Source: Flavobacteriales bacterium (GTDB lineage Bacteria; Bacteroidota; Bacteroidia; NS11-12g; UBA955). From it: a stretch of DNA of 64,000 nt. The stretch covers positions 11,077 through 75,076 of the forward strand of contig CANHRE010000004.1 of assembly GCA_947463095.1 (NCBI GenBank). Reading direction: 5' to 3'. Positions 1 through 64,000 of this stretch are shown in pieces. The position numbers and the translations under genes were made by a program. The notes beneath the pieces were generated by a model, which was not told where the DNA came from, did not search any database, and saw only the letters and a list, made by a program, of their open reading frames with translations. The number at the start of each line of letters is the position of its first letter. The first letter of the stretch is position 1.

Positions 1-950
1 TGGGAAAAATCCTTGCCATATACCTTTGTAATTTCTTTCTCGGCAGCACCGATGGCCAGCTTGGACAGGTTTACCGAGTCGGTACGCATATAAGTAATGT
101 GCCCATTTTCATAAAGACGCTGGGCCACCTGCATGGTCTGGGCCACACTGAATCCAAGTTTTCGGCTGGCTTCCTGCTGCAGGGTAGAGGTGGTAAAAGG
201 TGGTGCAGGGCTTCTGAAAGCTGGTTTTACTTCTACTCCGGTAACGCGGAATTTGGAAGGTATGCACGACTGAAGAAAGGCTGCCGCATCTTCTTCTGCA
301 GCAAAGCGGGTTTCCAGCGATGCCTTCAGCTTTTTGCCGCCGGCTGTCGTAAACTCGGCGCTGATGCGAAAGTCGCTGCGGCTGGTGAAATCGTTGATTT
401 CACGCTCCCTGTCCACAATCAGGCGCACCGCCACGCTTTGCACACGGCCCGCGCTGAGCGATGGCTTTACCTTTTTCCATAGCACCGGTGAAAGCTCGTA
501 GCCTACCAAACGGTCAAGCACACGTCTGGCCTGCTGGGCATCTACCAGATGCCTGTCAATGGTTCTGGGATGCTGCACGGCATGTTCAATGGCCGGCTTA
601 GTGATTTCATTAAAAACAATGCGCCTGGTGCTGCTATCTTCCAAACCCAATACCTCGAACAAATGCCAGGAAATGGCTTCCCCCTCACGGTCTTCGTCCG
701 TTGCCAGCCAGATGGTGTCTGCTTTTACAGCCAGTTTTTTCAGTTCTGAAACCAACGTTTTCTTATCGGGCGTTATTTCATATAAGGGAGCATAACCGGC
801 TTCTATGTTGATGGCCCCATCGCCTTTTTTCAGGTCGCGGATATGACCCATAGAAGAGCGCACAGTGAAATCCTTTCCAAGGTATTTCTCGATGGTCTTC
901 GCTTTAGCCGGAGACTCTACAATAACAAGATTCTTGATTCTTTCGGCCAT
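1..950 (-). CDS. topA: DNA topoisomerase I, N-terminal part (C-terminus lies beyond the window start)
   Basis: Reverse translation from the ATG at 948-950 gives MAERIKNLVIVESPAKAKTIEKYLGKDF..., then TOPRIM and DxDREGE-type motifs (WLATDEDREGEAISWH). The reading frame stays open to position 1. Confidence 0.9.
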   Translation of the reverse strand, partial: MAERIKNLVIVESPAKAKTIEKYLGKDFTVRSSMGHIRDLKKGDGAINIEAGYAPLYEITPDKKTLVSELKKLAVKADTIWLATDEDREGEAISWHLFEVLGLEDSSTRRIVFNEITKPAIEHAVQHPRTIDRHLVDAQQARRVLDRLVGYELSPVLWKKVKPSLSAGRVQSVAVRLIVDREREINDFTSRSDFRISAEFTTAGGKKLKASLETRFAAEEDAAAFLQSCIPSKFRVTGVEVKPAFRSPAPPFTTSTLQQEASRKLGFSVAQTMQVAQRLYENGHITYMRTDSVNLSKLAIGAAEKEITKVYGKDFS

Positions 951-3046
951 TATGGGTTATAAATAAATGGTTTAACAACGTTGAATCCGGCGCCCTCAAA
1001 TGCAACAAAATACATACCCTGGCTCAGGTTCAGTTGTTGCAGGTTGAGGGGTAAGCGATGCGTTCCTGCATGCAGCATGCCGCTGTTTTGTTCCTGCAAC
1101 ACACGACCTGTTGGGTCCAGCAGGCGCAGTTTGCCCGAACAGGGCGTTCGCAGGCTGATGCTGAAAGATGCGTCTGCCTGTGCTGGGTTGGGAAATACTT
1201 CTGCTGCCAGAATGGGTGAGCCGCTTAGTTCATTGATGGATGTAAAATACTGACTGATGTTGATGTCATCAATATATACGGGGTTACCGGCAGCACTTTC
1301 CACTTCAAATTTCACGGCAAAGGTGCTGGCATTTTCATATGGAGTCAGGCTCAGGCTGATGCGTTTCCACTCTGCCTGAGAAGCCGGAGCAAATCCCGGG
1401 GTCAGGCTGGTTACAGAAGCCAGTCCTGCACCGCTGCGCTCCAGAATCTGACTCCAGGTAGCGCCGCAGTTGTTGCTGATATATACACGCAAGGCCTCAT
1501 TGGTATTGGCGTCTGGCCGGGCGTAGGCCACCATGAATGAAAGCTTGGCAGACTGACCTTTGAGGATGCTGAGGTCAAATTGAGGGGTTTCAAACACGTA
1601 GCGGAGGCCGGCGGTGAAGCTGGCGTTGATGGGCAATATCAGGCTCTGTTGACCGAAATGAGCTACGGACTGCGTGGCGTTCCACCCCTTGCCGTTTACC
1701 GTATAGCTGGTCCAGCCAGGTGCCGGGAAGCTGGTTTCAAAGCCTTCCACCAGTGGACTTTTAAGACTGGCCGAGGCGGGTTTTACTGTAATATAATCGG
1801 TTTTGGAAGCCTGGTTGCTGCCCTTGCTGTTTTGTACCACTAGGGTTACAGAATAGGTTCCGGGTGTCTGATAGATGATTGTTGGTGATTCCAGCGTACT
1901 GGAAGGTGTACTGGCACCTGGGAATGACCAGCTTCTGGCGCTTACCAGACCTTTGCAGGATTCATCAAAAAAGCGCACAGGGTCGCCCGCACAAACCACC
2001 AGCCTGGAAGCGCTGAAGTTGGCTACCGGTGCAACAGAAGTTTGTGGTACAACTCCGGTATTGGTGGTCAGGTTGGTGGTGCTCACATTCTGGGCTCTTC
2101 CCCCGGAACTAATTCCAAGGAAATACCACATCCGGTCGCGTTGCTTGGGTGTAAACATGGCCATGCAGCTGCCATCGGAATAGTCCATATAGTTTTCCCA
2201 CTGGTCAGGAAGGTCAGGAACATCATTGGTGCAGGAGTTCCCGTTGGCAGGGCAGGATGCGTTTGAAAACTGTGCCGCCACCGGAGGGGTATCATCGCAT
2301 TGGTCGTTATTGCCGAAGCATCCATCCTGGAAGGTATGGTACAAACCAAGCCAATGGCCCAATTCGTGGGTGAGCGTGCGGCCACTGTCGGAAGGAACTG
2401 CTGTGCCGATGGTGCCCACCCGGTCGTGTCTGATTACAATGCCGTCGCGGGCTGCCGAGGTGGCGAAGGGGAATACGGCATAACCAAGAATGGTACCCGC
2501 GCCACCGCCATTATCTATATTGGTTACAACCCAGATGTTCAGGTAGCGGCGGTAATCCCATTTCGCTCCACTGAGGAATTTAACATCTTCGGTATTTTGA
2601 TTCACATTCACACCAAGCGGCGAGTACACCCGATTGATGCCATCTGTACAGTTGCCATTGGGGTCTATCCGTGCCAAACGGAATTCAATATCGGCTATGG
2701 CGGCCAGGGTTTTAAACGGACTTCTTATTTTACTTTTATTCGGATTGGTCAGGTTGAAATCCTGGTTTAATACCCTGATTTGATCCAGAATTTGCTCTTT
2801 GCTGATGTTCTCCGGTCCACCTGTATGGATGACGTGAAACACCACTGGTATGATGTACTTCGACCGCACCCCGCTGGATTTATACTGACGCGCTCCCTCA
2901 TCTAAGGCCTTGATGCGTGCAATTTCTTCCGGATGCTCCTTGAGGAAGTTTTGCAACCACATATCACTGCCGCAGGACTGTGCCGCTGCGCTGCCTATAC
3001 CAGACAGCAACAATGCCGCACAGAGGGTTTTTATGAATGACTTCAC
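950..3046 (-). CDS. Secreted M43-family (cytophagalysin/pappalysin-like) zinc metalloprotease with a T9SS C-terminal sorting domain
   Basis: 698 aa with an N-terminal signal peptide (MKSFIKTLCAALLLSGIGSAAAQ). It has the HExxH motif TLTHELGHWLGLYHTF followed by Cys-rich M43-like segments. The C-terminal ~80 aa resemble a Por/T9SS CTD (…GMYFVAFEGAGFNVVKPFIYNP). Its stop codon overlaps the topA start (ATAATG). Confidence 0.75.
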   Translation of the reverse strand: MKSFIKTLCAALLLSGIGSAAAQSCGSDMWLQNFLKEHPEEIARIKALDEGARQYKSSGVRSKYIIPVVFHVIHTGGPENISKEQILDQIRVLNQDFNLTNPNKSKIRSPFKTLAAIADIEFRLARIDPNGNCTDGINRVYSPLGVNVNQNTEDVKFLSGAKWDYRRYLNIWVVTNIDNGGGAGTILGYAVFPFATSAARDGIVIRHDRVGTIGTAVPSDSGRTLTHELGHWLGLYHTFQDGCFGNNDQCDDTPPVAAQFSNASCPANGNSCTNDVPDLPDQWENYMDYSDGSCMAMFTPKQRDRMWYFLGISSGGRAQNVSTTNLTTNTGVVPQTSVAPVANFSASRLVVCAGDPVRFFDESCKGLVSARSWSFPGASTPSSTLESPTIIYQTPGTYSVTLVVQNSKGSNQASKTDYITVKPASASLKSPLVEGFETSFPAPGWTSYTVNGKGWNATQSVAHFGQQSLILPINASFTAGLRYVFETPQFDLSILKGQSAKLSFMVAYARPDANTNEALRVYISNNCGATWSQILERSGAGLASVTSLTPGFAPASQAEWKRISLSLTPYENASTFAVKFEVESAAGNPVYIDDINISQYFTSINELSGSPILAAEVFPNPAQADASFSISLRTPCSGKLRLLDPTGRVLQEQNSGMLHAGTHRLPLNLQQLNLSQGMYFVAFEGAGFNVVKPFIYNP

Positions 3047-3112
3047 TTTTCAGGCTTTGCTGCAAATGTACCCAAATGAAGCACTATTCGCCTGAAGGAT
3101 ATGCAATATTCT

Positions 3113-4477
3113 TTACCACCGGCACTGCTGGATATCCAGGATGCAATACGGCGCAGGGCTTAGGTTGTAGCCTTTTGCATGAAGCGCTGAAACTGGCAGG
3201 GAACGCTCGAAAACTGCTCCCGAGAATAGCGCATCACGGTAGGAGGAATCCGGTTGCTCTTCCCGCATTAGTTTCACGCTGACCATGGTTTTTCCGGCTT
3301 GGAATATCCGGCTGCACATCAATGTTTCATAAGGCAGGGCCCAGGAGGCATGCAGGCGCCTATCCATCTGCCCGGGTGCTCCGGTGATGGCTATTTTCCC
3401 CGATGGACAAGCCTTGTTGGCGAACGCAACCAGACTCCGTAACTGCTTATGGCGGTTTAGGGACCACTGTTGTGCCAGGGTCAACTGGTATGCGCCAAAC
3501 AGCACTATGGCCGCCATCAGCATCCCATATTGCCTTTGATGACCGGCTGTGTTGGCCGCTTCCATCATAGGCAGGCTGAGAAACAGGAACAGGGGAATCA
3601 GGTTCTTTTCCAAAACTTGGTCGCTGTCGCCTTCCCAAAACAGGAGTGCAAGCAGGGTGAACAGGAACAATCCCGCGATACCGTGCCAAAGCATCTTCAT
3701 TGGCTGCTTCCGGTACAGCCAAATGGCACTGCCCGACAGCAGCAGCAGCGCTGCGCCGCTGCCATGAAGCGCGGTGCGCCACAGGTATGAGGGGATGTAG
3801 GCTTCCGGCAGGCGTTCGGGATGCAGCAGGTGCAAAAGAAACCCTTGTTCGTAGGTGTCCTGACTCCATAATTTAAGGATGGCCAGCAATATCAGGCCAC
3901 CGGCCAAGGGCCACCAGCTTTGGAAAGGCTCGCTCAGGGCCTGACGGGTAGCCATGAACAGCAGCGCAGGTAATATTCCGCTGTGGGAACCCGCCGATAG
4001 CACAAAAAGCAAGGCTGCCAGGTAAGGGCTTCCCTGTTTGCTGTAAACTGCATGCCATCCAAGCGCGAAAACGGCAGCCAGGTACATTTCACTAACCGGA
4101 ACAAACCATGCCGAGGCGGTCCATACGCTGCACAGCATAAAACAGGCCAGCGCAGTGCCATGAAGGTTCCTCTTAAAAGCATACAAGGCCAATATAAAAA
4201 CTGGCAGTTGCAGGGAAATACTGTAAACCACCAGTACAGCATGTAAATCCAGGCCGGCATGCACCGACAGCCAGGGTGAAAATTGGGTAAGTACAGCGCT
4301 ATACCTCAGGTGTCCGAAATCCATCTGACCATATTGAAACAGCCGCCAACTCATAAAGGCGCTGTCGGCGTAGAGCATGCGCAAAGGCCACCAGATGAGG
4401 GCCAGTATAAGCAAGGCGCTGTTAAGCCCCAGCAGCAGGGCGCCGGTTCCGGGCCACTTCTTGTAAATAGGATTCAA
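3113..4477 (-). CDS. Polytopic inner-membrane protein (about 11-12 TM helices plus a C-terminal soluble domain); possible glycosyl-/polymer-transferase partner of the adjacent GT4
   Basis: 454 aa, almost entirely hydrophobic helices. It overlaps the 3' end of the GT4 gene by 56 nt, and an alternative start at M34 (about 4378) would remove the overlap. No confident family call is possible from sequence alone. Confidence 0.5.
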   Translation of the reverse strand: MNPIYKKWPGTGALLLGLNSALLILALIWWPLRMLYADSAFMSWRLFQYGQMDFGHLRYSAVLTQFSPWLSVHAGLDLHAVLVVYSISLQLPVFILALYAFKRNLHGTALACFMLCSVWTASAWFVPVSEMYLAAVFALGWHAVYSKQGSPYLAALLFVLSAGSHSGILPALLFMATRQALSEPFQSWWPLAGGLILLAILKLWSQDTYEQGFLLHLLHPERLPEAYIPSYLWRTALHGSGAALLLLSGSAIWLYRKQPMKMLWHGIAGLFLFTLLALLFWEGDSDQVLEKNLIPLFLFLSLPMMEAANTAGHQRQYGMLMAAIVLFGAYQLTLAQQWSLNRHKQLRSLVAFANKACPSGKIAITGAPGQMDRRLHASWALPYETLMCSRIFQAGKTMVSVKLMREEQPDSSYRDALFSGAVFERSLPVSALHAKGYNLSPAPYCILDIQQCRW

Positions 4478-5627
4478 GTTGAAGCGCTATGATATCCCAG
4501 TCGAAGCGTGTTTCCACCAATGCCCTTCCTTGTAGGCCAATCAGTCGTCGCTCTTCGGGATGTTCCAGTAAATGATTTACGGCGGTGCTGAATGCTTCAT
4601 CGCTCTCGCACATCACGGCGCCGTTGCCGCTTTCTATTCCCAGGCCTTTAAACCCTACCGGGGTGCACACCACCGGTACGGCCATGCTGAAGGCCTCCAA
4701 GACCTTATTTTGGGTGCCGGCACCAAAGCGCAATGGCGCTACCACCACGCAGGCGCGGGCATATTCTTCCGCCAGGTCGGGGACAAATCCCGTTACCTCC
4801 ACGCCAGGGCCGCGCAGCGCTGTTACAGCAGCCACAGGCCTTTGTCCGGCGATGACAAATAACACATCTGGGTGTTTTTTTTGGATTTCGGGCAAAATGT
4901 GCTGCGAAAAATGCACTACCGCATCAACATTGGGCGCATAATCCATATTCCCCGTGAACAGCAGCCGCTTCCCTTGATGGCCCGTTGTGGCTGCCGGATG
5001 GAATGCCCTGCTGTCAACGCCGTTGGGAAGCAGCGCGATTCTGGCCTGAGGATGTTGCTGTTGCAGGAACGCCATATCCTCAACACTGCATACCAGGTTA
5101 AGCGGGAAAAGGTTCAGAACCTGTTCATATTGGGCAATGCGCCGTTGTTCTATTTGATCAAACAGCCTTTGCCACCAGGGCCGGGGAACCTGACCCCTTC
5201 TTTTCCAATAAAGAGAAAATGCATCGGGGAGGTCCAATACCACAGGCCATCCGGCAGGTTTTGGAAAATATTGGGCCATGCGCAGATGCTGCACATGTAT
5301 GGCATCAAAATGTTCCTGAGCCAACAAATTGTTTAGGGCTTTGCCAAAACCCCTCGAGCGGAAAAATGCCACCTGGAACGGTATGCGGCTGAAGACAGCC
5401 TTCGCGCATTGCAGCACGGAATGGCGGCGTGGCAGAGGTACCAGGGTGATGTTTGCGAAATGCTTCCGCAGCTCGGGAAGATGTTGCAAGTCATTGGGGT
5501 CCTCCAGAAAGGTTATCAGGTGAAGGCGGTGTTTCCCGCTCAGCCTGCGCGCCAGATTCCAAATCTTGAGTTTGTCACCCCGGAAAGGTGGGTAAGGGAA
5601 TCGGTTGGCAACGAAAAGGATATTCAC
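4422..5627 (-). CDS. Glycosyltransferase family 4 (GT-B fold, retaining)
   Basis: 401 aa beginning MNILFVANRFPYPPFRGDKLKIWNL…, which is typical of a GT4 N-terminus. The C-terminal half has the EX7E-like region of GT4/GT1 enzymes (…VVAPLRFGAGTQNKVLEAFSMAVPVV…). Confidence 0.75.
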   Translation of the reverse strand: MNILFVANRFPYPPFRGDKLKIWNLARRLSGKHRLHLITFLEDPNDLQHLPELRKHFANITLVPLPRRHSVLQCAKAVFSRIPFQVAFFRSRGFGKALNNLLAQEHFDAIHVQHLRMAQYFPKPAGWPVVLDLPDAFSLYWKRRGQVPRPWWQRLFDQIEQRRIAQYEQVLNLFPLNLVCSVEDMAFLQQQHPQARIALLPNGVDSRAFHPAATTGHQGKRLLFTGNMDYAPNVDAVVHFSQHILPEIQKKHPDVLFVIAGQRPVAAVTALRGPGVEVTGFVPDLAEEYARACVVVAPLRFGAGTQNKVLEAFSMAVPVVCTPVGFKGLGIESGNGAVMCESDEAFSTAVNHLLEHPEERRLIGLQGRALVETRFDWDIIALQLESYLQEVARNRRPAAGA

Positions 5628-5700
5628 CGCGCGGCAAATTTAAGCGATGAATACGGGCTGCAGTGCTCGGCAGGGCAGCTATCGTTAAAATGGTTTAAGT

Positions 5701-6903
5701 TTGCCGTGCATGCTACACGCCGCGCAGAGAATTTCAGAAATTAACGAAAGCGAGACACTGGCCATGACCAAGCTGGCCAGAGCGTTGAAAGAGGCCGGAA
5801 AGGATGTTATCAGCCTGAGCATCGGCGAGCCTGATTTTGATACGCCCGAACACATCGGTGCTGCCGCCATTCAGGCCATCCATGAAGGGTTTACCCATTA
5901 TACCCCGGTGCTTGGTTTCCAGGATTTCCGGGAAGCGATTTGCCGTAAACTGCTGCGCGAAAACGGATTGACTTATCAGGCATCGGAAATTATCGTGAGC
6001 ACCGGCGCAAAACACACGCTGGTGAACATCATGCTGGCGGTACTCAATCCGGGTGATGAAGTTGTCATCCCCGCCCCGTACTGGGTGAGTTATCCGGCCA
6101 TGGTGCGCTATGCCGGCGGCGTTCCTGTATTTCTGAATACCACCGTGGAACAGGACTATAAGCCAACAGCAGCGCAACTCAGGGCTGCCATAAGCCCAAA
6201 AACCAAAATGTTCCTGTTCAGCAGCCCCTGCAACCCCAGCGGTACGGTATTCCAGCCTGAAGACCTGGAAACATATGCGGCGGTGTTGCGCGAATTCCCC
6301 GATATCCTGGTGGTAAGCGACGAGATTTACGAACACATTATCTTTGAAGGAAAGCACCTGAGCATTGCCGGTCTGCCCGGATTTAAAGACCGCACGGCCG
6401 TAGTAAATGGTCTTTCCAAAGGCTATGCCATGACCGGATGGCGCATGGGGTATATGGCCGGGCCGCAATGGCTGGTAAAAGCCTGCGAAAAATTACAGGG
6501 GGTGTTTACCAGCGGGGCAAACAGCATAGCACAGAAAGCAGGGATTGCCGCGCTGGATGGAACCATGGAGCCCACACGTCATATGCGCGAGGTATTCAGA
6601 GCACGCCGCAACCTGGTGCTCTCCGAACTTTCGAAAATACAGGGTCTGAAAATCAACGTTCCGGAAGGTGCATTTTATGTGTTTCCCGATATTTCCCATT
6701 TCCTTGGAAAATCCTTCCAGGGGAATACCATGAGCGATTCCAATGAGCTGGCCATCTACTTGCTGAATGAAGCCCTGGTTGCTACTGTTGCTGGTGATGC
6801 TTTTGGCATGCCGTCATGCATCCGCCTTTCCTATGCCACCGATGAAGCCAGCTTGCTCAAGGCCTGCTCCAGGATGAAGGAAGCACTGGAGAAACTCAGC
6901 TGA
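5701..6903 (+). CDS. Class I/II pyridoxal-phosphate aminotransferase (aspartate/aromatic aminotransferase-like)
   Basis: 400 aa. The N-terminus RISEINESETLAMTKLARALKEAGKDVISLSIGEPDFDTP matches the AspAT-family N-terminus, and the PLP-lysine region is NGLSKGYAMTGWRMGY. The true start may be M4 (5710). The gene is divergent from the GT4 gene. Confidence 0.8.
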   Translation: MPCMLHAAQRISEINESETLAMTKLARALKEAGKDVISLSIGEPDFDTPEHIGAAAIQAIHEGFTHYTPVLGFQDFREAICRKLLRENGLTYQASEIIVSTGAKHTLVNIMLAVLNPGDEVVIPAPYWVSYPAMVRYAGGVPVFLNTTVEQDYKPTAAQLRAAISPKTKMFLFSSPCNPSGTVFQPEDLETYAAVLREFPDILVVSDEIYEHIIFEGKHLSIAGLPGFKDRTAVVNGLSKGYAMTGWRMGYMAGPQWLVKACEKLQGVFTSGANSIAQKAGIAALDGTMEPTRHMREVFRARRNLVLSELSKIQGLKINVPEGAFYVFPDISHFLGKSFQGNTMSDSNELAIYLLNEALVATVAGDAFGMPSCIRLSYATDEASLLKACSRMKEALEKLS

Positions 6904-6917
6904 GCTTTGAATTAACT

Positions 6918-7916
6918 TTGCGCATCCCGATGCATACAAATTTTGAATCTTTATTTCGTTCATTCCGCAGCCTGAGGGTGCTGATAGTGGGGGATGTGAT
7001 GGTGGATGCCTATTACTTTGGCAGCGTTGACCGCATTTCTCCTGAAGCACCGGTGCCCGTAGTGTTGGTGGACAAACAGGAAACCCGCCTGGGCGGGGCC
7101 GGTAATGTGGCGTTGAATGTACATGCCCTGGGTGCGCAACCCGTGCTGTGCACCGTTATTGGAACAGATAAAGAAGGCGAAGGTCTCAGGGCTCTGCTTC
7201 GGGCTCAGGGTCTGAGCGAGCGCGGAATCCTGGAAAGCGAAAAGCGCAAAACCACGACCAAAACCCGCGTGATTGGCAACAAACACCAAATTGTGCGCAT
7301 TGACCATGAACTCACCGAGAACCTGGATAAAATGGACAGCTTCCTGCTGCTCGAATCTGTGAAGCGCGAACTCGAACAGGCCGATGTGCTGATCATGGAA
7401 GACTATAACAAGGGTGTACTTCACGAGGGTAACATCAAGGCCATCATCGCCCTGGCGAAGGAAGCCGGTGTTCCCGTAGTGGTAGATCCCAAAAAGAAGA
7501 ACTTCCTGGAATATGCCGGCGTAACCCTGTTCAAGCCCAACCTGAAGGAAATCAAGGAAGGGCTGAACATCACCACCGACCTGAGGCAACCAGAACAGCT
7601 TAGCGCCGCAGTTTCTCAGTTGCAGGAGAAATTGGGCAATACCTATACCATGGTTACCTTGTCGGAACAGGGTGTGTTTATTTCCGGAAAGGGGCAGTCC
7701 CATCATATTCCGGCACACCTCAGGAACATCGCCGATGTTTCCGGCGCCGGCGATACGGTAGTCAGCGTGGCAGCCCTATGCCTGGCGCTGGAAACCGATA
7801 TCCAGTTGCTGGCAGCGCTGAGCAACCTTGCCGGAGGTATTGTTTGTGAACAAACAGGGGTAGTGCCTATTGAAGCAGAACGCCTTAAGGCGGAAGCTGA
7901 ACGACTCCTGGTCTGA
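6918..7916 (+). CDS. PfkB-family sugar kinase resembling the D-glycero-beta-D-manno-heptose-7-phosphate kinase domain (HldE/RfaE domain I), standalone
   Basis: 332 aa. LRVLIVGDVMVDAYYFGSVDRISPEAPVPVV and GGAGNVALN match the HldE kinase N-terminus, and DVSGAGDTVVSVAALCLAL is a PfkB signature. There is no fused adenylyltransferase domain. The likely start is M5 (6930). Confidence 0.65.
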   Translation: MRIPMHTNFESLFRSFRSLRVLIVGDVMVDAYYFGSVDRISPEAPVPVVLVDKQETRLGGAGNVALNVHALGAQPVLCTVIGTDKEGEGLRALLRAQGLSERGILESEKRKTTTKTRVIGNKHQIVRIDHELTENLDKMDSFLLLESVKRELEQADVLIMEDYNKGVLHEGNIKAIIALAKEAGVPVVVDPKKKNFLEYAGVTLFKPNLKEIKEGLNITTDLRQPEQLSAAVSQLQEKLGNTYTMVTLSEQGVFISGKGQSHHIPAHLRNIADVSGAGDTVVSVAALCLALETDIQLLAALSNLAGGIVCEQTGVVPIEAERLKAEAERLLV

Positions 7917-7957
7917 ACTTTGTACAAGTTCTAAACCATTCCACCGTTATCTCATTC

Positions 7958-8842
7958 ATGACAAAGAAGCATTCAAAGACCTTCTTCCTTTGCCTGAGTT
8001 TCCTGTTGTTTCAGGCTGCCCAGGCACAAAAACCCTTCCTGTTTAAAGTGCAGGGTAAGGGACTAAAAGAGGCTTCCTATTTATTTGGTACCTATCATGT
8101 GATGGGAAGCCGCTACCTGGATGGTTTTCCAGTGGTGGATCAGGCCTTTCGTTCCTGCAAGGGACTGGTGAATGAGGTGCGCCTGTCGTCGGTAAATCCG
8201 TATCAGATGGCCGCCTTGTTGATGATGAAGGACAACAGCATCTCAGCCATGCTCGATACCACGGCCTATGCTTTGGTGAGCGATGCCCTGAAACAGTATT
8301 ACGGATTTCGACTGCAGCAGTTTGACCAAATGAAGCCCATGCTGGTGCAAACCATGCTCATTTCTGCTTTTGCCCGCCAATGGGACACCATGTTGAACCG
8401 CTACGAAGGGGTGGCGCTGGATGCCTGGTTTGAACAAATGGCCGACAGCCTGAAGAAAGAGGTTACACCTTTAGAAACCTTCGACGAGCAGTATCAGTCT
8501 TTGTTCGTAGAAAAATCGGAAGAGGAACAGGCTAAGGAACTTAGTGATATGGTGCTGAAGACAGATTCGGTGCGCCGCGATTTTCAGGCGATGACACGCG
8601 CCTTTTATTCAGGAAACCTGGATTCGATGTGGCTGGTGCTGTCTGCCACTGGGAATCCTAACGAAGCCGCTGATATGGAACGACTGCTGAAAAAACGCAA
8701 CCTTAAGTGGTTGGAGCAGCTTCCCGGAACGATGGAACGGAAATCGCAGTTTGTGGCTGTTGGCGCAGCTCATCTGGCCGGCCCGTTCGGCTTGGTGGCC
8801 GGACTGAAGGCCAAAGGCTATCAGGTAATTCAGGTATTATGA
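7958..8842 (+). CDS. TraB/GumN family protein (periplasmic, signal peptide)
   Basis: 294 aa with a signal peptide (MTKKHSKTFFLCLSFLLFQAAQAQ). The LFGTYHV motif and overall layout are typical of the TraB/GumN family. Confidence 0.6.
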   Translation: MTKKHSKTFFLCLSFLLFQAAQAQKPFLFKVQGKGLKEASYLFGTYHVMGSRYLDGFPVVDQAFRSCKGLVNEVRLSSVNPYQMAALLMMKDNSISAMLDTTAYALVSDALKQYYGFRLQQFDQMKPMLVQTMLISAFARQWDTMLNRYEGVALDAWFEQMADSLKKEVTPLETFDEQYQSLFVEKSEEEQAKELSDMVLKTDSVRRDFQAMTRAFYSGNLDSMWLVLSATGNPNEAADMERLLKKRNLKWLEQLPGTMERKSQFVAVGAAHLAGPFGLVAGLKAKGYQVIQVL

Positions 8843-9984
8843 GCAGTCAGGCCGCTGCCTCCTGGTGGGAAAGGCGCTACTGGGAAGACGTAGATGTGGC
8901 CGTGGCAGGCGCCGGTATTGTGGGTTTGCTTACCGCCATTCGCATCCGCGAGCGCAAGCCAAACTACCGCATTGTGGTGCTTGACCGCGACCCACTTGCC
9001 CTGGGAGCCAGCAGCAGAAATGCAGGCTTTGCGTGTTTTGGCAGCATCACTGAACTGCTGGATGATATTGGTGAAGAAGGCTGGGATGCCGCGCTGGAGC
9101 TTGCCGTTCGGCGCTATGAAGGTTTTCAGGCACTGCGCAATATCTGCGGCGATGCGGCCATCGGCCTGAACCTTTGCGGAAGCAGGGAAGTATTTCTTCC
9201 CGGAGAAGAAGGGCGCTACCGCGAAGCCCTGCAGCTGATGCCCGAACTCAACAGCGCCCTGGCATCCATCACCGGCGAAGAAGCTACCTTCTGTGCCGCG
9301 GATGCCAGCCAACTAGCCATGAACGTGCTGTCGGAATCGCTTGTGAACCGCTGCGAAGGAATCCTGGAAACGGATATGCTGCTGCGTCGCCTCAGAAACC
9401 TGGCAACCGCGCAAGGTATCGAGTTGTATGGAGGGTTTGAAATGGGTCTGCACGAACGCAGCGGCCAGGGATTTCGCATCCGTTGCGGCAGACATGAATT
9501 GAATGCACGCCTGCTGGTGTATTGCACCAATGCCTTCACCCCTCAGTTTTTTCCTGATTTACCCATCGTTCCAGCCAGGGGACAAGTACTGGTAACCACA
9601 CCGCTGGCACAAACCCTTCCCAATGAAGCGTTTTTCTATGACCGCGGATATACCTATTTCCGTCCTGTTTTCGGAAATCGTCTGCTGATGGGTGGTTTCA
9701 GGAACAAGGATTTTTCTGCTGAAGAAACCTATTCCCTGGATCCAGGAGGAACAGTTTGGCAGGAATTGATGCGTTTCACCACAGCGGTGGTACTGCCTGG
9801 TCAGACCTGGGAAGTGGCTTATTCCTGGGCAGGTACGATGGCCATGGGCGCTGAACGCAGTCCTGTCATCTGTGCCACAGAACCTGGTGTGGTGGTTTGC
9901 GCCCGCATGTCGGGGATGGGCGTAGCCCTTTCGGCAAAGGTTTCGCAGGAAGCGACTGAATTACTACTGCAACAGGTGTATTGA
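8840..9984 (+). CDS. FAD-dependent oxidoreductase (DAO/glycine-oxidase-like family)
   Basis: Dinucleotide-binding motif VAVAGAGIVGLLTAIRI…VVLDRD…GASSRNAGF close to the N-terminus. The start is taken as the ATG at 8840 (MSSQAAASWW…), not the 8707 start in the ORF track, because that upstream extension overlaps the TraB/GumN gene. Confidence 0.7.
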
Positions 9985-10020
9985 CGGCTTTTAGAGGCTT
10001 GGAGTCTTAACTTCGCGCCG

Positions 10021-11079
10021 ATGCTGTTGGATACCCAAACATGGTTCTTTGTAGGATTTCTACTGTTCGTCATTCTGGTGCTCATCATTGACCTGGGCGT
10101 TCTGTCTGGAAAGACCGATAAACCCGTCGGCTTTAAAGAATCCCTGCGCTGGACAGGTATTTGGGTGAGTTGCGCCATGTTGTTTGCCACCCTGCTGTAC
10201 ACAAAAGGAGAGTGGATACACGGGTTTTCTTCCCTCCAGCATCTGGAATCCTATCAGCAGGAGTTTCAGCAGAAGTTTGAACTCAGTGGTTCGGAAGCGT
10301 CGTCGTTCCAAGCCTTCCGGCAGCTGATTACCATACAATTTCTTACCGGCTACTTTATTGAATATTCCCTGAGCGCCGACAATCTGTTTGTGATCCTGCT
10401 CATCTTTTCCTCGTTCAATGTTCCGGAGAAGTACTACAAGCGCATCCTGCTTTGGGGCGTGCTCGGGGCTATCGTGTTCCGCTTTGTGTTCATCTTTGCC
10501 GGGGCCGCCCTGATCAACAACTTTGCCTGGACGCTGTACTTGTTCGGTGGCTTCCTTGTGTATTCAGGATTGGTGCTGTTCTTCACCAGCGACAAAGAAG
10601 AGAAAATCGACACAAAGGCCCACCCGGTGGTGCGCATCAGCAGCCGCATATTCAATGTGTTCCCCCGTTTTGTTCATTACCACTTCGTGATACGCAAGCA
10701 CGGAAGGTTGTTTGTTACACCCATGTTCCTGGTGTTGCTGGTGGTGGAATTTTCTGACCTCATCTTCGCGGTGGATAGTGTTCCTGCCATCTTCGGCGTT
10801 ACCAAGGATCCTTACATCGTGTTCTTTTCCAATGTATTTGCCATAATGGGCTTACGGTCCTTGTTCTTCCTCCTGTCAGGCATCATGCACATGTTCCACT
10901 ACCTGAAATACGGTTTGGCAATCATCCTGGTGTTTATCGGAGCTAAAATGTTCTTTGAACACTGGCTGCACAGCATAGGCTTCAACCATATATGGAGCCT
11001 GTTCTTTATCGTGTTGGTGCTTGGCGGCAGCATTGCTGCCTCCCGTTTCTTCCCACCCCGGGAAGTGAATGCTCATTAA
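10021..11079 (+). CDS. TerC/Alx-family integral membrane protein
   Basis: 352 aa and polytopic. The conserved TerC segments SLSADNLFVILLIFSSF and VLLVVEFSDLIFAVDSVPAIFGVTKDPYIVFFSNVFAIMGLRSLFF are present. Confidence 0.8.
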   Translation: MLLDTQTWFFVGFLLFVILVLIIDLGVLSGKTDKPVGFKESLRWTGIWVSCAMLFATLLYTKGEWIHGFSSLQHLESYQQEFQQKFELSGSEASSFQAFRQLITIQFLTGYFIEYSLSADNLFVILLIFSSFNVPEKYYKRILLWGVLGAIVFRFVFIFAGAALINNFAWTLYLFGGFLVYSGLVLFFTSDKEEKIDTKAHPVVRISSRIFNVFPRFVHYHFVIRKHGRLFVTPMFLVLLVVEFSDLIFAVDSVPAIFGVTKDPYIVFFSNVFAIMGLRSLFFLLSGIMHMFHYLKYGLAIILVFIGAKMFFEHWLHSIGFNHIWSLFFIVLVLGGSIAASRFFPPREVNAH

Positions 11080-11089
11080 GGCGGAAGCC

Positions 11090-12490
11090 TTACATGTATC
11101 CCAGTGTTTTCAGCATGCTTTTGTAGCTCTGCTCTTTGCTGAACAGGCGCGTCCTGATTTCACCGGTTTCGTGGTCGCGGTCAATAATAACATGCTTGGG
11201 CGCAGGCGTCAGGCAGTGTTGAATGCCTCCGTAGCCGCCAATGCTTTCCTGGTATGCGCCAGTATGGAAGAATCCGATGAACAGCGGGTCATCTTCGCGG
11301 AAACGCGGCAGGTAGATGGCATTTACATGTTGCTCTGAGTTGTAGTAGTCGTCACTGTCGCAGGTGATACCGCCCAGCAGCACACGCTCGTATTCATCGT
11401 CCCAGCGATTGATGGGCAGCATAATGAACTTTTTGTTGATGGCCCAGGCGTCGGGTAAGGTAGTCATGAAACTGCTGTCGATCATGTTCCAGCGCTCCCG
11501 GTCGTTTTGGCGCTTCTGGTACAATACCTGGAAAATGGCTCCGCCGGATTCTCCAACGGTAAAGGACCCGAACTCAGTGAAAATGTCCGGCTCCGGTACT
11601 CCGTTTTCACCGCATACCTGTTTGATTTGGGAAACTATTTCCGTGGCAATGTATTCGTAGTCGTAATCGTAGCTCAGCGAATTTTTAATGGGGAAGCCTC
11701 CGCCAATATTCAGGGTGTTCAACTCCGGACATTCCTTCTTCAATTCGCAGTAAACTTTCAGGCACTTGTGCAGCTCGTTCCAATAATAAGCGGAATCCAC
11801 AATGCCCGTATTGATGAAGAAGTGCAGCATCTTCAGTTGCACATTGCTTTTCCCTTTTATGTGCTGGCGATAGAAGGGAAGGATACCGCGATAACCTATG
11901 CCCAGCCGGCTGGTATAGAATTCGAACTTTGGTTCTTCCTCTGCCGCAATGCGGATACCGCAGGTGAAGGGAACATTGACCTGCGATTCCAACATTTCGA
12001 TTTCTCGGTAATTGTCTATAACCGGAATGCAGTTGATCCATCCGTCGTTGATCAAGCCGGCAATGTTCTCAATGTAATTTTCGCGCTTGAATCCATTACA
12101 TACCACATACTTGTCTTTGCTCAGAAAACCCTGTTCGTATAAGGTTTCTACGATGTTAATATCAAAGGCGCTGCTTGTTTCAATATGGATATCGTTTTTC
12201 AGTGCCTCTTCAAGTACATAGTGAAAGTGATTGCTTTTGGTGCAATAGCAATAGTAGTATTTCCCTTTGTAGTCTGCCTTGGCTATGGCCACATTGAACC
12301 AAGTTCTGGCCTTGTGGATATTCTCGGAAATTTTAGGCAGGTAGGTAAACTTCAACGGTGTCCCGTATTGCTCAACCAGATCCATAAGGGGAATCCCCTG
12401 AAAACGAAGTTCCTTGTCGTCGTCCAAGTCAAATTCTTCCTGAGGAAAGAAAAAGGTTTGGTTGATCAGGTCGAAATATTTGTTTTTCAT
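11090..12490 (-). CDS. PLP-dependent fold-III decarboxylase (Orn/DAP/Arg decarboxylase family 2), SpeA-like arginine decarboxylase
   Basis: 466 aa. YKGKYYYCYCTKSNHFHYVLEEAL…IETSSAFDI parallels the SpeA PLP-lysine region (…Y(F/C)…K(V/S)N…LEAGSKAEL). GGGFPI and the CDSDDYY substrate-loop motif are also present. Confidence 0.6.
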   Translation of the reverse strand: MKNKYFDLINQTFFFPQEEFDLDDDKELRFQGIPLMDLVEQYGTPLKFTYLPKISENIHKARTWFNVAIAKADYKGKYYYCYCTKSNHFHYVLEEALKNDIHIETSSAFDINIVETLYEQGFLSKDKYVVCNGFKRENYIENIAGLINDGWINCIPVIDNYREIEMLESQVNVPFTCGIRIAAEEEPKFEFYTSRLGIGYRGILPFYRQHIKGKSNVQLKMLHFFINTGIVDSAYYWNELHKCLKVYCELKKECPELNTLNIGGGFPIKNSLSYDYDYEYIATEIVSQIKQVCGENGVPEPDIFTEFGSFTVGESGGAIFQVLYQKRQNDRERWNMIDSSFMTTLPDAWAINKKFIMLPINRWDDEYERVLLGGITCDSDDYYNSEQHVNAIYLPRFREDDPLFIGFFHTGAYQESIGGYGGIQHCLTPAPKHVIIDRDHETGEIRTRLFSKEQSYKSMLKTLGYM

Positions 12491-12561
12491 TAATCCGAGT
12501 GTGCTGCTTTTGTTTTGAAATGCAAAAGTAATTCAGTCGGATTGGCTTTTTATGGATTTTT

Positions 12562-12924
12562 TTAGGAAAAAATGTAGGGGAAGAATACGGCAATGGCCAC
12601 GGCAACTCCAAACAAGCTAGCCAGTAAAACTGCGCCTGCAGCAAGGTCTTTAACCCTTCCCGCCACGGGGTGAAATTCCGGATGCGCCAAATTAGTTAGT
12701 TGTTCTATTGCGGTGTTGAGTAACTCAGTTACCCATACCAGGGTAATGGCTATGCTTAACCATAGGTAATCTGACTTGCTTACGTTCAATGAATATGCCG
12801 TTATGAATACCAACAGGGTTGATATCAGGTGAAAGCGCATATTGCGTTCATGGCGCAATGCATAGCTAATTCCCTTGAATGCTACAATAAATGCCTGACC
12901 AAAAGGCTGTCTTGGCTTAGGCAT
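12562..12924 (-). CDS. dgkA: Diacylglycerol kinase (prokaryotic DgkA family)
   Basis: 120 aa with 3 TM helices. The TELLNTAIEQL motif is the DgkA signature. Its start overlaps the stop of the upstream CCA-enzyme gene. Confidence 0.8.
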   Translation of the reverse strand: MPKPRQPFGQAFIVAFKGISYALRHERNMRFHLISTLLVFITAYSLNVSKSDYLWLSIAITLVWVTELLNTAIEQLTNLAHPEFHPVAGRVKDLAAGAVLLASLFGVAVAIAVFFPYIFS

Positions 12925-14332
12925 GTTTCACAGGATTCATGCCCAGTTCCAAACCGCGTTGAATCATAAACTGATAGGCCGCATCAAAATCATTGGACAC
13001 CGTTCCCTCCAGAATGGCTTCCCTGATTTCATGTTTTAGGTTGCCAATATGTTTAACGTCATGAATTTGGAAATACTCCATGATGTGTGTTCCGGTAACG
13101 GGTGGTTGCCAGTTGCGCAGGCGATCCTTTTCTGTAACTTCTTCTATTTTACTGGCTACCAACTCCAGGTTTTTCAGGTAGCGGTTTACCTTTTCTTCGT
13201 TTTTGCTGGTGATATCGGCGCGGCTGAGCAACAATAAATCGGTGATATCCTCGCCGGCGTCCACAATCAGCCTGCGCACCGCCGAATCGGTAACCGTTTC
13301 TTTAGACAATACGATAGGACGCAGGTGCAGCGCCACCAGTTTCTCTACATATTTCATTTTATGATCTAAAGGCAGCCTCAGGTTTCTGAAAATGCCCTTG
13401 ACCATGCGCGCTCCTTTATCCTCGTGGCCATGGAAGGTCCATCCATCAATCGTATCGAAGCGCTTGGTGGCGGGCTTAGCAATGTCGTGTAATACAGCAG
13501 CCCAACGAAGCCAGAGGTTGTCGGTCCATTCGCATAAGTTGTCCAATACCTGAAGGGTATGGTAGAAATTGTCCTTATGGCTTTTACCATTGATGGTTTC
13601 AACGCCAAACAGGGCCACCATTTCAGGAAAGAACTCCCGGAGCAGTCCTGTTTTAAACAACAGGCTGAACCCTTTTGACGGCTTATTTGCCATCATGATT
13701 TTGTTTAATTCATCGCTGATTCGTTCTCTTGAAACGATGCCTATGCGGCTGCCGTTGCGGCAAATACCCAGGTAGGTTTCCTCTTCAATTATGAAGCCCA
13801 GGGTAGTGGCAAAACGCACCGCACGCAACATGCGCAACGGGTCGTCCGAAAAGGTTTTGTCGGGGTCTGCCGGGGTGCGTATCAACTGATCCTGTATGTC
13901 CTGGATGCCGTTGAACGGATCGTGCATGGTGCCGAAATCAACCTGATTGAGCGATATGCTCAGGGCATTGATGGTGAAGTCGCGGCGCTCCTGGTCATCC
14001 AACAGGCTTCCCGGGCTCACCGAAGGATTTCTGCTGTGGTTTTGATAGGATTCCTTGCGGGCGCCTACAAATTCCAACTCATAGCCCTGCCACTTAAGCT
14101 GGGCTGTTCCATAGTTTTTGAACAGGGCCTTGTGTTTTTCGCCGGGAAGCTGCTGCGCTACGGCCTCGGCAAACGCAGGTCCATCGCCCAGTACCACTAT
14201 GTCCAGGTCTTTACATTTTTTTCCCAGCAGCAAGTCGCGCACAAATCCGCCTATCAACCAGGCCTGGGTGTTGGTTTCTGCAGCCGCTCGGGCCAAATAG
14301 TCAAAAACGGGTTCCTGAAGTGCCGGAATCAC
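12917..14332 (-). CDS. cca: CCA-adding tRNA nucleotidyltransferase / poly(A) polymerase with a C-terminal HD domain
   Basis: 471 aa. The N-terminal nucleotidyltransferase motif is LIGGFVRDLLLGKKCKDLDIVV (GGxVRD…DxD). The middle HD domain has WAAVLHDIAKP. Confidence 0.8.
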   Translation of the reverse strand: MIPALQEPVFDYLARAAAETNTQAWLIGGFVRDLLLGKKCKDLDIVVLGDGPAFAEAVAQQLPGEKHKALFKNYGTAQLKWQGYELEFVGARKESYQNHSRNPSVSPGSLLDDQERRDFTINALSISLNQVDFGTMHDPFNGIQDIQDQLIRTPADPDKTFSDDPLRMLRAVRFATTLGFIIEEETYLGICRNGSRIGIVSRERISDELNKIMMANKPSKGFSLLFKTGLLREFFPEMVALFGVETINGKSHKDNFYHTLQVLDNLCEWTDNLWLRWAAVLHDIAKPATKRFDTIDGWTFHGHEDKGARMVKGIFRNLRLPLDHKMKYVEKLVALHLRPIVLSKETVTDSAVRRLIVDAGEDITDLLLLSRADITSKNEEKVNRYLKNLELVASKIEEVTEKDRLRNWQPPVTGTHIMEYFQIHDVKHIGNLKHEIREAILEGTVSNDFDAAYQFMIQRGLELGMNPVKHA

Positions 14333-14389
14333 GCCACAAAGTTATGATGCAGGGACCTGCGATGCGTTCTTTTATCCTATTTTCGGCAC

Positions 14390-15862
14390 ATGGGGACGGC
14401 AGGCAGGCACTGGAAATGGATTGTGGCGGCATTTACGCTGTTGTATCTGTTGTTGCCCAATGCCAATCCCTCTTCAGATGCAGTGGGTTATGCCGCCACA
14501 CAGCGTTGGAATCCGCTGCATTGTTCGCCCCACCATGTGCTGTACCATGTTTGGTGGACCCTGATGCTGAAAATCCTTCCCTTCCTGAAAAAAATGGATG
14601 TTATTGCGGTGTTGCAGGCCGGCAATGCACTGGCTGCAGGAGGGGTGCTGCTGCTCACCGGAGCACTGATGAACAGGCTTCGTTCCGAATACACCCTGGC
14701 AGTGTTGATGGTAGTTGGTTCATCCTTTGGCTTCATGCGCTATGCCACGGAAAATGAAACTTACATCATGCCCCTACTGTTCGGGATTCTGTCCTTGTGG
14801 TTTATGATGGGAAGCTTGCACGGCAGGTGGTGGTGGTCGGCCCTGGCCCTGGCATTCGCCATGCTGTTTCACCAGACTTACATATTCTGGTGGCTGCCTG
14901 CGGTTTGGTACGCCTTCCGCACAGAGGGAATAAAAAAGGCATTCATCCCGGCTTCGGCATTGCTGCTCACGGCCCTGGTGTATCAAGGCGCTGCCGTGGC
15001 TGAGGAAGAACCCCTGTGGCGCTTCGTTTTCCATGATGTATATGCGGGCGGCGTGCAAACTTCCATCAGCCTGAAGAATTTTTATATGACCCCGATTAGC
15101 CTGCTGCGCAGCTTTATACAGGTACACGGTTACATGCTCTGGTCCTGGAAGCACGATGGATACTGGTCCATACTGTTGAGTCTTGCAGGACTGGGTTTGC
15201 TTGTGTTTGCCGGTATAAAACTGTGGCGCAACATGCGTAAACCGGCAGCCAATCCTTTGTGGAGGCATTTCCTGCTACCCGCACTGATGCTGCATCTGTT
15301 GTTTGCCTTTTATTCCGAAGGGAATGCGGAATTTATGGTGATGATGCCGTTCCTCTTGGCTATGGGAGCGGCTTCCTGTGCGGTTATTGCGCCTCGTCCA
15401 ATCATCTTTACCGGACTGGCGTTGCTGTTCTGGAATCTGGTTCACGGATTGCTTCCCTGGCATTTCCGGGATTTTTACGGGCACAGGCAGTTGCTCACCA
15501 AATGGGTCAACAGGCCGCCTGACTGGTTTATGGTCAGCGAAGAGCCGGTGATGATGCGCAACCTGTATTATTATCATTTTGGGGTTCAGGATTACAGCTT
15601 GATTCTCGATTCCCCTGATTGGGCCGCTGCCAAAGGAACTCCACCTGAAATGGCTATTTCTGTTATAGATTCAGTATTGAAATTGCCGCTGCGTCAGGTA
15701 TTGTATGCTGACTATAGCCGCTACTTGTTTAACCGTGCAAAGGCGACGGCGCGCGGTGCACAGGCTTCAAACGGTTTGCAAACTTTTTTTCAACTGGAAA
15801 CTGCAGATTCATTCAAAAATATGGCCGGCAAGCAGCTGATTTATCTGATGAAAGATCGGTAA
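14390..15862 (+). CDS. Polytopic membrane protein, GT-C-like (candidate polyprenyl-phosphate-sugar-dependent glycosyltransferase)
   Basis: 490 aa with about 12 TM helices. An acidic motif (YATENETYIMP) sits in the first predicted periplasmic loop, as in GT-C enzymes. The family assignment is tentative. Confidence 0.4.
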   Translation: MGTAGRHWKWIVAAFTLLYLLLPNANPSSDAVGYAATQRWNPLHCSPHHVLYHVWWTLMLKILPFLKKMDVIAVLQAGNALAAGGVLLLTGALMNRLRSEYTLAVLMVVGSSFGFMRYATENETYIMPLLFGILSLWFMMGSLHGRWWWSALALAFAMLFHQTYIFWWLPAVWYAFRTEGIKKAFIPASALLLTALVYQGAAVAEEEPLWRFVFHDVYAGGVQTSISLKNFYMTPISLLRSFIQVHGYMLWSWKHDGYWSILLSLAGLGLLVFAGIKLWRNMRKPAANPLWRHFLLPALMLHLLFAFYSEGNAEFMVMMPFLLAMGAASCAVIAPRPIIFTGLALLFWNLVHGLLPWHFRDFYGHRQLLTKWVNRPPDWFMVSEEPVMMRNLYYYHFGVQDYSLILDSPDWAAAKGTPPEMAISVIDSVLKLPLRQVLYADYSRYLFNRAKATARGAQASNGLQTFFQLETADSFKNMAGKQLIYLMKDR

Positions 15863-15866
15863 GTTT

Positions 15867-16330
15867 CACTGCTGTCCAAAACGTTTTTTATTGAACAGTT
15901 AGTGTGCTGATTATCAAGGATTAAGCTGTCTTTTTTTGCCATTTTGATTTTTACCCCCCCCACCGAATCAACCATATTCTATTCTTTCCTCTTACTTTTT
16001 CCTTGATGAAAAAGTAAGCAAAAAATCAAGGCTGCTTGGATAGTGGATAGTGGATAGTGGTAAGGGATAAGTGGTAAGTGGTAAGAGCCGGTCCCCGCCT
16101 GCTCCCACCGAGTTGCAAAGCAACTGCTTGCCCCCACTGGATTGCGCAGCAAGACACCGTGGGGGTGGGGGAGCAGCTTGCCCCCCTTGTCCTTCGCTGC
16201 GCTCACTTACGCCTGCCCCGTAAGCGCAGCGACAGGGGGGGCAGGCGCAAGCGCAGCGATGCGGGGTTATATTAATAGCAATAACAGGAAACAAATATTC
16301 AGAGCCCCGGCCCCGCCCGAGTTAAGCGAG
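15867..16330. repeat. Modular structured intergenic repeat, copy A: hairpin module, heptamer array and G/C-rich stem-loop modules
   Basis: 15867-16035 matches the reverse complement of 54727-54894. 15989-16175 matches 47878-48127 in direct orientation. There is a perfect 10-bp-stem hairpin (CTTACTTTTT-ccttgatg-AAAAAGTAAG) at 15991-16018 and seven tandem TGGWWAG heptamers at 16037-16085. C-run/G-run stems (CCCCCAC…GTGGGGG) follow, and more palindromic GC-rich stems extend to about 16330. The repeat lies in a convergent 3'-3' intergenic region. Confidence 0.85.
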
Positions 16331-16474
16331 CGGCGGGGGCATATTAAGTTCTTGAAGAGTTGTCAATATTTTGGAATGGTTCTGCAATTCAAAGGCAGGT
16401 CTCCTTACCCAATATTGGCTAAAATTTATTTTGGACAGATGTGTGTTGGATTTTATGAGTGTTCAGCGGTTCTC

Positions 16475-17140
16475 CTATTCCCAGCCAAGTTTGCCCGTGA
16501 GCGGCACGAAGCGGAAGTCGCCCAGGATTTCGGTGCTGTAGTTTTCGCCCGTTTTGGTAAGACGCACCATTTTTTGATCGTTGCGTTGTTTGCCTACTGG
16601 AATTACCATGATGCCGCCATCTGACAGTTGATCTACCAGTGGTTTCGGGATGGCCGGCGCCCCGGCGGTAACGAGTATTCTGTCGTAGGGTGCAAATTTT
16701 TTCAGGCCCTGGGAACCGTCAGATTGGAACACTTGTGCTTTGCTGTCTAATAATGTGAGCATTTCACGTGCTGTATTGGTGAGTTCAGGGATGATTTCAA
16801 CGCTGAACACCTGCAGCCCCATGCGGTCCAGAACGGAAGCCTGATAGCCGCTTCCCGTGCCAATCTCCAATACCTTCATGCCGGGTTCCGCCTTCAGCGA
16901 CTGGCTTTGGAATGCCACGGTATAAGGCTGTGAAATCGTTTGTCCGTGGCCGATGGGAAAGGCTTCATCACGGTAGGCGAATTGCTCGAACTCTTTCGGG
17001 AAAAACACATGTCTTGGAATCATGCCGATGGCCTCCAGCACACGGGCATCGTGGATGCCTTTGCTTCGCAGCAACTCAACCAGTTGTCGCCTTTGGCCGA
17101 GATGTCGTGGTTGATCTTCCGGGTGGTGGTTTTTAAACAT
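16475..17140 (-). CDS. pcm: Protein-L-isoaspartate(D-aspartate) O-methyltransferase
   Basis: MFKNHHPEDQPRHLGQRRQLVELLRSKGI… followed by the SAM-binding VLEIGTGSGYQASVL and a PCMT-type C-terminus. The ORF track's upstream extension to 17200 is probably not translated. Confidence 0.85.
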   Translation of the reverse strand: MFKNHHPEDQPRHLGQRRQLVELLRSKGIHDARVLEAIGMIPRHVFFPKEFEQFAYRDEAFPIGHGQTISQPYTVAFQSQSLKAEPGMKVLEIGTGSGYQASVLDRMGLQVFSVEIIPELTNTAREMLTLLDSKAQVFQSDGSQGLKKFAPYDRILVTAGAPAIPKPLVDQLSDGGIMVIPVGKQRNDQKMVRLTKTGENYSTEILGDFRFVPLTGKLGWE

Positions 17141-17186
17141 GGGTTGAAAACATATCAGATTTATACGATGAACGCAGTGTCCATAT

Positions 17187-18176
17187 TTGCGGAGGCGCAA
17201 TTTACGTCAGCGCATGATAAAAACAGGAGTCATTGCTTCCCGCCGCCGGATGGACCATTACCAGCAAACGCTGGGGGCTTTTTCCGTGCTCGACCTTGCC
17301 GGTTACCTCGATACCGACGACAAGGCCAATTATGATGCATACGGTAACTTGTTGTATGTAAACGACTTCATGGCGCGCATTGACGCGGTGATTGTGGACC
17401 GTTATACAGGGTATATTCCCGATGCTCTGGTAAAACAATTGCTGCGCAGCGGCAAACATGTTCTGGCCGATGGCTTCCTGCTTTCTGATCCCAACATGTT
17501 GCAGGAACTGCTGGATTTGAATCAGGAAGCCCGTGTGGTGTTTCAGGTTGCCGGCAGTGCCTACGCCAAGCCGGTGTTCCAGGCCGCCTTGCCCTTGCTG
17601 CATGAACCTCAGCTGATTAAGTTGGAGAAATACACACCGTCACTGGCTGTGGGCAATTTTGATCGCTGGCTGCACTTTACCATGAGCAACGAATTGGATA
17701 TGGCCTTGAGGGTTATCCGCAGCGATGTAAAGTCGGTGAAGGCCAAGCCTGTATTCATGTTCAGCAACCACCCAGACTTAATCAACGTTCACCTGGAGTT
17801 TCACAATGGCAGTGTTTTTCAGATGAGCTTTGGTCGCATCCCTTCGGAAGATGCCTGTGTCATGAGGGTTTACAGCCGCGACCGTTTCTACCGCATCGAC
17901 CTGGACCGCAGCAGCATTAAAGAATGCCGGTTAAAAGAAGGGGAGCAGCAACTTGACTTTGCTTTAGATGAATGGGTTCATCCCGCAGTAAAAGGTTTCG
18001 AAGAACTGGAGCGACCCGTTGTCTGGTTTGACCCCTGGAAGGCAGAAATAAGGGCCTTTGTAGAGCACATCTCTTTGGACCGTAAACCCGCAACAGGACT
18101 GGAAGAAATGCACCATGTTGCCGTGCTGGTCCGGGAAGTGAAACACCAGTTATCCAGAAACTATGTGTTTGAGTAA
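17187..18176 (+). CDS. Hypothetical protein, possibly a Gfo/Idh/MocA-like oxidoreductase
   Basis: 329 aa with a Rossmann-like N-terminus (MIKTGVIASRR…) and a length and layout compatible with the Gfo/Idh/MocA family. Similarity is weak, and the true start may be M11 (17217). Confidence 0.35.
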   Translation: MRRRNLRQRMIKTGVIASRRRMDHYQQTLGAFSVLDLAGYLDTDDKANYDAYGNLLYVNDFMARIDAVIVDRYTGYIPDALVKQLLRSGKHVLADGFLLSDPNMLQELLDLNQEARVVFQVAGSAYAKPVFQAALPLLHEPQLIKLEKYTPSLAVGNFDRWLHFTMSNELDMALRVIRSDVKSVKAKPVFMFSNHPDLINVHLEFHNGSVFQMSFGRIPSEDACVMRVYSRDRFYRIDLDRSSIKECRLKEGEQQLDFALDEWVHPAVKGFEELERPVVWFDPWKAEIRAFVEHISLDRKPATGLEEMHHVAVLVREVKHQLSRNYVFE

Positions 18177-18187
18177 CTTCGCAGCGT

Positions 18188-19090
18188 ATGCGTTGTCCCG
18201 CATTTCTGTTGAGTTTGTGTGCCGCCTTTCTGGCGCTGCCGGCTTGTGACCTGATTAATCCAGAGGAGGAAATTCCTTCTTTTGTTCAAATTGATTCCTT
18301 CAGTTTTTCCACCCTTTATGCCACTCAGGGTTTGCCCAGCGCAGATATTCCCGATGTGCACGTTTACGTGGACAATAAGTTCATAGGGATTTATGAGTTG
18401 CCCGCACGGGTACCTGTAATGAAAACGGGTAAGGTAACCGTGTCGCTGCTTCCCGGTATCCGCGAAAATGCACTGGCCATAGCCCATCGCCCGGTGCGGA
18501 TTTATCGCTCTTTTGACACATCTCTGATATTGGAAGCGGGAAAAGCAGTGGTTGTAAAACCGCGCAGCACCTACCGCGATAATGTGCGCTTTGCCTGGAT
18601 GGAAGATTTTGAAGACCGCAGCAACTCGCTGGTATTCACCACCCGCAGCAACCGTGACAGCATGGCCATCATCCCTGCCGGATCCGCGCCATGGGCCTAT
18701 CCTGCCGCCCCGAATTCAGCATGGTCGCTCTACGCAGATATGGGCGCATCCGACAGCTTTAAACTGTTCGAGCTGAAAACGTTCAACAGCTTTAATGACC
18801 TGCCCGTGGGTGGTCGCGACGTATATCTGGAAATGGATTACTATAGCACCCTGCCCCTGCAAACCGGATTGTTCAAACTTTCAGGGATGATTTACGAACA
18901 GGTGCCTTTGGTGCTGTTGCCCGAAACCGGCGGCAAATGGCGAAAGGTGTACCTGAATTTAAATGTAGAACTCGCCGGCTTAACAGCAGGAACACCCATC
19001 GAACTGTATTTCGGAATCATCAAGCAGACCGGCTTTCTGGATCGCACCAGATTTGGGCTGGATAACATGAAATTATCCTACCTGAATTGA
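18188..19090 (+). CDS. Lipoprotein of unknown function
   Basis: 300 aa with a signal peptide and lipobox (…AAFLALPAC|D). Its stop overlaps the start of the downstream sugar-transferase gene (ATGA-type coupling). Confidence 0.55.
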   Translation: MRCPAFLLSLCAAFLALPACDLINPEEEIPSFVQIDSFSFSTLYATQGLPSADIPDVHVYVDNKFIGIYELPARVPVMKTGKVTVSLLPGIRENALAIAHRPVRIYRSFDTSLILEAGKAVVVKPRSTYRDNVRFAWMEDFEDRSNSLVFTTRSNRDSMAIIPAGSAPWAYPAAPNSAWSLYADMGASDSFKLFELKTFNSFNDLPVGGRDVYLEMDYYSTLPLQTGLFKLSGMIYEQVPLVLLPETGGKWRKVYLNLNVELAGLTAGTPIELYFGIIKQTGFLDRTRFGLDNMKLSYLN

Positions 19091-20502
19091 ACCGTAAACT
19101 CCAGATTCTTAAGTACCTGCTGTCCGACTTTGCTTCGGCACTGGCCGCCTGGTGGCTGTTCTTTCTGTTCAGAAAAGATTTTATAGAAGCAGCCAAACAC
19201 GGCTACAGCATTCAGGTGGGCGATGATGCCAACCTGGTCCTCGGACTGCTGTTGCTGCCCTCGTGCTGGTTGCTGTTCTATACCCTCAGCGGATACTACC
19301 AGGACATACTCCGTCGCTCACGCATCAGAGAATTCTGGCGCACGCTGGTGAGCAGTACCATCGGTGCTTTGGCCGTGTTTTTCGTGTTGATTCTTGACGA
19401 TTCAGTGGCCGATTACCGCGACTATTATCGCTCGCTGCTGGTGTTTTGGAGCCTACATTTTTTGTTTACCATCTCCGGTCGCTGGCTTATTGCCAGCGCT
19501 CTGATTCGCAAAATTCAAAGGCGTGAGCTGGGTTTTCCAACCCTTTTGGTAGGTTCCGGACCGGCAGCAGCAAAGCTGTTCAGGGAGTTGGATGAAGCAC
19601 CCAGGTCTGAAGGTTTTTTGTTTGTAGGCTTTGTGCGCGTTGAAGAAGGGCAGAGAGCTGAATTCCACCGGCCCCTGCCCGAACTGGGGAATGCAAATCA
19701 GTTGCCCGAAATCATCAACAGCATGAACATTGAAGAAGTAATCATTGCCGTGGAAGAAGAAGAGCACCAGCAGGTTCCCGGTTTGGTGAATATGTTGCAA
19801 AATGAGTTTGTGCGGCTGAAAATATTACCGGATGCCTTCAGCATGGTGGTTGGTCTGGTGAAAATGAACAACATCCTTGGTGCCATCCTGCTGGAAGTGG
19901 ATTTTGAGGTGATGCCCGCCTGGCAAAAATCGGCAAAACGCATCTTTGATATCCTGTTCTCGCTGATTGCGCTGATGCTCACCCTTCCTTTTATGCTGTT
20001 GGTGGCAGCCGCCATAAAACTCAGCTCGCACGGCCCCGTATTTTATAGGCAGGAACGCATTGGTTATAAGGGTAAACCTTTCAACATCATCAAGTTCCGC
20101 ACTATGAAACAAGATGCAGAACAGGCAGGCCCGAAGCTTTCTTCCAAAACCGATCCGCGTATTACCCCCATTGGTCGTTTACTTCGAAAAACACGGCTGG
20201 ATGAACTGCCGCAGTTTATCAATGTGCTGAAGGGTGAGATGAGCGTGGTGGGCCCTCGCCCGGAACGCCAGCATTTTATCGATCAGATTCTGGTTAAAGC
20301 CCCATATTACCGGCGCCTCCATCGTGTTAAACCCGGTATCACCAGTTGGGGACAGGTAAAGTTCGGCTATGCCGAGAATGTGGACGAAATGGTGGAACGC
20401 CTGCGCTACGACATCCTTTACCTGGAAAATATGTCCATCGGTCTGGATATACGCATCATGCTTTATACCATCCTCATCATGGTACAGGGAAGGGGTAAAT
20501 AG
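19087..20502 (+). CDS. Polyprenyl-phosphate hexose-1-phosphate transferase (WbaP/exopolysaccharide sugar-transferase family)
   Basis: 471 aa. It has N-terminal TM helices, a central cytoplasmic domain and a C-terminal bacterial sugar-transferase domain (KRIFDILFSLIALMLTLPFMLLVAAAIKLSSHGPVFYRQERIGYKGKPFNIIKFRTM…DELPQFINVLKGEMSVVGPRPE). Confidence 0.85.
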   Translation: MNRKLQILKYLLSDFASALAAWWLFFLFRKDFIEAAKHGYSIQVGDDANLVLGLLLLPSCWLLFYTLSGYYQDILRRSRIREFWRTLVSSTIGALAVFFVLILDDSVADYRDYYRSLLVFWSLHFLFTISGRWLIASALIRKIQRRELGFPTLLVGSGPAAAKLFRELDEAPRSEGFLFVGFVRVEEGQRAEFHRPLPELGNANQLPEIINSMNIEEVIIAVEEEEHQQVPGLVNMLQNEFVRLKILPDAFSMVVGLVKMNNILGAILLEVDFEVMPAWQKSAKRIFDILFSLIALMLTLPFMLLVAAAIKLSSHGPVFYRQERIGYKGKPFNIIKFRTMKQDAEQAGPKLSSKTDPRITPIGRLLRKTRLDELPQFINVLKGEMSVVGPRPERQHFIDQILVKAPYYRRLHRVKPGITSWGQVKFGYAENVDEMVERLRYDILYLENMSIGLDIRIMLYTILIMVQGRGK

Positions 20503-20521
20503 GCGTGTTTTTTTGAAAACA

Positions 20522-20556
20522 ATAGTATTACTTTGCTGTTCTGATAGTAATACTAT
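20522..20556. promoter_or_regulatory. Candidate TetR operator: 11-bp inverted repeat ATAGTATTACT-N13-AGTAATACTAT
   Basis: The 11-bp arms are perfect reverse complements and lie between the sugar-transferase stop (20502) and the TetR start (about 20564). The repeat directly precedes the TetR-ABC-HlyD-TolC gene string. Confidence 0.6.
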
Positions 20557-20563
20557 AAAATCG

Positions 20564-21256
20564 GTGGAAACCCTCGACATCCAAACGGGAGCAAACCAGG
20601 ACCTGAATGGGCTGGTTTTTCTCAAGGATCCGGATAGCAGCGAAACGGGCCGTGAGATTGTGTTTCACGGTGCTGAAATGATGGCTCTTTCTGGAGTGGA
20701 ATCGTTTACCTTTCGCAAGCTGGCGGCAAAGGCCGGCATCACAGAAGCAACTGTTTACCGCTATTTCAGCAACAAGCATCAGCTGCTTCTGTATTTGTTA
20801 AACCGATACTGGAACGCCTTGGAGTACAAGGCCATGCAAGAAACCGTGCACATCAATAATCCATTGGAGCGTTTGCACCGTTTGGCAGAATTGCTTACCG
20901 GCCCGGTAATTCAGGCAGGGCAGGGCAACTTTGCCAGACATCTTTACGCCATTGCCATGAGCGAGTCGGTGAAGGTTCACCTTGGAACAGAAACCGGTTT
21001 AGACTGGCAAAAGGGTATGCTGAACGGATACGCCAGAATTACAGGTCTGGTGGCCGAAACCCTAAGAACGGCGTACCCGGAATACCCCTATCCGCAGGCC
21101 TGGGCTGCCACGTTTGTGGACAGCGCCATGCAACAGCAGTTTTTGATGAGGCACCTACCCGAACTTACTGAGGTGGGACAGTCGCCTGTTTCGCTCACTA
21201 AATTTCTCATGTCATTAATACCCAACCAAGCAAGTCTGGAACATGCAAGCCGCTGA
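20564..21256 (+). CDS. TetR/AcrR-family transcriptional regulator
   Basis: The HTH region is GVESFTFRKLAAKAGITEATVYRYFSNKHQLL. A GTG start at 20564 is proposed because there is no in-frame ATG between the upstream gene's stop and the HTH. The 20369 start in the ORF track overlaps the upstream gene. Confidence 0.7.
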   Translation: METLDIQTGANQDLNGLVFLKDPDSSETGREIVFHGAEMMALSGVESFTFRKLAAKAGITEATVYRYFSNKHQLLLYLLNRYWNALEYKAMQETVHINNPLERLHRLAELLTGPVIQAGQGNFARHLYAIAMSESVKVHLGTETGLDWQKGMLNGYARITGLVAETLRTAYPEYPYPQAWAATFVDSAMQQQFLMRHLPELTEVGQSPVSLTKFLMSLIPNQASLEHASR

Positions 21257-22919
21257 AATGCCCACCAGTCCGTTTAACCGCATCCTGCAACTGGTGCGTT
21301 CTGAACGGAGGAATGTAACCTATCTGTATGTGTACGCCATTTTCAGTGGCTTGATAAACTTATCGCTGCCCCTGGGCATTCAGGCCTTGGTAGGGCTGGT
21401 GCTGGGTGGGAATCTGTCATCATCATGGTTTATCTTGGCTTTAATGGTAACTCTGGGTGTATTGCTGGCAGGCATTACTCGTCTGGCGCAACTGTCCATT
21501 CTGGAAGTTATTCAGCGCAGGTTGTTTGTGCATGTGGCCATGCGCTTCAGCCGAAATCTGGCAGCTTCTGTTTATCCTGAAAAAATATACCCTAACCTGC
21601 CCGAATTATCGGATAAGTTCCTCGACATCATCACCATACAGAAAAGCTTCTCGAAGTTGCTGCTTGACTTCACAGCATCCTTACTGCAGCTGGTTTTCGG
21701 GCTGCTTTTGCTTTCATTGTATCATCCGTTGTTCATTGCCATCGGCGCCGGGCTGGTTGTAATTCTGGCGGCGGTAATCAGGGCAACATGGCATCGCGGA
21801 ATCATCACTTCCCGCAAGGAGAGTGACTACAAATTCAAAACAGCGTTTTGGCTTACAGAAATAGCATCCAACCGCAACATATTTCGCTTACAAGCCCGCA
21901 GGCAATACCACATGGAACGCACCAATGCTTATGTTGACGGATATCTGGAAGGTCGAGAGGGCCATTTCAAAGTCCTGATGTCGCAGGTGAGCCTCACTGT
22001 GGTTTTGAAAACCATGCTGATAGGCAGTTTGCTCTTTCTGGGAAGCGTATTGCTGGTGAATGAACAAATCAACCTCGGGCAATTTGTGGCCAGTGAAATT
22101 CTGGTAATCCTGTTGCTGGAATCGGTAGAAAAGTTGGTGCTGAGCGTAGAGCATATTTACGATTCTGCCATCGCGCTGGAAAAGGTATCGCTGGTTACCG
22201 ATCAGGCTGATGAGTTGCCCACCGGCGTTCATTTGGATATGCAGCAGGCACCTGAGCTCAGCATATACGACCGCAATACACGCAAAGACGTGCTGCACGT
22301 TCGGGCCGGTGAAAAAATCTGTATTTGCGGACAACCCGGTTCAGGACGAACGCGTATCCTAAAATGGTTCAGCGGCCTAACCGACAATCAATATGAAATG
22401 CTGGTAGCCGGTGTTCCTCTGGATAACCTGAACCTGGCTGATTACGGCGCGCATGTGGGCCTGTGCCTTCAATCCTCAGGAATTTTCAAAGGCACCCTGG
22501 CTGGAAATATTACCTTGTCTGATGAAGCGCCGGCTGAACGCATCAAGGTGCTGCTGGAGAAATTGCATCTGTCTGAATTTGTGCGGCATGCCGAACGCGG
22601 TTTGATGCACCAGTTTGAAGGAACCCGAACCCTTCCAAACCACATCCAGAAGAAAATAACCCTGGCCAGGGCCATATATCATCAGCCTACGCTTATACTG
22701 GTGGATGACATCTGGACCGCCTTCGACCGCAAAGAGCTGCAGGACATCCTTCAATATTTGAATGAACTACCCGCCACCGTTATCGTGGTGAGCAACCTGG
22801 CTCCGGTAGCTGCCGGATTTGATCGCTGTATCGAAATGAATGAAGCAGGCTTTACCGATTACGGGAAGGTTCAAACCGGTGCAATGCCGGAACGTTTAAC
22901 CAATTTTATGTGGCAGTAA
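21243..22919 (+). CDS. ABC exporter (fused TMD-NBD, type I secretion/peptide-exporter-like) with a degenerate nucleotide-binding domain
   Basis: 558 aa with an N-terminal 6-TM exporter domain. Walker A reads GQPGSGRT (K replaced by R). The signature motif is LPNHIQ, not LSGGQ. Walker B reads LILVDD (catalytic E replaced by D). The H-loop position is N (VIVVSN). Confidence 0.7.
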   Translation: MQAAEMPTSPFNRILQLVRSERRNVTYLYVYAIFSGLINLSLPLGIQALVGLVLGGNLSSSWFILALMVTLGVLLAGITRLAQLSILEVIQRRLFVHVAMRFSRNLAASVYPEKIYPNLPELSDKFLDIITIQKSFSKLLLDFTASLLQLVFGLLLLSLYHPLFIAIGAGLVVILAAVIRATWHRGIITSRKESDYKFKTAFWLTEIASNRNIFRLQARRQYHMERTNAYVDGYLEGREGHFKVLMSQVSLTVVLKTMLIGSLLFLGSVLLVNEQINLGQFVASEILVILLLESVEKLVLSVEHIYDSAIALEKVSLVTDQADELPTGVHLDMQQAPELSIYDRNTRKDVLHVRAGEKICICGQPGSGRTRILKWFSGLTDNQYEMLVAGVPLDNLNLADYGAHVGLCLQSSGIFKGTLAGNITLSDEAPAERIKVLLEKLHLSEFVRHAERGLMHQFEGTRTLPNHIQKKITLARAIYHQPTLILVDDIWTAFDRKELQDILQYLNELPATVIVVSNLAPVAAGFDRCIEMNEAGFTDYGKVQTGAMPERLTNFMWQ

Positions 22920-22920
22920 T

Positions 22921-24270
22921 ATGAACTTCAAACCAGATTCGGTGTTTGTTCACCTGAGCAGTTTCACCAGAATAAAAGAGAGTTTCTGGACGCGGAAGGG
23001 CATGGGACGCATGATGTGGGCCCTGCTGATCATCATCCTGGTGTTTATGTTCCTGCCCTGGACGCAAAACATTAACTCCTACGGAAGGGTAACCACCCTG
23101 CTCCCGGATCAGCGTCCACAGGAAGTACAAACCGTCATCGGCGGAAGATTGGCACAATGGCTGGTGCGCGAAGGCGATACCGTGCGCAAAGGCGATACCA
23201 TTGTGTTGATTACCGAAGTGAAGGATACCTACCTCGACCCAGGTTTGCTGGACCAAACCGAACGCCAGGTGAAAAGCAAAGAGCAGTCCATGGAGGGCTA
23301 CAGCTCGAAGGTGAATGCCATCAGCAGACAAATCAGTAGCCTGGAATCGCTGCAGGAACTTAAATACCGTCAGGCCGCCAACAAGGTAAGCCAGGAAAAG
23401 CTGAAGCTGAATGCGGATTTTGCAGAGCTGCAAGCTGCCCGAACCGATTTATCCATAGCCCGAACCAGGTATTCCAGAGATTCTTTATTGATGGTTCAGG
23501 GGTTGAAATCGCCCCTGGAATTGGAAAGCCGGAAGCTCAAACTTCAGGAAACCATTGCCAAGTTGAATTCGATGGAGAACAAATTGGACATCACCAAGTC
23601 AACCTTGTCCAATGCAGAATACGAGCTGCGCAATGTAATCAACGAATACGGAGAGAAGCTGGCCAAAGCGGAAAGTGAGCGCTTCAGCGCTGTTTCAGGC
23701 CAGATGGAAACAGAAGCTGAAATTGCCAAAATGCGCAATACCCTGAGCAACTATAAAATACGCTCCGGGTTTTATGTGGTTACAGCGCCTCAGGATGGCA
23801 TCATCACCCGCGCACTGACCGCAGGTCTTGGAGAAACAGTCAAGGAAGGTGAAGCCATCTGTTCTATCATGCCCCTGCATTATCGCCTGGCGGTGGAATT
23901 GTTCCTGGACCCTATGGATCTGCCCCTTATTCGCAAAGGCAGTAAGGTGCGCTTCCTGTTTGATGGCTGGCCCGCCCTGGTTTTTTCCGGCTGGCCCGCA
24001 ATGACTTACGGAACCTTTCCAGGTGCCGTAGTAGCCATTGACCCCTTTCCCGGCAAAGACGGAAAATACCGCGTGCTGGTCGCCCCACAGGAAAATGCCA
24101 AGGACTGGCCCGAAATGCTTCGCGTAGGGAGCGGAGCCAGAGGCATAGCCCTGCTCGGAAAAGTTCCTGTATGGTATGAAATATGGCGACAACTCAATGG
24201 GTTCCCTCCTGATTTTTACCACGGAACCGTGAAGCCTGAAACAGCAACACCTGACCAGGTTAAACGATGA
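22921..24270 (+). CDS. HlyD-family periplasmic adaptor (membrane fusion protein)
   Basis: 449 aa. There is a single N-terminal TM helix, a lipoyl/barrel-like N-terminal region, a long coiled-coil and a C-terminal beta-domain, which is the typical HlyD layout. Confidence 0.8.
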   Translation: MNFKPDSVFVHLSSFTRIKESFWTRKGMGRMMWALLIIILVFMFLPWTQNINSYGRVTTLLPDQRPQEVQTVIGGRLAQWLVREGDTVRKGDTIVLITEVKDTYLDPGLLDQTERQVKSKEQSMEGYSSKVNAISRQISSLESLQELKYRQAANKVSQEKLKLNADFAELQAARTDLSIARTRYSRDSLLMVQGLKSPLELESRKLKLQETIAKLNSMENKLDITKSTLSNAEYELRNVINEYGEKLAKAESERFSAVSGQMETEAEIAKMRNTLSNYKIRSGFYVVTAPQDGIITRALTAGLGETVKEGEAICSIMPLHYRLAVELFLDPMDLPLIRKGSKVRFLFDGWPALVFSGWPAMTYGTFPGAVVAIDPFPGKDGKYRVLVAPQENAKDWPEMLRVGSGARGIALLGKVPVWYEIWRQLNGFPPDFYHGTVKPETATPDQVKR

Positions 24271-25688
24271 AAAGTAGGATATCTCTGCTGCTTGCTATGC
24301 TGCTTCCCGGCTTTCTGGCCTTTGGGCAAGCAGATACGGTGCTGTTCCCCGTAAAAGTGGTGCTCGATATGGTGGCGGCAAACCACCCCGCACTGCGCCA
24401 GGCAGCACTGCTCTCCAAATCGGCCGAACTGAACCTCCGCCAGGCCAGAGGTTCCTTCGATCCCAAAATGTTCCTGGATAACAGCAATAAGCAGTTTCAA
24501 GGTAAAAATTATTATGACGTGCTGCATGTGGGCTTGAAAGTGCCCACCTGGTTTGGGCTGGAAGGACAATTTGGGTATGAACAGGCCCAAGGTACCAACC
24601 TGGACCCAGGTCAACTGTTGCCGCCTTCTGGATTATCCTATGCCGGGCTTTCTATGCCGCTGCTGCGCGGTTTGCTCACTGACCAGCGTCGAACAGCCCT
24701 GGCTATGGCGAAGGTGCAGGTTCAAAGTACCGTTTTTGAACGGCAGCAACTGCTCAATGGGTTGTGTGCCGATGTGTTTTCCGCTTATGTGCGCTGGTAT
24801 GGGGCATTTCTTGAATACGAATTGTTTTCATCAGCAACCCGCGCCGCAGAATTGCGCCTGAGACAGGTGAAACAGTCTGTGCTGGCTGGCGAGCGCGCAC
24901 GCATTGATACCCTTGAAAATGATGTACTCAGGCGCAACTTCACCCTATCGCGCGATGCCGCAGGAGCGAAAATGCTCAAAACGTCGCTTGAGCTAAGCGT
25001 GCACCTATGGAGTGAACAAGGTGAACCACTGGAAATGGCTTCCGCACTGAAACCCGGAGTCATAGGACTGGAAGTGCTGGACTCCATGGCCGATACATGG
25101 AACTTCAACCGCATGCGCAGCGATGTGCAGCAGCTGCAACCGCTGCTCAGAGAACAAGGGAACAACCTGAACCTCTATGTGCTGGAACGCAGGTTGAAAC
25201 AGCAGACGCTGCTTCCTGAACTCAACCTGAAATACAACATCCTTACAGAAGGAATATACCGCGCCAATCCACCCGCCGTACCCTATTGGAATAACTACCG
25301 CTGGGGCATCAGCGCACAATCCAGCCTGTTCCTGCGAAAGGAACGCGCCGCTTATGGATTGGCAGACGTGAAACTAGAACAGGCCAGAATTAAATATCGG
25401 ATGAAATCGCTGGAAACCACCCGAAAGTTGCAGGCCTATTGGTCTATGTATGCCACGTATAATGCGCTGGAACTGGATTACAGGAAGGTGGTGGCTGGTT
25501 ATCAGTCGCTGCTGGATGCGGAGCTGGCCAGACTGGAAGCAGGAGAGAGTACCCTGTTCCTGGTCAATACCCGCGAAATACGTTTTCTTGAAAGCCGCCT
25601 GAAGCTGGTTGAATACCAGATGGCGCGCTATCAGTACCTTTTGGATTACTTGAGGGAAGCAGGCCAGTTGTGGCGCTTTTTTCCCTGA
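24267..25688 (+). CDS. TolC-family outer-membrane efflux protein
   Basis: 473 aa with a signal peptide and two internal repeats of coiled-coil/beta segments. It is translationally coupled to the HlyD gene (overlap of 4 nt). Confidence 0.8.
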   Translation: MKSRISLLLAMLLPGFLAFGQADTVLFPVKVVLDMVAANHPALRQAALLSKSAELNLRQARGSFDPKMFLDNSNKQFQGKNYYDVLHVGLKVPTWFGLEGQFGYEQAQGTNLDPGQLLPPSGLSYAGLSMPLLRGLLTDQRRTALAMAKVQVQSTVFERQQLLNGLCADVFSAYVRWYGAFLEYELFSSATRAAELRLRQVKQSVLAGERARIDTLENDVLRRNFTLSRDAAGAKMLKTSLELSVHLWSEQGEPLEMASALKPGVIGLEVLDSMADTWNFNRMRSDVQQLQPLLREQGNNLNLYVLERRLKQQTLLPELNLKYNILTEGIYRANPPAVPYWNNYRWGISAQSSLFLRKERAAYGLADVKLEQARIKYRMKSLETTRKLQAYWSMYATYNALELDYRKVVAGYQSLLDAELARLEAGESTLFLVNTREIRFLESRLKLVEYQMARYQYLLDYLREAGQLWRFFP

Positions 25689-25770
25689 AAAGTCGGCGAA
25701 ACTTGTGGATAATAAAGCCCCCGCTCATGGCCGTTTCACGCGGGTTTAGCGGTATTTTTACCATCTCTAA

Positions 25771-27741
<1,971 letters not shown>

Positions 27742-27760
27742 CCTGAACCAACATTGATAA

Positions 27761-27794
27761 AAAAAGCATCCACCGCAGGTGGATGCTTTTTTTA
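27761..27794. terminator. Rho-independent terminator (bidirectional) between gyrB and the convergent thioredoxin-like gene
   Basis: Hairpin GCATCCACC-gcag-GGTGGATGC at 27766-27786, with an A-run before it and the T-run TTTTTTT after it. Confidence 0.75.
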
Positions 27795-27816
27795 TGCCTC
27801 AGCAAGCCAACACACT

Positions 27817-28425
27817 TTACAGTGCCAGCAAACTGCAAAGCTCCGATTGCAAGTCGGCGCTGTTGTTTTGTGCGTACCACTTGTGTACCCGTTCTGCATA
27901 GACATGATGGTCTTCATCTGCGGTACGGGCTTCATTTACCAAACGCTGCGCCTCGGTAGGACGTGGACCCCAGTTGCCGCAAACATGAAAATTGTCGTCC
28001 AGCTGTATCAGCTTCGGAATACTCTTCCCGCCATTGGTGAGCCATTGATTCATCAATTCGGGATGCTCGTCGCGCAGTAAAATACGAAGTTCAATAGTGT
28101 TTGAACTGTTAACACATACCTGATGCAATGCCGGCAGGTTCTGCGCAGCATCACCACACCAGGCTTCGGCAAGCACCAGCCAGCGAAGCGGAGCCTTTAT
28201 ATCCCCAATGACAGCACCCAAGGCTTCACTCATCACAAAGCGCTTCTCTACGCGATCCATTCGGTGCTCGTTCAGTCTGGAGTATTCCAGCATCTCAGGT
28301 GAGTGGTTCGTACCCGTGGTTTGCTCCTTTGCGTGTAGTGTTTCAATCAACAAGCGGTAGTGCCCATAGTTCATACCCTTGTCCCAGTATTGGCGATAGT
28401 AGCTCGCCATCATTTCTGCACTCAT
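27817..28425 (-). CDS. Thioredoxin-fold family protein (single Cys motif WCGD)
   Basis: 202 aa. LVLAEAWCGDAAQNLPAL matches thioredoxin-like proteins that have only one active-site Cys. The gene is adjacent to the UbiA prenyltransferase gene. Confidence 0.45.
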   Translation of the reverse strand: MSAEMMASYYRQYWDKGMNYGHYRLLIETLHAKEQTTGTNHSPEMLEYSRLNEHRMDRVEKRFVMSEALGAVIGDIKAPLRWLVLAEAWCGDAAQNLPALHQVCVNSSNTIELRILLRDEHPELMNQWLTNGGKSIPKLIQLDDNFHVCGNWGPRPTEAQRLVNEARTADEDHHVYAERVHKWYAQNNSADLQSELCSLLAL

Positions 28426-28456
28426 GGTAAAATTAACAACACACCGCTTTTTTGGT

Positions 28457-29389
28457 TTATTGTGCGGTCATTAGATGCGGCCACCAGATGCCCAGCGTGT
28501 ATAACAGGTATTCCAGGAAGAACAATCCCCAGAAACCCATATAAAAGCGATGCACCGCCTTGTTGCTGCGCACATTCAAACGATATCCAAGAACAAGAAA
28601 GGAAGTCCCAGCGCCGATGTGTGCGGCCGCAACCCAACCTACCTGTGGGGTCAGGAAACCCATGCTGAAGCAATAGCCCAGCCCGAAGTAGGAAAGTGCA
28701 ACAAACCACAATCCCAGTTTCAGCGCTGCCTGACGAGAATATTGCACGGCCACGGTGCGTATCTTGAACGCTGCATCACCGGTCGAATCAGGAATGTCTT
28801 TGAACCAGGCAATGGCCAGGCTGAAGAAGAAAATGAATGCCGTGAGCGGCCATAGAAATGGAGGAATGCTGAAACTGCCGCCCAGTGCATGCCGGAAGTG
28901 CAGGAAAATGCCCAAATTCACCAGTAAACCCCTCACCAGTGAAATTGCGGCGGCGGCGCCCAGGTGGTGCTTTTTGAACTTTATGGGAGGAAGTGAATAT
29001 ACCGCGCCAATCAGGCTGATCAGGGCAATGAGTGAGCAGAAATAAACAGAAAGCCAGAGGGCAATCCCTAATGAAATAAACAGGCAGGCCAAGCACAGAA
29101 CAAGGGCTTGCCGGGCGCTGATTTGTCCGGAGGGTATGGGCAACCAGGGTTTGTTGATTTTATCTAACTCCACGTCGGCCCATTGATTCAGCCCGGTGAT
29201 GAACATATTGCATGCCAGGCAGGCCGCCAGGGTAGCTATGCCAAGCAGGGCGCGGGCAGAATCCCAGCCGGGTATTTCTGATATTGCCAGCAGGAACAGC
29301 GCACTAACGCTGAACAATGAACCAATAATGGTATGAGGCCTTGAAAACCGCCACAGTACCAAAACCGGATGAAACATGCGCGCTAACAT
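28457..29389 (-). CDS. UbiA-family aromatic prenyltransferase
   Basis: 310 aa with about 8-9 TM helices. The first Asp-rich motif is NMFITGLNQWADVELDKINKP (NxxxDxxxD); a second Asp-containing loop is present. Confidence 0.75.
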   Translation of the reverse strand: MLARMFHPVLVLWRFSRPHTIIGSLFSVSALFLLAISEIPGWDSARALLGIATLAACLACNMFITGLNQWADVELDKINKPWLPIPSGQISARQALVLCLACLFISLGIALWLSVYFCSLIALISLIGAVYSLPPIKFKKHHLGAAAAISLVRGLLVNLGIFLHFRHALGGSFSIPPFLWPLTAFIFFFSLAIAWFKDIPDSTGDAAFKIRTVAVQYSRQAALKLGLWFVALSYFGLGYCFSMGFLTPQVGWVAAAHIGAGTSFLVLGYRLNVRSNKAVHRFYMGFWGLFFLEYLLYTLGIWWPHLMTAQ

Positions 29390-29432
29390 GCCGGCAAGGT
29401 ATAAAGGTTTTGTTTAAGCACCGAATGGGTAG

Positions 29433-30185
29433 TCAATGATCCGAAACCGCTGTGCACAGGAATACCTGAACAGGCAGCAGGGCGCTTCCTGCCTGAACCC
29501 AGATGCCGTGCGCACCTATGGCCTCAGCATGGCTCTTAAGCTGTTGGCGCCGCAGGGAACCCGGACTCTTCCACACACTGATTAATCCGTCCCAGGTTAC
29601 CGTGATGAGGTTTACAGGTACAATCCAGGTGAACAACAGGCGACTCCATTGAAAGGGTTTGACAAATGGGGCGAAGAGCACCTGGCCGAGGGTGGTTGCC
29701 AGCATAATACGCAGGGTACACCATAAATCAGGAGTCAGGATTTCTGCAACAAGCAGGCTGTGCCCCCGCGACAGTTGTCGGGTGATGATTCCCTTCTGTT
29801 CTTCAAGGCTGAAGTGGTGAAAGGTATTGAAAAAGGTGATCGTACTTCCCGGTACAGCCTCGCAAACCCTGGCATCTACAGGGTCGTTCAGGTAGTGGCA
29901 GGATTCCGGCAGGCTGATGTTGCTGTGGGGGTATAAATCGGTAAGCACAAAACGACTGTCTTTAAACAGGGGATGCCCGCTCAGCTGCGGAACAGGACCA
30001 CCGCTGCCCGAGCCCATGTCCGTAATGTGCTGCAACGCAGATGACTTAAGATGCTGATTCATCAACAACGGAATGTCGCGATACACCCTAAACAGCTGCA
30101 CCATCCAGCCTATAAAGGATGTTTGCTGACGCCGCAGTACATCGGGAAACCAGTCGTAATCTTCCAGCTCTTTCATGATGCACAA
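29433..30185 (-). CDS. Class I SAM-dependent methyltransferase-like protein
   Basis: 250 aa. Motif I is ITDMGSGSGGP, followed by an acidic beta2 end (VLTDLYP). The gene is arranged divergently/adjacent to the kinase fusion and the UbiA gene. Confidence 0.45.
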   Translation of the reverse strand: MCIMKELEDYDWFPDVLRRQQTSFIGWMVQLFRVYRDIPLLMNQHLKSSALQHITDMGSGSGGPVPQLSGHPLFKDSRFVLTDLYPHSNISLPESCHYLNDPVDARVCEAVPGSTITFFNTFHHFSLEEQKGIITRQLSRGHSLLVAEILTPDLWCTLRIMLATTLGQVLFAPFVKPFQWSRLLFTWIVPVNLITVTWDGLISVWKSPGSLRRQQLKSHAEAIGAHGIWVQAGSALLPVQVFLCTAVSDH

Positions 30186-30202
30186 AGCTATATTGCAACT
30201 TC

Positions 30203-31573
30203 TTGTTGTTACACGATACCATCACCATCGCCCTGCTTGGCATGCTTGTGCTGGCAGCAGTTGGGTTTTCAGCCCGGCTGCTTCAGGCAGGTGGCAATAA
30301 ACTTGTTTCCCGAAAGCTGCTGCATGTGATGGCCATTGGTTGTTGTGCTTTTGCCTTGGGCGGCCTGCATGTTCCGGCACTGATGATATGGATTACAGCC
30401 CTGGTTTATCCGCTGCTGGCCTGGTTGGTGTCGAGGAAGAAATTCCAACATGAAGATACCCGGCCGGCCTGGGGTATTTTATGGTTTCCTCCGGCCATGT
30501 GCAGCATCTGGTACTTTTCCGGCAGCCCAGCCATCACCGCGGCTGCAATGGGTGTTCTGGCCATCTCTGATGCTGCCGCAGCATTGATTGGCGCTTCCTT
30601 GGGACGTATGGAGTTTACCCTCACCGGCGATAAAAAATCCATACCGGGAAGTATAGCCTTTTTCATCACCGCCCTGGCTTTTCTGGCAGCGTGCAGGAGT
30701 GGCGGAATGATCCTGGGTTCTGATGGCATCCTCTTGATGGCGGCCCTGTGCGGTACCCTCCTGGAGGCTATGGGCTCCGGTGGAAGAGATAATTTCTTCG
30801 TTCCTGTTGGTGTGGCCCTGGCATTATCCGCTCCGGATATGCCTGAACTTACCCTCGGCGCCTGGTTGATCCTGCCTCTGTGCTACCTTTTATTCAGGCT
30901 GGGCTGGTTAAGTGCATCAGGGGCGGTTGCCGTTTGGTGCCTCGCCATGGGCATAGTGGCTTGTGCCGGTGCTGCATTCTTACTCCCCCCCCTGGTATTC
31001 TTGGTACTGGGTACCCTGATGGGCAAGCTGCCTGGGAAGAAATCACAGGACTCAAAACAGGGAAAAGCCAGAGATCACCTTCAGGTATGGTGTAATGGCG
31101 GGGTGGCCTTACTGGCGCTATGGCTGGGCGGAACAGTTGGCCCGCTGCTGTTCCTCATTTCCATTGCCATAAGCTGCGCCGATACCTGCAGCAGCGAATG
31201 GGGAACCCGCTTTGGCAAGATTACCGTTCATCCCTTTACCCTGAAACGCATGTCTTCTGGTGAATCGGGGGGCATGAGCCTGGCAGGAACTATGGCGGCT
31301 CTGCCGGCAGCGGCTTGTATTGCGCTGTTTGCCGATGATACCCAGCAATTGCTTTGGGTCAGCGCCGCCGGTTTTGCAGGCATGTGGCTGGATAGCCTGC
31401 TGGGCGCCACCATTCAGGCAAAGTTTAAAACCCCCGAAGGCGCAGTTGCCGAGTCGTTTCTACAGGGATATACCCTCCAGTCTGGCTGGCGCTTTGTAGA
31501 TAACGACCTTGTGAACATCCTGTCAAATGCCCTCACAACCACCATGGCCGCCATCTTGATCTTGGCCGCCTGA
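30203..31573 (+). CDS. Two-domain membrane protein: N-terminal CdsA/dolichol-phytol-kinase-like domain fused to a C-terminal DUF92 (COG1836; VTE6 phytyl-phosphate-kinase-like) domain
   Basis: 456 aa. The N-terminal half carries ISDAAAALIGASLGR…GDKKSIPGSIAFFI, a CTP-dependent polyprenol-kinase-type motif. The C-terminal half carries the DUF92 hallmark ISCADTCSSEWGTRFG (ADTxxSExG). Confidence 0.55.
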   Translation: MLLHDTITIALLGMLVLAAVGFSARLLQAGGNKLVSRKLLHVMAIGCCAFALGGLHVPALMIWITALVYPLLAWLVSRKKFQHEDTRPAWGILWFPPAMCSIWYFSGSPAITAAAMGVLAISDAAAALIGASLGRMEFTLTGDKKSIPGSIAFFITALAFLAACRSGGMILGSDGILLMAALCGTLLEAMGSGGRDNFFVPVGVALALSAPDMPELTLGAWLILPLCYLLFRLGWLSASGAVAVWCLAMGIVACAGAAFLLPPLVFLVLGTLMGKLPGKKSQDSKQGKARDHLQVWCNGGVALLALWLGGTVGPLLFLISIAISCADTCSSEWGTRFGKITVHPFTLKRMSSGESGGMSLAGTMAALPAAACIALFADDTQQLLWVSAAGFAGMWLDSLLGATIQAKFKTPEGAVAESFLQGYTLQSGWRFVDNDLVNILSNALTTTMAAILILAA

Positions 31574-31582
31574 GTGCGGGAT

Positions 31583-32560
31583 TTATAGCTTCACGCAAGT
31601 GCCATTTTTGCACGTATATCCGGCAGGGCAGGTGTTCCCGCAACGGCCACAGTTTTTGCTGTCATTGTTCAGGTCAAACCCTTCATCCGTTTGGTTGTCG
31701 CAATTGTTGTCCTGACCATCGCAAACTTCCGCAGCAATGGGGTTCACCTTCGGATCATTGTCGTTACAGTCATAAGGAAGGTTCACATAGCCCGGTATCA
31801 GTACATCATCCTCAAGCCAGATGTTCGTGTTGCCAAAACCATCGTCGTCCTTGTCCATATACTGACGAACCGCGTCTGCACCATCGCAGTCTTCATCAAT
31901 GTCATTGCCGGTAATTTCCTGGGCGCCTGGATGTACGAGGCTGTTGGTGTCGTTGCAGTCGGTAGAGTCTACGATGAAGCCCCCTGGCGCCCCGTTCCCG
32001 ATGTAGCGCTTTTGCCGGTTGCCGTACCCGTCCTGGTCCTGATCTCTGAACCATTGTCCTGCATCTTTTCCATCGCAGTCTTCGTCAATGCCGTTGTTCG
32101 GTATCTCGGCAGCGCCCGGATAGATGCGCTTGTTTGAGTCATTGCAGTCGCTGCCCCGGGCAATGTAACCGGATGGCGCACTATTGCCGTACTTCCTGAT
32201 GTTCGGATTGCCGTAACCGTCCAAGTCGCTGTCGCGATACCACACCTTCCCGTCAAACCCGTCGCAATCCTGGTCTATTCCGTCGTCGTTGAGCTCCACA
32301 GCCCCTGGATGTATAGATGAGTCTGCATCATTACAATCTGAGGCGTTCAGCACATAACCTGATGGTTGTTCGCAGCGTGAAAGACCATTGGCAGCGTGTC
32401 CATAGCCATCTCCATCATCATCGCGGTAATAGGTTTGTTTGTTTTTACATTCCCGTTCACAGGATGACAATAAGAATGTCCCGGGAATCATCAGCAGAGC
32501 TGCGATGTGGAACAAATGTACCGGCAAGTGTTTAAAGGATAACATAGTGCAAGAATGCAC
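31583..32560 (-). CDS. Lipoprotein built from about five tandem MopE-like putative metal-binding repeats
   Basis: 325 aa with signal and lipobox (…FLLSSC|E). The repeat unit is (W)YRDxDxDGYGN…(G)Y…DCND…(I/V)xPGAxExxxNGIDxDCDG, with about 50 aa per unit and about 150 bp periodicity in the DNA. Confidence 0.7.
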   Translation of the reverse strand: MHSCTMLSFKHLPVHLFHIAALLMIPGTFLLSSCERECKNKQTYYRDDDGDGYGHAANGLSRCEQPSGYVLNASDCNDADSSIHPGAVELNDDGIDQDCDGFDGKVWYRDSDLDGYGNPNIRKYGNSAPSGYIARGSDCNDSNKRIYPGAAEIPNNGIDEDCDGKDAGQWFRDQDQDGYGNRQKRYIGNGAPGGFIVDSTDCNDTNSLVHPGAQEITGNDIDEDCDGADAVRQYMDKDDDGFGNTNIWLEDDVLIPGYVNLPYDCNDNDPKVNPIAAEVCDGQDNNCDNQTDEGFDLNNDSKNCGRCGNTCPAGYTCKNGTCVKL

Positions 32561-32812
32561 ATTGCTTTTTCGTCAGCATACGCTGTTTCAGGAGGGTTTC
32601 ATTTCAGTTCACCAGATACAGCGTTCATTGCTTCAATCGTTGTAAATTACTGCATAAGGTAAATGCAACAGCAATTGTGATGTCAACAGCAGTACCGCCG
32701 GCTTTCCTTAGCCAGTCATGAGGCGGGCGATTGCCGGTATTGGAAATAAAATGGCTTCACGCAATGTGAACCCGGTCCTTGCGTTTTTGGAATTAATTTT
32801 GAAAAGCACTTA

Positions 32813-35530
32813 ATGATGTTGAAGAAAATCCTGAAAATTTCCGGTATTGCCATTGGGCTGTTGCTGCTCACCGTTTTTCTGTTGCCTTTCCTGTTTAAAG
32901 GGAAGCTTGTGAAAGCGGTGAAGAACTATGCAAATTCAGCATTACTGGCCAGGGTTGATTTTAATGAAGATGTACAGCTCAGTCTGTTCAGGAGCTTTCC
33001 CCGTCTAAGCATAGGCTTGTCTGATGTGCGCATTTCCGGAGTAGATTCTTTCTCAAGGGATACGCTCCTGAAGGCCGAAGGCATATATCTTTCTGTGGAT
33101 GTACTGTCTTTGTTCGGTAAAGGTCCGGTGAAGGTGTCTCACATCACTCTGGACCGTCCTGGGATCTGCCTGAAGGTGCTGGAATCAGGAAGGGCCAACT
33201 GGGATATTGTAAAGCCCGATTCCGCCATCAGGCCGGCCGATACCACGGCTTCCAGCTTCAGGCTGGCCCTGCAAAGCCTGAAACTAAACAAGGCCAATAT
33301 TGAATACGACGACCGATCGCTGGGTTTTGGCCTTCAGATGAAAGACCTGCAGCACGAATTAAGTGGTGATTTTACCGCCGACCGCTTCCTGCTGCGCACC
33401 ATAACCCAGTCTCCTGATTTTACGATGAGCTATGGAGGCGTTTCCTGGCTTTCTCATGTGAAAACGGAACTCAAAGCCGATCTCGACATGGACATGAAGG
33501 CCATGCGCTTTACCTTCAGCAAAGGAAATTTGGCACTCAACGGCCTGAACTTGGGTGCCGAAGGGTTTGTTGACCTCAACGACTCGGATATGGATATGGA
33601 CCTCCGTGTTCAGGCCCTGCAACAGGATTTTAAATCATTTTTATCCATCATCCCCGGCATGTACCAGTCTTCATTTAAGCAGTTGCGTGCTTCGGGGAAC
33701 CTGCAATGCGCTGCCTTTGTGAAGGGGAAATACAGCGAACAGCAGCTTCCGGCCTTCCAGGTGAAGCTGAATATACAGGACGGCAGTTTCCGTTATCCAG
33801 ATTTACCCTATGGCGCAGATCAGATTCAGCTGGCTTTGCTGGTGAACAACCCGGATGGTGTTGCCGACCATACGCTGGTGGATTTGAATAAGTTTCATGC
33901 AATGCTGGCCGGCAAGGCGCTAGATGCATCTCTGTTGGTGAAAACGCCGGTTTCAGATCCGGAGCTGAAGGCGTCTCTGCGCGGCGATGTAGATTTGAGC
34001 CGCTTCGCCGGCCTGATTCCCCTGTCAGCGGGCACGCGCCTGAGCGGTTTGGTACACGCCGATGTCCAGGCTGCAGGCCGCTATGCCGCCATAGAAGCAG
34101 GTAGGTATGAGGATTTTATGGCTCAGGGTGCCATTGTGCTGAACCAGATTCAATACAGCAGCGGCAACTCGCAGCCTGCCTTGCTGCTCCAGTCGGCACA
34201 ACTGGACTTCAACCCGAAAGAACTCGCTATGCCACTGTGCAAGGGAACTTATGGGAAATCTGATTTTGACATGAAGGGCAGCCTGCGTCAGTTTATCGCT
34301 TATGCGCTGGGGAAATCAACCCTTGAAGGTTCTTTGGATCTGAACAGCCGCCTGCTGAACGTAAACGAGTTTTTAACCACGGCGGCGCCTGCCGAACCCG
34401 CAGCCTCCGATACACTTCCCCTGGAAGCAGTCATCCTGCCGCGAAACCTGAAGCTCAGCATAGGTATGGCGGTGGACAGACTGATATACGACAACCTTAC
34501 GCTGGATGCGGTGAAGGGAACAGCAAAGCTGGAGGACGGCAGGCTGGACCTTGCCGGGCTGAGTGCCGGGATTCTGGGAGGAACCATCGCGCTGGACGGC
34601 GTCTACGACAGCCGCAACAGCGACAACCCATTGGCCAATCTGAACATCAGTGCTGCTTCCATCAGCATCCCAGAGAGTTTCCGTTATTTCCCGATTATCC
34701 GCAAGTTTGCCCCGGTGGCACGCTATGCGAAGGGGCTTTTTTCTGCCGATATATCCTTCAACAGTGTCTTCAACCACCTATTGAAACCCAATTATAAAAC
34801 CATGGATGTAACAGGCGTGGTGAGGATCAGCCAGGCGGCGCTGGAACAACTGGAGCTGGTGAAGAAGTTGTCGGAGCAAATGAACATACCAGTTATTCAA
34901 AGCCTTGACTTAAAGAACCAACGCTTTGCATTCAGCATCAACAAAGGGGTATTCAGCTTGAAAGATTCTCTGGACCTGAACCTGCCGGGGGGTATACAGA
35001 TGAAGTTGGGCGGCGGCAGCCTGTTGGATGAAACGCTGCAGTATGGCGGCAGGATGATGGTACCGGTGAAAACCATGAAAGCAGGTAACCCCCTGCTGGG
35101 TGCCTGGCAGCAGGAAGCTGCGCGTAAGGGAATACAGGTAACAGCACCTGAACGGCTGCCGCTCGACTTCAGCATCGGAGGAACCATCCTTCAGCCCCAG
35201 GTAAAGGTGGCGCTGCGCTCTGCGGTCAATCAGGCGGCTGCCGACTTAAAAGCCCAGGCGAAAAAGGTGCTGGAACAACAGAAGGCGGCGGCAGAGCAAA
35301 GGGTTAAAGACAGTTTAAACCAGTTGAAATTAAAGAGCCAACAGGAAGCGGAACGCTACAAGGCGGAGGCTGCACAAAAGCTGGAGCAGGAGAAACGTGC
35401 GGCGGAAGCTAAATTGGCGGAAGAGAAGAAAAAGGTTGAGGAAGAAGCAAAGCGTAAGGTAGAGGCGGAGAAGCTGAAGCTGAAACAGCAGTTAAGAGAT
35501 AAGTTGAAACAAGGCGGAGGCCCCCAGTGA
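32813..35530 (+). CDS. AsmA-family protein (large periplasm-spanning envelope-assembly protein)
   Basis: 905 aa. There is an N-terminal TM anchor (ISGIAIGLLLLTVFLLPFLF) and a long repetitive beta-rich body. The C-terminal ~100 aa are K/E/A-rich (…AEAKLAEEKKKVEEEAKRKVEAEKLKLKQQLRDKLKQGGGPQ). Confidence 0.75.
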   Translation: MMLKKILKISGIAIGLLLLTVFLLPFLFKGKLVKAVKNYANSALLARVDFNEDVQLSLFRSFPRLSIGLSDVRISGVDSFSRDTLLKAEGIYLSVDVLSLFGKGPVKVSHITLDRPGICLKVLESGRANWDIVKPDSAIRPADTTASSFRLALQSLKLNKANIEYDDRSLGFGLQMKDLQHELSGDFTADRFLLRTITQSPDFTMSYGGVSWLSHVKTELKADLDMDMKAMRFTFSKGNLALNGLNLGAEGFVDLNDSDMDMDLRVQALQQDFKSFLSIIPGMYQSSFKQLRASGNLQCAAFVKGKYSEQQLPAFQVKLNIQDGSFRYPDLPYGADQIQLALLVNNPDGVADHTLVDLNKFHAMLAGKALDASLLVKTPVSDPELKASLRGDVDLSRFAGLIPLSAGTRLSGLVHADVQAAGRYAAIEAGRYEDFMAQGAIVLNQIQYSSGNSQPALLLQSAQLDFNPKELAMPLCKGTYGKSDFDMKGSLRQFIAYALGKSTLEGSLDLNSRLLNVNEFLTTAAPAEPAASDTLPLEAVILPRNLKLSIGMAVDRLIYDNLTLDAVKGTAKLEDGRLDLAGLSAGILGGTIALDGVYDSRNSDNPLANLNISAASISIPESFRYFPIIRKFAPVARYAKGLFSADISFNSVFNHLLKPNYKTMDVTGVVRISQAALEQLELVKKLSEQMNIPVIQSLDLKNQRFAFSINKGVFSLKDSLDLNLPGGIQMKLGGGSLLDETLQYGGRMMVPVKTMKAGNPLLGAWQQEAARKGIQVTAPERLPLDFSIGGTILQPQVKVALRSAVNQAAADLKAQAKKVLEQQKAAAEQRVKDSLNQLKLKSQQEAERYKAEAAQKLEQEKRAAEAKLAEEKKKVEEEAKRKVEAEKLKLKQQLRDKLKQGGGPQ

Positions 35531-36429
35531 GCATGCTTACCCGCATCAAGGTGGGAGGGTTTGAGCTGATGTTGCTCTCGGCGTTCTTCTTTTCCCTGAT
35601 GAATGTGCTGGCCCGGCTGCTTCCTGCCATCCCTGCGGTAGAGCTCGCCTTCTTCAGAAGCATCATCACCCTGCTGCTCAGCGTTGGTATGCTCCGATGG
35701 CAAGGGCAGTCTGTTTGGGGCAACAATAAAAAACTGCTGCTGATGCGCGGTCTCTTTGGGTCTGCCGGCCTGATTATGTATTTCATGACCTTGCAGCAAA
35801 TGGAATTGGCTTCGGCGGTAGTAATCCAGTATTTGTCGCCGGTATTTGCAGGCTTAATCGCCTGGCTGGTTTTGGGAGAGCGCTCCAGGCGAATACAATG
35901 GTTGTTCCTGGGCCTCTGTGTGCTGGGGGTAGCCCTGGTAAAAGGATTTGGCGGGGTAGAAACAAGGTGGTTTCTGGTAGGCCTGAGCAGCGCTTTTTTT
36001 TCCGGTTGTGCCTACAATGTAATACGAGCCTTGAGTGGGAAGGAGTCCCCAAACGTCATCCTGTTCTATTTCCCCGTGGTAACGCTGCCCATTACACTGT
36101 TTTGGATCTTGCTCTTTCCCGGTCAATGGGTGCAGCCTTCCGGCTCCGATTGGCTCCTGCTGCTGCTGTTCGGATTGTTTACCCAGGCAGGACAATACTT
36201 CATGACCCGCGCTTATCAGGCCGATCAGGTGAGCAAAGTAACTCCTGCAACTTATACCGGCGTTGTTTACAGTTTATGCTTCGGGTGGTTTCTGTTTGGC
36301 GAGCAAAGCGGCTTTTATGAACTTCTGGGCATGCTCCTGGTGGTAGCTGGTGTGGTGCTGAATACCCAGGTTGAACGCATCAACCGCTGGTGGAAAAAAG
36401 AAAACCCGTCGGAATTGACGGGTTTATAA
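35527..36429 (+). CDS. DMT-superfamily (EamA-like) transporter
   Basis: 300 aa with 10 TM helices arranged as two EamA-like halves. Its start overlaps the AsmA stop. Confidence 0.7.
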   Translation: MSMLTRIKVGGFELMLLSAFFFSLMNVLARLLPAIPAVELAFFRSIITLLLSVGMLRWQGQSVWGNNKKLLLMRGLFGSAGLIMYFMTLQQMELASAVVIQYLSPVFAGLIAWLVLGERSRRIQWLFLGLCVLGVALVKGFGGVETRWFLVGLSSAFFSGCAYNVIRALSGKESPNVILFYFPVVTLPITLFWILLFPGQWVQPSGSDWLLLLLFGLFTQAGQYFMTRAYQADQVSKVTPATYTGVVYSLCFGWFLFGEQSGFYELLGMLLVVAGVVLNTQVERINRWWKKENPSELTGL

Positions 36430-36454
36430 GATTCATGGGTGTATGATCGGTACT

Positions 36455-37366
36455 TCAGGGGTTGATGAGCCGCAAGGTCTCACGTCCGGCTGAGGTTTCT
36501 ATCTGCAATAAATACAAACCTGCAGGCAGGTGCGCTATCGAAAATTGTTTTATGTTGCCCTGAAGACAGGTTTTGCCTTCTGTATTCAACAGTTGAATAT
36601 TCCGTATGGGTGCGTCCGTGCGCAATTCGAACAGGCCATTGCCCAGCGCGCAGAGTTTTGAGCTCGATGCCACAGTTGTCTGAACAGCATTTCCGGCGGC
36701 AGGCGCAAACCTGAATATCGAATTCGCAGCAGGTACCGAAGTCAGCGGGCCAGCGCCGGTGACAAATGAACTGTAAGAAACTGGTGAAGCCGGATTACCC
36801 TTAAGGCCGTATGCTGTGGTGCCATTGTAATCAACAAGGTAGGCATAAGGACCTGTTTCTCCGTTCCATGAGAATGGATTCTTCACGCTGGAAGGTCCAT
36901 AGTGGTATTCAATAATGCCACCCTGTTCGTAAAACCATACCTGATAGCTGATGGAATCAAATCCCAGGGTATCATAGGTGAACCCCATGTATCCCCATTC
37001 AATTTTGAAGATGCGGTTGGGGCTGCTTCCGTCGGTAGTTTGTGCAATATAGCTTTTCCCGTCTTTGCGGGGTGAAAGGTCCGCGCCAAATGCCGAGGCT
37101 TCGTCGTCAAACTCAAACTCCGTGATGGCAAAATTGCTGTTGCCCCAAACGATGATGCTGTCGCTGATGGCTTTCCCGAAATACGGTATAGCGAACGATG
37201 TTTTATACATGGTATCAAACAGCGAATTCGTGTCCTTAAAGGTGCGCTTTGAAGCACTAAGGTGTTGATAGGTATTGTTGCGCAGGCTGTGCGTATAGGT
37301 CTGTCCCCAGGCGCAGTTCATAAACGCCAGGATAAGGGTGCAGCAGGTAACGATGGTCCTTAACAT
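36455..37366 (-). CDS. Secreted protein with a T9SS C-terminal sorting domain
   Basis: 303 aa with a signal peptide. The C-terminus is …IQLLNTEGKTCLQGNIKQFSIAHLPAGLYLLQIETSAGRETLRLINP, which is typical of a Por/T9SS CTD. Confidence 0.7.
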   Translation of the reverse strand: MLRTIVTCCTLILAFMNCAWGQTYTHSLRNNTYQHLSASKRTFKDTNSLFDTMYKTSFAIPYFGKAISDSIIVWGNSNFAITEFEFDDEASAFGADLSPRKDGKSYIAQTTDGSSPNRIFKIEWGYMGFTYDTLGFDSISYQVWFYEQGGIIEYHYGPSSVKNPFSWNGETGPYAYLVDYNGTTAYGLKGNPASPVSYSSFVTGAGPLTSVPAANSIFRFAPAAGNAVQTTVASSSKLCALGNGLFELRTDAPIRNIQLLNTEGKTCLQGNIKQFSIAHLPAGLYLLQIETSAGRETLRLINP

Positions 37367-37403
37367 GATGCAAATTTAATCTTTGGGTTAAAGTGACGTT
37401 CAT

Positions 37404-37437
37404 AAAAAAAGCCCCCGGAATTCCGGGGGCTTTTTTT
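37404..37437. terminator. Rho-independent terminator (perfectly palindromic)
   Basis: AAAAAAA-GCCCCCGGAATTCCGGGGGC-TTTTTTT between the stop of the 866-aa T9SS gene and the start of the next T9SS gene. Confidence 0.8.
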
Positions 37438-37454
37438 ATGACGTAGAAGTCTTT

Positions 37455-39989
37455 TTAGTTTTTTGAAACGCGGTGTGTGATGTTCACCAGGCCGTCGGTG
37501 AAATTCACCAGGTACAGGCCATTTGCCATGTTGCTGAAGTCGATGGTTTTTACTTCGGCAGCATTGTAGGTGCCCAGGATTTTACCGGTAAGGTCGCTAA
37601 CGGTTACAACACCTTTTTCGGCATTGACAACGTCAAGCTTCAACATTCCGGAAACAGGGTTGGGGTAAACGTCAAACTGAACCAGCGGATTGCCGTTGCG
37701 GTCTAGCTGGGAAGCTTTGTTGCGCTGGGTAGCAATTTCATTGCCACTCACGCCTTCACCGGCAATCATCATGGGTGCAGTCAGATCTTTATCCATCGAA
37801 CCGGTGGCGAACAGGGTAGCAGTGTTGGCTGAAACGTTGCCGCGGAGGTAAGGGGCGTCGTTGCCGTTCTTGCCACCATCAACCCAACCATTGCTGCCTG
37901 AGTAGTTATAAGCTACGCGCAGTTTGCCGGAAGTCCAGCGAGTAGGGATATTAGCAAGAAATACGTGTGCCTTGAAGGTGCTTGAGCCGCTCACGCGATC
38001 AATCTTCCAGTATTCAGTGGACATCACGGTATCCAGTGGGCTGTTTACAGTGTTTGTGCCGCTGTAGCCTGTAGGGAAATACTCCACTTTAAAGGTATTG
38101 GAGCCGCTGATGCTTTCAACGCGGGCAGGAGCGTAGGTTGAACCTTTGCCTACGGGGAAGAAGCTGTAAAGCCTCCACGCAGAACCTTTGGTAATGTTCA
38201 TACTCAACGGACCGTCAACGTAAGAGTCTGCGCTGCCATTACCGGTGAGCATGAAAAATGCGTTGGTGATGGTGAGGTCAAACGTAGATGGCTTAACAAT
38301 ACCCTTGGTGAAGGCAACACGCTTGATATCCCAGTTGCTGGCAAGGGTTACACTTCCTCCGGTTTTGTTGAACTCAACGTTCTCACCGAATTGGTCGCGT
38401 GCATTGGAACTGAACTTCACAGTTTGGTTTCTGTTGCCCATGAATATCATTTTTCCGGGAAGTGAACCTGCTGAGTTATTCACGGGAGTTTCAGCAGTGA
38501 AGTTGCCATAGATATGCATCTGTGCATTCCCAATGTAGGCGCGTGAAGTAGCAGGGATGGTGAAATCACCAAGGATGGCCCAGCAGTCAGTTCCTGAAGC
38601 GAAGTTCAGACCCACACCATTGGAAGGGTTGGCACTATTCGGCATGTTTACCACCACGTGGTTGAAGTACACGGTATCATTGTTGTGCACGAATCCGGAC
38701 ATGCTGGCAGTATTGTTCAGACATACCACACCGCTTTGAGCATCAAAAGATGTTTCATTGGCGAAGTTCCAGCTGCCGTTATAAAACAGCGTGTCGTCAT
38801 CGGGAGCAATCAGTTTACCGCCGTTGGTAACCACGATTCCGCCGTTGCCACCATTGATCTTGGCATTGGTTGAACCATCAAAAGTCAGAATGCCACGGGT
38901 AACACGGGTAACATAACCGGTCCAGCCGATTTCCTGTTTGTTGAGCACCGTTACGCGATTAGAAGAACTTGATTTATCTACGGTGATGTTGTGCGCACCT
39001 TTCAGAGGTGTGTTTACAATATACACACCGTTTCCTGATCCGGTGAAGCCAATGTGCGGAGCACCGTTTACACCTACAAAGTTGGTTGATACGTTGTTGG
39101 CCATGCTGCTGTGAACCATCACCGTGTCGCGTGATCCAATCATGTCAATCTGGCTGTTGGTGCTCCACTCGTTCAGGCTGGCTTCCATGATGGAAAGACG
39201 CTGAAGGGCAATGATTCTGGAACCTTTACCGGCACCGAGGGTTTTGTTCACACGCAGGTAAGCAGGGGTAGTGATGTCGCCTGCACCGTCTGCCTTCTTG
39301 TCAATTTCAATGATGAAGAGGTTGAATTCAGAATTGTTTGTGTTGATGGTGCCTTCAGTAGATCCGATGAAACGCACCAGACCATTGTTGTGTATAAAGG
39401 TGCCTAATGATTCGCGATACAAGTCACCACGAATTTTAACCACAGCCTTAGGGTTCTTTGAATAACCGTCAGGAGCATTGAAGCGTGAGTAGTTCCTCAG
39501 CGAAAGGTTCCTTATGTCAACTGTGGAATTACTGTATGAATTGAACTGGCTGTTGCCCATCGACAAGGTTCCTGTAATGATGCAATGGTTGGCACTGACG
39601 ATAGATCCAAACCCCATGGTGATGTTCCTCGCCCTGAAGGTGTCGTTGGTAAGTGCGCCAAAGATAGAGCCACCATTCAGTGAAATGTCATTGGCACGAA
39701 GTGAAGAAGTGCCTTTGATGGAAATACGCTTGGTGTAGCTTTGAGGACAGGTGATGTTATTCACGCGCACTGCAGTGAAGATGTCGCAATCGGAGTTGTT
39801 TCCGAAAGTTACATTGTCATCACAATCCGGTGCACCTGCGGGCGACCAATTTCCGCTGGTTTCCCATTTGAAATCGCTGGCACCATTGGTCCAGGTTTTT
39901 GAGGTCGCAATGCCGTCGCCACAAGCTTGTGCGAAGGTCATTTGGGTCCCTGCGCACAGGGCCACAAATGATAAGAGTAGTTTTTTCAT
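37455..39989 (-). CDS. Large secreted protein (about 845 aa mature) with a T9SS C-terminal sorting domain; probable beta-helix/adhesin-like cargo
   Basis: Signal peptide MKKLLLSFVALCAGTQMTFAQA. The body is rich in N/G/S/T repeats. The C-terminal CTD is …VYPNPVSGMLKLDVVNAEKGVVTVSDLTGKILG…GLYLVNFTDGLVNITHRVSKN. The ORF track's start at 40055 adds 22 aa with no signal peptide, which is unlikely to be real. Confidence 0.7.
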   Translation of the reverse strand: MKKLLLSFVALCAGTQMTFAQACGDGIATSKTWTNGASDFKWETSGNWSPAGAPDCDDNVTFGNNSDCDIFTAVRVNNITCPQSYTKRISIKGTSSLRANDISLNGGSIFGALTNDTFRARNITMGFGSIVSANHCIITGTLSMGNSQFNSYSNSTVDIRNLSLRNYSRFNAPDGYSKNPKAVVKIRGDLYRESLGTFIHNNGLVRFIGSTEGTINTNNSEFNLFIIEIDKKADGAGDITTPAYLRVNKTLGAGKGSRIIALQRLSIMEASLNEWSTNSQIDMIGSRDTVMVHSSMANNVSTNFVGVNGAPHIGFTGSGNGVYIVNTPLKGAHNITVDKSSSSNRVTVLNKQEIGWTGYVTRVTRGILTFDGSTNAKINGGNGGIVVTNGGKLIAPDDDTLFYNGSWNFANETSFDAQSGVVCLNNTASMSGFVHNNDTVYFNHVVVNMPNSANPSNGVGLNFASGTDCWAILGDFTIPATSRAYIGNAQMHIYGNFTAETPVNNSAGSLPGKMIFMGNRNQTVKFSSNARDQFGENVEFNKTGGSVTLASNWDIKRVAFTKGIVKPSTFDLTITNAFFMLTGNGSADSYVDGPLSMNITKGSAWRLYSFFPVGKGSTYAPARVESISGSNTFKVEYFPTGYSGTNTVNSPLDTVMSTEYWKIDRVSGSSTFKAHVFLANIPTRWTSGKLRVAYNYSGSNGWVDGGKNGNDAPYLRGNVSANTATLFATGSMDKDLTAPMMIAGEGVSGNEIATQRNKASQLDRNGNPLVQFDVYPNPVSGMLKLDVVNAEKGVVTVSDLTGKILGTYNAAEVKTIDFSNMANGLYLVNFTDGLVNITHRVSKN

Positions 39990-40227
39990 GATAGGTAACT
40001 GGTTGTTGTTGTTGCGGGCAAATATATGCATTGTTGGTAACATGTTGACAACCAAGCCTTAAAAATGAAAAATACCCTTAAATAATGGTTAAAAACGATT
40101 ATTTGCGCTTGCCGATGAAGGTCGTTAAACATGCTTTTAGCGATAAACGTCAATATTTGATGCAGGTGTTTATGTGGTTTGTGCATAAACACCTGTGGAT
40201 ATACACGGAACCTACCATAAGCGTGAG

Positions 40228-41847
40228 CTATTTTCGATACACATGGTAGCCCTGGATGATGGTGTCCAGGTAGAATTTTCCGCTAACAGGGTGCCCATCG
40301 GCATGCAGACTGGGCTCTGTGTTCCTGATAAACAGCCTGTACAGAGAATCATTGCTTACCGGCGCTCCTGGAGTGCTTGGCCTTTTGCATAGTTCCGGAG
40401 GGAAATTCTTGCCAAATACCACAACATCCGATGCATCCCAGATTTGTTCCAGATGGTCTGAATACCATTGAATGATATTGGATTCCCTGTCCTGTTTGGT
40501 TCCGGTATTCTGGTAAGGATATGCCTTTAAATAATAAATGTATGGATACTTGATGCTCCAGTCAATACCCACCTGTTGACCCTGGTATGTACTGTTTAAA
40601 TACGCATACATGGAATCGGCGGAAGCACTGGCCTGCCTTATTTCAGGCAATTCGGAGCGGTGAAGGTACGAGGTTGCTGTGCCTCCAAAGAAGCCATAGG
40701 CAGGCCAAAGACAGCCCAAGAATGCAAAGGGCACCAGACTCCAGCGACGCAGCGTTGCAGTATTCCAATGTTCAGAAGCATAACGCATCAGCGCAAACCA
40801 GCAAAGGATATAACCGGTCCACAGGTAATGAGGCCATAGACGTTTGCTCATCAGCATTATAGACATCAGCAGTATGAATCCGCTCATGCCGGCAATCCAG
40901 CTGATGTCGATGTTGCGTTTTACCAACGCCTGCCTTGTTTTATCGGCCATCACCCACAGCACCAGGGCAAGGAATAGGTATCCGGCCCAGGATGCATACA
41001 GGTATTCCTGACCCAGTCCTTGTTGCAGCCATTCCGTAAAACCCAATTGCTGGTTGTCGTAGAAGCGTTCGGTTCCCAGGAAGGTTTTGCGCAAATAGGT
41101 TTGAAGGTAGATAGGTTTTACCGGACTTAACAGCAAACAGGGAATGCCTGTAAAAAAGCCGCCCATAAAAAACAGCACGGAACGCAAGCCCTGTTTGATC
41201 CAGCTTCGGTCTTTAAGTACTGAAAACCCGAGCAATGGCAATGCGAACAGGAGGGGAAGGGTAGTCAGAATGTTGAATTTGGCAGCAAAAGCCAGTCCCA
41301 GCCAGAAATAGTGCTTGCCAAAACGAGGACTTCCTTCAGCAACCATTCCCCTGAAAAACAAAGCCAGAAATAGCAATTGTATGGGTTCCGGCTTAGGCAT
41401 GGTGGTGAAATACAGGGTGTACAATAAGGCCCCTGCACCCCAATACCAAAGCATCCGGATGCCGCTGCGCTTGATGAAGGTTCTTCCCAAAATGAATAAG
41501 GCCGTTAATATCCAGAGGGCCCTGGCCATACGCACCGCCATCACCAAACCGCTGATGCCCCAGATTTTGTAAGGCAGCCAGGCGAGGAGCGCATCGGAAT
41601 AGAAAACCACCCGGCCATAGTACAGGATATCACCGCCAATAACCGCCAGAAACCAATGCTTCATGGAAGCCGGCTCAAGGATGGAATACACTTCCCGGAT
41701 GGTCAGGTACTCATCGTGGCCTGCAATAAAATGGTTGATGTTTGCCCCGTCCAGGAATTGAACGTTCAGCCTGATGGCGAAAAGCAGGAACATGCTGCCA
41801 AACAGCAGTTCCGGAAGGTTTTTCTTTTGAAAAATGCCTGATCCCAT
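40228..41847 (-). CDS. GT-C-fold membrane glycosyltransferase (ArnT/PMT-like), polyprenyl-phosphate-sugar dependent
   Basis: 539 aa with about 13 TM helices. The first periplasmic loop carries HDEYLTIREVYSILEP, a DE-type GT-C motif. It is the last gene of the 7-gene operon, immediately downstream of a Dpm1-like GT2. Confidence 0.6.
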   Translation of the reverse strand: MGSGIFQKKNLPELLFGSMFLLFAIRLNVQFLDGANINHFIAGHDEYLTIREVYSILEPASMKHWFLAVIGGDILYYGRVVFYSDALLAWLPYKIWGISGLVMAVRMARALWILTALFILGRTFIKRSGIRMLWYWGAGALLYTLYFTTMPKPEPIQLLFLALFFRGMVAEGSPRFGKHYFWLGLAFAAKFNILTTLPLLFALPLLGFSVLKDRSWIKQGLRSVLFFMGGFFTGIPCLLLSPVKPIYLQTYLRKTFLGTERFYDNQQLGFTEWLQQGLGQEYLYASWAGYLFLALVLWVMADKTRQALVKRNIDISWIAGMSGFILLMSIMLMSKRLWPHYLWTGYILCWFALMRYASEHWNTATLRRWSLVPFAFLGCLWPAYGFFGGTATSYLHRSELPEIRQASASADSMYAYLNSTYQGQQVGIDWSIKYPYIYYLKAYPYQNTGTKQDRESNIIQWYSDHLEQIWDASDVVVFGKNFPPELCKRPSTPGAPVSNDSLYRLFIRNTEPSLHADGHPVSGKFYLDTIIQGYHVYRK

Positions 41848-41870
41848 GGTTGATGGAGTTATTGAGGTGT

Positions 41871-42608
41871 TTAAGATTTTACCGAGCGACGCAATTCGAA
41901 GATATACCGCAAGATTCTTTTGATGAGTTTTCTCCTTGTTTTCCAGCTGCTTCCGCTGCCACCCTTGGCTTCACCGGCCACCCTGGGCGCGAAGAACACC
42001 GGGAAATCCATGATGTTCCCGCTTTTTTTGGCGTGGTACAACAGGTATAAATCCAACGAAAAATCATGGGGCGCCGCCGCGTCCACCTGTTGGAAAAACG
42101 AACGGCTGAACAGCTTGGGCTGGGCATTGATTTCAGTAAGCCTGGTACCCAGTGCCAGCGAAGAAAGCAGGCCCATGCCCCAGGAAAAGAAGGCTTCAGA
42201 GGCTTTGCGGTTTTTTCGATAACCTTTTACCAGCAGCGTTTTTTGGTGCTGTGCCGTTGCCTTGCTGTACATATCAAGTGCCTTCAGCACATCCATTGGA
42301 TCCGTTTGCCGGTCGGCATGGGTAACGGCCAATAGAGGCCCGTGTGCTGCCCGCAGTCCCGACAGGATGCCAAATCCGTAGCCCAGGTTCTTTGCCACGT
42401 TTACCACGCGGAATACCCTTCCGTCCCTTCCTGCCAATTCCCGGTCAAATACGGCAGCGGAACCATCGGTTGAACCATTGTTCACCAAGATGATTTCCAA
42501 CCCCTGTTCCTTCAGAGGTAGCGGGTCCAGGCTTTTGAAGAGTTCCGGCAGGTTCTCTACTTCATTATAGCAGGGAATCACAATGGATAACCGGTACTGA
42601 TGTTCCAT
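41871..42608 (-). CDS. GT2-family polyprenyl-phosphate sugar synthase (Dpm1/ArnC/GtrB-like)
   Basis: 245 aa. LSIVIPCYNEVENL…EIILVNNGSTDGS…HADRQTDP carries the DxD-type motifs typical of Dpm1-like GT-A enzymes. Confidence 0.75.
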   Translation of the reverse strand: MEHQYRLSIVIPCYNEVENLPELFKSLDPLPLKEQGLEIILVNNGSTDGSAAVFDRELAGRDGRVFRVVNVAKNLGYGFGILSGLRAAHGPLLAVTHADRQTDPMDVLKALDMYSKATAQHQKTLLVKGYRKNRKASEAFFSWGMGLLSSLALGTRLTEINAQPKLFSRSFFQQVDAAAPHDFSLDLYLLYHAKKSGNIMDFPVFFAPRVAGEAKGGSGSSWKTRRKLIKRILRYIFELRRSVKS

Positions 42609-42620
42609 GAACGGTATGAT

Positions 42621-43418
42621 TTATTGTTGATGGGATGCCCTGTTTTTCAGGATGTGGTAATATTCATCCCAGTATTGAAAGGTTTGGTAATCACTCGGTG
42701 TTCCCCAGCAGATATAGTGGTCCACCTCAAAAACCCTGGCACGTAGGCCCATGGCAATCAGGTCGTTGATGCACTCATCCACGTAGAACTCGTTGTTCAC
42801 GCGACGGTTTTGGGCAATCATGCGCTCTGCCGCCTCAACAAACAGACTGCCTTTTCTGAACCAGAAGGCGCCCACGTAGGCATGGTGGTTCAAGGGGTCG
42901 GGCATGTCGTATTTTACTTTGGCTTCGGTGATGCTCACGCCGTCTTCGGCGGTTAACACCCATCCATAGGCTTTGGGGCTGGGCAACACAGTGGGGTTGT
43001 TGCGGAAACTGAATACAATGGCATCCGTATCGCGGCAGGCTTCGGCAAAAGCTTCTTCATCGTACAACATGCCGTTGTCGCTGGCGCCGATGAACAATTC
43101 GCTGTCGTTGTTGATCCAATCGCGGGCAAGCAGACAGGTACTGGCCTGGCCTTCCGTCAGTGCATCTATGGTGATGATGTGTGCCTCCGGGAAATGTTCC
43201 TTCAGCACTGCGTCTATGCCGTATTCTTCAATGTGAAACTGTCGAACCACGAATATGTATTCACCGCCTTCGTAGGGCAGGCTTTTGGCAGCGCTGACCA
43301 CCATGGGCAATCCGCGAACCGGCAGCAGAGGCTTGGGCGTGGTATAGCCCTTCATGGCAAATCGGCTGCCTGCGCCGGCCATAGGTATAAGTTTTATGAA
43401 ATCAGCGGACATGGTCAT
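42621..43418 (-). CDS. Sugar-/alcohol-phosphate nucleotidyltransferase (NTP-transferase GT-A fold), paralogue 2
   Basis: 265 aa. It has the N-terminal G-loop IPMAGAGSRF…KPLLPV. It overlaps its paralogue upstream by 17 nt. Confidence 0.6.
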   Translation of the reverse strand: MTMSADFIKLIPMAGAGSRFAMKGYTTPKPLLPVRGLPMVVSAAKSLPYEGGEYIFVVRQFHIEEYGIDAVLKEHFPEAHIITIDALTEGQASTCLLARDWINNDSELFIGASDNGMLYDEEAFAEACRDTDAIVFSFRNNPTVLPSPKAYGWVLTAEDGVSITEAKVKYDMPDPLNHHAYVGAFWFRKGSLFVEAAERMIAQNRRVNNEFYVDECINDLIAMGLRARVFEVDHYICWGTPSDYQTFQYWDEYYHILKNRASHQQ

Positions 43419-44178
43419 AGCGTTTAAAGATGTCTTCCCAGCTTAAGAATTCCCTCATGTCTTCCGGGGTTCCCCATTGACAAAAATGCGGCACCTCGGC
43501 ATATACCTTCACCTTCAGGCCATCCCGAACCATGTAATTGTATGGCAGGCTGATGAAATACTCGTCAAATACCGTGTTCTGTGAATCCATCAGCTCGGTG
43601 AAGTACTGCTTGATGTAGCTCCCTTTGGAGAAGTAATAAGTTCCTCCTGAATAAAAGCCCTTTTCACGGTCGGTTTCATAATTGTGCTTTTCGGTAATTT
43701 CCAGCATGTTCATGTCTGCATCTGTCAGGCAGGTGGCATACAGATTTTGCGGGTGAAGCAGATGTGGATGGAAGCCGGTATAGCAGATTACGGCACCGTC
43801 GGCACCGCTTTCTTCCATGCTGCGCACGAAATGGGCATAATCCCAGATCATGCTGAAGTCGCAGTAGTTGCAAATCACCGGCTCATCATCGGCAATGCGG
43901 TCAAATACCTGACTCACCGTATAAACCGGTCCGTATTTGTGTGCGTCAATGCCTGCAATTTCCGCCGTGGGGGCGATGCTGAGCAGGAGCTCCCGCAGGT
44001 CGGTGGCCTCCAGCATGTCGTTGCGACAAATAAACAGGATGTCTGTTTCGCCCGGAAACAGGTTCACCACGTGCTCTATCACCGGTTTTCCATGGATGGT
44101 AATCAGGGCCTTGTAGGTATCCCAGCCTGCCTTTTTAAAGCGGCTGCCCTGTCCGGTCATCGGTATGACAATTTTCAT
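43402..44178 (-). CDS. Sugar-/alcohol-phosphate nucleotidyltransferase (NTP-transferase fold), paralogue 1
   Basis: 258 aa. The G-loop is IPMTGQGSRFKKAGWDTYKALITIHGKPVI. The architecture matches the neighbouring paralogue. Confidence 0.6.
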   Translation of the reverse strand: MKIVIPMTGQGSRFKKAGWDTYKALITIHGKPVIEHVVNLFPGETDILFICRNDMLEATDLRELLLSIAPTAEIAGIDAHKYGPVYTVSQVFDRIADDEPVICNYCDFSMIWDYAHFVRSMEESGADGAVICYTGFHPHLLHPQNLYATCLTDADMNMLEITEKHNYETDREKGFYSGGTYYFSKGSYIKQYFTELMDSQNTVFDEYFISLPYNYMVRDGLKVKVYAEVPHFCQWGTPEDMREFLSWEDIFKRYDHVR

Positions 44179-44894
44179 AGCTCGTTTAGAAATTCAATCG
44201 GAAAGTCAGTGTAATAATGGGTGATGCCCAGCTCCCGGAAGCGTCGGAAGTCGTTCAGGTCATTCACCACACAGGCGCCTGCAGCAATGCCCAGCGATTG
44301 AACTTGGGCTACCAGCTCCGGGCTGATGGCTTCTTTCAGGTACATCAGGGCTGTGAAGCGATAACGGGTAGCAAGCTCAAAGTCGGTTTCATGATCGGTG
44401 CCGGGCAGCCGGTCCCAGAACAAGGGGATATGCGGTGCGCGGCGTCGCGCCTCGATCAGGTATTCGCAGTTGATGTCGTTGAAGGCAATGCGTGTTTCCA
44501 TGCCGCAGGCTGCTGCCAGCTTCAGCGCCGGCGCCACCAGTCCGTTCATCTTGGGTTGTATGCTGATGCGGCAGGAGTAGGGCCGAATGGCTTCAAATAC
44601 TTCGCTGAGCAAAGGCACCGTGCAGGGCGCAGCGCCAGGCAGGTAAGCACCGAAGTTCAGCTTTTTCAGCGCTGCAATACCGGCCTGAGGTACGTTGCAG
44701 GATATTCCCGTAACCCGAAGCGTATCTTCATCATGCGTAACCACCAGATGTCCGTCGGCCGTCATCTGTATGTCCAGCTCCAGCCAGGGCGCCCCGGCTT
44801 CAGCCGCGCTCAGGAAGGCTGGAAGCGTGTTCTCCGGAAAACGCGACATATTCCCCCGATGTGCGAAAATCTGTACCTGTCCTCTGTCCCGCAT
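44175..44894 (-). CDS. Glycerophosphodiester phosphodiesterase (GDPD family)
   Basis: QIFAHRGNMSRFPENTLPAFLSAAEAGAPWLELDIQMTADGHLVVTHDED carries the GDPD HR(G)…E…D…H catalytic signature. The start is set at M26 of the ORF-track frame (44894), which gives an ATGA overlap with the upstream gene. The track's start is 44969. Confidence 0.75.
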   Translation of the reverse strand: MRDRGQVQIFAHRGNMSRFPENTLPAFLSAAEAGAPWLELDIQMTADGHLVVTHDEDTLRVTGISCNVPQAGIAALKKLNFGAYLPGAAPCTVPLLSEVFEAIRPYSCRISIQPKMNGLVAPALKLAAACGMETRIAFNDINCEYLIEARRRAPHIPLFWDRLPGTDHETDFELATRYRFTALMYLKEAISPELVAQVQSLGIAAGACVVNDLNDFRRFRELGITHYYTDFPIEFLNEL

Positions 44895-46990
44895 CAAGCC
44901 TGTTTCATTCTGACAAAAATAAGATAGCTCACCATCAGCTGCAGCAAGCCGGTATAATTGCTCTTCCACACCGGATTGTATATGCCCACTTCCTCCAGCT
45001 CGGGTATCATGCGGTAGGCAATGTTGCTGATGTCTTCCGCATTGGCTGTGCCGTCGAAAATCACCACCTGCTTCTCGTGCTCGTAATGATGTTCCAGCGT
45101 CAGGCCCTTCAGGCAGCTTAAACGCTCCAGCAGGGGCTCCATGTTGTGGTCGTTGGGAAGGCTGAGCCGCAGCAACACCTCGGGCACCGTTTCCTGATCC
45201 AGCGGATCAACAGGCCGGCGTGGGAAAAAACTGGCCAACAGGTCGGCCTGCGCTGCCTGAGTGCGGATGAACTTGTTGGAGTCCTCTTCGCGGTGCTTCA
45301 ACTGTTCCAGCACCTTCTCTGGGGTATAGCCCCGCTTTTGTACGTCGCGGTTCACCTTCCACCAAGTGCGTAAAGGTTCATCCGGCTCCATGAAAATCTT
45401 CAGGTCATACACATCGGCCTGGTTCTTCAGGTAAAAAGAATGTAAACCCTCAAAAACAATCAGTCGGTTGGGCTTCAGGAAACGCGGCAAGGTAAACCTG
45501 CCCGTGTTGTGGTCATAGGAACGGCGCTGTATGCCTTTGCCTGTCTTTAGTTGCCGCGCCTGATCCATCTCCTCGTGGAGCTTGTTGGCCCGCGGATCGA
45601 GGTGCGTTAAACGCTCCCAGTTGGCGTCGCCGCGCTCCCAGCGATGCATGTCGTCGCCCCGGATGATGGTGGTATGTGCCGGCTCAAATACCGATGCCAG
45701 CGCCGACGATAAAGTGGACTTGCCGCTGGCCGAATCCCCTCCCACGCCAATCAGGTATGGCTGCGACAGAAACTTTGTTTGTATATTGGTTTTGATGCCT
45801 TCCCGGTACACCAGAAAGCCGCTCAGCAGCAGACTGGTTTGCAAAAGGGTAAAGGTTACGTTCAGGGCCACATCAGAGGCGAATCCTGCCGGGTGTGGCA
45901 TGGCATTGGGTGCCCACCACAGCGCCGTGAGGTAATCACTGCCCGGAATGAGCCCGAAATACAGGAAATACAGGGCACTGAGCAGGATGAATACCGTCTG
46001 CTCCCGCAGGCTTTGTTTTACAATGAAGAACACCAGCAAGGGCACAATCCAGAAATACCAGCCCTGCATCGGCGGAATCAGCAGCGTCAGCGCCAGAAAG
46101 GTAAAGGTGAGGAACAGCACCAGCTGATCGCGGTTCACAAAACGGAAGCTGGCATACCACACCACCAGGATGAAATACACCGCAGGGATGATGTAAAAAC
46201 GCAGCCCCCCGTAGCTGAAATACATGTTGAATACCTGCCGCTGTACGGGGTTGTCGTATACCATCCTTCTGAATCCCACATCCTGCCAGTACGGGAAGTT
46301 GATGAGCAACAACACCGCGAGAAAGATGGCAGCAGATTGCAGCAGTATGCTCAGCCTGACCTTAGGTGTGCGGATCAGGTAGATGGCATAAAAGGGCAAC
46401 ACCAGCGCCATATTCGTCTTGCAGCCCACCGCCATGGCCAGCAACAGGGCCGACAATGGCCAGCGCTCCCTGAACAGGAAATGCAGCGACAGCATGAGCA
46501 GCGCCATGGGCATCACATCCAGCTGCCCGTGGAAATAGTTGATGTACAACAAAACCGGCGACAGCCAGTACCACAGCAACAGTTTGCGGCTGTAAGGCTT
46601 CAGCCAGCGCATCAATACCACCAGGATGCTGAAGTCGGCGGCCAGCAAGGGAATGCGGTACAAAATGGCATCGGCAACGGAAAAGTGATCGCCGCCCGGT
46701 ATCAGCCACCAGAACAACATCCTGGGCAGGCTGAACAGCCACAGCATCAGGGGCGGATAAGGGAATTCTGTGCCTTGGCCGTTCAGGGAGAAATAGGCGT
46801 ATGGATTGGAAAAGTTGCTGCCAATAAAATAGTTGCCGAATGGTGCAAATTGTTCTTTCAGGTAATCAGAAGCAAACAATGCCGCCAGAAGCAGTTTCGC
46901 GGCCAGGCCAAACCAGAATAAACGCGACTTGAGCAGCGGTAATTTGGATTTCCCGAACTTGTCATAGACGCTGAAGCTTCCGTTTGCCAT
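44894..46990 (-). CDS. Fusion protein: N-terminal polytopic (GT-C/GT87-like?) membrane domain joined to a C-terminal uridine-kinase/phosphoribulokinase-family P-loop kinase domain
   Basis: 698 aa. Residues about 1-400 form about 11 TM helices. Residues about 405-698 carry the P-loop GVGGDSASGKSTLSSAL, then IIRGDDMHR and the wider URK/PRK-family layout. Confidence 0.6.
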   Translation of the reverse strand: MANGSFSVYDKFGKSKLPLLKSRLFWFGLAAKLLLAALFASDYLKEQFAPFGNYFIGSNFSNPYAYFSLNGQGTEFPYPPLMLWLFSLPRMLFWWLIPGGDHFSVADAILYRIPLLAADFSILVVLMRWLKPYSRKLLLWYWLSPVLLYINYFHGQLDVMPMALLMLSLHFLFRERWPLSALLLAMAVGCKTNMALVLPFYAIYLIRTPKVRLSILLQSAAIFLAVLLLINFPYWQDVGFRRMVYDNPVQRQVFNMYFSYGGLRFYIIPAVYFILVVWYASFRFVNRDQLVLFLTFTFLALTLLIPPMQGWYFWIVPLLVFFIVKQSLREQTVFILLSALYFLYFGLIPGSDYLTALWWAPNAMPHPAGFASDVALNVTFTLLQTSLLLSGFLVYREGIKTNIQTKFLSQPYLIGVGGDSASGKSTLSSALASVFEPAHTTIIRGDDMHRWERGDANWERLTHLDPRANKLHEEMDQARQLKTGKGIQRRSYDHNTGRFTLPRFLKPNRLIVFEGLHSFYLKNQADVYDLKIFMEPDEPLRTWWKVNRDVQKRGYTPEKVLEQLKHREEDSNKFIRTQAAQADLLASFFPRRPVDPLDQETVPEVLLRLSLPNDHNMEPLLERLSCLKGLTLEHHYEHEKQVVIFDGTANAEDISNIAYRMIPELEEVGIYNPVWKSNYTGLLQLMVSYLIFVRMKQA

Positions 46991-47004
46991 GCCTGTGTGT
47001 GAAC

Positions 47005-47691
47005 TTAGATGAGGTATGCCCGGATGCCCGATTGCGCCGCGCCAAGGATGTCTTTTTCGTGGTTATCGCCCACCATGATCACCTGTTCGGGCGGCAACTG
47101 CAGTTTATCCAGGGCCAGGCGGAAAATGACCGGATCTGGTTTTTCCAGGCCGGCTTCTTCAGAGGTAACCATAAAGTCGAAATAGCGTTCCAGACCCAGG
47201 CGCGCCCACTTGCGGAATTGTATGTGCGTGGTGAGGTCGGTGACAATACACGTGCGTATGTCCGCTGCGTTCAACCGCTGCAGGAACTGTTCTGCCTCCG
47301 GATTCCATTCCATGGCGTCGAGGTAGGCTTCCCAGAAGCAATCCTCCAGTTCCAAGGCCAGCAAGGGCCTGCTTTTGCCAAAAATCAACTCCAGGGCGCT
47401 GTGCAGGTACAGCAGCCGTGAATGAGAAGCCGCCTGACCTTTCAGCTGTACATGCGTTTTGTTGCGGGCTTCCTTCCAGGCTGCTTCCAGCTCCTCGGCG
47501 CCAACAATCTGACGATCCTGCACCCTGCGAAGTACCGCCTCGTACCCCTTCCTGTTGCAGGGTTCATAGGCATAGAGCGTATCATCTAAATCCAGACATG
47601 CGCCCAATACACCATCCAAATTGATGGCAGCAAAACTGTTTTTGGTCAGGATATGGCTCATGCGCTGAGAAAACCGGCTGCTGCATTGCAC
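47005..47691 (-). CDS. HAD-superfamily hydrolase (phosphatase)
   Basis: 228 aa. Motif I is LDLDDTLY (DxD) and motif IV is MVGDNHEKD. It is the first gene of the minus-strand operon. Confidence 0.75.
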   Translation of the reverse strand: MQCSSRFSQRMSHILTKNSFAAINLDGVLGACLDLDDTLYAYEPCNRKGYEAVLRRVQDRQIVGAEELEAAWKEARNKTHVQLKGQAASHSRLLYLHSALELIFGKSRPLLALELEDCFWEAYLDAMEWNPEAEQFLQRLNAADIRTCIVTDLTTHIQFRKWARLGLERYFDFMVTSEEAGLEKPDPVIFRLALDKLQLPPEQVIMVGDNHEKDILGAAQSGIRAYLI

Positions 47692-47877
47692 CAGTTTAGA
47701 TGGGTATTGAACTTAAGGTGAGACAGCGGCATGAACGTTGCGTCGCAAACTTACGGCAAAGGCTAAACTGAAGCAAATGAGGGATTATGGGGAGTGCACC
47801 GGTCCCTGAGCTCATTTTGAATATATGCTCATGACAGGGGTCTGTGCCAACCTGATGAATCCTTAAGCAAGAATTTT

Positions 47878-48127
47878 CTCTTACTTTTTCCTTGATGAAA
47901 AAGGATGCAAAAAATCAAGGCTGCTTGGATAGTGGTAAGGGATAAGTGGTAAGTGGTAAGTGCGGAGGTTTGTAATCCTGCTGTCATCCTGAGCATGCCT
48001 ACCCCTACCGGGCTGCGCAGCAGATTGGTAGGGGAGCTAGTTTACCCTGCCTGCCCCCACCGAGTTGCAAAGCAACTGCTTGCCCCCACTGGATTGCGCA
48101 GCAAGACACCATGGGGGTGGGGGAGCA
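47878..48127. repeat. Modular structured intergenic repeat, copy B (direct relative to copy A; carries an extra ~90-bp module)
   Basis: Matches copy A from the hairpin module through the heptamer array (five TGGWWAG units here) and the CCCCCAC…GTGGGGGTGGGGG module. It holds an additional internal duplication of the C-run-TGCGCAGCA-G-run submodule. The hairpin stem is partly degraded (AAAAAGGATG versus AAAAAGTAAG). Confidence 0.85.
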
Positions 48128-48456
48128 ACGTCGAAGGGAAGGACCGCCCACGCACCCTGATTCATACAGATATCCATCCCTGTGCCTTAAGGAAACATAA
48201 CAACAGAAAACAGTATTTAACCTTAGGCTTCGAAAGATTAAATAAGGGCTTTTTATGGATTGCAATCCAGCCGTTCCTTATGCAGGTTATCAAGGTGTGT
48301 AGATTTGGTATTGTCGCTGTTCAGAGGGATATTAACAGCTTGAGAATAATCTTTCCCGGCGAAATGGTATGGGTTGCATGAAATGCAGAACAAGTGAAAT
48401 CAAACGATCTGGCCTGATTATTTTGTAAGTTCGAAGAGGATATAAGCCACAAAAAC

Positions 48457-48678
48457 ATGCTCCACACAATGGATATAGATAGAACTAATCTGACTATCAT
48501 GGGAGTTGAGTTTACTGATTTGAACACTTTAGAAAGCACCGCAAACGCTTTGGGCAGCAATATGTTCGAAGGCATTAAACCAACACCCAATGGTGTTGAA
48601 ATCATCAGAGACTATGTGACGGGCAAAATAAAGGGGTCTAAGACACATGCTAATCATAGTTCAGAAAATGTGTGTTAA
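48457..48678 (+). CDS. Small hypothetical ORF (73 aa) at the island edge; possibly a remnant or accessory gene
   Basis: MLHTMDIDRTNLTIMGVEFTDLNTLESTANALGSNMFEGIKPTPNGVEIIRDYVTGKIKG… The region is AT-rich like the island, and no family assignment is possible. Confidence 0.25.
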   Translation: MLHTMDIDRTNLTIMGVEFTDLNTLESTANALGSNMFEGIKPTPNGVEIIRDYVTGKIKGSKTHANHSSENVC

Positions 48679-48726
48679 TTTGAACCCAGATACGTTTAGG
48701 CAATATATAACCATGAAAGAAAAAAT

Positions 48727-50577
48727 ATGAGTAAAAATTTGAACCATAAAATAGATGCTGACGACAGAAGCATCAGCGAAATTCTGAAAGACCAGAAATT
48801 TACTATTGATTATTTTCAACGTGAATACCGCTGGCAGGAAAAGCATATCAAACTTTTAATTGAAGACCTGACCACTACGTTTCTTAAATCATATAGGGAA
48901 GGAGATAAGAGATCGGAAGTAGCCAATTATCAAAGCTATTATTTAGGCCCTGTGGTGTTTAGTGTGAACACAGAAAGCGGTAAGAAATCAATTATCGACG
49001 GACAGCAGCGCATTACTTCCATCACACTCCTGCTCATTTACCTGAATCATCTTCAAAAAGATCTTCCGCAGAAAGTAAACATCAGCGAACTCATTTTTTC
49101 TGAAAAATATGGCGAAAAATCCTTCAACATGAGTGATGAAGCCAGAGAAGAGTGCTTGAAAGCACTTTTTGAAGCAGGGGCATACGAACCAACGGAAAAA
49201 GATGATGAAACAGTGCGTAACATGGTTGAACGTTATGAGGATATTGATGCTGTTTTCCCTGAAGAAATTAACGAACATGCACTTCCATTTTTCATTGATT
49301 GGTTTGTTGAAAATGTAGTTATTGTTGAAATCATCGCTTATTCGGATGAGAATGCCTATACCATTTTTGAAACAATGAACGACAGGGGATTAAACCTGAC
49401 GCCAACAGAAATGCTGAAAGGGTATATTCTTTCCAAAATCACAGACAAAAAGCAGAGAACAGAAATCAATGACCTTTGGAAAGAAGAAATTCAAAATCTT
49501 CATGAATATGGTGAAACTACAGACCAAAGCTTTTTCCAAGCATGGTTCAGAGGTAAATATGCGGTGAGTATCAGACCTGGTAAAGCAGGTTCGGAAAATC
49601 AGGACTTTGAATTGATTGGTTCCCGTTTTCATAATTGGTTTAAAGACAATCATAAGTCTCTTTTTAAACTGACCACATCAGACGAGTTCTATACTTTTTT
49701 CAAAAATCAGTTCCCATTTTTTGTAAAGTGGTATATCGAAAGCTGGAAAAGTCAAACCACATATAACGCTGCAAATCCGCATTTGAATTACATTCGTCAT
49801 TGGGGTGTTGCCGAATCGCTTCAAGAACCTCTATTGCTCTCATCAATAAACTTTGGTGATGATGAAACCATCATCAGGAAAAAGTTAGACTTTGTTGCAC
49901 GATATATTGAAACCTTTACGGTTCGACGCAGCGTGAACTACCGTAAATTTGGTCAGACGGCAATTAAATACACCATGTTTAATGTCATCAAACTTATTAG
50001 AGACAATGACCTGAAAACATTAGGCTCAAACTTGGTAAATGAAGTGTCACAAATTGCAGAAACATGGGATGGGGTTTGGAGTTTTGGTCTTCACGGCATG
50101 AACAGAAAGTTTGTAAAACATCTTCTTTCAAGAATTTCAAGTTACGTGGACAATTTAGTCGGTAAGGACACAACCTATGTATCCTATCACCATCCATACG
50201 GCAAGCAGTTTGAGATTGAGCACATTTGGGCAAACAAGTTTGAAGAACATAAAGATGAGTTTGACCAGAAAAATGATTTTCAGGAATGGAGAAATTCAGT
50301 TGGTGCACTCGTGTTATTACCACAAGGCACCAATCAATCATTCAATGGCGATAAGTATGAAGACAAACTGGAAAATTATCTAAAGGAAAATACTTACGCA
50401 CAGACCTTGCATCCAAAGTATTACACGAAGAATCCTAATTTTTTGAAATCGGAAACAGTTCAACAACTCGGATTTAAAGAGCATTCGCAATTCAAGAAGA
50501 ATGATATAGGCGAAAGGCAAATATTAGTTCAACGAATCTGTGAGAAAATATGGTCTGAAGAATACTTCAATGTATAA
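48727..50577 (+). CDS. GmrSD-type DUF262/DUF1524 nuclease (type IV restriction / BrxU-like anti-phage protein)
   Basis: 616 aa. The N-terminal DUF262 (ParB-like NTPase) has DGQQRITSITLLLIYL. The C-terminal DUF1524 His-Me finger has …FEIEHIWANKF…NSVGALVLLPQGTNQSFNGDKYEDKL. GC content is about 36-38% against about 56% genome-wide. Confidence 0.8.
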   Translation: MSKNLNHKIDADDRSISEILKDQKFTIDYFQREYRWQEKHIKLLIEDLTTTFLKSYREGDKRSEVANYQSYYLGPVVFSVNTESGKKSIIDGQQRITSITLLLIYLNHLQKDLPQKVNISELIFSEKYGEKSFNMSDEAREECLKALFEAGAYEPTEKDDETVRNMVERYEDIDAVFPEEINEHALPFFIDWFVENVVIVEIIAYSDENAYTIFETMNDRGLNLTPTEMLKGYILSKITDKKQRTEINDLWKEEIQNLHEYGETTDQSFFQAWFRGKYAVSIRPGKAGSENQDFELIGSRFHNWFKDNHKSLFKLTTSDEFYTFFKNQFPFFVKWYIESWKSQTTYNAANPHLNYIRHWGVAESLQEPLLLSSINFGDDETIIRKKLDFVARYIETFTVRRSVNYRKFGQTAIKYTMFNVIKLIRDNDLKTLGSNLVNEVSQIAETWDGVWSFGLHGMNRKFVKHLLSRISSYVDNLVGKDTTYVSYHHPYGKQFEIEHIWANKFEEHKDEFDQKNDFQEWRNSVGALVLLPQGTNQSFNGDKYEDKLENYLKENTYAQTLHPKYYTKNPNFLKSETVQQLGFKEHSQFKKNDIGERQILVQRICEKIWSEEYFNV

Positions 50578-50694
50578 CAAAGAATTTTTGTAAAGACAGC
50601 CAACGCACAGGTGTAAGCATATTTGCAAGTGTAAGTCCCACCGAAAATCGGACTGGTCATAAGTTGGCAAAATAGCTAACTTAGAACCACGAAC

Positions 50695-50961
50695 ATGAAG
50701 AAGACCAAATTCACAGAAAGCCAGATCGTGAAAGCGATTAAGGAGGCTGAAAACGGCCGTTCAGTGTCGGACATCAGCCGGGAACTGGGCATCAACCCGC
50801 AGACTTTGTACAATTGGAAAAATAAGTACTCCGGTATGGACGGTGAACACCTGCGGCGACTTAAGGAACTGGAAGAGGAGAATCGTAAGCTGAAACACAT
50901 GTATGCCGAATTGGCCCTTGACAACAAGATGCTCAAGGATGTGCTGTCAAAAAAGTGGTAA
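50695..50961 (+). CDS. IS3-family transposase OrfA (HTH)
   Basis: 88 aa: MKKTKFTESQIVKAIKEAENGRSVSDISRELGINPQTLYNWKNKY…, then a leucine-zipper-like C-terminus. This is the typical IS3 OrfA. Confidence 0.85.
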   Translation: MKKTKFTESQIVKAIKEAENGRSVSDISRELGINPQTLYNWKNKYSGMDGEHLRRLKELEEENRKLKHMYAELALDNKMLKDVLSKKW

Positions 50962-51779
50962 GGCCTGCTGCCCGCAGAGAAATAGTAGCTTACCTGCAAG
51001 TATCCCATCAGGTAAGTGTCAGCAGAGCCTGTAAAGCAACCGGGATAAGGAAATCGGTCTATTATTACCGTTCCAGGAAGGACGACAGTGCTGTCATTGA
51101 CGCATTGAGCAACCTTGCCGAACTGAAACCATCCAGAGGCTTCCCTTATGACTTCAATCGCCTGCGCAATGAGGGCCATACCTGGAACCATAAGCGTGTG
51201 AAACGGGTCTATAACCTGATGAATCTGAACCTGAGAAGAAAGCATAGGCGCCGCTTACCCCAACGCGTAGGGGGCGCGTTGGAGCAAGCGCCGAGACCAA
51301 ACCAAACATGGAGTCTGGATTTCATGCATGATACATTAATGAACGGTCGCAAAGTGCGCATCCTGAATATCATAGACGACTACAACCGACAAGCTCTGGC
51401 TATGGACGTTGATTACTCCCATTCGGGAATGAGCGTTTGCAGGGCTCTTGAAAGACTCTTCGCCGAACAAGGCCTTCCTGCTGAGTTACGGTCTGACAAT
51501 GGCCCGGAATTCTTTTCTGGAACCTATACCGACTTCTGTGAGAAACATCAAATCAAGATCCGGTACATCAAGCCAGGAAAGCCTATGCAAAACGGCTTTG
51601 TAGAACGGTTTAACCGCAGTTACAGGGAAGATATCCTGGACGCATACCTGTTTACGAATATTGAAGAATTACGTGATCTCACCTGGCAGTTTCAACAAGA
51701 CTACAATCAAAACCACCCACATCAAGCGCTGAATAACTTAAGCCCCATTGCCTTTCTCAAACTAAACAACCATCTTTGA
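50955..51779 (+). CDS. IS3-family transposase OrfB (DDE integrase-like catalytic domain), expressed by -1 frameshift from OrfA
   Basis: rve-type domain: …WSLDFMHDTL…LRSDNGPEF…YIKPGKPMQNGFVERFNRSYREDIL (DD(35)E). It overlaps OrfA at the AAAAAAG site (50949-50955). Confidence 0.85.
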   Translation: MVRPAARREIVAYLQVSHQVSVSRACKATGIRKSVYYYRSRKDDSAVIDALSNLAELKPSRGFPYDFNRLRNEGHTWNHKRVKRVYNLMNLNLRRKHRRRLPQRVGGALEQAPRPNQTWSLDFMHDTLMNGRKVRILNIIDDYNRQALAMDVDYSHSGMSVCRALERLFAEQGLPAELRSDNGPEFFSGTYTDFCEKHQIKIRYIKPGKPMQNGFVERFNRSYREDILDAYLFTNIEELRDLTWQFQQDYNQNHPHQALNNLSPIAFLKLNNHL

Positions 51780-51816
51780 CTTCCAACTTATTACCGGTTC
51801 GAAAAACGGGGTACCT

Positions 51817-52245
51817 TCATTAAACTTTTAGTTGGCAAACCAATAGACGAAAGCATTTCAGTTGACGGTGCTTGGAATACATCAAATGGTGTTGTAGAGT
51901 ATCAGGGTGTTCACACAAAAACAAAGGAACTAATTTTTAAAGTCGGGCCATTAGAGGACGGGACAAATAACATAGTAGAGTTTTTAGGAATTGTTCATGC
52001 ACTTGCACATTGCAAAAAACACAATATCACTCTTCCAATTTATTCGGACAGTAGAAATGCAATCGGTTGGGTTCGTGACAAAGAAGCAAGAACAAACCAT
52101 GACCGTAGCGAAAGAAATACAAAACTTTTCGACATGTTGGACAGAGCAGTAAAATGGCTTAAAGAAAACGAATATGAGAACGAAATTCTCAAATGGGAAA
52201 CAAAAGCATGGGGAGAAAATCCTGCTGACTTTGGTCGAAAATAAT
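51817..52245 (+). pseudogene. RNase H-like (RNase HI fold) ORF with no usable start codon, abutting the IS3 right end
   Basis: The 142-codon frame FIKLLVGKPIDESISVDGAWNTSNGVVEYQGV…TNNIVEFLGIVHALAHCKKH…IYSDSRNAIGW…WETKAWGENPADF aligns with the RNase HI catalytic D-E-D-D positions. There is no ATG/GTG/TTG between the IS end and the first catalytic Asp. It is AT-rich, and its stop lies 40 nt upstream of the helicase start. Confidence 0.6.
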
Positions 52246-52285
52246 TTTGATATAACTATCTTGCACAAATAAAAATTAAACTCAA

Positions 52286-54469
52286 TTGACAACACCTAAA
52301 ACTGATTTAAGCGCTCTTAACGACAAACAAAGCGAAGCCGTTGTTAGTGACGAAAAACGCATTTTGGTTTTAGCTGGTGCAGGTTCTGGCAAAACAAAAA
52401 CCCTATTACAAAAAATCATTTACTTGATAGAAGAAAAAGGCGTAAGTCCTTCAAGTATTCTTGCTATTACATTTACCAAGAACGCAACTAACGAAATGAT
52501 TGACCGCTTAATTGTTTCGGCAGATACAACAGGGCAATATGAAACTTTGATGTCTGATAAGCATCTAAGCAAATTAGAGAAAGACAAAGAAAGATACAGC
52601 CAACAAAAAAAATATAAATGGATTGACGGTTTAACCGTCAGGACATTTCACAGCTTTTGTTACAGCATCTTACGGAATTATGGTGTAAACGAGTTTGATA
52701 ACAAGTTTAGAATTATAGGAGACGAAAAAAAGGACGAGGAAGACGAACTTGCAAAGCATGTTGCCCCCGAAACAGTTTTTGAAGTAGTCCACAAACTTTT
52801 AATTGAGCAATGCGAAGACACTTATTTTATGCTACAATTAAAACGCTATATTTTGGATTACGTTATAGACAAAATTCACCTCAAAAAAACAGATGGAAAA
52901 TATTTGCCGAAAGACGGCAAATATTTCACAACTCTTGATGGAACAAAAGTCCGTTCCAAATCGGAGCAGTTTATTGCTGATTGGTTTTACCGCCACAGCA
53001 TAAAGTATGAATATGAACCTTTACTAAATGTTAAGGACTTCCCATTTCATCCCGACTTTTTCATTCCAGAAGCGAACCTTTATATTGAACACTTAAGCGA
53101 TAAAAGCTATTCTACAAAGGACAAAGAAGAACAATTTCAAAAGGGAAATTTACTTTTAGTAAAGACATTTGAAAGCATGACAAAAGACTCTGCTTTGTTC
53201 AACCACACTCTGGACAGCGTTGTAAAGAACCGTTTGCCTGCAAATTATCACAAGACAGTTTCATTGACTTACAAAGAAGAATTTAATGGATATCATGAAA
53301 GTATAAAGGATTTCGTTACTCAAATCATACGAATTACAGACATGATAAAAGTTGAGAACACAGACCTGAAAAAAGTCCTAAATGATGCAAGACAAGACCA
53401 ACACGAAAGAGTGAGACATTTTTATGAATTAGCAATTCCAATAGTTGAAAAATATATTCATTACTGCATAGACAAATCTTATGTTGATTTTAATGATTTG
53501 ATTTCACGGAGCACTTCCCTATTTCAGAACCATGACGACATAGCCAACAAATACAAAAGCAAATATCAATACATTTTAGTAGATGAATTTCAAGACGTAA
53601 ATAACTTGCAAGTTGAGTTAATAAAACTTTTACTAACCGACCAAACTCAAATGTTTTGTGTTGGTGACGATTGGCAAAGTATTTACGGTTTCAGAGGTTC
53701 TAACGTGAGTTATATCGTTGACTTTGAAAATCATTTTCCAAATGCAAAAGTTGTCAAACTCAATTTGAATTATCGTAGCACTCAAAACATTGTTGGAGCA
53801 AGTAACGAAGTAATCAAACACAACAAGTTTAAAGTTGAAAAAGAAATTCACTCTTCAAAAAAATCTGAACATAAAATTGTTGTCTATTCAGGCAGCAGCG
53901 AAGATGAAAACATACAATTCTGTTTTGACAGAGTGAAAGAACTTTTAGATGAAGGACTGACAAACGATGATATTTTATTTCTCTACCGTAGAAGCAGAAT
54001 GTTTACTCCTTACTTCTTTCGTTTCAAAAACGAGGGAATAAAGGTTCATGGAAAAACAATTCATGCAGCTAAAGGACTTGAAGCAAAAGTTGTTTTCATA
54101 CTTGGCTTGTCAGAGGGAAACGGGGGTTTCCCAGACATTTGGTTGGAGGACAGAATTTTTCAAGTAATTAAAAAAGCAAATCACGATTTGCTAATAGAAG
54201 AAGAAAGGCGACTATTTTATGTTGCAATCACCAGAGCCAAAGACAAACTATTTTTAGTAACAGAGAAAGGAAACGAATCAAGTTTTTTAAAAGAGATACC
54301 AGCCATTTTCACAGTTCGGACAACTATACCAATTAAGTCAGTAGTAGAAAAAGTAATTACGTGCAAAAAGTGTTTTAGCCAACTTGAAAAACTTTGGATT
54401 GCTTGCCCATACTGCATGGAGAAAGTAACAGACGACACCAACGGACAAGAAAATGACATCAATATTTAA
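52286..54469 (+). CDS. UvrD/PcrA-like SF1 helicase with a Vsr/DUF559-like (restriction-endonuclease-fold) domain inserted between motifs Ia and II and a C-terminal Cys4 zinc ribbon; probable anti-phage helicase-nuclease
   Basis: 727 aa. Helicase motifs: I AGAGSGKT, Ia ILAITFTKNA, II YILVDEFQDVN, III VGDDWQSIYGFRGS, IV NYRST, VI YVAITRAKDKLFLV. The insert is …RSKSEQFIADWFYRHSIKYEYEPLLNVKDFPFHPDFFIPEANLYIEHLSDK…. The C-terminus reads CKKCFSQLEKLWIACPYC. GC content is about 35%. Confidence 0.7.
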   Translation: MTTPKTDLSALNDKQSEAVVSDEKRILVLAGAGSGKTKTLLQKIIYLIEEKGVSPSSILAITFTKNATNEMIDRLIVSADTTGQYETLMSDKHLSKLEKDKERYSQQKKYKWIDGLTVRTFHSFCYSILRNYGVNEFDNKFRIIGDEKKDEEDELAKHVAPETVFEVVHKLLIEQCEDTYFMLQLKRYILDYVIDKIHLKKTDGKYLPKDGKYFTTLDGTKVRSKSEQFIADWFYRHSIKYEYEPLLNVKDFPFHPDFFIPEANLYIEHLSDKSYSTKDKEEQFQKGNLLLVKTFESMTKDSALFNHTLDSVVKNRLPANYHKTVSLTYKEEFNGYHESIKDFVTQIIRITDMIKVENTDLKKVLNDARQDQHERVRHFYELAIPIVEKYIHYCIDKSYVDFNDLISRSTSLFQNHDDIANKYKSKYQYILVDEFQDVNNLQVELIKLLLTDQTQMFCVGDDWQSIYGFRGSNVSYIVDFENHFPNAKVVKLNLNYRSTQNIVGASNEVIKHNKFKVEKEIHSSKKSEHKIVVYSGSSEDENIQFCFDRVKELLDEGLTNDDILFLYRRSRMFTPYFFRFKNEGIKVHGKTIHAAKGLEAKVVFILGLSEGNGGFPDIWLEDRIFQVIKKANHDLLIEEERRLFYVAITRAKDKLFLVTEKGNESSFLKEIPAIFTVRTTIPIKSVVEKVITCKKCFSQLEKLWIACPYCMEKVTDDTNGQENDINI

Positions 54470-54726
54470 AGCAGCAGACCTTCGGACGGACAATAGCCCA
54501 GCACATAACATCTAGCGGTGTAGAAGCAACCCCGCCCCATAAAAAACCCTTCGACAGGATGATAGCAGAGGTCTTATCCATTTTCCATTCCCCCCAAAGG
54601 ATCGGCCTCAAATGATGGGAGGCGTTAAACGCCGCAAAAAGCCGCTAAATGCCAAGGAAGCTCCGAGCACGCGAGGAGATCGCCGCTGGCATTCGGCTGA
54701 TGGCAAGTGTGCGCCTTTCATCATTT

Positions 54727-54894
54727 GCAGCCTTGATTATTCTCTTACTTTTTCATCAAGGAAAAAGTAAGAGAAAAGAATAGAATATGTTTGATTCGGT
54801 GTGGGGGTAAAAATCGAAATCGTCAAAAACAGACTGCTAACCCCCAAATAATCTGCACACTAACTGTTCAATAAAAACGTTTTGGACAGCAGTG
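54727..54894. repeat. Modular structured intergenic repeat, copy C (inverted relative to copies A and B; hairpin module plus left-arm module only)
   Basis: The reverse complement of 54727-54894 aligns with 15867-16035. This covers CACTGCTGTCCAAAACGTTTTT(T)ATTGAACAGTTAGTGTGC…TTTTTACCCCC…ACCGAATCAA…TATTCTATTCTT…CTCTTACTTTTTCCTTGATGAAAAAGTAAG…AATCAAGGCTGC. The hairpin is perfect. Confidence 0.85.
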
Positions 54895-55127
54895 GTTCAT
54901 AATAATAAAGATATTCACTACAAACGAAGAAAATGAACACTATAACGTACTATAACAGCACTTGCCCAAAAGTGGCGGTTCAGTGCTCCGCAGACACATT
55001 TGTGTTTAATCAATTTTGGTTCTCCGCATCAATCCCTACATATCGGAATGGTGAAAATCGCCGCCTTCGCCAAGCCCGAAACCGTTAGTGGTCAGTTTAG
55101 GACAACACACTAAAAAGACAAGAAATT

Positions 55128-55700
55128 ATGACAAACGACTATTTAGACAGTGTAAAAAAACAATTTGAGTACTACAAAATGCTTGGCGACAAAACGTTTT
55201 CGCAATTACAGGATGACAAATTGTTTTGGCAATACAATGACGACAGCAACAGTATTGCGACAATTGTAAAACACATTTGGGGAAATATGCTTTCACGTTG
55301 GACAGACTTTTTAACTTCAGACGGAGAAAAAGAATTTCGTAACAGGGATGCAGAATTTGAAAACGACATGAAAAATAGAGAAGAACTTGTAGACAAGTGG
55401 AACGAAGGTTGGACTTGTCTTTTCAATGCAATCAACTCTTTGACAATGGACGACCTTGACACAATTATTTATATACGCAATCAGGGACACACTGTATACG
55501 AAGCAATAAATCGACAACTCGCACATTATCCTTATCACATTGGACAAATTGTATTTCTGGGTAAGATGCTTGCAGAAAATGGCTGGACTTCGCTATCAAT
55601 TCCAAAAGGAAATTCACAATCGTATAACAAAGACAAGTTTACAAAACCAAAACAAAGAGGACACTTTACAGACGAGTTTCTAAACGACAAGAAAGAATGA
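55128..55700 (+). CDS. DinB/YfiT-like (DUF1572) four-helix-bundle family protein
   Basis: 190 aa. …IATIVKHIWGNMLSRWTDFL… and …QLAHYPYHIGQIVFLGKML… match the DinB_2/DUF1572 pattern of metal-binding His residues on helices. GC content is low, like the rest of the island. Confidence 0.55.
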   Translation: MTNDYLDSVKKQFEYYKMLGDKTFSQLQDDKLFWQYNDDSNSIATIVKHIWGNMLSRWTDFLTSDGEKEFRNRDAEFENDMKNREELVDKWNEGWTCLFNAINSLTMDDLDTIIYIRNQGHTVYEAINRQLAHYPYHIGQIVFLGKMLAENGWTSLSIPKGNSQSYNKDKFTKPKQRGHFTDEFLNDKKE

Positions 55701-55817
55701 AAACCGAACCGCTAATATTTAGCGGAGTAGAAGCAACCACGCTCAAAAAAAATGAGCTAGAGCGTGTTACACGAATTGGGTCAATTTGAGCAAAAACCAC
55801 TAAACTTGACATAAACG

Positions 55818-56702
55818 ATGACAAAAAAACCATTTGACTGCGGGGCGTTCAAGAAGCCCCTCGCCAGACGATTGCAGGAGGGCAAGCGTTTGCCTGGTAA
55901 AATCGGGGCCCCGACGCCGTTGATGAAGGATTTTCCGGAGGAAGCACCGGTTGGTGAGCTGCTGTCTCCTATGGAGCCCTGTGAAGTGCTGAACCGGAAC
56001 AATGGGCCGCTTCTGTTGGGCAGCCGCGATGCAAAGGACTGGGTAAGCGATTCTTTTGTTAATAAAACAGAGACAATCATTCCAGGAGCATCAAGCAAAC
56101 ACAAGGCGGGTAGGGCTCGATTGTTGCGAGAACCAGATGCATTGCATGAACAAACTGCAAGCAGCATGGTAGGTGATGGAGCAGGTGGAGAAGCTTTTAC
56201 ACACTACATAGGTGAAGAATTTGGCGGTGGTGTGATTTTCCATTTATGGAACGATGCAGCAGGGGTTGAACATGGGTACATAGTAGATAAAGTGTTTTTA
56301 AGTACCAGCAATAGCCGGGCATGGAGCAACATTACGGATGAAGAAATTGGCCCTTCGGCTCAAAATAAATTGGGCGGCCTAAGCAACAGCAAAGCCATTG
56401 TGGCCCAGGATGGACATGTGCACAGCGCTGCCGCACTTTGTTTAAATTCAACCAACGGAGGGCAACGCGACTGGTATTTGCCATCAATCAATGAATTATG
56501 GCTTCTTTGGCCAAACCGTTTCCTTGTCAACGAAACCATTGCAAAAATTGGTGGCGCAGCCGTTCCGCTGATTCCGTCCTACCTCTGGAGCAGTACGGAG
56601 GACGACAACATCTGCGCTTATTACTTCTCCTTCTACCTTGGTTATGCCTCCATCAGCCATAAGCTCTACCCATATTATGTGCGTGCAGTTCGGGCTTTTT
56701 AA
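55818..56702 (+). CDS. DUF1566 (Lcl C-terminal domain) protein with an N-terminal extension of about 130 aa of unknown function
   Basis: 294 aa. The C-terminal domain has GGGVIFHLWNDAAGVEHGYIV and the hallmark RDWYLPSINELWLLW (the WRLPTxxEL motif of DUF1566). No signal peptide is evident at the annotated N-terminus. Confidence 0.55.
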   Translation: MTKKPFDCGAFKKPLARRLQEGKRLPGKIGAPTPLMKDFPEEAPVGELLSPMEPCEVLNRNNGPLLLGSRDAKDWVSDSFVNKTETIIPGASSKHKAGRARLLREPDALHEQTASSMVGDGAGGEAFTHYIGEEFGGGVIFHLWNDAAGVEHGYIVDKVFLSTSNSRAWSNITDEEIGPSAQNKLGGLSNSKAIVAQDGHVHSAAALCLNSTNGGQRDWYLPSINELWLLWPNRFLVNETIAKIGGAAVPLIPSYLWSSTEDDNICAYYFSFYLGYASISHKLYPYYVRAVRAF

Positions 56703-56856
56703 CCATCCAACTACAAAACGGGAGATACTCCGTTTTTCGAACCGGCCATGAGTGGAAACCCTATGGAGGAGCTTCAAGCACAGCAATGCCGTTTTGCGTA
56801 CTTATATCTATGTCCAGAATGCTTGCGTTCGTATTTGTCTGGCTTCATTAGTGGGC

Positions 56857-56889
56857 AAAAAAAAACCATCACATGGTGATGGTTTTTTT
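56857..56889. terminator. Rho-independent terminator shared by tRNA-Val (minus) and the DUF1566 gene (plus)
   Basis: AAAAAAAAA-CCATCACATGGTGATGG-TTTTTTT lies immediately 3' of the tRNA. Confidence 0.7.
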
Positions 56890-56891
56890 GG

Positions 56892-56966
56892 TGGGAGCTG
56901 AGGGGTTCGAACCCCCGACCCTCTGCTTGTAAGGCAGATGCTCTGAACCAGCTGAGCTAAGCTCCC
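56892..56966 (-). tRNA. tRNA-Val (anticodon TAC); the CCA is genome-encoded (56889-56891)
   Basis: Reverse complement: GGGAGCU-UA-GCUC-AGCUGGUUCA-GAGC-A-UCUGC-CUUACAA-GCAGA-GGGUC-GGGGG-UUCGAAC-CCCCU-CAGCUCCC-A-CCA. It folds as a cloverleaf with a 7-bp acceptor stem, a GGUUCGAAC T-loop and anticodon UAC. Confidence 0.9.
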
Positions 56967-57105
56967 ATGTATTTGTTCAGCCATTGTCGTGCTGAACGGG
57001 ACTGCAAAAATAATGAACTTGGTCATTCCTGCAAATCTTTTTTGCTCATTTTTTCGGACAGGCCATTTGAGGAGGGTGGAATGCTGGCATTTTTAGGACG
57101 GTATA

Positions 57106-59628
57106 TTGCAGGTGCTTTTTAAGGTTATGTCAGTGAAGATGAGGAAGGTGCTATATCGGATTTCAATGGGTATGTTCATGACGGGGCTGGTGCTGGTAAC
57201 CATCCTGAACGCAGGTCTATTTTTCTACGGCGACCGCATAGAGGCCATGGCTGTAGATCGGGTAAACCGCTTTCTGAAATCAAAGGTCAGCGTACAGCAT
57301 GTTGATTTGGTGTTTTGGAGTTCCTTCCCAAGGGTTTCCCTGAAGTTGGAACAGGTGGTGGTGGGCGAAAGTGAGTATGTAACCGGTGAGCCATTGCTGC
57401 GCTGTCAATCTCTGATGGTTTCCTTTCACCCCATCGAATTGTTGCAGGGCCATTACCGCATCCTTGCCCTCCACATGGAGCAGGGGTTGCTGAATATTGC
57501 AGGCCGGGGTTCTGCGGTGAACTACGATGTGCTTAAAACAGATTCCGGCGCCACTGCTGGTGGCAGTACCAACCTGGACTTGCAGCAGGTGAGCCTGAAC
57601 CGGGTGCGCGTGAAATACCGCGAACTGTCGGACAAAACGACCATAGACCTCAGCCTGGCGGAGTTCCAGGGGCAGGGCGCCTTCATGTCCAGCGACTTCG
57701 CGGCAGACCTGAAGGCCGAAGGCCGCTGCGAGCTGCTGGAGATTGCCGGACTGCAATACCTTCAGTCTAAGGCGCTGAACCTGGATGCCCGCCTGAATGT
57801 GCAGCAGGGCAACCGCTTTCGCTTCAACAACGCCGCATTGAAGTTCGACCGGGCCGGCTTTCTGGTGAACGGTTCTGTGATTACGGGTAAGGAGCAATCC
57901 ATGCTCGACATACGCGTGAAGGGCAACAAAATGACCATTGCCGATTTGCTGGGAGTGCTTCCTTTGTCGTGGACGGCAGCGGTGCGCGATTTCCAGAGTA
58001 CCGGCGAAATCAGTTTCGATGGCCTGGTCAAGGGTGCTGCCGGTGCCGGCGCCATCCCAAAAATTTCTGCACAGGTGCGGCTCAACAAGGCATCGCTACA
58101 GCCTCCCGGATCTGCGGTGCGCATCAGCGACATCGAGGGACAGGCGCTGGTGGAGAACCGCAGCGACGCGCCCGGCATCTTTGACCTGAGCGTGAAGCCT
58201 TGGGCCTGTAAACCAGGTAAGGGAAGCCTGCAGGGCGATTTGTTGATGCTGAACCTCAGCGACCCCGTTCTGGAAACAAACCTGCGCGGCACCCTGGAAC
58301 TGTCAGACCTGCCCGCCCTGGCCTCGCTGAACGGCGTGGAAGCCGGTGGTGCCCTTCTGGTAAACATGCACATAAAAGGGAAAACCGCAGATTTTGGCAA
58401 AAACATCGGCGCCGTTGATGCCGGTGGCACTGTGGAGCTGCGCCAGGCCATGTGGCAGCAGCCCGCAAAAAATATTGACATCCGCCAGGCCATCGGCACC
58501 TGCGATATAGACCCTGATAACCTGTCGCTGCACCATTGTGAAGCCCTCATCTCAGGTCAAAATGTGCGCTTCAGCGGCAGCATGCCCGGCTTCTGGCCCT
58601 ACGTGTTCCGCGATTCCGGTCACCTGGAAGTGCATGGATTCCTGGAAGCCGACAAGCTCAACCTCGAACCCTTCGTGGTTTCAGGCAGCCCCGCCAAACC
58701 TGCCGCAGCGGCGAATAACACCTATATCCTTCCCGATGATATGGACCTGGATGTTTCCGTGCGCATCGGAAATCTGGTGTATAAGAAGTTTGAAGCCAAA
58801 ACCATCAACGGCATCGCCACCTTCCGCAGAGGCCGGCTGCGCCTCAGCAACCTGAACATGCAAACGCTGGACGGTACCCTGCAAATGAACGGCAGCTTCA
58901 ACAAGGACGATAAAGGGTATATCTGTAAAACAGCCTTTAAAGGAACGGATATCAACATATCAAAACTGTTCTATGCCCTGGACAACTTCGGCCAGAATGA
59001 CCTTACCGACAAGAATTTGGAAGGCACCGCAGACTTCAGCGGCGAAGCCATGATTCCCTTCGATCCTTCCCTGAATGTGATTCAGAAGGAACTGTATACT
59101 TATGCCGACCTGGAAATTAATGGGGGTGTACTGCGGAATTATGAGCCACTGATGTCGCTGTCCTCCTATGTCAAGGTAGAAGAACTCAAGGAAATTAAAT
59201 TCTCCAGCCTGAAGAACAACATTGAAATCGCCGATGGACAAATCAGGATTCCTTCCATGACCATCAACAACAGCGCACTGAATATTGAAATTACCGGTAC
59301 CCACCGCTTCGATAATTACATGGATTACGGGTTTAGGGTGCGCGTGAGCGATGTGATAGCGGCCAAATACAGCTGGCGCAAGAACAATGTGGAAGGGCGT
59401 TACGAAGACAATGGATCGAAGGGCATGAGTATTTTTGTGAAGATGGTGGGTTATCCGGATCAGTTGAACATCAGCTACGACCGTCAGAAGGTGAAGCAGC
59501 AAATTCAGGAATCAGCCAAAAAGGAAAAGACCGAACTGCGCGAAGCTTTGAAGTCAGAATTCTCCGGAAAGAAGGAAGGTGGCAAGCAGCAGAAAAGCGG
59601 GGAAACCTTTGAGTGGATTGAGGATTGA
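57106..59628 (+). CDS. AsmA-family / TamB-like envelope protein (second paralogue in the window)
   Basis: 840 aa. There is an N-terminal TM anchor (…MGMFMTGLVLVTILNAGLFFY), a long beta-rich repetitive body and a K/E-rich C-terminal tail. Its organisation resembles the protein at 32813-35530. The likely start is M12 (57139). Confidence 0.65.
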   Translation: MQVLFKVMSVKMRKVLYRISMGMFMTGLVLVTILNAGLFFYGDRIEAMAVDRVNRFLKSKVSVQHVDLVFWSSFPRVSLKLEQVVVGESEYVTGEPLLRCQSLMVSFHPIELLQGHYRILALHMEQGLLNIAGRGSAVNYDVLKTDSGATAGGSTNLDLQQVSLNRVRVKYRELSDKTTIDLSLAEFQGQGAFMSSDFAADLKAEGRCELLEIAGLQYLQSKALNLDARLNVQQGNRFRFNNAALKFDRAGFLVNGSVITGKEQSMLDIRVKGNKMTIADLLGVLPLSWTAAVRDFQSTGEISFDGLVKGAAGAGAIPKISAQVRLNKASLQPPGSAVRISDIEGQALVENRSDAPGIFDLSVKPWACKPGKGSLQGDLLMLNLSDPVLETNLRGTLELSDLPALASLNGVEAGGALLVNMHIKGKTADFGKNIGAVDAGGTVELRQAMWQQPAKNIDIRQAIGTCDIDPDNLSLHHCEALISGQNVRFSGSMPGFWPYVFRDSGHLEVHGFLEADKLNLEPFVVSGSPAKPAAAANNTYILPDDMDLDVSVRIGNLVYKKFEAKTINGIATFRRGRLRLSNLNMQTLDGTLQMNGSFNKDDKGYICKTAFKGTDINISKLFYALDNFGQNDLTDKNLEGTADFSGEAMIPFDPSLNVIQKELYTYADLEINGGVLRNYEPLMSLSSYVKVEELKEIKFSSLKNNIEIADGQIRIPSMTINNSALNIEITGTHRFDNYMDYGFRVRVSDVIAAKYSWRKNNVEGRYEDNGSKGMSIFVKMVGYPDQLNISYDRQKVKQQIQESAKKEKTELREALKSEFSGKKEGGKQQKSGETFEWIED

Positions 59629-59651
59629 GAAGTAATTTATTGTGATGAACA

Positions 59652-61169
59652 TCACCTCAGCATCGCCCAGGCCTCAGGCAGCGCATCAATCAGGCTCATG
59701 GCGGTCATGCCCTGTTCGGTTTTTGTCTTACGTGCTAAGTCTGCTGCACGTCCGTGCAGAGACAGGCCTATGGCTGCAGCATCGTTGCGCTGATAGCCGG
59801 AAGCCAGCAAGCCGCCGATGATTCCGGTGAGCACATCGCCGCTGCCGCCTTTGGCCAGCCCGGCGTTGCCGCCGGTATGGTAACTCAGGTGCCCTTTGCA
59901 ATTGGAGTAGATGCTGTAAGTGTCTTTCAGGACGATGCTGCAGCATTCCCTCAGGCTGTAGGCGCTTAACAGGTTCAATCGTTCCAGATCATCGCTCCAG
60001 GAGCCGACAAGCCTTTTGAATTCTCCCGGATGGGGGGTGAGCAGGGCGCGGTTGTTCAGCAATTTAAGGTCAATATGCTCCTCAGCCAGCAGGTTCAGGG
60101 CATCGGCATCCAGCAGCAAAGGGATGTCAGGAAATACCTGCATGATTTCACTAATCACGCGGCCTGTTTGAGGGTGTGTGCCCAGGCCCGGACCGGCGGC
60201 GATGGCATCTACCGAGGCAGGAAGGAAGTCAGGTAATTGGGTAATAATATCCAGGCCGCTGTGCAGGCACATGGCCTCCGGCACTTGTGACATTACGGTG
60301 GTTCGGATGCGTTCCGGCAGCAGGGCCGTAACCAAACCAACTCCCGTCCGGAGGGCCGCTTTAATGGTCATGATGGCAGCACCGGGCTTCTCCTGGCTAC
60401 CCGCAACAACCAACAGATGTCCGTAGCTGCCCTTGTGGCTATGCCTCGGTCTGTTGCTGATGCACTCTTTAAGAATGGAATCTTGATACCACACGGGTCT
60501 GTCTTCTGTCAAGGGAGACATAGCCTGATGAAGGCCAATGCCCACCACCTGGAAGTCCACCTTGTGTTGCGGCAGCAAGAGGCCTTCTTTGGGTGCTTCA
60601 AAGGTGTAGGTCCTGGTGGCATGCACAAAATCATGTTCCGTGATGCCATCGGTATAGAGCCCGGAGGGTAAATCGATGGATACCAACAGTCTTCTTCGGT
60701 TGAGCCACGCAATACAGGCCGCATACAATCCCTCCGGCGGGCGGTTCAGTCCGGTGCCCAGCAAGGCATCAATCCACATCACATCATCCTCGATGGGCAA
60801 CAGGTGGCTGTCGTGAACAAGGTGCAGACACTCAGGGCGGAATGCCCGGAGCAATTGCTGGTTGAACAGGTTGTCGGCGCTGTAGGCATCCTGTTGAAGC
60901 AGAAAGCACTGCGTATTGCTGAAACCGCGTTCCAGCAACATCCGCGCAACTGCAAGTCCGTCGCCGCCGTTGTTGCCGCCACCGCAAAGAATGCGAAACC
61001 GTTTTTGCCCGGGGAAATCCTGAAGCAATCGGTTCAGGAACAGCCCTGATGCCCGTTCCATCAGGTTCCAGGAACTGATGGGCTCCTGTTGGATGGTGTA
61101 CCTGTCGGCTTCCCGTATTTGTATGGCGGTGAGGATGTTCATATCAGTACCAGCAATGATTTGGGACAA
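59652..61169 (-). CDS. nnr: Bifunctional NAD(P)H-hydrate repair enzyme (YjeF_N epimerase fused to a YjeF_C ADP-dependent dehydratase)
   Basis: 505 aa. The N-terminal domain has …ILCGGGNNGGDGLAVARML…. The C-terminal carbohydrate-kinase-like domain has …GHLLVVAGSQEKPGAAIMT… and …GGSGDVLTGIIGGLLA…. Confidence 0.8.
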   Translation of the reverse strand: MSQIIAGTDMNILTAIQIREADRYTIQQEPISSWNLMERASGLFLNRLLQDFPGQKRFRILCGGGNNGGDGLAVARMLLERGFSNTQCFLLQQDAYSADNLFNQQLLRAFRPECLHLVHDSHLLPIEDDVMWIDALLGTGLNRPPEGLYAACIAWLNRRRLLVSIDLPSGLYTDGITEHDFVHATRTYTFEAPKEGLLLPQHKVDFQVVGIGLHQAMSPLTEDRPVWYQDSILKECISNRPRHSHKGSYGHLLVVAGSQEKPGAAIMTIKAALRTGVGLVTALLPERIRTTVMSQVPEAMCLHSGLDIITQLPDFLPASVDAIAAGPGLGTHPQTGRVISEIMQVFPDIPLLLDADALNLLAEEHIDLKLLNNRALLTPHPGEFKRLVGSWSDDLERLNLLSAYSLRECCSIVLKDTYSIYSNCKGHLSYHTGGNAGLAKGGSGDVLTGIIGGLLASGYQRNDAAAIGLSLHGRAADLARKTKTEQGMTAMSLIDALPEAWAMLR

Positions 61170-62041
61170 ACTTCTACGGTGAGTGGACCTTTGAAGTATC
61201 CGGCTGGTTCTCCGTCCACATGGATGGCGGTGCGTTTTACACCGGCTATCTGAAAGCGGGTTCCGCTAAGCACCTGCACGCTTGGCGCACGGTGTACTTT
61301 TTTGATGAGCAGCCTGAAGCCGATGGAGGGCACGGTTAATGGGCCGGCCGGCTGGAAAATCAGGGCATTAATGGTTCCGTCGTCAATGCGTGCACCCGGC
61401 ATCAGGGCTACATTATTACCCCACTGCCCTCCGTTGGCAAAGCAAATCATCCAAGCTTCACCCTGCCAGGTAACATTGGTTTCAACAACTTGGAATGGCT
61501 CGGGCTGCAAACGCAGGTTGCGCGCAATGGTTTTTACGTACCCCAAAAGGCCCCGCTTTTTACGGTCCTTGAAGGCATGGCTGATGCGGGCATCATAGCC
61601 CAGTCCCGCAATGTTGGCGAAGAAATGTCCGCCGCAAATCCCGGTGTCTATGGTCTTGGCCTGAAAGCGCAGTACCTGCTCCAAGGCTTTTCCGGGCTGC
61701 ATAGGCAGTCCCAGGTGACGCGCCAGCCCATTGCCCGACCCTAGTGGTATGATGCCCATGGGAATGCCGGTGCCTTTCAGAAATTTGCCCACCAGGTTCA
61801 CCGTTCCATCCCCGCCGCAGGCAATCACGGCAGCAGGGTTTGTGGCCATTGCCGCCTCCAGTTCCTTGCGCGTTGATTCCGGTTTCCCCAGGGCGATAAA
61901 CCGGGCCTCATAGGGTTTGTCCTTCAGCATCCTGGTTGTCAAGGCTTCCATCCGAGACGCTTTCCCACTGCCGGAGCGGTGGTTGAGCACAAAAATCAGG
62001 ATGGGCTTAGCGGTTGAAGGCATATTGCAGGATGTTGGCAC
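61139..62041 (-). CDS. Diacylglycerol-kinase catalytic-domain family lipid kinase (YegS/BmrU-like)
   Basis: 300 aa. ILIFVLNHRSGSGKA… is followed by the DAGK_cat signature VIACGGDGTVNLV and …IIPLGSGNGLARHLG. It overlaps nnr by 31 nt. Confidence 0.75.
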   Translation of the reverse strand: MPTSCNMPSTAKPILIFVLNHRSGSGKASRMEALTTRMLKDKPYEARFIALGKPESTRKELEAAMATNPAAVIACGGDGTVNLVGKFLKGTGIPMGIIPLGSGNGLARHLGLPMQPGKALEQVLRFQAKTIDTGICGGHFFANIAGLGYDARISHAFKDRKKRGLLGYVKTIARNLRLQPEPFQVVETNVTWQGEAWMICFANGGQWGNNVALMPGARIDDGTINALIFQPAGPLTVPSIGFRLLIKKVHRAPSVQVLSGTRFQIAGVKRTAIHVDGEPAGYFKGPLTVEVCPKSLLVLI

Positions 62042-62675
62042 CCATTTTTAAAGCCTGCTGTCGCACGGCTTCCGGATCCTGGTAGGTGCCGGGGTCTTCC
62101 CACCCATTGCCCAGGTCGCATTCGTAATCATAGAAACATACCACACGCCCTTCCCAGATTAAGCCGTAGCCCTTCGGTGCCTTGCCGTCGTGCTCGTGCA
62201 CCTTGGGCAGGCCCGCAGAAAACTGGAATTTCTGGTGGTAGATGGGATGGCTGAACGGCAACTCCACAAAATCCAGTTCGGGAAAAACCTTTTTCATCTG
62301 CGGCCGGATGAACGGATCCATGCCGTAGTTGTCGCATATGTGCAGAAAACCGCCGGCCAGCAGGTAGTTGCGTAGGTTTATCGCCTCTTCCGCAGAGAAC
62401 ACCACGTTGCCATGCCCGGTCATAAATACATAAGGGTATTGCAGTAGGTCTGCGGAACCGGCATCTATGATGTCTTCAGCTTCAGCCAGGGTGGTGCCAA
62501 GGTTGCTGTTGGCAAAGCGCGCCAGGTTGGGCAGCGCAGTGCGCGAGGAATACCAATCGCCGCCGCCGCCGTATTTCAACCGGGCCAGTTTTATGCTCGC
62601 ACCCGTCATTCCGGAAGGTGCAGGCGCTGCTCCGGTAAAAAGCATGAAACAGATCAGATACCAGTACTTTCCCAT
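62007..62675 (-). CDS. DUF4159-domain protein (signal peptide)
   Basis: 222 aa. …LARLKYGGGGDWY…YPYVFMTGHGNVVFSAEE…LRNYLLAGGFL… matches DUF4159. It overlaps the lipid-kinase gene by 35 nt. Confidence 0.5.
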   Translation of the reverse strand: MGKYWYLICFMLFTGAAPAPSGMTGASIKLARLKYGGGGDWYSSRTALPNLARFANSNLGTTLAEAEDIIDAGSADLLQYPYVFMTGHGNVVFSAEEAINLRNYLLAGGFLHICDNYGMDPFIRPQMKKVFPELDFVELPFSHPIYHQKFQFSAGLPKVHEHDGKAPKGYGLIWEGRVVCFYDYECDLGNGWEDPGTYQDPEAVRQQALKMGANILQYAFNR

Positions 62676-62698
62676 GGTTGAAACATCAAAATTACAAC

Positions 62699-63946
62699 CT
62701 ACTTCAGGGATAGTTTCAGGCCTGCATAAAAATTGGCCCCCATCACGGGCCCCCAGGCAAGAGCGGCATCAAAGTAGGGGAGGTAGGGATTGTTCGCCGA
62801 CATCACCGGATTGTGGTCGCCCGCGCTCAACAGGTTCTCACCACCCACATACCATTCCCAACCCTTCCATTCCTTGCGCAGTTGGGCATTCCACACCATA
62901 AACCATGGACTGTAACCGGGTCTGCGGTACTGCTCCGGATAGAATCCCGTTTCGGGAATCCTACGCGGTGAATTGATCTGGAAGGTATTGTTCAGATGCC
63001 ACTTGCGGCGGTTTTCAAAGTCGGCAATAACAATGAAGCGATGCGGTGATTGCAGGGGTTGTATGCGTCGGCCCGATAGCAAGGGCTGAATGTTATGGAC
63101 CAGGCGGTAGGCTGTTTTCAGTTCCAGACGACGCCTTGGCGACCAGATCCACTCAGCCTGCACTGTACGGGCAAAGCCTCCACCCCGCTCGTAAAACCAT
63201 ATTTTGGAGGGCTGGTAATCACGGTCGGCAATAACCTGATTGTCAAAGCGGGTTTCAAAATAATCCAGCAACAGGGTGGAGGGGCGGCCGTTAAACTTGA
63301 AATAACGGGTATAGCTGGCCCCGAAGTTCCAGCCGCGTTCCTGATGAAATCCATAGGGGAGGTTGCGAAAGTTCGGATCCCAGGGCACGTTTTGCCAGTG
63401 CACATAGCGGCTGCTGAGAAACAAAGGCAGGTGTTCAGCCAGCACCCAGGCCGTGCGCCTCCCATAACCGGCCTGCGCACGGAATAGGTTGTCCTTGTTC
63501 AGGTCGTAGCGCAGGTGCATGCGGGGTGTAAATGACCAGCCGTACAGGTTGTTCCAGTCGCTGCGGATGCCCGCCACTGCTGAAAAAGAACCTTCCTTCA
63601 GGGTGTATTCGGCAAAAGGTCCTGCGGCCAGTTCGCGTCGCTGCAGGGGCATCAGCTCAATCAGCGGATTGTTGGGGCCAATCAGCTCGAATACGTCGTC
63701 GTATTGCAGATTGATTCCTGTTCTGAACACATCTTCACCCCGAACATTTTGCTGGTAAAACAGCTGGTAGCCAAAGCTGTTCTGCGCGCCCCGGTATAGG
63801 TTGGAATCGCCAAAGTGCGCCTCCAGCGTTTCGGTATGAAAGGACAGGATGTTTCCCAGGCTGGATTCCTTATCGTCGTTCAGGAACAGGCCAACCTTGA
63901 CAAAGCCATCCGCTTTGCGGTCTTTTTGGGAGAACACATAGGGCAC
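62699..63946 (-). CDS. Outer-membrane beta-barrel protein (TonB-dependent-receptor-like C-terminal region); the N-terminus probably lies beyond the window end
   Basis: At least 415 aa, rich in alternating aromatic/polar beta-strand patterns and Y/W/R residues. The frame remains open from 63946 towards 64000. The family assignment is tentative. Confidence 0.4.
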   Translation of the reverse strand: MPYVFSQKDRKADGFVKVGLFLNDDKESSLGNILSFHTETLEAHFGDSNLYRGAQNSFGYQLFYQQNVRGEDVFRTGINLQYDDVFELIGPNNPLIELMPLQRRELAAGPFAEYTLKEGSFSAVAGIRSDWNNLYGWSFTPRMHLRYDLNKDNLFRAQAGYGRRTAWVLAEHLPLFLSSRYVHWQNVPWDPNFRNLPYGFHQERGWNFGASYTRYFKFNGRPSTLLLDYFETRFDNQVIADRDYQPSKIWFYERGGGFARTVQAEWIWSPRRRLELKTAYRLVHNIQPLLSGRRIQPLQSPHRFIVIADFENRRKWHLNNTFQINSPRRIPETGFYPEQYRRPGYSPWFMVWNAQLRKEWKGWEWYVGGENLLSAGDHNPVMSANNPYLPYFDAALAWGPVMGANFYAGLKLSLK

Positions 63947-64000
63947 GCCGGAATAGTAGTGTCCGCCCGGTACCAGTTGTCCGGCCTGACGGTCGTCGGC

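Follow-up and report, generated by a model that had tools for sequence, protein, structure and literature searches.

REP, BIME and REPIN repeats are non-coding intergenic sequences that occur in either orientation, are depleted from promoter regions and form long imperfect hairpins in which pairing between the arms is kept; they cluster, multiply inside a genome and are maintained by vertical descent. ERIC elements of Enterobacteriaceae and Vibrionaceae and the modular BOX elements of pneumococci are imperfect palindromes of 130–250 nt that lie in transcribed intergenic DNA and combine strong cross-genus conservation with modest copy number and rare mobility. Enterobacterial REP and ERIC elements set transcript ends or stability. 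Hfq and ProQ are not known from Bacteroidota, whose non-coding RNAs and repeats have been little mapped. The ncRNA arrays of UG27 reverse transcriptases (RTs), whose hosts include Bacteroidota, are built from 135–167-nt units, each combining a basal hairpin and a pseudoknot with a main hairpin whose asymmetric loops are conserved; the motifs AUCN7UANAG and UUYA bracket the central stem, primary sequence is little conserved, and the arrays lie in prophages beside the RT gene and two accessory genes (bioRxiv 10.64898/2026.09.22.753630). The FopS/GibS sRNAs, found only in Bacteroidaceae, are 65–70 nt long and have a sigma-ABfr promoter and a single-stranded 5' seed (PMC11697453).

The PK-rod unit described here appears to share the properties just listed for REPIN/REP-BIME repeats and those listed for ERIC and BOX elements, and differs from both groups. 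Three copies, A, B and C, lie in the window, by which we mean the whole 64,000-nt stretch of Flavobacteriales DNA analysed. A sequence-only reading had divided them into four modules, and direct reading of the sequence and a repeat finder agree on the three copies and the four modules (Table 1). The repeat finder aligns A with B at 88% identity over 89 nt (15985–16073 vs 47874–47962) and at 96% over 83 nt (16093–16175 vs 48045–48127), and A with C as an inverted repeat at 85% over 151 nt (15885–16035 vs 54727–54877); the inverted arms of B and C match at 90% over 51 nt. A covariance model of module 2 detects exactly three sites in the 64 kb, one in each copy (E = 2e-11 for the weakest, in C), and its next-best matches fall on the reverse strands of these sites, which are palindromic. 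Three such sites in the window are far beyond chance. The proposal of a non-coding, structured and modular repeat is borne out: the family is a folded non-coding element, scattered in intergenic DNA across Bacteroidota and apparently undescribed. Literature searches by sequence string and by concept found no description of it.

Table 1. Positions of the parts of the three repeat copies in the window.
Feature	Position	Strand	Remarks
Copy A, module 1	15867–15988	+	5' extension, lineage-specific; always begins CACTGCTGTCC; second ATCAAGG inside
Copy A, pseudoknot core	15989–16032	+	covariance model 61.3 bits, E = 6e-14
Copy A, parts of core	S1 15991–16000/16009–16018; loop 16001–16008; linker C-A6 16019–16025; pseudoknot strand ATCAAGG 16025–16031	+	
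Copy A, degenerate rod	16030–16094	+	GGCTGC, the 5' strand of the closing helix, then seven TGGWWAG heptamers (16037–16085)
Copy A, rod end	16083–16094	+	AAGAGCCGGTCC, resembles unit 3' end AAGGCCGGTCC (direct reading against class-4 units)
Copy A, module 4	16093–16338	+	GC-rich REP-like hairpins
Copy A, parts of module 4	Y-shaped element 16093–16175; long hairpin 16176–16247; small hairpin to 16266; terminal hairpin 16303–16338	+	
Copy B, pseudoknot core	47878–47921	+	53.3 bits, E = 8e-12; outer stem with two mismatches (AAAAAGGATG)
Copy B, heptamers	47922–47962	+	GGCTGC, then five units; unit 3' end unrecognisable
Copy B, module 4	47990–48127	+	hairpin CCCCTACC…GGTAGGGG, loop GGGCTGCGCAGCAGATT; plus 83-nt element, 96% identical to A
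Copy C, complete unit	54604–54778	-	pseudoknot core 54730–54773, degenerate linker GAGAATAA
Copy C, class-4 rod	54732–54719 with 54617–54604	-	closing helix GGCTGCAAATGATG with CATCATTTGAGGCC; rod MFE -54.7 kcal/mol
Copy C, module 1	54779–54894	-	5' extension; inverted repeat of A

The four modules do not belong to a single unit. Module 2 is found across the phylum, and modules 1, 3 and 4, which had been placed with it in a single family, are lineage-specific additions. The module 2 hairpin, N3-4-CUUUUU-C-CUUGAU-G-AAAAAG-N'3-4, is followed by C-A6-UCAAG and forms a core of ~43 nt with the hallmarks of an H-type pseudoknot: two helices, a first-helix loop that pairs downstream, and covariation in both helices. 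Stem S1 (9–12 bp) contains an invariant U5/A5 tract, and its loop CUUGAU pairs with AUCAAG across C-A6, giving an L1 of 0–1 nt, an S2 of 6–7 bp and an A-rich L3 of 6–7 nt. In the predicted fold these loop lengths, with an S1 of 9–10 bp, appear sterically compatible with known H-type knots, in which an A-rich L3 is able to lie in the minor groove of S1. The pairing of the loop with the downstream strand, suspected from the window alone, is real. Six pseudoknot pairs are kept in 95–99% of sequences, and eight variants carry compensatory loop/tail changes (CUUGAC/GUCAAG at 3 loci, CUUGAA/UUCAAG at 3 loci, CUUGG/CCAAG in 2 copies at one locus). The outer S1 pairs covary strongly as well, one of them being UA in 49, GC in 25, CG in 24 and AU in 6 sequences (98% paired), and the covariation score of outer S1 was reached in 0 of 500 shuffles. 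Additional hairpins are tolerated solely within the A-rich linker. The description of S1 as a perfect 10-bp stem holds for copy A; the stem of C has 12 bp, and the two mismatches of B lie in its 3' arm.

On sequence evidence, selection is shown to act on the predicted fold of one strand, the written one. Wobble counts in the consensus helices favour this strand (~37 G·U vs 11 A·C), and only on this strand do the loop lengths suit a classical H-type knot. Wobble counts were preferred as a strand test because the bias in minimum free energy (MFE), which favours the opposite strand in 32 of 35 rods, is equally present in composition-matched shuffles; the MFE test was discarded. A triple-helix knot on the opposite strand, with the U6 linker over the U5:A5 helix, was attractive but was set aside, as a loop of only 1 nt would then have to span the minor groove of a 6-bp helix. 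Direct reading likewise disposes of a mini-ORF inside the hairpin, ATG AAA AAG TAA: the codons that follow belong to the covarying stem, so that the encoded peptide is not conserved. The selected structure of one strand, the compensatory changes in both knot helices, and the A-rich L3 with its tolerance of inserted hairpins, typical of RNA tertiary motifs, all favour a reading of the units as functional RNA, either domains in neighbouring mRNAs (mostly in 3' UTRs) or sRNAs. Such an RNA would be the target of an RNA-binding protein conserved in Bacteroidota, or an obstacle to ribonucleases, and would thereby set transcript ends or stability. We consider this reading possible, at odds well below even; further evidence on both sides comes from the rods, the distribution and the genomic context.

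The pseudoknot heads a complete unit of 175–260 nt, in which it is followed at its 3' side by a long imperfect hairpin, the rod, closed by GGCU…/…AGGCC. Rods of different classes have the closing helix and an UUAACGCC bulge in common, and class 1 rods contain an invariant AAACUCG-hairpin-CUCAAACA. Double changes are seen at 9 and 16 rod pairs. The rods also have conserved asymmetric internal loops, which again speak for a functional RNA. Copy C is complete, and its unit is conserved at eight other loci (L003, L016, L020, L054, L057, L058, L065 and L082). It had been described as inverted modules 1–2 at 54727–54894; the inverted modules are there, but the copy does not stop at 54727, and a conserved structured domain runs leftwards to 54604. 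In copies A and B, TGGWWAG heptamers take the place of the rod interior.

These heptamers form module 3, for which TRF finds arrays at 16037–16085 and 47927–47962, in agreement with the 7 and 5 units first counted. The suggestion that they are an iteron-like protein-binding site is not supported: the array is present in no other locus examined, the arrays of A and B are two TGGATAG units apart in length, a difference that slippage would produce, and the position is that of the rod in other copies. Module 1 is a 5' extension found in a few relatives. Its copies always begin at CACTG, and the same 5' boundary with unrelated flanks recurs in copy C and at three further loci (L014, L058, L065). 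Module 4 is distinct from the unit and consists of GC-rich REP-like hairpins that are specific to the lineage. Its C-run/G-run hairpins fold as first drawn (z = -3.8 for 15985–16345) and are laid out as a foot plus a GC stem (GCTTG foot, CCCCGC…GCGGGG stem); similar hairpins adjoin or sit inside units at L054, L057 and L016. In style, module 4 resembles the 'atypical' REPs of Bacteroidetes RAYT subclass 2.6, and none of the subclass 2.6 REPs in the table of that study contains the pseudoknot motif (PMC6006769).

The exact 20-nt core occurs at >113 genome loci, 109 of them labelled Bacteroidota and spread over all classes of the phylum. It is kept almost letter for letter in Bacteroidales, Flavobacteriales, Cytophagales, Chitinophagales, Saprospiraceae and Sphingobacteriales, and this phylum-wide invariance is a further point in favour of a functional RNA. 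A genome usually holds 1–4 exact copies, and three complete chromosomes hold one each. An origin in phages or plasmids was rejected, as the 20-nt core is absent from 2.9 million viral contigs and a blastn search with copy C gave no plasmid or phage matches.

No Rfam 15 family matched the element at the gathering threshold or at E ≤ 5–10 when the window, copies A and C and units of classes 1 and 2 were searched, three classes of unit in all; the best scores on units came from meaningless miRNA models (E = 0.003 or worse). The Rfam matches in the searched DNA are the tRNA-Val of the window plus, at one further locus, a SAM riboswitch and a tRNA. Because no Rfam model matches, the element merits addition to RNA and repeat annotation. 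The copies are not fragments of a tRNA or rRNA, an IS3 end or a CRISPR leader, and the inverted repeats of the IS3 element in the window (50648–50667 and 51783–51802) differ from them. A plain MITE had been expected to show copies lacking structural covariation, and the copies elsewhere do covary. A MITE was rejected also because the units, judged by five copies of one subfamily, lack terminal inverted repeats and target-site duplication and have no related autonomous IS among the 148 nearest ORFs or in the IS3 of the window, whose ends differ. Even so, the suggestion of a REP/BIME-like or MITE-like element or a small RNA pointed to the right general territory.

Compared with REPIN/REP sequences, the unit core is AU-rich, has a loop-to-tail pseudoknot instead of a GTAG-type foot and is low in copy number, with the few exact copies per genome set against hundreds, so that an ordinary REP/REPIN repeat was rejected. 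REPs co-evolve with RAYT and vary between genera, whereas the unit core is near-identical phylum-wide. In the 1.3 Mb of loci and the window we found no RAYT near the units and no ORF with an HUH/Y1 motif (RAYT-like or TnpA). For IS200/IS605 ends or PATEs the signs are mixed: the lack of target-site duplication agrees with such elements, but a second terminal hairpin of the same kind and a TnpA are missing from these sequences. Unlike IS200/REP systems, the units show no preferred orientation with respect to GC skew (54:43, p = 0.31) and no replication-strand bias. ERIC and BOX have no sequence relationship to the units, lack a pseudoknot cap and are not phylum-wide. FopS/GibS sRNAs were rejected because the motif is absent from the supplements of PMC11697453 and the units are phylum-wide and without promoter.

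Other H-type knots, namely the minimal IBV-type frameshift element, the P1-pseudoknot of pistol and preQ1-I, have the same topology as the core (there with an S1 of 10–11 bp), with the hairpin loop wholly in the second helix, but the core has no slippery site, reading-frame context or fixed downstream gene. It is quite unlikely that the units serve a trans-acting enzyme as template, guide or catalytic RNA, be it as a dispersed counterpart of UG27 ncRNA, as the substrate of an HUH nuclease or as a new self-cleaving ribozyme of pistol-like layout. The core does recall pistol, in which a 6-nt hairpin loop is fully paired to a strand reached via an A-rich linker, and bacterial self-cleaving ribozymes are typically scattered, orientation-free and low-copy. 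Yet neither pistol nor any other Rfam ribozyme matches, and the P2 strand of pistol, located between linker and pseudoknot strand, is missing from the core. The architecture and the tandem arrays of sequence-diverse units parallel UG27 ncRNA units (bioRxiv 10.64898/2026.09.22.753630). The UG27 motif AUCN7UANAG is absent from the units, however, no RT or nuclease gene is linked to them, and they are chromosomal, dispersed and near-invariant in their core; UG27 systems are phage-borne, and viral contigs lack the 20-mer. In a further reading, which we hold to be unlikely, PK-rod would be a new Bacteroidota-specific class of functional RNA. The pseudoknot and the loops (AAACUCG…CUCAAACA, UUAACGCC) would form its active or protein-recruiting core, the RNA might act as a self-cleaving ribozyme or give a conserved chromosomal enzyme its template or guide in trans, and its several copies would amount to paralogous genes and not selfish DNA.

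Units adjoin mostly unrelated housekeeping genes, in either orientation, and the 148 neighbouring ORFs comprise 181 Pfam families with no enrichment. The units lie in 23 convergent, 22 and 21 tandem (two orientations) and only 8 divergent intergenic regions, and show a modest tendency to share the orientation of the upstream gene (57:34), a hint of an RNA role. This preference for the downstream side of genes and the scarcity in divergent promoter regions would fit a functional RNA domain, as would the position of copy A, 5 nt past a same-strand stop codon. Against such a domain stand the equal orientations in tandem contexts, copy C, which is antisense to both of its neighbour genes, and an orthologous site at which one genome has a unit and another has none (L031 vs L092). 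Nor is the promoter motif TAnnTTTG enriched upstream (7 observed vs ~6 expected), and no promoter lies at a fixed distance from the units, which led us to reject an independent sRNA gene. An intrinsic terminator was rejected because no U-tract follows the hairpin on either strand, so that terminator logic also fails to support a functional RNA, and a cis-regulatory leader or riboswitch because neither downstream gene nor orientation is consistent.

The repeats had also been thought to bracket or sit within a defence island, and recombination sites for cassette exchange were among the roles suggested. The copies do not mark the edges of the island, and cassette exchange is not supported: the 32 kb between A and B hold common core genes and not a defence island (gyrB, UbiA, an efflux pump, AsmA and type IX secretion (T9SS) substrates), and the 148 neighbouring ORFs include no transposase, integrase or recombinase. 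B and C do flank GmrSD-IS3-helicase, facing inward with 51 nt of 90% complementarity, as they would if the units delimited and exchanged gene cassettes in the manner of integron attC sites, with B and C as inverted island boundaries. A Flavobacteriales contig (L011) has four same-orientation units between small cassettes, among them two that code for the toxins Fic/Doc and DarT, and at L026 and L052 one gene each lies between inward-facing units. These flanked genes are an oxidoreductase and a hydrolase, however, ordinary enzymes; gene-free clusters in the same orientation are commoner than inward pairs, and most units sit beside housekeeping genes. Copy C is not at the edge of the island either. 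Low GC continues to its right through the DUF1572 gene to about 55.8 kb, near the tRNA-Val at 56889–56966, which places C inside the foreign segment and undercuts a boundary role. An attC array was rejected because no recombinase is adjacent, only L011 is array-like and the core is invariant, unlike attC sites; we regard cassette exchange as most improbable.

Evidence for duplication comes from near-identical copies at unrelated sites in one genome, in CANKLE01 (three), CAZHZT01 (four), JBEDND01 (four) and the window itself, and from tandem clusters of units in the same orientation. The orthologous site at which L031 and L092 differ likewise speaks for mobility. About 10 matches lie ≤160 nt from contig ends; metagenome contigs of the same organism break at A and B, and one (L115) starts inside module 4 of copy B. 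The boundaries TC(T/C)TTTCTTTTTCC … CCAATGGTC recur in five copies of one subfamily, which have no terminal inverted repeats or target-site duplication; their left flanks end in TA(G/A) in 5/5 cases, a weak signal of insertion of the IS200/IS605 type. A unit is retained at an orthologous Aequorivita locus. Copy C is not conserved at the loci of DUF1572 relatives: the 80 loci have no units and no synteny beyond the gene itself, and hence offer no clean empty site.

We favour, at a probability of about 0.5 and with moderate confidence in the mechanism, the reading that the units are a duplicating, REPIN/ERIC-like structured intergenic element, 'PK-rod', with the pseudoknot as a recognition handle. 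Such a unit would code for no protein, have no fixed partner gene and be multiplied within genomes non-autonomously, as REPINs or ERICs are; a conserved factor acting in trans would recognise the near-invariant pseudoknot, and once placed, the unit would probably be transcribed only passively. The copies in the window would be passengers that neither define nor move the GmrSD-IS3-helicase island. C would be intact, and A and B decayed, their rod replaced by a slippage-prone heptamer microsatellite and both colonised by the second, lineage-specific hairpin family of module 4. Several points count against a duplicating element: no mobilising enzyme was found among the 148 neighbouring ORFs or in the 1.3 Mb of loci, terminal inverted repeats and target-site duplication are missing from the copies compared, the copy number is low for a selfish repeat, and orientation is unbiased relative to GC skew. 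The near-identity of 43 nt across the phylum, the conserved internal loops and the retention in Aequorivita look more like a functional RNA than drifting selfish DNA.

Conservation of the core across the phylum implies a partner that is itself conserved in Bacteroidota, such as an RNA-binding protein, a nuclease or a copying enzyme. If mobile, PK-rod would be a rare non-proteobacterial counterpart of the long-lived intragenomic replicators of the REPIN/RAYT type; if a functional RNA, it would be a widespread new class, and under either reading its shortness makes the core amenable to direct biochemical tests. The core motif explains assembly breaks in MAGs. It may also serve as a phylum-specific contamination marker, as two contigs binned as 'Akkermansia' carry it.

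Direct reading and a repeat finder both reproduced the three intergenic copies with shared modules described by the sequence-only reading. Copies A and B match over 89 nt at 88% (hairpin and heptamers) and, in the GC-rich hairpins of module 4, over 83 nt at 96%; copy C aligns in inverted orientation with A over 151 nt at 85% (hairpin and module 1, its 5' extension) and with B over 51 nt at 90%. The ORFs that cross the region are spurious only, bearing out the claim that nothing protein-coding explains the repeats. A covariance model of module 2 (the hairpin and its downstream pairing strand), built from unrelated genomes, found exactly three sites in the 64 kb, namely A, B and C (E = 6e-14 to 2e-11).

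Module 2 is not local to the window. A search of the species-representative genome collection found its 20-mer CTTTTTCCTTGATGAAAAAG in more than 113 stretches, where chance predicts about one match. Among the matches listed, 109 stretches bear a Bacteroidota label, with carriers in Pedobacter, Mucilaginibacter, Daejeonella, Aequorivita, Flavobacterium, Chryseobacterium, Crocinitomicaceae, Saprospiraceae, Chitinophaga, Sediminibacterium, Algoriphagus, Spirosoma, Cyclobacteriaceae, Parabacteroides, Rikenellaceae, Lentimicrobiaceae and others; the remaining labels are two Akkermansia-binned MAG contigs, one 'uncultured bacterium' and one Shewanella, whose match lies within an ORF and lacks the remainder of the motif. 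The 20-mer was absent from 2.9 million viral contigs, and copy C had no relative in plasmid or phage collections. Three complete chromosomes each hold a single exact core; diverged copies are commoner than the exact core, with up to five in 8 kb. No Rfam family matches the motif, and we found no description of it in the literature, of which our coverage was incomplete and where it may exist under another name. Two short uncultured-Akkermansia MAG contigs labelled Verrucomicrobiota (L028 and L029; L-numbers denote compared loci from other genomes or metagenomes) carry canonical PK units, that is, the pseudoknot core plus a long imperfect hairpin, or rod. L028 has three, and a binning error is likelier than real presence outside Bacteroidota.

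The core consensus reads N3-4 CUUUUU C CUUGAU G AAAAAG N'3-4 C A6 UCAAG(R). As proposed from the sequence, the loop pairs with the downstream strand: the six loop nucleotides complement the six that follow the A-run, and 95-99% of 108 distinct sequences preserve these six pseudoknot pairs. Copies drawn from outside the exact-match selection include the compensatory loop/tail variants CUUGAC/GUCAAG (L083, L047, L087), CUUGAA/UUCAAG (L076, L028, L035) and CUUGG/CCAAG (two copies in L019). The outer stem covaries freely (UA 49, GC 25, CG 24 and AU 6 at one pair; AU 49, UA 35 and CG 12 at another), with 98% of cells paired and a covariation score reached by 0 of 500 shuffles. The linker alone takes up extra sequence, in about one fifth of copies: either a hairpin rich in GC or an insert of 50 nt. 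A tolerated loop of a folded molecule behaves in this way.

On the written strand, L1 (0-1 nt) spans an S2 of 6-7 bp and the A-rich L3 (6-7 nt) an S1 of 9-10 bp, lengths that suggest a classical H-type knot; the complementary strand would require a 1-nt loop to cross the minor groove of a 6-bp helix. Like the loop lengths, the excess of G·U over A·C in the consensus helices of the unit alignments (about 37 to 11) favours the written strand. A rougher comparison by MFE had favoured the opposite strand and was rejected, because composition-matched shuffles show the same bias, which is therefore compositional.

Some loci depart from the common form. At L008:3653-3699 (a Rikenellaceae MAG) the hairpin loop is inverted, CATCAAGG rather than CCTTGATG, and the tail is still AAAAATCAAGG. 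Loop and tail thus have the same sequence instead of complementary ones, which makes the variant a natural 'flipped hairpin' that cannot form the pseudoknot. L088:557-620 has a 16-nt tandem duplication of linker and pseudoknot strand (ACAAAAAATCAAGACC twice) in an otherwise canonical unit. Often a second AU-rich palindrome, loop-less and in the style of the PK hairpin (for example CTTCTTTTAAAAGAAG, then CAAAG), stands 15-40 nt upstream of that hairpin (L018, L025, L028, L035, L046, L083); it may be a degenerate half-unit.

When several sequence classes are aligned, the strand after UCAAG (GGCUG…) proves to be the 5' arm of the rod, whose 3' arm ends …(A/G)AGGCC. From hairpin to AGGCC the unit spans 175-232 nt, or about 245 nt in one subfamily, and each rod is predicted to fold into one nested hairpin, with energies of -37 to -86 kcal/mol. 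Rod classes are very unlike in sequence, sharing a closing helix and, near the 3' end, a UUAACGCC bulge. Six of 10 class-1 sequences have a U·G wobble in the closing helix; the class-1 invariant consists of AAACUCG, a covarying apical hairpin and CUCAAACA. RNAalifold found double changes at 9 and 16 pairs of the unit alignments.

Copy C, described earlier as inverted modules 1-2, does contain both but extends further, to the end of a complete class-4 unit with relatives in L003, L016, L020, L054, L057, L058, L065 and L082. Copy A retains GGCUGC and a recognisable 3' end (AAGAGCCGGTCC vs AAGGCCGGTCC) around a TGGWWAG microsatellite, and copy B retains the 5' part of the unit only. The perfect 10-bp stem does not extend to B, whose outer stem has two mismatches. 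An assembly from a metagenome of the same organism breaks inside both A and B.

Positions of features in the window
Feature	Position	Strand	Remark
Copy A	15867-16330
Heptamer array of A	16037-16085		TRF
Copy B	47878-48127
Heptamer array of B	47927-47962		TRF
Low-GC segment	about 48200-55800
GmrSD	48727-50577		low-GC segment
IS3-family element	50648-50667, 51783-51802		inverted repeats; rve ORF 50955-51779; low-GC segment
36-nt inverted repeat	51781-51816, 56723-56758		81%
UvrD-like helicase	52286-54469		low-GC segment
40-nt direct repeats	54506-54545, 55713-55752		83%
Copy C, complete class-4 unit	54604-54778	minus	preceded by module 1 (to 54894)
Conserved element, ~115 nt	54950-55095	plus
DUF1572/DinB gene	55128-55700		low-GC segment
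Bidirectional terminator	56855-56889
tRNA-Val	56889-56966	minus

Module 1 always starts CACTGCTGTCC, has unrelated flanks and was found in a few related MAGs only. The heptamers occur in no other unit-bearing locus compared, and the arrays of A and B differ by two identical units, as slippage predicts. Module 4 is a family distinct from PK units; its hairpins have a foot of GCTTG type and conserve the loop GCGCAGC, and they also adjoin or sit within units in L054, L057 and L016. They are alike in style to the 'atypical' REPs reported around Bacteroidetes RAYT subclass 2.6 (PMC6006769), a likeness that stays a mere resemblance because no RAYT was found here.

Units neighbour unrelated housekeeping genes: 148 ORFs yielded 181 Pfam families with no enrichment, and no transposase, recombinase or RT. 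Sites lie between convergent genes (23), tandem genes (22 and 21 in the two orientations) and, rarely, divergent genes (8), with modest co-orientation with the upstream gene (57:34) and no bias relative to local GC skew. No promoter motif was found at a fixed distance from units, TAnnTTTG appearing 7 times vs about 6 expected. Near-identical copies occupy unrelated sites within single genomes, same-orientation tandem clusters lie in long intergenic regions (L083, L019, L084, L040, L011), and matches pile up at contig ends. One orthologous intergenic region measures 330 nt with a unit (L031) vs 91 nt without (L092), and one orthologous site retains its unit across Aequorivita species. Five copies of one subfamily have identical exact ends, at which terminal inverted repeats and target duplications are absent.

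The PK-rod is a phylum-wide, non-coding, single-strand-folded element that has been duplicated, gained and lost. It is a known kind of object, a dispersed structured intergenic repeat; the pseudoknot cap, conserved rod loops and phylum-wide invariance are new. With a probability of about 0.5, it would spread non-autonomously in the manner of REPIN/ERIC elements, and the pseudoknot, invariant beyond structural need (a stem could covary), would be the contact surface for a conserved partner in trans. Compatible with such spread, though more doubtful, is the main rival reading, a primary role as a functional RNA domain in transcript ends, stability or protein recruitment, which would fit the conserved rod internal loops, low copy number and deep conservation but not the orientation-free, promoterless placement. 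That the unit is a template, guide or ribozyme seems improbable: its architecture is analogous to UG27 ncRNA arrays and the pistol ribozyme, yet the core is missing from viral contigs and RTs from its neighbourhood, and the units lack the UG27 motif AUCN7UANAG.

L011:1-8000 (Flavobacteriales MAG JACJZW010000009.1) carries four same-orientation PK units at 1254, 3171, 4175 and 5910 between small ORFs. Among the products of these ORFs are a Fic/Doc toxin (2361-2729) and a TPR-DarT ADP-ribosyltransferase (6588-7499), along with several proteins that are predicted to be secreted or are unknown. The locus resembles an array of toxin/defence cassettes punctuated by PK units.

In the window, the copies do not bracket a defence island, one of the placements proposed earlier. 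What lies between A and B is core genome of an ordinary kind, with gyrB, UbiA, AsmA, an ABC/HlyD/OEP efflux pump and substrates of type IX secretion. A foreign segment of 32-40% GC vs about 52% continues past C, which therefore lies inside it; beside tRNA-Val, the segment looks like a tRNA-associated genomic island, and no integrase was seen among its scanned ORFs. The inverted placement of B and C about GmrSD, the IS3 element and the helicase had suggested cassette-boundary recombination sites. This is very unlikely: C sits within the segment, no recombinase was found nearby, and inward-facing units elsewhere enclose ordinary enzymes. Moreover, copies of the DUF1572 gene right of C, at 90-95% DNA identity, occur in numerous metagenome contigs from fresh water, and no such contig has the window's flanks or any unit.

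The 40-nt direct repeats (TAAYATYTAGCGGNGTAGAAGCAACC…), just past the helicase and DUF1572 stops, bracket copy C and the DUF1572 gene; the block common to the metagenome relatives (55084-55715) ends at the start of the second. One arm of the 36-nt inverted repeat is at the IS3 right end and the other, just after an Lcl_C-domain gene and 130 nt from tRNA-Val, could be a lone IS end that marks either the right border of the island or an earlier insertion. The ~115-nt element directly upstream of the DUF1572 gene, with long-range pairing GGCAAAAGTGGCGG … CCGCCTTCGCC, recurs at L120:945-1075, L134:585-715 and L143:6995-7135. The L120 and L134 copies stand ahead of other ORFs: one has no Pfam match, and the other encodes a secreted esterase with a type IX sorting tail. 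The element had no Rfam match and no covariation in four sequences, and may be a leader or small RNA. Abutting tRNA-Val, a perfect A8-hairpin-T8 terminator (AAAAAAAACCATCACATGGTGATGGTTTTTTT) shows the canonical form in this genome, unlike the PK hairpin.

What the first reader, a model, noticed from the sequence alone, without database searches (positions are those of the whole stretch)
28457..31573. Prenyl-lipid module: UbiA prenyltransferase, SAM methyltransferase-like gene and a fused CdsA/phytol-kinase-like plus DUF92 (VTE6-like) protein
In plants, phytol is phosphorylated twice by two separate membrane enzymes. VTE5 belongs to the CdsA/dolichol-kinase family and VTE6 to the DUF92/COG1836 family. 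The product, phytyl-PP, feeds a UbiA-family homogentisate prenyltransferase and then methyltransferases to make tocopherol or phylloquinone. Here a single 456-aa protein carries a CdsA-kinase-like motif in its N-terminal half (ISDAAAALIGASLGR…GDKKSIPGSIAFFI). The DUF92 hallmark ADTxxSExG (ISCADTCSSEWG) is in its C-terminal half. This protein sits beside a UbiA prenyltransferase and a methyltransferase-like gene, with a thioredoxin-like gene nearby. Together they suggest a self-contained polyprenol salvage route feeding prenylated aromatic or quinone synthesis, with both kinase steps fused into one polypeptide.
Basis: partly seen in the sequence, partly recalled or inferred. Interest (0 to 1): 0.55.

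Follow-up and report, generated by a model that had tools for sequence, protein, structure and literature searches.

The report
Bacteroidota prenol-salvage and prenylquinol gene trio
A freshwater, non-photosynthetic Bacteroidota genome carries a conserved three-gene set (a fused two-step prenol kinase, an unclassified methyltransferase and a vitamin-E-type homogentisate prenyltransferase) that probably turns a free isoprenoid alcohol such as phytol into a methylated prenyl-benzoquinol, but nothing has been tested at the bench.

Summary
All genes and quoted motifs are at the stated coordinates.

- **Kinase fusion:** the 456-aa protein has a DUF92/VTE6-type C-half (Pfam E 3e-45). Its N-half belongs to the CdsA superfamily, on the polyprenol-kinase side. 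Evidence is hhalign 93.8% to CdsA, CdsA as the only fold match with Z>=8, and stand-alone relatives that pipelines name dolichol or phytol kinase.
- **Prenyltransferase:** the UbiA gene is not MenA or UbiA. It passes NCBI's homogentisate phytyltransferase model (288 bits, cut-off 226). MenA lies on another contig.
- **Methyltransferase:** the gene between them folds as a class I SAM methyltransferase, closest to aromatic C-/O-methyltransferases, but hits no Pfam family.
- **Linkage:** in 301 sampled class genomes, 11 carry the prenyltransferase. Ten have the fusion beside it on the opposite strand, and nine have the methyltransferase abutting it.
- **Not linked:** a tocopherol cyclase is missing in 10 of the 11. 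The thioredoxin gene is not conserved with the set.

The likely product is a methylated prenyl-benzoquinol, not tocopherol. The fusion architecture was described in archaea in 2015. This scan has reported the same trio before on other DNA. Function is inferred only.

The parts
30203..31573 (+). Fused prenol kinase, 456 aa. It has an N-terminal polyprenol-kinase-like domain and a C-terminal DUF92/VTE6-like domain.
   Evidence: ORF. It matches database protein P0001 at 100% identity, same length. Most of the 150 best of 10,742 profile matches are fused forms of 450-510 aa.
30203..30850 (+). N-half (about residues 1-216): CdsA-superfamily domain of the Sec59/VTE5 polyprenol-kinase type. Motifs: SRKLLH (residues 36-41), SDAxAAxxG (122-130), KSxPGS (145-150), EAxGxxGxDN (188-197).
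   Evidence: The protein itself has no Pfam hit. 6 of 49 relatives hit PF01148 just under threshold. hhalign to a CdsA alignment gives 93.8%, E 1.8e-7. The AF2 model has pLDDT 93. The best fold match is CdsA 4q2e, Z 9.6 over 165 residues, the only Z>=8 among 48,161 chains. Stand-alone relatives are named dolichol or phytol kinase.
30869..31537 (+). C-half (residues 223-445): DUF92 / COG1836 / VTE6-type domain. Motifs: RDxxQVxxNGG (290-300), ADTxxSExG (326-334), SGG (355-357), DSxxGxxxQ (397-405), NDxVN (434-438).
   Evidence: PF01940 E 2.8e-45, 155 bits against cut-off 27.5. TIGR00297 scores 76.7 bits, below its 205.85 cut-off.
29433..30176 (-). Unclassified class I SAM-dependent methyltransferase, 247 aa, with a helical insertion at residues 151-203. 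Motifs: DMGSGSGGP (53-61), LTDLYP (78-83), PVDA (99-102), FNTFHHF (116-122), WDGLIS (195-200).
   Evidence: No Pfam or NCBIfam hit. The family has about 50 members. The AF2 model has pLDDT 95.9. Foldseek top hits are RdmB, CouO, NovO and further down Coq5, E about 1e-6, probability 1.0. In relatives the gene abuts or overlaps the prenyltransferase start.
28457..29389 (-). Homogentisate-phytyltransferase-type UbiA prenyltransferase, 310 aa. Motifs: NQWADVELDKINKP (68-81) and KDIPDSTGD (197-205).
   Evidence: NF009525 scores 288 bits against cut-off 226. The next model, NF009523 (an unspecified prenyltransferase), scores 81 bits, chlorophyll synthase scores 68 and MenA scores 27.5. NCBI and JGI pipelines name relatives homogentisate phytyltransferase.
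30177..30202 (.). 26-bp gap between the divergent start codons of the methyltransferase-prenyltransferase operon and the kinase fusion. Any promoters must overlap the coding regions.
   Evidence: Sequence read. The sigma-70 consensus scan found nothing meaningful here, and Bacteroidota promoters are not covered by that scan.

Best explanation
This is a three-gene membrane module for making a prenylated, methylated benzoquinol from a salvaged isoprenoid alcohol.

- **Step 1 (inferred):** the N-half of the fusion, a CTP-dependent polyprenol kinase of the Sec59/VTE5 type, phosphorylates a free C20-range prenol. Phytol is the best guess, with geranylgeraniol or farnesol possible.
- **Step 2 (inferred):** the DUF92/VTE6-type C-half adds the second phosphate. 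One polypeptide thus delivers prenyl diphosphate.
- **Step 3 (inferred from family membership):** the divergently encoded HPT-type UbiA enzyme condenses that diphosphate with homogentisate. An HPPD elsewhere in the genome supplies the homogentisate. The product is a 2-methyl-6-prenyl-1,4-benzoquinol.
- **Step 4 (inferred from fold and operon coupling):** the co-transcribed SAM methyltransferase methylates the ring. The result would be a dimethyl-prenyl-benzoquinol (plastoquinol-like, short tail) or an O-methyl derivative.

No chromanol-forming cyclase is encoded, so the end product is most likely a quinol/quinone lipid acting as a membrane antioxidant or auxiliary redox carrier, not tocopherol.

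Shown here: the domain families, the folds and the gene linkage. Not shown: any substrate, any product or expression.
For: Domains:
- DUF92 matches at E 2.8e-45.
- The N-half aligns to CdsA by profile-profile comparison (93.8%, E 1.8e-7). D123, G130, K145 and G149 fall on CdsA's invariant D, G, K and G, and E188 falls on the Asp of CdsA's GD motif.
- CdsA is the single outstanding fold match (Z 9.6) and holds the top four Foldseek rows.
- Stand-alone relatives are named dolichol or phytol kinase.
- PMC5898192 reports the same two-domain architecture in archaea. It gives HHpred 99.85% to COG0170 for the N-domain and 97.6% to pfam01148 for DUF92.

Prenyltransferase:
- It passes the HPT equivalog model.
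- In 301 class genomes the scores are bimodal: 11 genomes at 233-309 bits, everything else at 58 bits or less.

Linkage:
- 10 of the 11 HPT-positive genomes have a full-length fusion on the same contig, 60-930 bp from the prenyltransferase or the methyltransferase and on the opposite strand.
- 9 of 11 have the methyltransferase abutting the prenyltransferase, mostly with overlapping stop and start.
- In 80 fetched loci, 30 carry the prenyltransferase and 25 the methyltransferase upstream of the fusion. These span Flavobacteriales, Saprospirales and Chitinophagales MAGs, and no other gene family is conserved there.

Supply and end point:
- HPPD is present (457 bits).
- No geranylgeranyl reductase passes its cut-off in the own genome or in 7 of the 10 other HPT-positive genomes. 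A reduced (phytyl) donor would therefore have to be salvaged, which gives the kinases a purpose.
- The cyclase family is absent from 10 of 11.

Habitat: the DNA recurs in lake and freshwater metagenomes of several studies.
Against: - No biochemical, lipid or expression data exist for any member.
- The N-half itself has no Pfam PF01148 hit even at E 10, and the fusion is below the TIGR00297 cut-off.
- The HPT model may have been trained partly on such bacterial sequences, so passing it does not prove that homogentisate is the acceptor.
- HPPD is present in 265 of 301 class genomes, so its presence says nothing specific.
- Two HPT-positive genomes lack the methyltransferase and one lacks a detectable fusion.
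- Three fused kinases in the class sample, and many in Lewinellaceae, have no prenyltransferase nearby. The kinase therefore also serves other ends.
- The methyltransferase family also occurs alone in 16 genomes.
- My own hhalign of DUF92 against CdsA was weak (10.6%).
Confidence: 0.6

Rival explanations
1. The module makes genuine tocopherol or tocotrienol (vitamin E). Ring closure would be done by an unrecognised cyclase or would happen non-enzymatically.
For: The prenyltransferase passes the HPT model, and the two kinases are the VTE5/VTE6 pair of the plant tocopherol route. One HPT-positive genome (G001) has a partial PF14249 match of 56 bits on another contig.
Against: The tocopherol cyclase family was not found in the own genome (95.7% complete) or in 9 of the 10 other HPT-positive genomes. 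Only one methyltransferase is linked, and no further gene family is conserved in the neighbourhood.
Confidence: 0.1
2. The prenyltransferase uses an aromatic acceptor other than homogentisate, for example another hydroxyphenyl acid or a polyketide phenol. The product would be a different methylated meroterpenoid or quinone.
For: Acceptor specificity in UbiA enzymes cannot be read from a family score. HPPD presence is uninformative. The methyltransferase's nearest folds act on varied aromatic natural products.
Against: The score is 288 bits to the HPT model against 81 bits or less for every other UbiA model. The NQxxDxxxDxxNKP and KDxxDxxGD motifs are intact. No acceptor-making gene is linked, which fits a substrate taken from central metabolism such as homogentisate.
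Confidence: 0.2
3. The kinase fusion recycles the cell's own polyprenols (dolichol-like or undecaprenol-type carrier lipid, farnesol or geranylgeraniol) for general isoprenoid housekeeping. Its position beside the prenyltransferase would have no pathway meaning.
For: Fused kinases occur without the prenyltransferase in Lewinellaceae and in 3 class genomes. In archaea DUF92 is linked to uppS (PMC5898192). Earlier scan notes report the fusion beside other prenyltransferases in Acidobacteria (not checked here).
Against: 10 of 11 HPT-positive genomes, spread over five of the tool's family labels, keep the fusion directly beside the operon in the same divergent arrangement, while all other neighbours differ.
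Confidence: 0.1

Closest known systems
Plant and cyanobacterial phytol salvage: VTE5 (phytol kinase, Synechocystis Slr1652) and VTE6 (phytyl-phosphate kinase, Sll0875; DUF92/COG1836)
   Same: The same two protein families act in the same inferred order, and they sit next to the enzyme that consumes the diphosphate. The C-half passes Pfam DUF92. The N-half's stand-alone relatives are annotated as phytol or dolichol kinase.
   Different: Here both domains are one polypeptide. The host has no chlorophyll to recycle and mostly no geranylgeranyl reductase. The prenol is unknown. The protein is below the TIGR00297 cut-off and has no direct PF01148 hit.
Archaeal COG0170 + COG1836 two-domain proteins (for example Mbar_A3310), described by Makarova et al. 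2015, PMC5898192
   Same: The domain order is identical: a Sec59-like domain followed by DUF92. Both domains were assigned there to the cytidylyltransferase superfamily with conserved aspartates, and a kinase role in isoprenoid metabolism was predicted.
   Different: The archaeal context is uppS, not an HPT-type prenyltransferase plus methyltransferase. I made no direct sequence comparison with the archaeal proteins.
Homogentisate phytyltransferase VTE2/HPT (Synechocystis Slr1736) and its relatives HGGT and HST
   Same: It passes NCBIfam NF009525 (288 bits against 226). Both Asp-rich motifs are of the HPT type (that these motifs typify HPT is from my own knowledge).
   Different: The host is a non-photosynthetic Bacteroidota. 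No VTE1 cyclase is present, and no VTE3- or VTE4-type methyltransferase was recognised. I could not place it in a tree with cyanobacterial and plant enzymes.
Aromatic C-/O-methyltransferases of quinone and natural-product pathways (Coq5/UbiE, CouO/NovO, RdmB); functionally, MPBQ methyltransferase VTE3
   Same: It has the class I Rossmann methyltransferase fold with glycine-rich motif I, and these enzymes are among its closest folds. Its position in the operon is that of a ring-modifying step.
   Different: No Pfam or NCBIfam methyltransferase model matches it. It has its own conserved FHHF and WDGxxS motifs and a 50-residue helical insertion. The site of methylation is unknown.
CDP-diacylglycerol synthase CdsA (PDB 4q2e)
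   Same: It is the fold and profile-level relative of the N-half.
   Different: The N-half lacks CdsA's C-terminal KRxxxxKDxxxxxPGHGGxxDRxD signature, which is seen intact in the genome's real CdsA. It carries EAxGxxGxDN instead.

Membership tests
DUF92 / COG1836 / VTE6 (Pfam PF01940) | Match to the Pfam model above the gathering score | tested here: met
   155.1 bits against 27.5, E 2.8e-45, residues 223-445 covering profile positions 3-250 of 251.
DUF92 / COG1836 / VTE6 (Pfam PF01940) | Match to the NCBIfam TIGR00297 model (NCBI type 'hypoth_equivalog') above its cut-off | tested here: not met
   76.7 bits against cut-off 205.85. It is a family member but a divergent one.
DUF92 / COG1836 / VTE6 (Pfam PF01940) | Prenyl-monophosphate kinase activity | not testable with these tools
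   Needs an enzyme assay.
Polyprenol kinases of the CdsA superfamily (COG0170: Sec59/DolK, VTE5, FOLK) | Sequence match to Pfam CTP_transf_1 (PF01148) | tested here: not met
   The N-half alone has no PF01148 hit even at E 10. 6 of 49 relatives hit it just below threshold, the best at 23.9 bits against 24.
Polyprenol kinases of the CdsA superfamily (COG0170: Sec59/DolK, VTE5, FOLK) | Profile-level homology to CdsA-family proteins over the catalytic core | tested here: met
   hhalign of A4 against A6 gives probability 93.8%, E 1.8e-7, over 114 columns. D123, G130, K145 and G149 fall on CdsA invariant positions.
Polyprenol kinases of the CdsA superfamily (COG0170: Sec59/DolK, VTE5, FOLK) | CdsA-like fold | tested here: met
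   The model has pLDDT 93. 4q2e_A gives Z 9.6, rmsd 4.5 over 165 residues, the only Z>=8. The Foldseek E-value is only 0.12, and Z is below the tool's caution line for helical bundles, so support is moderate.
Polyprenol kinases of the CdsA superfamily (COG0170: Sec59/DolK, VTE5, FOLK) | Closer to the kinase branch than to CdsA proper | tested here: inconclusive
   Stand-alone relatives (profile E about 1e-42) are named dolichol or phytol kinase by JGI. The CdsA C-terminal signature is absent. A language-model neighbour cluster is labelled 'Phytol kinase family'. I had no bona fide VTE5 or Sec59 sequence for a direct comparison.
Homogentisate phytyltransferase (NCBIfam NF009525) | Score above the equivalog cut-off and well above the other UbiA models | tested here: met
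   288 bits against 226. The next best UbiA model, NF009523 (an unspecified prenyltransferase), scores 81 bits. The class-wide score distribution is bimodal.
Homogentisate phytyltransferase (NCBIfam NF009525) | Both Asp-rich motifs intact | tested here: met
   NQWADVELDKINKP at residues 68-81 and KDIPDSTGD at 197-205.
Homogentisate phytyltransferase (NCBIfam NF009525) | Homogentisate as acceptor and phytyl or geranylgeranyl diphosphate as donor | not testable with these tools
   HPPD is present but nearly universal in the class, so it is no test.
Complete tocopherol pathway | Tocopherol cyclase (VTE1, PF14249) | tested here: not met
   No match in the own genome (95.7% complete) or in 9 of the 10 other HPT-positive genomes.
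MenA / UbiA canonical quinone prenyltransferases | Match to MenA or UbiA equivalog models | tested here: not met
   MenA model 27.5 bits and UbiA model 22.4 bits. The genome's real MenA is on contig C61 (TIGR00751, 180 bits against 102) and its heme O synthase is on C40.
Class I SAM-dependent methyltransferases | Rossmann-type methyltransferase fold with glycine-rich motif I and an acidic residue after strand 2 | tested here: met
   The model has pLDDT 95.9. 445 PDB matches have E<=0.001, and the 50 best rows shown are nearly all methyltransferases. DMGSGSGGP and LTD are conserved. No Pfam methyltransferase model matches.

The most novel reading that the evidence does not exclude
Heterotrophic lake and marine Bacteroidota that live off phytoplankton take up phytol released from algal chlorophyll. 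They activate it with the fused kinase and build a phytyl-dimethyl-benzoquinol from it, a vitamin-E-precursor or plastoquinol-like lipid. That would be a class of redox and antioxidant lipid not known outside phototrophs and their descendants, and a new fate for chlorophyll-derived phytol in aquatic carbon cycling.
Probability: 0.25. Interest if true: 0.75.

Novelty: new variant of a known kind. Interest (0 to 1): 0.55.

Why it matters
Homogentisate-derived prenylquinols (tocopherols, plastoquinol) are textbook lipids of oxygenic phototrophs. Bacteroidota are thought to rely on menaquinone. A conserved, compact gene set for a prenyl-benzoquinol in non-photosynthetic aquatic Bacteroidota would matter in three ways:

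- It would add a new lipid class to this phylum.
- It would give the widespread DUF92/COG0170 kinase fusion a concrete pathway role in bacteria.
- It would define a new methyltransferase family.

If the prenol is phytol, the module would also link bacterial membrane chemistry to the turnover of algal chlorophyll. The pieces are small and could be expressed, so the idea can be tested directly.

Tried and rejected
- **Pfam on the N-half alone.** Only noise at E up to 10.
- **PDB sequence searches.** The whole fusion and the N-half profile both gave no hits.
- **The search for related loci with the 17-sequence alignment.** It failed because no stretch was conserved enough. I repeated it with 9 closer sequences.
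- **HPPD co-occurrence as a test of homogentisate use.** Rejected as uninformative: 265 of 301 class genomes have HPPD.
- **DUF92 half against CdsA and against the N-half by hhalign.** The alignments are motif-consistent, but probabilities are only 10.6% and 30.2%. I rely on the published HHpred result instead.
- **Methyltransferase-family members outside the trio.** I fetched 12 loci. The 11 without the prenyltransferase share no conserved neighbour, so they say nothing about the substrate. The twelfth (G223) has the methyltransferase-prenyltransferase pair but no fusion within about 6 kb.
- **Other recurrent neighbours of the fusion.** They are housekeeping genes (L25, iPGM, thiolase, Lon, RuvA), present only through synteny among close kin.
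- **Expression.** No RNA holder is listed for this DNA, so I laid no reads.
- **Literature.** The VTE6 discovery paper (vom Dorp 2015) is not held. Searches for an HPT in Bacteroidota or other non-phototrophic bacteria found nothing relevant.
- **Sigma-70 promoter scan.** Not above the shuffled expectation, and not suited to Bacteroidota.
- **Complex prediction.** None was run, since no binding claim is made.


Full report
**What is there.** The window lies in a 2.62-Mb, 123-contig genome that is 95.7% complete. Its DNA recurs in lake and freshwater metagenomes from several studies. The closest related contigs are freshwater Bacteroidia and Bacteroidota MAGs. Four ORFs occupy the stretch:

| Gene | Coordinates | Size |
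|---|---|---|
| Thioredoxin_9 gene | 27817-28425(-) | 202 aa |
| UbiA-family gene | 28457-29389(-) | 310 aa |
| Gene with no Pfam or NCBIfam hit | 29433-30176(-) | 247 aa from the ATG |
| Membrane protein (the fusion) | 30203-31573(+) | 456 aa |

The two transcription units diverge from a 26-bp gap.

**The fusion protein.** Residues 223-445 match Pfam DUF92 at E 2.8e-45. This is the family of plant and cyanobacterial VTE6. The match to the narrower TIGR00297 model is below its cut-off.

The N-half gave no Pfam hit on its own, so I tested it in several ways:

- **Profile search.** A profile of 16 N-halves found 10,742 proteins among 1.84 billion representatives. Most of the best 150 are fused forms of 450-510 aa, and about a dozen are stand-alone proteins of 213-228 aa.
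- **Pfam on relatives.** Six of 49 relatives touch PF01148 (CTP_transf_1) just under threshold.
- **Annotation of relatives.** JGI names the stand-alone ones dolichol kinase or phytol kinase. NCBI names them phosphatidate cytidylyltransferase.
- **Fold.** An AlphaFold model of pLDDT 93 has CdsA (4q2e) as its top four Foldseek rows. CdsA is also the only match with Z>=8 among 48,161 chains (Z 9.6, 165 residues).
- **Profile-profile comparison.** I built a CdsA alignment from this genome and its relatives. hhalign against it gives 93.8% probability, E 1.8e-7. D123, G130, K145 and G149 fall on CdsA's invariant D, G, K and G.

The N-half lacks CdsA's C-terminal PGHGG-DRxD signature, which the genome's real CdsA on contig C79 keeps. 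It carries EAxGxxGxDN instead. Together this places the N-half in the CdsA superfamily on the polyprenol-kinase side. I could not compare it directly with a bona fide VTE5 or Sec59 sequence.

The architecture is not new. Makarova et al. 2015 (PMC5898192) described archaeal proteins with a Sec59-like N-domain (HHpred 99.85% to COG0170) fused to COG1836/pfam01940. They showed that DUF92 is itself a distant cytidylyltransferase-family member. My own hhalign for that last point was weak, though the motifs line up.

**The prenyltransferase.** It scores 288 bits on NCBIfam NF009525, homogentisate phytyltransferase, against a cut-off of 226. The next best UbiA model, NF009523 (an unspecified prenyltransferase), scores 81 bits, chlorophyll synthase scores 68, MenA 27.5 and UbiA 22. 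Both Asp-rich motifs are intact. Annotation pipelines call its relatives homogentisate phytyltransferase.

The genome's real MenA and heme O synthase lie on other contigs, together with two GGGP-synthase-like paralogues.

**The middle gene.** Its family has about 50 members in 5.8 billion clusters, and none carries a Pfam domain. The model (pLDDT 95.9) is a class I SAM methyltransferase. Its nearest solved folds are aromatic C- and O-methyltransferases: RdmB, CouO, NovO and, further down, Coq5.

Motif I (DxGSGxGGP), LTD after strand 2, and family-specific FHHF and WDGxxS motifs are conserved. A helical insertion at residues 151-203 is not hydrophobic enough to be called transmembrane.

**Linkage.**

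- **Fetched loci.** In 80 related loci, almost all Bacteroidota, 30 have the prenyltransferase and 25 the methyltransferase just upstream of the fusion on the other strand. No other gene family recurs except through close kinship.
- **Prenyltransferase distribution.** In an even sample of 301 genomes of the class, the prenyltransferase model gives 11 genomes at 233-309 bits and nothing else above 58 bits.
- **Fusion beside it.** Ten of those 11 have a full-length fusion on the same contig, within about 60-930 bp of the operon.
- **Methyltransferase beside it.** Nine of the 11 have the methyltransferase abutting the prenyltransferase, usually with overlapping stop and start codons.
- **Exceptions.** Two carriers lack the methyltransferase and one lacks a detectable fusion. 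Three weaker fusions, and many in Lewinellaceae, lack the prenyltransferase. The methyltransferase family also occurs alone in 16 genomes, with no conserved neighbours.
- **Genes not in the set.** The thioredoxin gene and the MopE-like lipoprotein follow the set only in the nearest relatives.

The class tallies include two unpublished genomes (G180, G094). They count only as prenyltransferase-negative, HPPD-positive members, and no specific claim rests on them.

**What it probably makes.**

- HPPD is present (457 bits), so homogentisate is available. HPPD is nearly universal in the class (265 of 301), so this is permissive, not diagnostic.
- The tocopherol cyclase family is missing from the own genome and from 9 of the 10 other carriers.
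- A geranylgeranyl-reductase-family enzyme above its cut-off is missing from 8 of the 11 carriers, including this genome.

A cell already makes its own prenyl diphosphates, so a dedicated two-step kinase tied to the prenyltransferase argues for a donor the cell obtains as a free alcohol. In lakes the obvious candidate is chlorophyll-derived phytol. This step is inference.

The most economical reading is: prenol to prenyl-P to prenyl-PP on the fusion, decarboxylative prenylation of homogentisate, then one ring methylation. The product would be a dimethyl-prenyl-benzoquinol or quinone, not a chromanol.

**Known or new.** Each family is known. The fusion was described in archaea in 2015, and the prenyltransferase is already auto-annotated as HPT. 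I found no paper on this trio or on any homogentisate-derived prenylquinol in Bacteroidota.

This scan has reported the same trio before on other genomes (e1-5279314, e1-4426141, e1-3406208). It has also reported the fusion with other prenyltransferases in Acidobacteria. My tests here were run independently and agree with the Bacteroidota notes. I rate it a new variant of a known kind: of moderate interest, with no experimental support yet.

Noticed in passing
window 48000-56000: A low-GC stretch (0.34-0.43 against about 0.52 elsewhere) holds a GmrSD-type restriction endonuclease (48727-50577), an rve-integrase transposase (50955-51779) and a UvrD-like helicase (52286-54469). It looks like an acquired mobile or defence island.
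   Followed up: partly
window 44894-46990 (-): A 698-aa protein joins a GT87-like membrane glycosyltransferase region (weak, 27.8 bits) to a phosphoribulokinase/uridine-kinase domain (E 4e-37). This is an unusual pairing.
   Followed up: no
window 31583-32560 (-): A lipoprotein-like protein made of MopE-type putative metal-binding repeats (PF11617, four stretches) with a Cys-rich tail lies right after the kinase fusion. It is conserved there only in the closest relatives L009-L011. The scan has already noted it as e1-1355816.
   Followed up: partly
window 27817-28425 (-): The Thioredoxin_9 gene lies downstream of the prenyltransferase. It is kept in that place only in L010 and L011, so it is probably not part of the module.
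   Followed up: yes
loci L097-L107 (class genomes G172, G157, G164, G102, G278, G206, G041, G188, G235, G138, G051): A more distant branch of the unclassified methyltransferase family (26-35% identity) occurs alone in genomes without the prenyltransferase. It has no conserved neighbours, and its role is open.
   Followed up: partly
own genome contigs C12:16197-17084 and C89:1-681: Two further UbiA-family genes resemble GGGP-synthase-type prenyltransferases but score far below any model cut-off. Their function is unknown.
   Followed up: no
L083 (Tissierella pigra), L088 (Saccharibacteria MAG), L080 (Thermoanaerobaculia MAG): Full-length or near full-length relatives of the kinase fusion also occur outside Bacteroidota. 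I did not examine their neighbourhoods.
   Followed up: no

What the first reader, a model, noticed from the sequence alone, without database searches (positions are those of the whole stretch)
40228..47691. Seven-gene operon of unknown specificity: HAD phosphatase, membrane-kinase fusion, GDPD, two nucleotidyltransferases, Dpm1-like GT2 and a GT-C transferase
The genes are co-oriented and tightly overlapping, which indicates one transcript. The logic reads as a complete pathway. A glycerophosphodiester phosphodiesterase could release an alcohol such as glycerol, choline or ethanolamine. A uridine-kinase-like kinase could phosphorylate a substrate. Two paralogous NTP-transferases could activate X-phosphate to NDP-X. 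The HAD gene is a phosphatase. The GT2 loads a polyprenyl-phosphate carrier, and the GT-C enzyme would transfer from the lipid carrier to a periplasmic acceptor. A GlpQ-like GDPD together with cytidylyltransferases recalls the Lic phosphocholine decoration route of Haemophilus, in which GlpQ acquires choline from glycerophosphocholine. Here the transferases are the polyprenyl-P-sugar type, so the product may be a phospho-alcohol-modified or unusual sugar-modified envelope glycan, possibly on the neighbouring T9SS cargo proteins. The identities of substrate and product are inference only.
Basis: inference. Interest (0 to 1): 0.65.

Follow-up and report, generated by a model that had tools for sequence, protein, structure and literature searches.

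The report
Ribulose-bisphosphate-fed envelope glycosylation gene cassette
These seven genes are one variant of a widespread but unstudied cassette that appears to turn the pentose-phosphate intermediate ribulose-5-phosphate, via ribulose-1,5-bisphosphate, into an activated sugar and attach it to the cell envelope through a lipid carrier, which could be the unknown route to the rare pentulose sugars of bacterial surface glycans.

Summary
The seven co-oriented, tightly packed minus-strand genes are real, and all seven domain calls hold. Two corrections apply. The kinase is phosphoribulokinase-like, not uridine-kinase-like. Its membrane half is itself GT-C-like, so the operon has two GT-C modules.

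The HAD protein falls in the clade of the haloarchaeal ribulose-1,5-bisphosphate 5-phosphatase.

About 80 related loci show a conserved cassette. It occurs in Bacteroidota, Patescibacteria, Rickettsiales-like bacteria, Melainabacteria, Bdellovibrionales and on E. coli and Azospirillum plasmids. Its parts are a small GDPD-fold phosphodiesterase, HAD, often GtrA, the GT-C–PRK fusion, a class II aldolase-like protein, two nucleotidyltransferases and a DPMS/ArnC/GtrB-like GT2.

The window belongs to a small sub-lineage. There a canonical GDPD replaces the minimal phosphodiesterase and the aldolase-like gene is lost.

Best model: Ru5P→RuBP→Ru1P, then a nucleotide-activated pentulose (or derivative), then polyprenyl-phosphate-sugar, then GT-C transfer to an envelope glycan. 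The chemistry after Ru1P is inferred only.

The GT2→GT-C carrier logic is supported.

This is a new variant of Gtr-type three-component glycosylation with an unprecedented sugar-supply branch.

The parts
47746..47753 (-). Possible Bacteroidota-type -7 promoter element (TAAGTTTG, fits TAnnTTTG), 85 nt upstream of the HAD ATG
   Evidence: Read directly from the sequence. This is a pattern match only. The sigma-70 scan found nothing convincing upstream of the operon.
47005..47661 (-). HAD-IA phosphatase (218 aa), nearest to ribulose-1,5-bisphosphate 5-phosphatase
   Evidence: Pfam Hydrolase/HAD_2. NCBIfam NF053830 scores 198 bits (E 2e-58) against 105 bits for the next family, but this is below the 330-bit equivalog cut-off. 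DxD, K and GDxxxD motifs are invariant in A5.
45791..46990 (-). N-terminal polytopic membrane domain of the fusion protein (about residues 1-400), GT-C-like (GT87/DUF2029-type)
   Evidence: Pfam GT87 scores 27.8 bits against a cut-off of 25. Relatives also touch ALG6/ALG8. Invariant motifs are FPYP, R112, D119 and YxHGQxD. The domain family has 207 representatives at E<=1e-30, and almost all full-length ones carry the kinase.
44894..45790 (-). C-terminal phosphoribulokinase-like kinase domain of the fusion (about residues 401-698)
   Evidence: NCBIfam PRK07429 phosphoribulokinase scores 199.6 bits (cut-off 236); uridine kinase scores 69 bits. The domain aligns without gaps to Synechococcus PRK 6hzk over 179 residues. 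The P-loop, DDxHxxxR, Y(D/N)H and KxxRDxxxRG motifs are kept and are invariant in the family.
44175..44894 (-). Cytosolic GDPD-family phosphodiesterase (239 aa)
   Evidence: Pfam GDPD scores 92 bits. HR, ExD and HD motifs are invariant, but the third metal-ligand Glu of the ExK motif is Gln (ISIQPK against VNIEIK in 2pz0) in all 10 family members. The catalytic His-Arg sits at residues 12-13, so there is no signal peptide.
43402..44178 (-). Nucleotidyltransferase A (258 aa)
   Evidence: Pfam NTP_transf_3. It carries the PMxGxGSRF signature. The best solved relative is 4evw, an uncharacterised NDP-sugar pyrophosphorylase.
42621..43418 (-). Nucleotidyltransferase B (265 aa), paralogue of A
   Evidence: 27% identical to NTase-A over the full length, E 1e-26. 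Weak NCBIfam hits to rmlA_long and archaeal GlmU. The best solved relative is again 4evw. A and B are fused into one protein in Flavobacteriaceae and in the E. coli and Azospirillum plasmids.
41871..42608 (-). GT2 polyprenyl-phosphate glycosyltransferase-like enzyme (245 aa, DPMS/ArnC/GtrB-like)
   Evidence: Pfam Glycos_transf_2. The nearest solved structures are DPMS 5mlz (aligned over residues 5-244), ArnC and GtrB sll0501. The canonical DAD(L)Q motif reads THADxQ in the window and all 55 cassette homologues aligned.
40228..41847 (-). GT-C-fold membrane glycosyltransferase (539 aa) with a small C-terminal soluble domain
   Evidence: No Pfam or NCBIfam hit. The AlphaFold2 model has pLDDT 89.4 and pTM 0.89. 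The top 26 Foldseek PDB hits are all GT-C enzymes (ALG12, STT3, ArnT, DPY19, ALG9, AftA, PMT, ALG6, Emb, PimE). An HDEY motif is invariant after the first helix.

Best explanation
The operon is a self-contained, Gtr-like 'three-component' envelope glycosylation cassette with its own sugar-activation branch. That branch starts from the pentose-phosphate intermediate D-ribulose-5-phosphate.

Proposed steps:
1. The cytosolic PRK domain of the fusion protein phosphorylates Ru5P to ribulose-1,5-bisphosphate (RuBP).
2. The HAD enzyme removes the 5-phosphate to give ribulose-1-phosphate. This kinase-then-phosphatase relocation of the phosphate follows the same logic as HldE/HddA-GmhB in heptose activation.
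3. The two paralogous nucleotidyltransferases and the cytosolic GDPD-type phosphodiesterase convert this into a nucleotide-activated pentulose or a close derivative.
4. The DPMS/ArnC/GtrB-like GT2 transfers the sugar to a polyprenyl phosphate.
5. After flipping, the GT-C domain of the fusion and/or the 539-aa GT-C enzyme transfers it to an envelope acceptor, most likely a surface polysaccharide.

Status of each step:
- Shown: gene content, folds, motifs and conserved synteny.
- Inferred from the nearest characterised families: steps 1, 2, 4 and 5.
- Inferred only: step 3, the identity of the sugar and the acceptor.

A speculative way to give every conserved part a role in step 3 runs as follows. 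NTase 1 makes NDP-1-ribulose. This cyclises to ribulofuranose 1,2-cyclic phosphate. The GDPD-fold enzyme opens the ring to the anomeric 2-phosphate. NTase 2 then makes the true glycosyl donor.

In most relatives a class II aldolase-like enzyme (FucA/RhuA/AraD family) is also present. It could epimerise D-ribulose-1-P to L-xylulose-1-P. The window's lineage lacks it, so its sugar would be the unmodified pentulose.
For: PRK domain:
- 200 bits to the PRK07429 phosphoribulokinase model against 69 bits to uridine kinase.
- An ungapped alignment to bona fide cyanobacterial PRK.
- It keeps the residues reported to bind Ru5P or catalyse (Arg64, Tyr103, His105, Arg159, Asp160, Arg164 of CrPRK; bioRxiv 10.1101/422709, read). 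These are invariant across 13 divergent fusion proteins.

HAD:
- The best family is NF053830, RuBP 5-phosphatase, at 198 bits, about twice the next family. The same holds for 24 of 24 cassette HADs from all phyla.
- The reference enzyme is strictly RuBP-specific and yields Ru1P (PMC9700705).
- Two independent enzymes therefore point to RuBP, one as its maker and one as its user.

Cassette conservation:
- Of 78 loci with the fusion, 61 have HAD, 68 have the NTase pair, 63 have the aldolase-like gene and 57 have the 190-aa protein. Many missing cases are truncated contigs.
- Observed fusions are GT-C-PRK-aldolase, GtrA-GT-C-PRK and NTase-NTase.

Phosphodiesterase as a core part:
- The 190-aa protein models at pLDDT 95.5 and matches GDPD TIM barrels (TMq 0.70-0.76).
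- PGAP names its plasmid homologues 'PI-PLC/GDPD family'.
- The window's canonical GDPD sits in lineages that lack it. One locus has fusion, aldolase and GDPD together (L025).

NTases track the sugar-specific step:
- NTase-A and NTase-B co-vary with the GDPD or aldolase type. Identity is 76% and 71% in GDPD-type loci against 55% and 58% in aldolase-type loci.
- At the same time the fusion, HAD, GT2 and GT-C diverge equally in both types.

Carrier and transfer:
- GT2 is nearest to DPMS, ArnC and GtrB.
- The 539-aa protein has a GT-C fold.

Context in other genomes:
- O-antigen or capsule-type loci with gmd, fcl, ABC transporter, Wzy_C, NeuB, DegT and GT1/GT4 genes.

Literature:
- Pent-2-ulofuranose residues exist in several bacterial glycans. 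Genes for their activation are unknown (PMC7685785; PMC8707391; PMC11380512).
Against: - No enzyme assay exists for any member.
- Both the PRK and HAD scores are below the curated equivalog cut-offs (200 against 236; 198 against 330).
- Ribulose-1-phosphate carries its phosphate on a non-anomeric carbon. A plain NDP-1-ribulose is therefore not a glycosyl donor for a DPMS-like GT2, and the model needs an extra, unprecedented step.
- The NTases look like anomeric sugar-1-P enzymes (RmlA/GlmU-type weak hits). This would also fit an aldose-1-phosphate.
- The role of a phosphodiesterase in nucleotide-sugar synthesis has no precedent.
- No GtrA flippase is present in the 64-kb window.
- The only E. 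coli host I could type carries an O35-family O-antigen cluster, not O95 or O97. No link to a pentulose-containing glycan was shown.
- The GT2 has HxD instead of DxD, and the GDPD has Q instead of the metal-ligand E. Their chemistry may therefore differ from that of their namesakes.
Confidence: 0.5

Rival explanations
1. Same Gtr-like delivery system, but the sugar is an ordinary aldopentose or another aldose. The PRK-like kinase would phosphorylate the anomeric position of a sugar-5-phosphate, for example ribose-5-P to ribose-1,5-bisphosphate. The HAD would remove the distal phosphate. An NTase would make NDP-ribose or NDP-arabinose, and GT2 would make polyprenyl-P-ribofuranose or -arabinofuranose. 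This is strictly analogous to the HddA-GmhB-HddC heptose route.
For: - The NTases give weak hits only to anomeric sugar-1-P enzymes (rmlA_long, GlmU, AglF).
- The GT2 is DPMS/ArnC-like and needs an anomerically activated donor.
- A nucleotide-activated Ribf has never been demonstrated either (PMC7685785).
Against: - Every residue known to bind Ru5P in PRK is conserved. The domain aligns without gaps to authentic PRK.
- The reference RuBP phosphatase did not act on ribose-1,5-bisphosphate (PMC9700705).
- The class II aldolase-like partner of most cassettes, with its Zn triad and Glu intact, acts on ketose-1-phosphates in all characterised relatives.
Confidence: 0.2
2. The PRK, HAD and (in relatives) aldolase genes form a catabolic or metabolic shunt. 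It would be a bacterial version of the lower half of the haloarchaeal non-carboxylating pentose bisphosphate pathway (Ru5P→RuBP→Ru1P→DHAP + glycolaldehyde). On this view it is merely co-located with glycan genes, or it supplies glycolaldehyde or DHAP rather than an intact pentulose.
For: The same three enzyme families act in that order in haloarchaea, and there the HAD and FucA-like genes form an operon (PMC9700705). Fusion-plus-aldolase pairs occur without nearby HAD or NTase genes in eight loci.
Against: - The window lineage has lost the aldolase but keeps intact PRK, HAD, NTases, GT2 and GT-C across nine loci at 45-94% amino-acid identity. Ru1P itself, not its cleavage products, must therefore feed the downstream enzymes.
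- The kinase is physically fused to a GT-C domain, and sometimes to GtrA as well.
- The cassette is embedded in surface-glycan loci.
Confidence: 0.08
3. One reading: a Lic-like phospho-alcohol decoration. The GDPD frees choline, ethanolamine or glycerol from a glycerophosphodiester. The kinase phosphorylates the alcohol. The NTases make CDP-alcohol, and the envelope glycan receives a phospho-alcohol.
For: A canonical GDPD and two NTases sit side by side. NTase-A gives a faint IspD hit (E 0.003).
Against: - The kinase is a P-loop PRK with a sugar-5-phosphate pocket, not a choline or ethanolamine kinase.
- No LicB-, LicD- or EptA-type family was hit by any of the seven proteins.
- The GDPD has no signal peptide, unlike GlpQ/protein D.
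- Most cassettes have no canonical GDPD at all (9 of 78 loci).
- The HAD's RuBP-phosphatase affinity has no role in this scheme.
Confidence: 0.05

Closest known systems
Three-component Gtr-type periplasmic glycosylation systems: GtrA/GtrB/Gtr(type) of Shigella and Salmonella phages, CsbB-GtcA-YfhO, ArnC-ArnT, and PpgS-Rv3779 in mycobacteria (recalled from established knowledge)
   Same: A small DPMS/GtrB-like GT2 loads a sugar on polyprenyl phosphate. A GtrA-family protein is present in many relatives and is sometimes fused. A GT-C enzyme transfers the sugar outside the cytoplasm. The second GT-C is lineage-specific, like the serotype-specific Gtr(type). The cassette is mobile, being found on plasmids next to IS26.
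   Different: Known systems use housekeeping UDP-Glc, UDP-GlcNAc or a short modification pathway. This cassette carries five or six dedicated sugar-supply genes. One conserved GT-C domain is fused to a kinase. The GT2 has HxD instead of DxD. No phage copy was found. The window itself lacks GtrA.
Nucleotide-heptose pathways (HldE/HddA kinase, GmhB HAD phosphatase, HldC/HddC nucleotidyltransferase)
   Same: The logic for moving a phosphate is the same. A distal sugar phosphate is phosphorylated at C1. A HAD phosphatase removes the distal phosphate. An NTase then activates the 1-phosphate.
   Different: The kinase family differs (P-loop PRK against ribokinase or GHMP types). The substrate is a ketose, so C1 is not anomeric. 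There are two NTases plus a phosphodiesterase instead of one NTase.
Haloarchaeal non-carboxylating pentose bisphosphate pathway (RuBP phosphatase plus Ru1P aldolase; PMC9700705)
   Same: The HAD is the nearest characterised relative. In most cassettes a class II aldolase-family partner follows. RuBP and Ru1P are the inferred intermediates.
   Different: RuBP would come from PRK rather than from R15P isomerase. The context is anabolic glycan biosynthesis, not nucleoside catabolism. The aldolase-like gene is absent from the window. Scores lie below the equivalog cut-offs.
Calvin-cycle and 'cyanobacteria-specific' phosphoribulokinases (PDB 6hzk, 9qko)
   Same: The kinase domain shares the fold, the P-loop and all Ru5P-binding motifs. 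The best solved relative is 9qko (E 1e-42).
   Different: The kinase is fused to a polytopic GT-C-like domain. I found no Rubisco-related gene in any of the window or cassette ORFs I scanned, though neither was searched specifically for Rubisco. The hosts include heterotrophic Bacteroidota, CPR bacteria and Rickettsiales.
Lic phosphocholine pathway with GlpQ (Haemophilus, Streptococcus)
   Same: Only the superficial pairing of a GDPD with a nucleotidyltransferase.
   Different: There is no LicA-type kinase, LicB transporter or LicD transferase. The GDPD is cytosolic. The transferases are of the polyprenyl-P-sugar type.

Membership tests
Phosphoribulokinase (EC 2.7.1.19) | P-loop plus the Ru5P-binding and catalytic residues (DDxHxxxR Arg64; Tyr103/His105; Arg159/Asp160/Arg164 in CrPRK numbering) | tested here: met
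   Ungapped alignments to 6hzk, 6kev and 6gve show all motifs. They are invariant in A1. The residue list comes from bioRxiv 10.1101/422709.
Phosphoribulokinase (EC 2.7.1.19) | Score above the curated NCBIfam cut-off for PRK07429 | tested here: not met
   199.6 bits against a cut-off of 236. Uridine kinase models score much lower (69 and 64 bits).
Phosphoribulokinase (EC 2.7.1.19) | ATP-dependent conversion of Ru5P to RuBP | not testable with these tools
   Needs an enzyme assay of the kinase domain (residues about 400-698).
Ribulose-1,5-bisphosphate 5-phosphatase (NF053830) | Best-scoring family, with intact HAD catalytic motifs | tested here: met
   198 bits against 105 for the next family. 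24 of 24 cassette HADs match it, and it gives the best E-value of any family (3.7e-59). DxD, K and GDxxxD are invariant.
Ribulose-1,5-bisphosphate 5-phosphatase (NF053830) | Score above the equivalog cut-off (330 bits) | tested here: not met
   198 bits. The model was built from haloarchaeal sequences.
Ribulose-1,5-bisphosphate 5-phosphatase (NF053830) | Strict RuBP specificity, with Ru1P as the product | not testable with these tools
   The reference assay and NMR are described in PMC9700705.
Glycerophosphodiester phosphodiesterase (GDPD, PF03009) | Pfam gathering score and the catalytic His-Arg, Glu-x-Asp and His-Asp motifs | tested here: met
   92.3 bits against a cut-off of 23.6. H12, R13, E39, D41, H54 and D55 are invariant.
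Glycerophosphodiester phosphodiesterase (GDPD, PF03009) | Third metal-ligand Glu of the E-x-K motif | tested here: not met
   ISIQPK aligns to VNIEIK in 2pz0 and VNVELK in 4oec. Gln is invariant in the 10-member family.
   The protein is 239 aa and the catalytic HR sits at residues 12-13. NCBIfam GlpQ PRK11143 scores only 36.7 bits against a cut-off of 254.
Gtr-type three-component glycosylation system | GtrB/DPMS-like GT2 polyprenyl-phosphate glycosyltransferase | tested here: inconclusive
   The nearest solved structures are DPMS, ArnC and GtrB. However, the DxD motif is HxD in the window and all 55 cassette homologues aligned, and no curated cut-off is reached.
Gtr-type three-component glycosylation system | GT-C-fold transferase | tested here: met
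   The 539-aa protein has a pLDDT-89 model, and the top 26 Foldseek hits are GT-C enzymes. The fusion N-domain passes the Pfam GT87 cut-off.
Gtr-type three-component glycosylation system | GtrA-family flippase encoded with the other two | tested here: not met
   tblastn found no GtrA homologue in the 64-kb window. GtrA is present in 18 related loci and on both plasmids, and it is fused to the GT-C-PRK protein in P0457.
Lic phosphocholine pathway | LicA choline kinase, LicB permease, LicC cytidylyltransferase and LicD phosphocholine transferase | tested here: not met
   No such families appear among the Pfam and NCBIfam hits of the seven proteins. The kinase is of the PRK type.
Haloarchaeal non-carboxylating pentose bisphosphate pathway | R15P isomerase, RuBP phosphatase and Ru1P aldolase acting together | tested here: not met
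   No aldolase homologue was found in the window. No isomerase family appears among the Pfam or NCBIfam hits of the operon and flanking proteins. Only the phosphatase-like HAD is present.

The most novel reading that the evidence does not exclude
The cassette is the long-missing biosynthetic route to pent-2-ulofuranose (ribulose or xylulose) residues of bacterial surface glycans. It would use ribulose-1,5-bisphosphate as an anabolic intermediate outside carbon fixation. A GDPD-fold enzyme and two nucleotidyltransferases would relocate the phosphate from C1 to the anomeric C2. This would create a nucleotide-activated ketopentose that a DPMS-like GT2 and GT-C enzymes install on the envelope.
Probability: 0.3. 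Interest if true: 0.85.

Novelty: new variant of a known kind. Interest (0 to 1): 0.74.

Why it matters
If the model holds, it would assign the first anabolic, non-autotrophic role to phosphoribulokinase and RuBP.

It would also explain why PRK-like genes turn up in heterotrophs, CPR bacteria and endosymbionts.

It offers a concrete candidate for the unknown activation pathway of ketopentose residues. D- and L-xylulofuranose occur in E. coli O95 and O97, Yersinia enterocolitica O:5,27 and O:10, C. jejuni RM1221 and Devosia. A 2019 review states that no activation genes for these residues are known.

The cassette is compact, and copies lie on plasmids, including an E. coli IncR plasmid where it sits next to IS26. 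It is present in cultured strains as well. The hypothesis is therefore directly testable, and the cassette may act as a transferable surface-antigen modifier.

Tried and rejected
- **190-aa protein, sequence methods.** Pfam scans of 25 members gave nothing. A profile search of PDB sequences gave only a non-significant GDPD hit at E 2.4. hhalign against the window's GDPD family gave E 0.004 and probability 8%. The GDPD fold was established only by structure prediction and Foldseek.
- **Second large membrane protein.** I tested whether the one in E. coli (586 aa) or in CPR cassettes (579 aa) is homologous to the window's 539-aa GT-C. No similarity was found, so that component is lineage-specific.
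- **Phage carriage.** I looked for it because classical gtr clusters are phage-borne. There was no hit in 50,697 phage records or in IMG/VR contigs.
- **Link to pentulose-containing O-antigens.** Only 2 of 5,426 complete E. coli genomes carry the cassette. The one typed host has an O35-family wzx/wzy cluster. The result is negative or inconclusive.
- **Literature.** Searches for a PRK-glycosyltransferase link, for DUF2029/GT87 with PRK, for NDP-pentuloses and for the 'cyanobacteria-specific PRK' structure found no description of the cassette.
- **Topology of the fusion.** A crude hydropathy scan was not reliable enough to use.
- **Rejected readings.** These were uridine kinase (score gap), IspD-type cytidylyltransferase (E 0.003 only) and T9SS cargo as a conserved partner (absent from all related loci).

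Full report
**1. The observation**

The region 40228-47691 holds seven minus-strand ORFs. An identical public metagenome contig carries the same genes. Its gene calls and the homologue alignments (A3, A5) refine two starts. HAD starts at the ATG at 47661 (218 aa). GDPD starts at the ATG at 44894 (239 aa).

Successive junctions are +14, -1, -4, -17, +12 and +23 nt. The next gene, a T9SS-tailed protein, lies about 172 nt downstream. GC content (about 0.46-0.56) brackets that of the rest of the window (about 0.52) and is lowest over the GT-C gene. The flank upstream of the operon (48-56 kb) is a low-GC island. A TAAGTTTG element at 47753-47746 fits the Bacteroidota -7 consensus. This is a pattern match only.

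**2. What each gene is**

- **HAD.** It matches Pfam HAD families. Its best NCBIfam family is NF053830, ribulose-1,5-bisphosphate 5-phosphatase, at 198 bits and E 2e-58. That is about twice the next family, but below the 330-bit equivalog cut-off.
- **The 698-aa fusion, N-terminal half.** A polytopic domain passes the Pfam GT87 threshold. In relatives it also touches ALG6/ALG8.
- **The 698-aa fusion, C-terminal half.** The kinase scores 199.6 bits on the phosphoribulokinase model PRK07429 (cut-off 236) and only 64-69 bits on the uridine kinase models. It aligns without a single gap to authentic cyanobacterial PRKs (6hzk, 6kev, 6gve). Its best match is the 'cyanobacteria-specific PRK' 9qko.
- **PRK active-site residues.** The motifs that hold the Ru5P-binding and catalytic residues are DDxHxxxR, Y(D/N)H and KxxRDxxxRG. 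They correspond to Arg64, Tyr103, His105, Arg159, Asp160 and Arg164 of Chlamydomonas PRK (bioRxiv 10.1101/422709). All are present, and all are invariant in 13 divergent fusion proteins.
- **GDPD.** It is canonical by Pfam (92 bits) and carries the His-Arg, Glu-x-Asp and His-Asp motifs. The metal-ligand Glu of the E-x-K motif is Gln in all ten family members. The catalytic HR lies at residues 12-13, so the enzyme is cytosolic rather than GlpQ-like.
- **The two NTases.** They are paralogues (27% identity, E 1e-26). Both carry an intact GxGSRF signature. Their only notable solved relative is 4evw, an uncharacterised NDP-sugar pyrophosphorylase.
- **GT2.** It is closest to P. furiosus dolichol-phosphate mannose synthase (aligned over residues 5-244), ArnC and Synechocystis GtrB. 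Its DxD motif reads HxD in the window and all 55 cassette homologues aligned.
- **The 539-aa protein.** It has no profile hit. Its AlphaFold model (pLDDT 89.4) matches only GT-C enzymes in the top 26 Foldseek hits. An HDEY motif is invariant after the first helix.

**3. The wider family**

The fusion protein has hundreds of homologues. A scan of one genome per species found 153 loci. The best 80 came from these groups:

- Bacteroidota, including the cultured species Eudoraea adriatica and Zeaxanthinibacter enoshimensis. Aurantibacillus circumpalustris appears among the protein-database hits.
- Many Patescibacteria (CPR).
- Rickettsiales-like bacteria, including Megaera.
- Melainabacteria.
- Bdellovibrionales.
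- A spirochaete endosymbiont.

tblastn and de novo ORF clustering define a canonical cassette. Its order is a 190-aa protein with no Pfam hit, HAD, often GtrA, the GT-C-PRK fusion, a class II aldolase-like protein, NTase-A, NTase-B and GT2. A further large membrane protein often follows.

Counts among 78 loci are HAD 61, NTases 68, aldolase-like 63, the 190-aa protein 57 and canonical GDPD 9. Many absences are truncated contigs.

Domain fusions tie the parts together:
- GT-C-PRK-aldolase, 1058 aa, in Kaiserbacteria and related CPR bacteria.
- GtrA-GT-C-PRK, about 830 aa.
- NTase-A-NTase-B in Flavobacteriaceae and on plasmids.

The membrane domain is essentially always fused to the kinase. It has 207 representatives at E<=1e-30, and nearly all full-length ones are 660-750 aa or longer.

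The cassette also sits on plasmids. One is an E. coli IncR plasmid, next to IS26. Only 2 of 5,426 complete E. coli genomes carry it. Another is an Azospirillum brasilense plasmid, where the cassette lies beside gmd, fcl, an ABC transporter and GT1 genes.

In other genomes the neighbours are typical surface-polysaccharide genes. The T9SS cargo gene next to the window's operon is not conserved anywhere.

**4. Where the window's version fits**

The window belongs to a small Bacteroidota sub-lineage of nine loci. In these a canonical GDPD occupies the slot of the aldolase-like gene. The aldolase-like gene and an intact 190-aa gene are absent from the seven that carry the rest of the cassette; L022 keeps only a 102-aa fragment of the 190-aa gene. 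L025 is the exception and has fusion, aldolase and GDPD together.

Neither missing gene, nor GtrA, occurs elsewhere in the 64-kb window.

The 190-aa protein models at pLDDT 95.5. Its best structural matches are GDPD TIM barrels: the top five hits and 13 of the top 16, with TMq 0.70-0.76. Its invariant HR, ExD and HD motifs align with those of GDPD. NCBI's pipeline names the plasmid homologues 'PI-PLC/GDPD family'.

A cytosolic GDPD-fold phosphodiesterase is therefore a universal part of the cassette. The window's GDPD is a same-superfamily replacement for it. It is not an add-on that scavenges alcohols.

At equal divergence of the fusion (58% against 59%), HAD (48% against 47%), GT2 (66% against 66%) and GT-C (39% against 38%), the NTases behave differently. 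They are much closer to the window's in GDPD-type loci (76% and 71%) than in aldolase-type loci (55% and 58%). The phosphodiesterase, aldolase and NTase genes thus behave as one exchangeable, substrate-specific module.

The aldolase-like proteins keep the Zn-binding His triad, the catalytic Glu and the phosphate-binding motifs of FucA/RhuA-type enzymes.

**5. How it most likely works**

Two unrelated enzymes point to the same metabolite. One is a PRK that would make RuBP. The other is a HAD whose only characterised relative is strictly specific for RuBP and yields ribulose-1-phosphate (PMC9700705).

A kinase followed by a HAD phosphatase followed by an NTase is the established logic of nucleotide-heptose synthesis (established knowledge). 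GT2, GtrA and GT-C together form the established Gtr-type three-component logic for periplasmic glycosylation.

I therefore propose this sequence: Ru5P, RuBP, Ru1P, a nucleotide-activated pentulose or derivative, polyprenyl-phosphate-sugar, and finally GT-C transfer to an envelope glycan.

The window lineage works without the aldolase-like enzyme. That enzyme is therefore a tailoring step rather than a cleaving step. By the stereochemistry of its family (3R products, and AraD-type C4 epimerisation; established knowledge), it could convert D-ribulose-1-P to L-xylulose-1-P.

One difficulty remains. C1 of a ketose is not anomeric. A speculative solution gives a role to both NTases and to the phosphodiesterase. 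NDP-1-ribulose cyclises to a 1,2-cyclic phosphate. The GDPD-fold enzyme opens the ring to the 2-phosphate. The second NTase then makes the true donor. I rate this detail at about 0.15.

My other estimates are about 0.6 for RuBP as the intermediate, about 0.8 for the Gtr-like delivery and about 0.35-0.4 for a pentulose product.

**6. Relation to what is known**

I found no description of this cassette in the searchable literature.

Pent-2-ulofuranose residues occur in several bacterial glycans:
- E. coli O95 and O97.
- Y. enterocolitica O:10, as L-xylulofuranose side branches on a D-rhamnan (PMC11380512). O:5,27 is also reported to carry xylulose; that is recalled, not checked here.
- C. jejuni RM1221, Eubacterium saburreum and Devosia submarina (PMC8707391).

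The E. coli O-antigen review states that genes for the nucleotide precursor are not in the O-antigen clusters and that the pathway is unknown (PMC7685785).

The cassette is a plausible candidate for that pathway, but I could not show a link. I could not search the genomes of the pentulose-containing strains.

**7. Verdict**

The Lic/GlpQ analogy and the T9SS-cargo suggestion are not.

The system is a new variant of a known kind, Gtr-type lipid-carrier glycosylation. Its sugar-supply branch is unprecedented: a PRK fused to GT-C, an RuBP-phosphatase-like HAD, a GDPD-fold enzyme and twin NTases. It is widespread, partly plasmid-borne and experimentally tractable.

Noticed in passing
window 47900-56000: A low-GC island (0.34-0.43 against about 0.52) lies directly upstream of the operon. 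It carries a GmrSD-type restriction enzyme at 48727-50577 (PADLOC HEC-06/Orf5/SspE-like), an IS3-family integrase-core transposase at 50955-51779, and a 727-aa UvrD/GajB-like helicase at 52286-54469. It is probably a horizontally acquired defence island. No GajA partner was looked for.
   Followed up: partly
window 36402-40055: An 866-aa protein with a T9SS C-terminal sorting domain lies at 37455-40055. A 303-aa protein with no family hit lies at 36455-37366. Both are on the same strand as the operon and are followed by a strong terminator-like hairpin at 36425-36402. Neither gene is conserved next to the cassette in any other locus.
   Followed up: partly
L083 (E. coli plasmid NZ_CP145712.1) 6022-14984; L084 (Azospirillum brasilense plasmid NZ_CP032350.1): The aldolase-type cassette sits on a 33-kb IncR plasmid, next to IS26, in two unrelated E. 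coli isolates. One came from human stool in Switzerland and one from a bullfrog. It also sits on an Azospirillum plasmid inside a GDP-rhamnose/fucose-type O-antigen locus. The exact E. coli proteins are seen on 54-76 contigs in public data.
   Followed up: partly
window 42300-42330 (GT2 residues about 94-103); the window's GT2 and 55 cassette homologues: The canonical DxD of DPMS, ArnC and GtrB (DADLQ) reads T-H-(A/G)-D-x-Q in every cassette GT2 aligned. This is a family-wide Asp-to-His change at a metal- or nucleotide-binding position. Its consequence is unknown.
   Followed up: partly
window 44556-44558 (GDPD residue Q113): The third metal-ligand Glu of the GDPD E-x-K motif is Gln in all ten GDPDs of this sub-lineage. 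The minimal 190-aa GDPD-fold protein of other cassettes has N-x-K at the equivalent place. Both enzymes may therefore have an altered metal site and altered chemistry.
   Followed up: partly
L008, L012, L013, L018, L022, L024, between the HAD and fusion genes; L006 14766-15134: Small (122-137 aa) genes are inserted inside the cassette in several Bacteroidota relatives. The L006 copy, between NTase-B and GT2, matches Pfam '23S rRNA-intervening sequence protein'. The other six, between HAD and the fusion, were not scanned against any family library. They look like selfish insertions that do not disrupt the operon.
   Followed up: no
L028-L030, L033, L036, L040, L043, L053: A group of Bacteroidota loci has only the fusion plus the aldolase-like gene, next to an Xaa-Pro aminopeptidase-like gene. 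No HAD, NTases or GT2 lie within 10 kb. Whether the remaining genes sit elsewhere in those genomes is unknown.
   Followed up: no
window 30203-35530: Further upstream context: a DUF92 membrane protein at 30203-31573, a protein with four MopE-type copper-binding repeats at 31583-32560, and a 905-aa AsmA-family protein at 32813-35530 followed by an EamA transporter.
   Followed up: no
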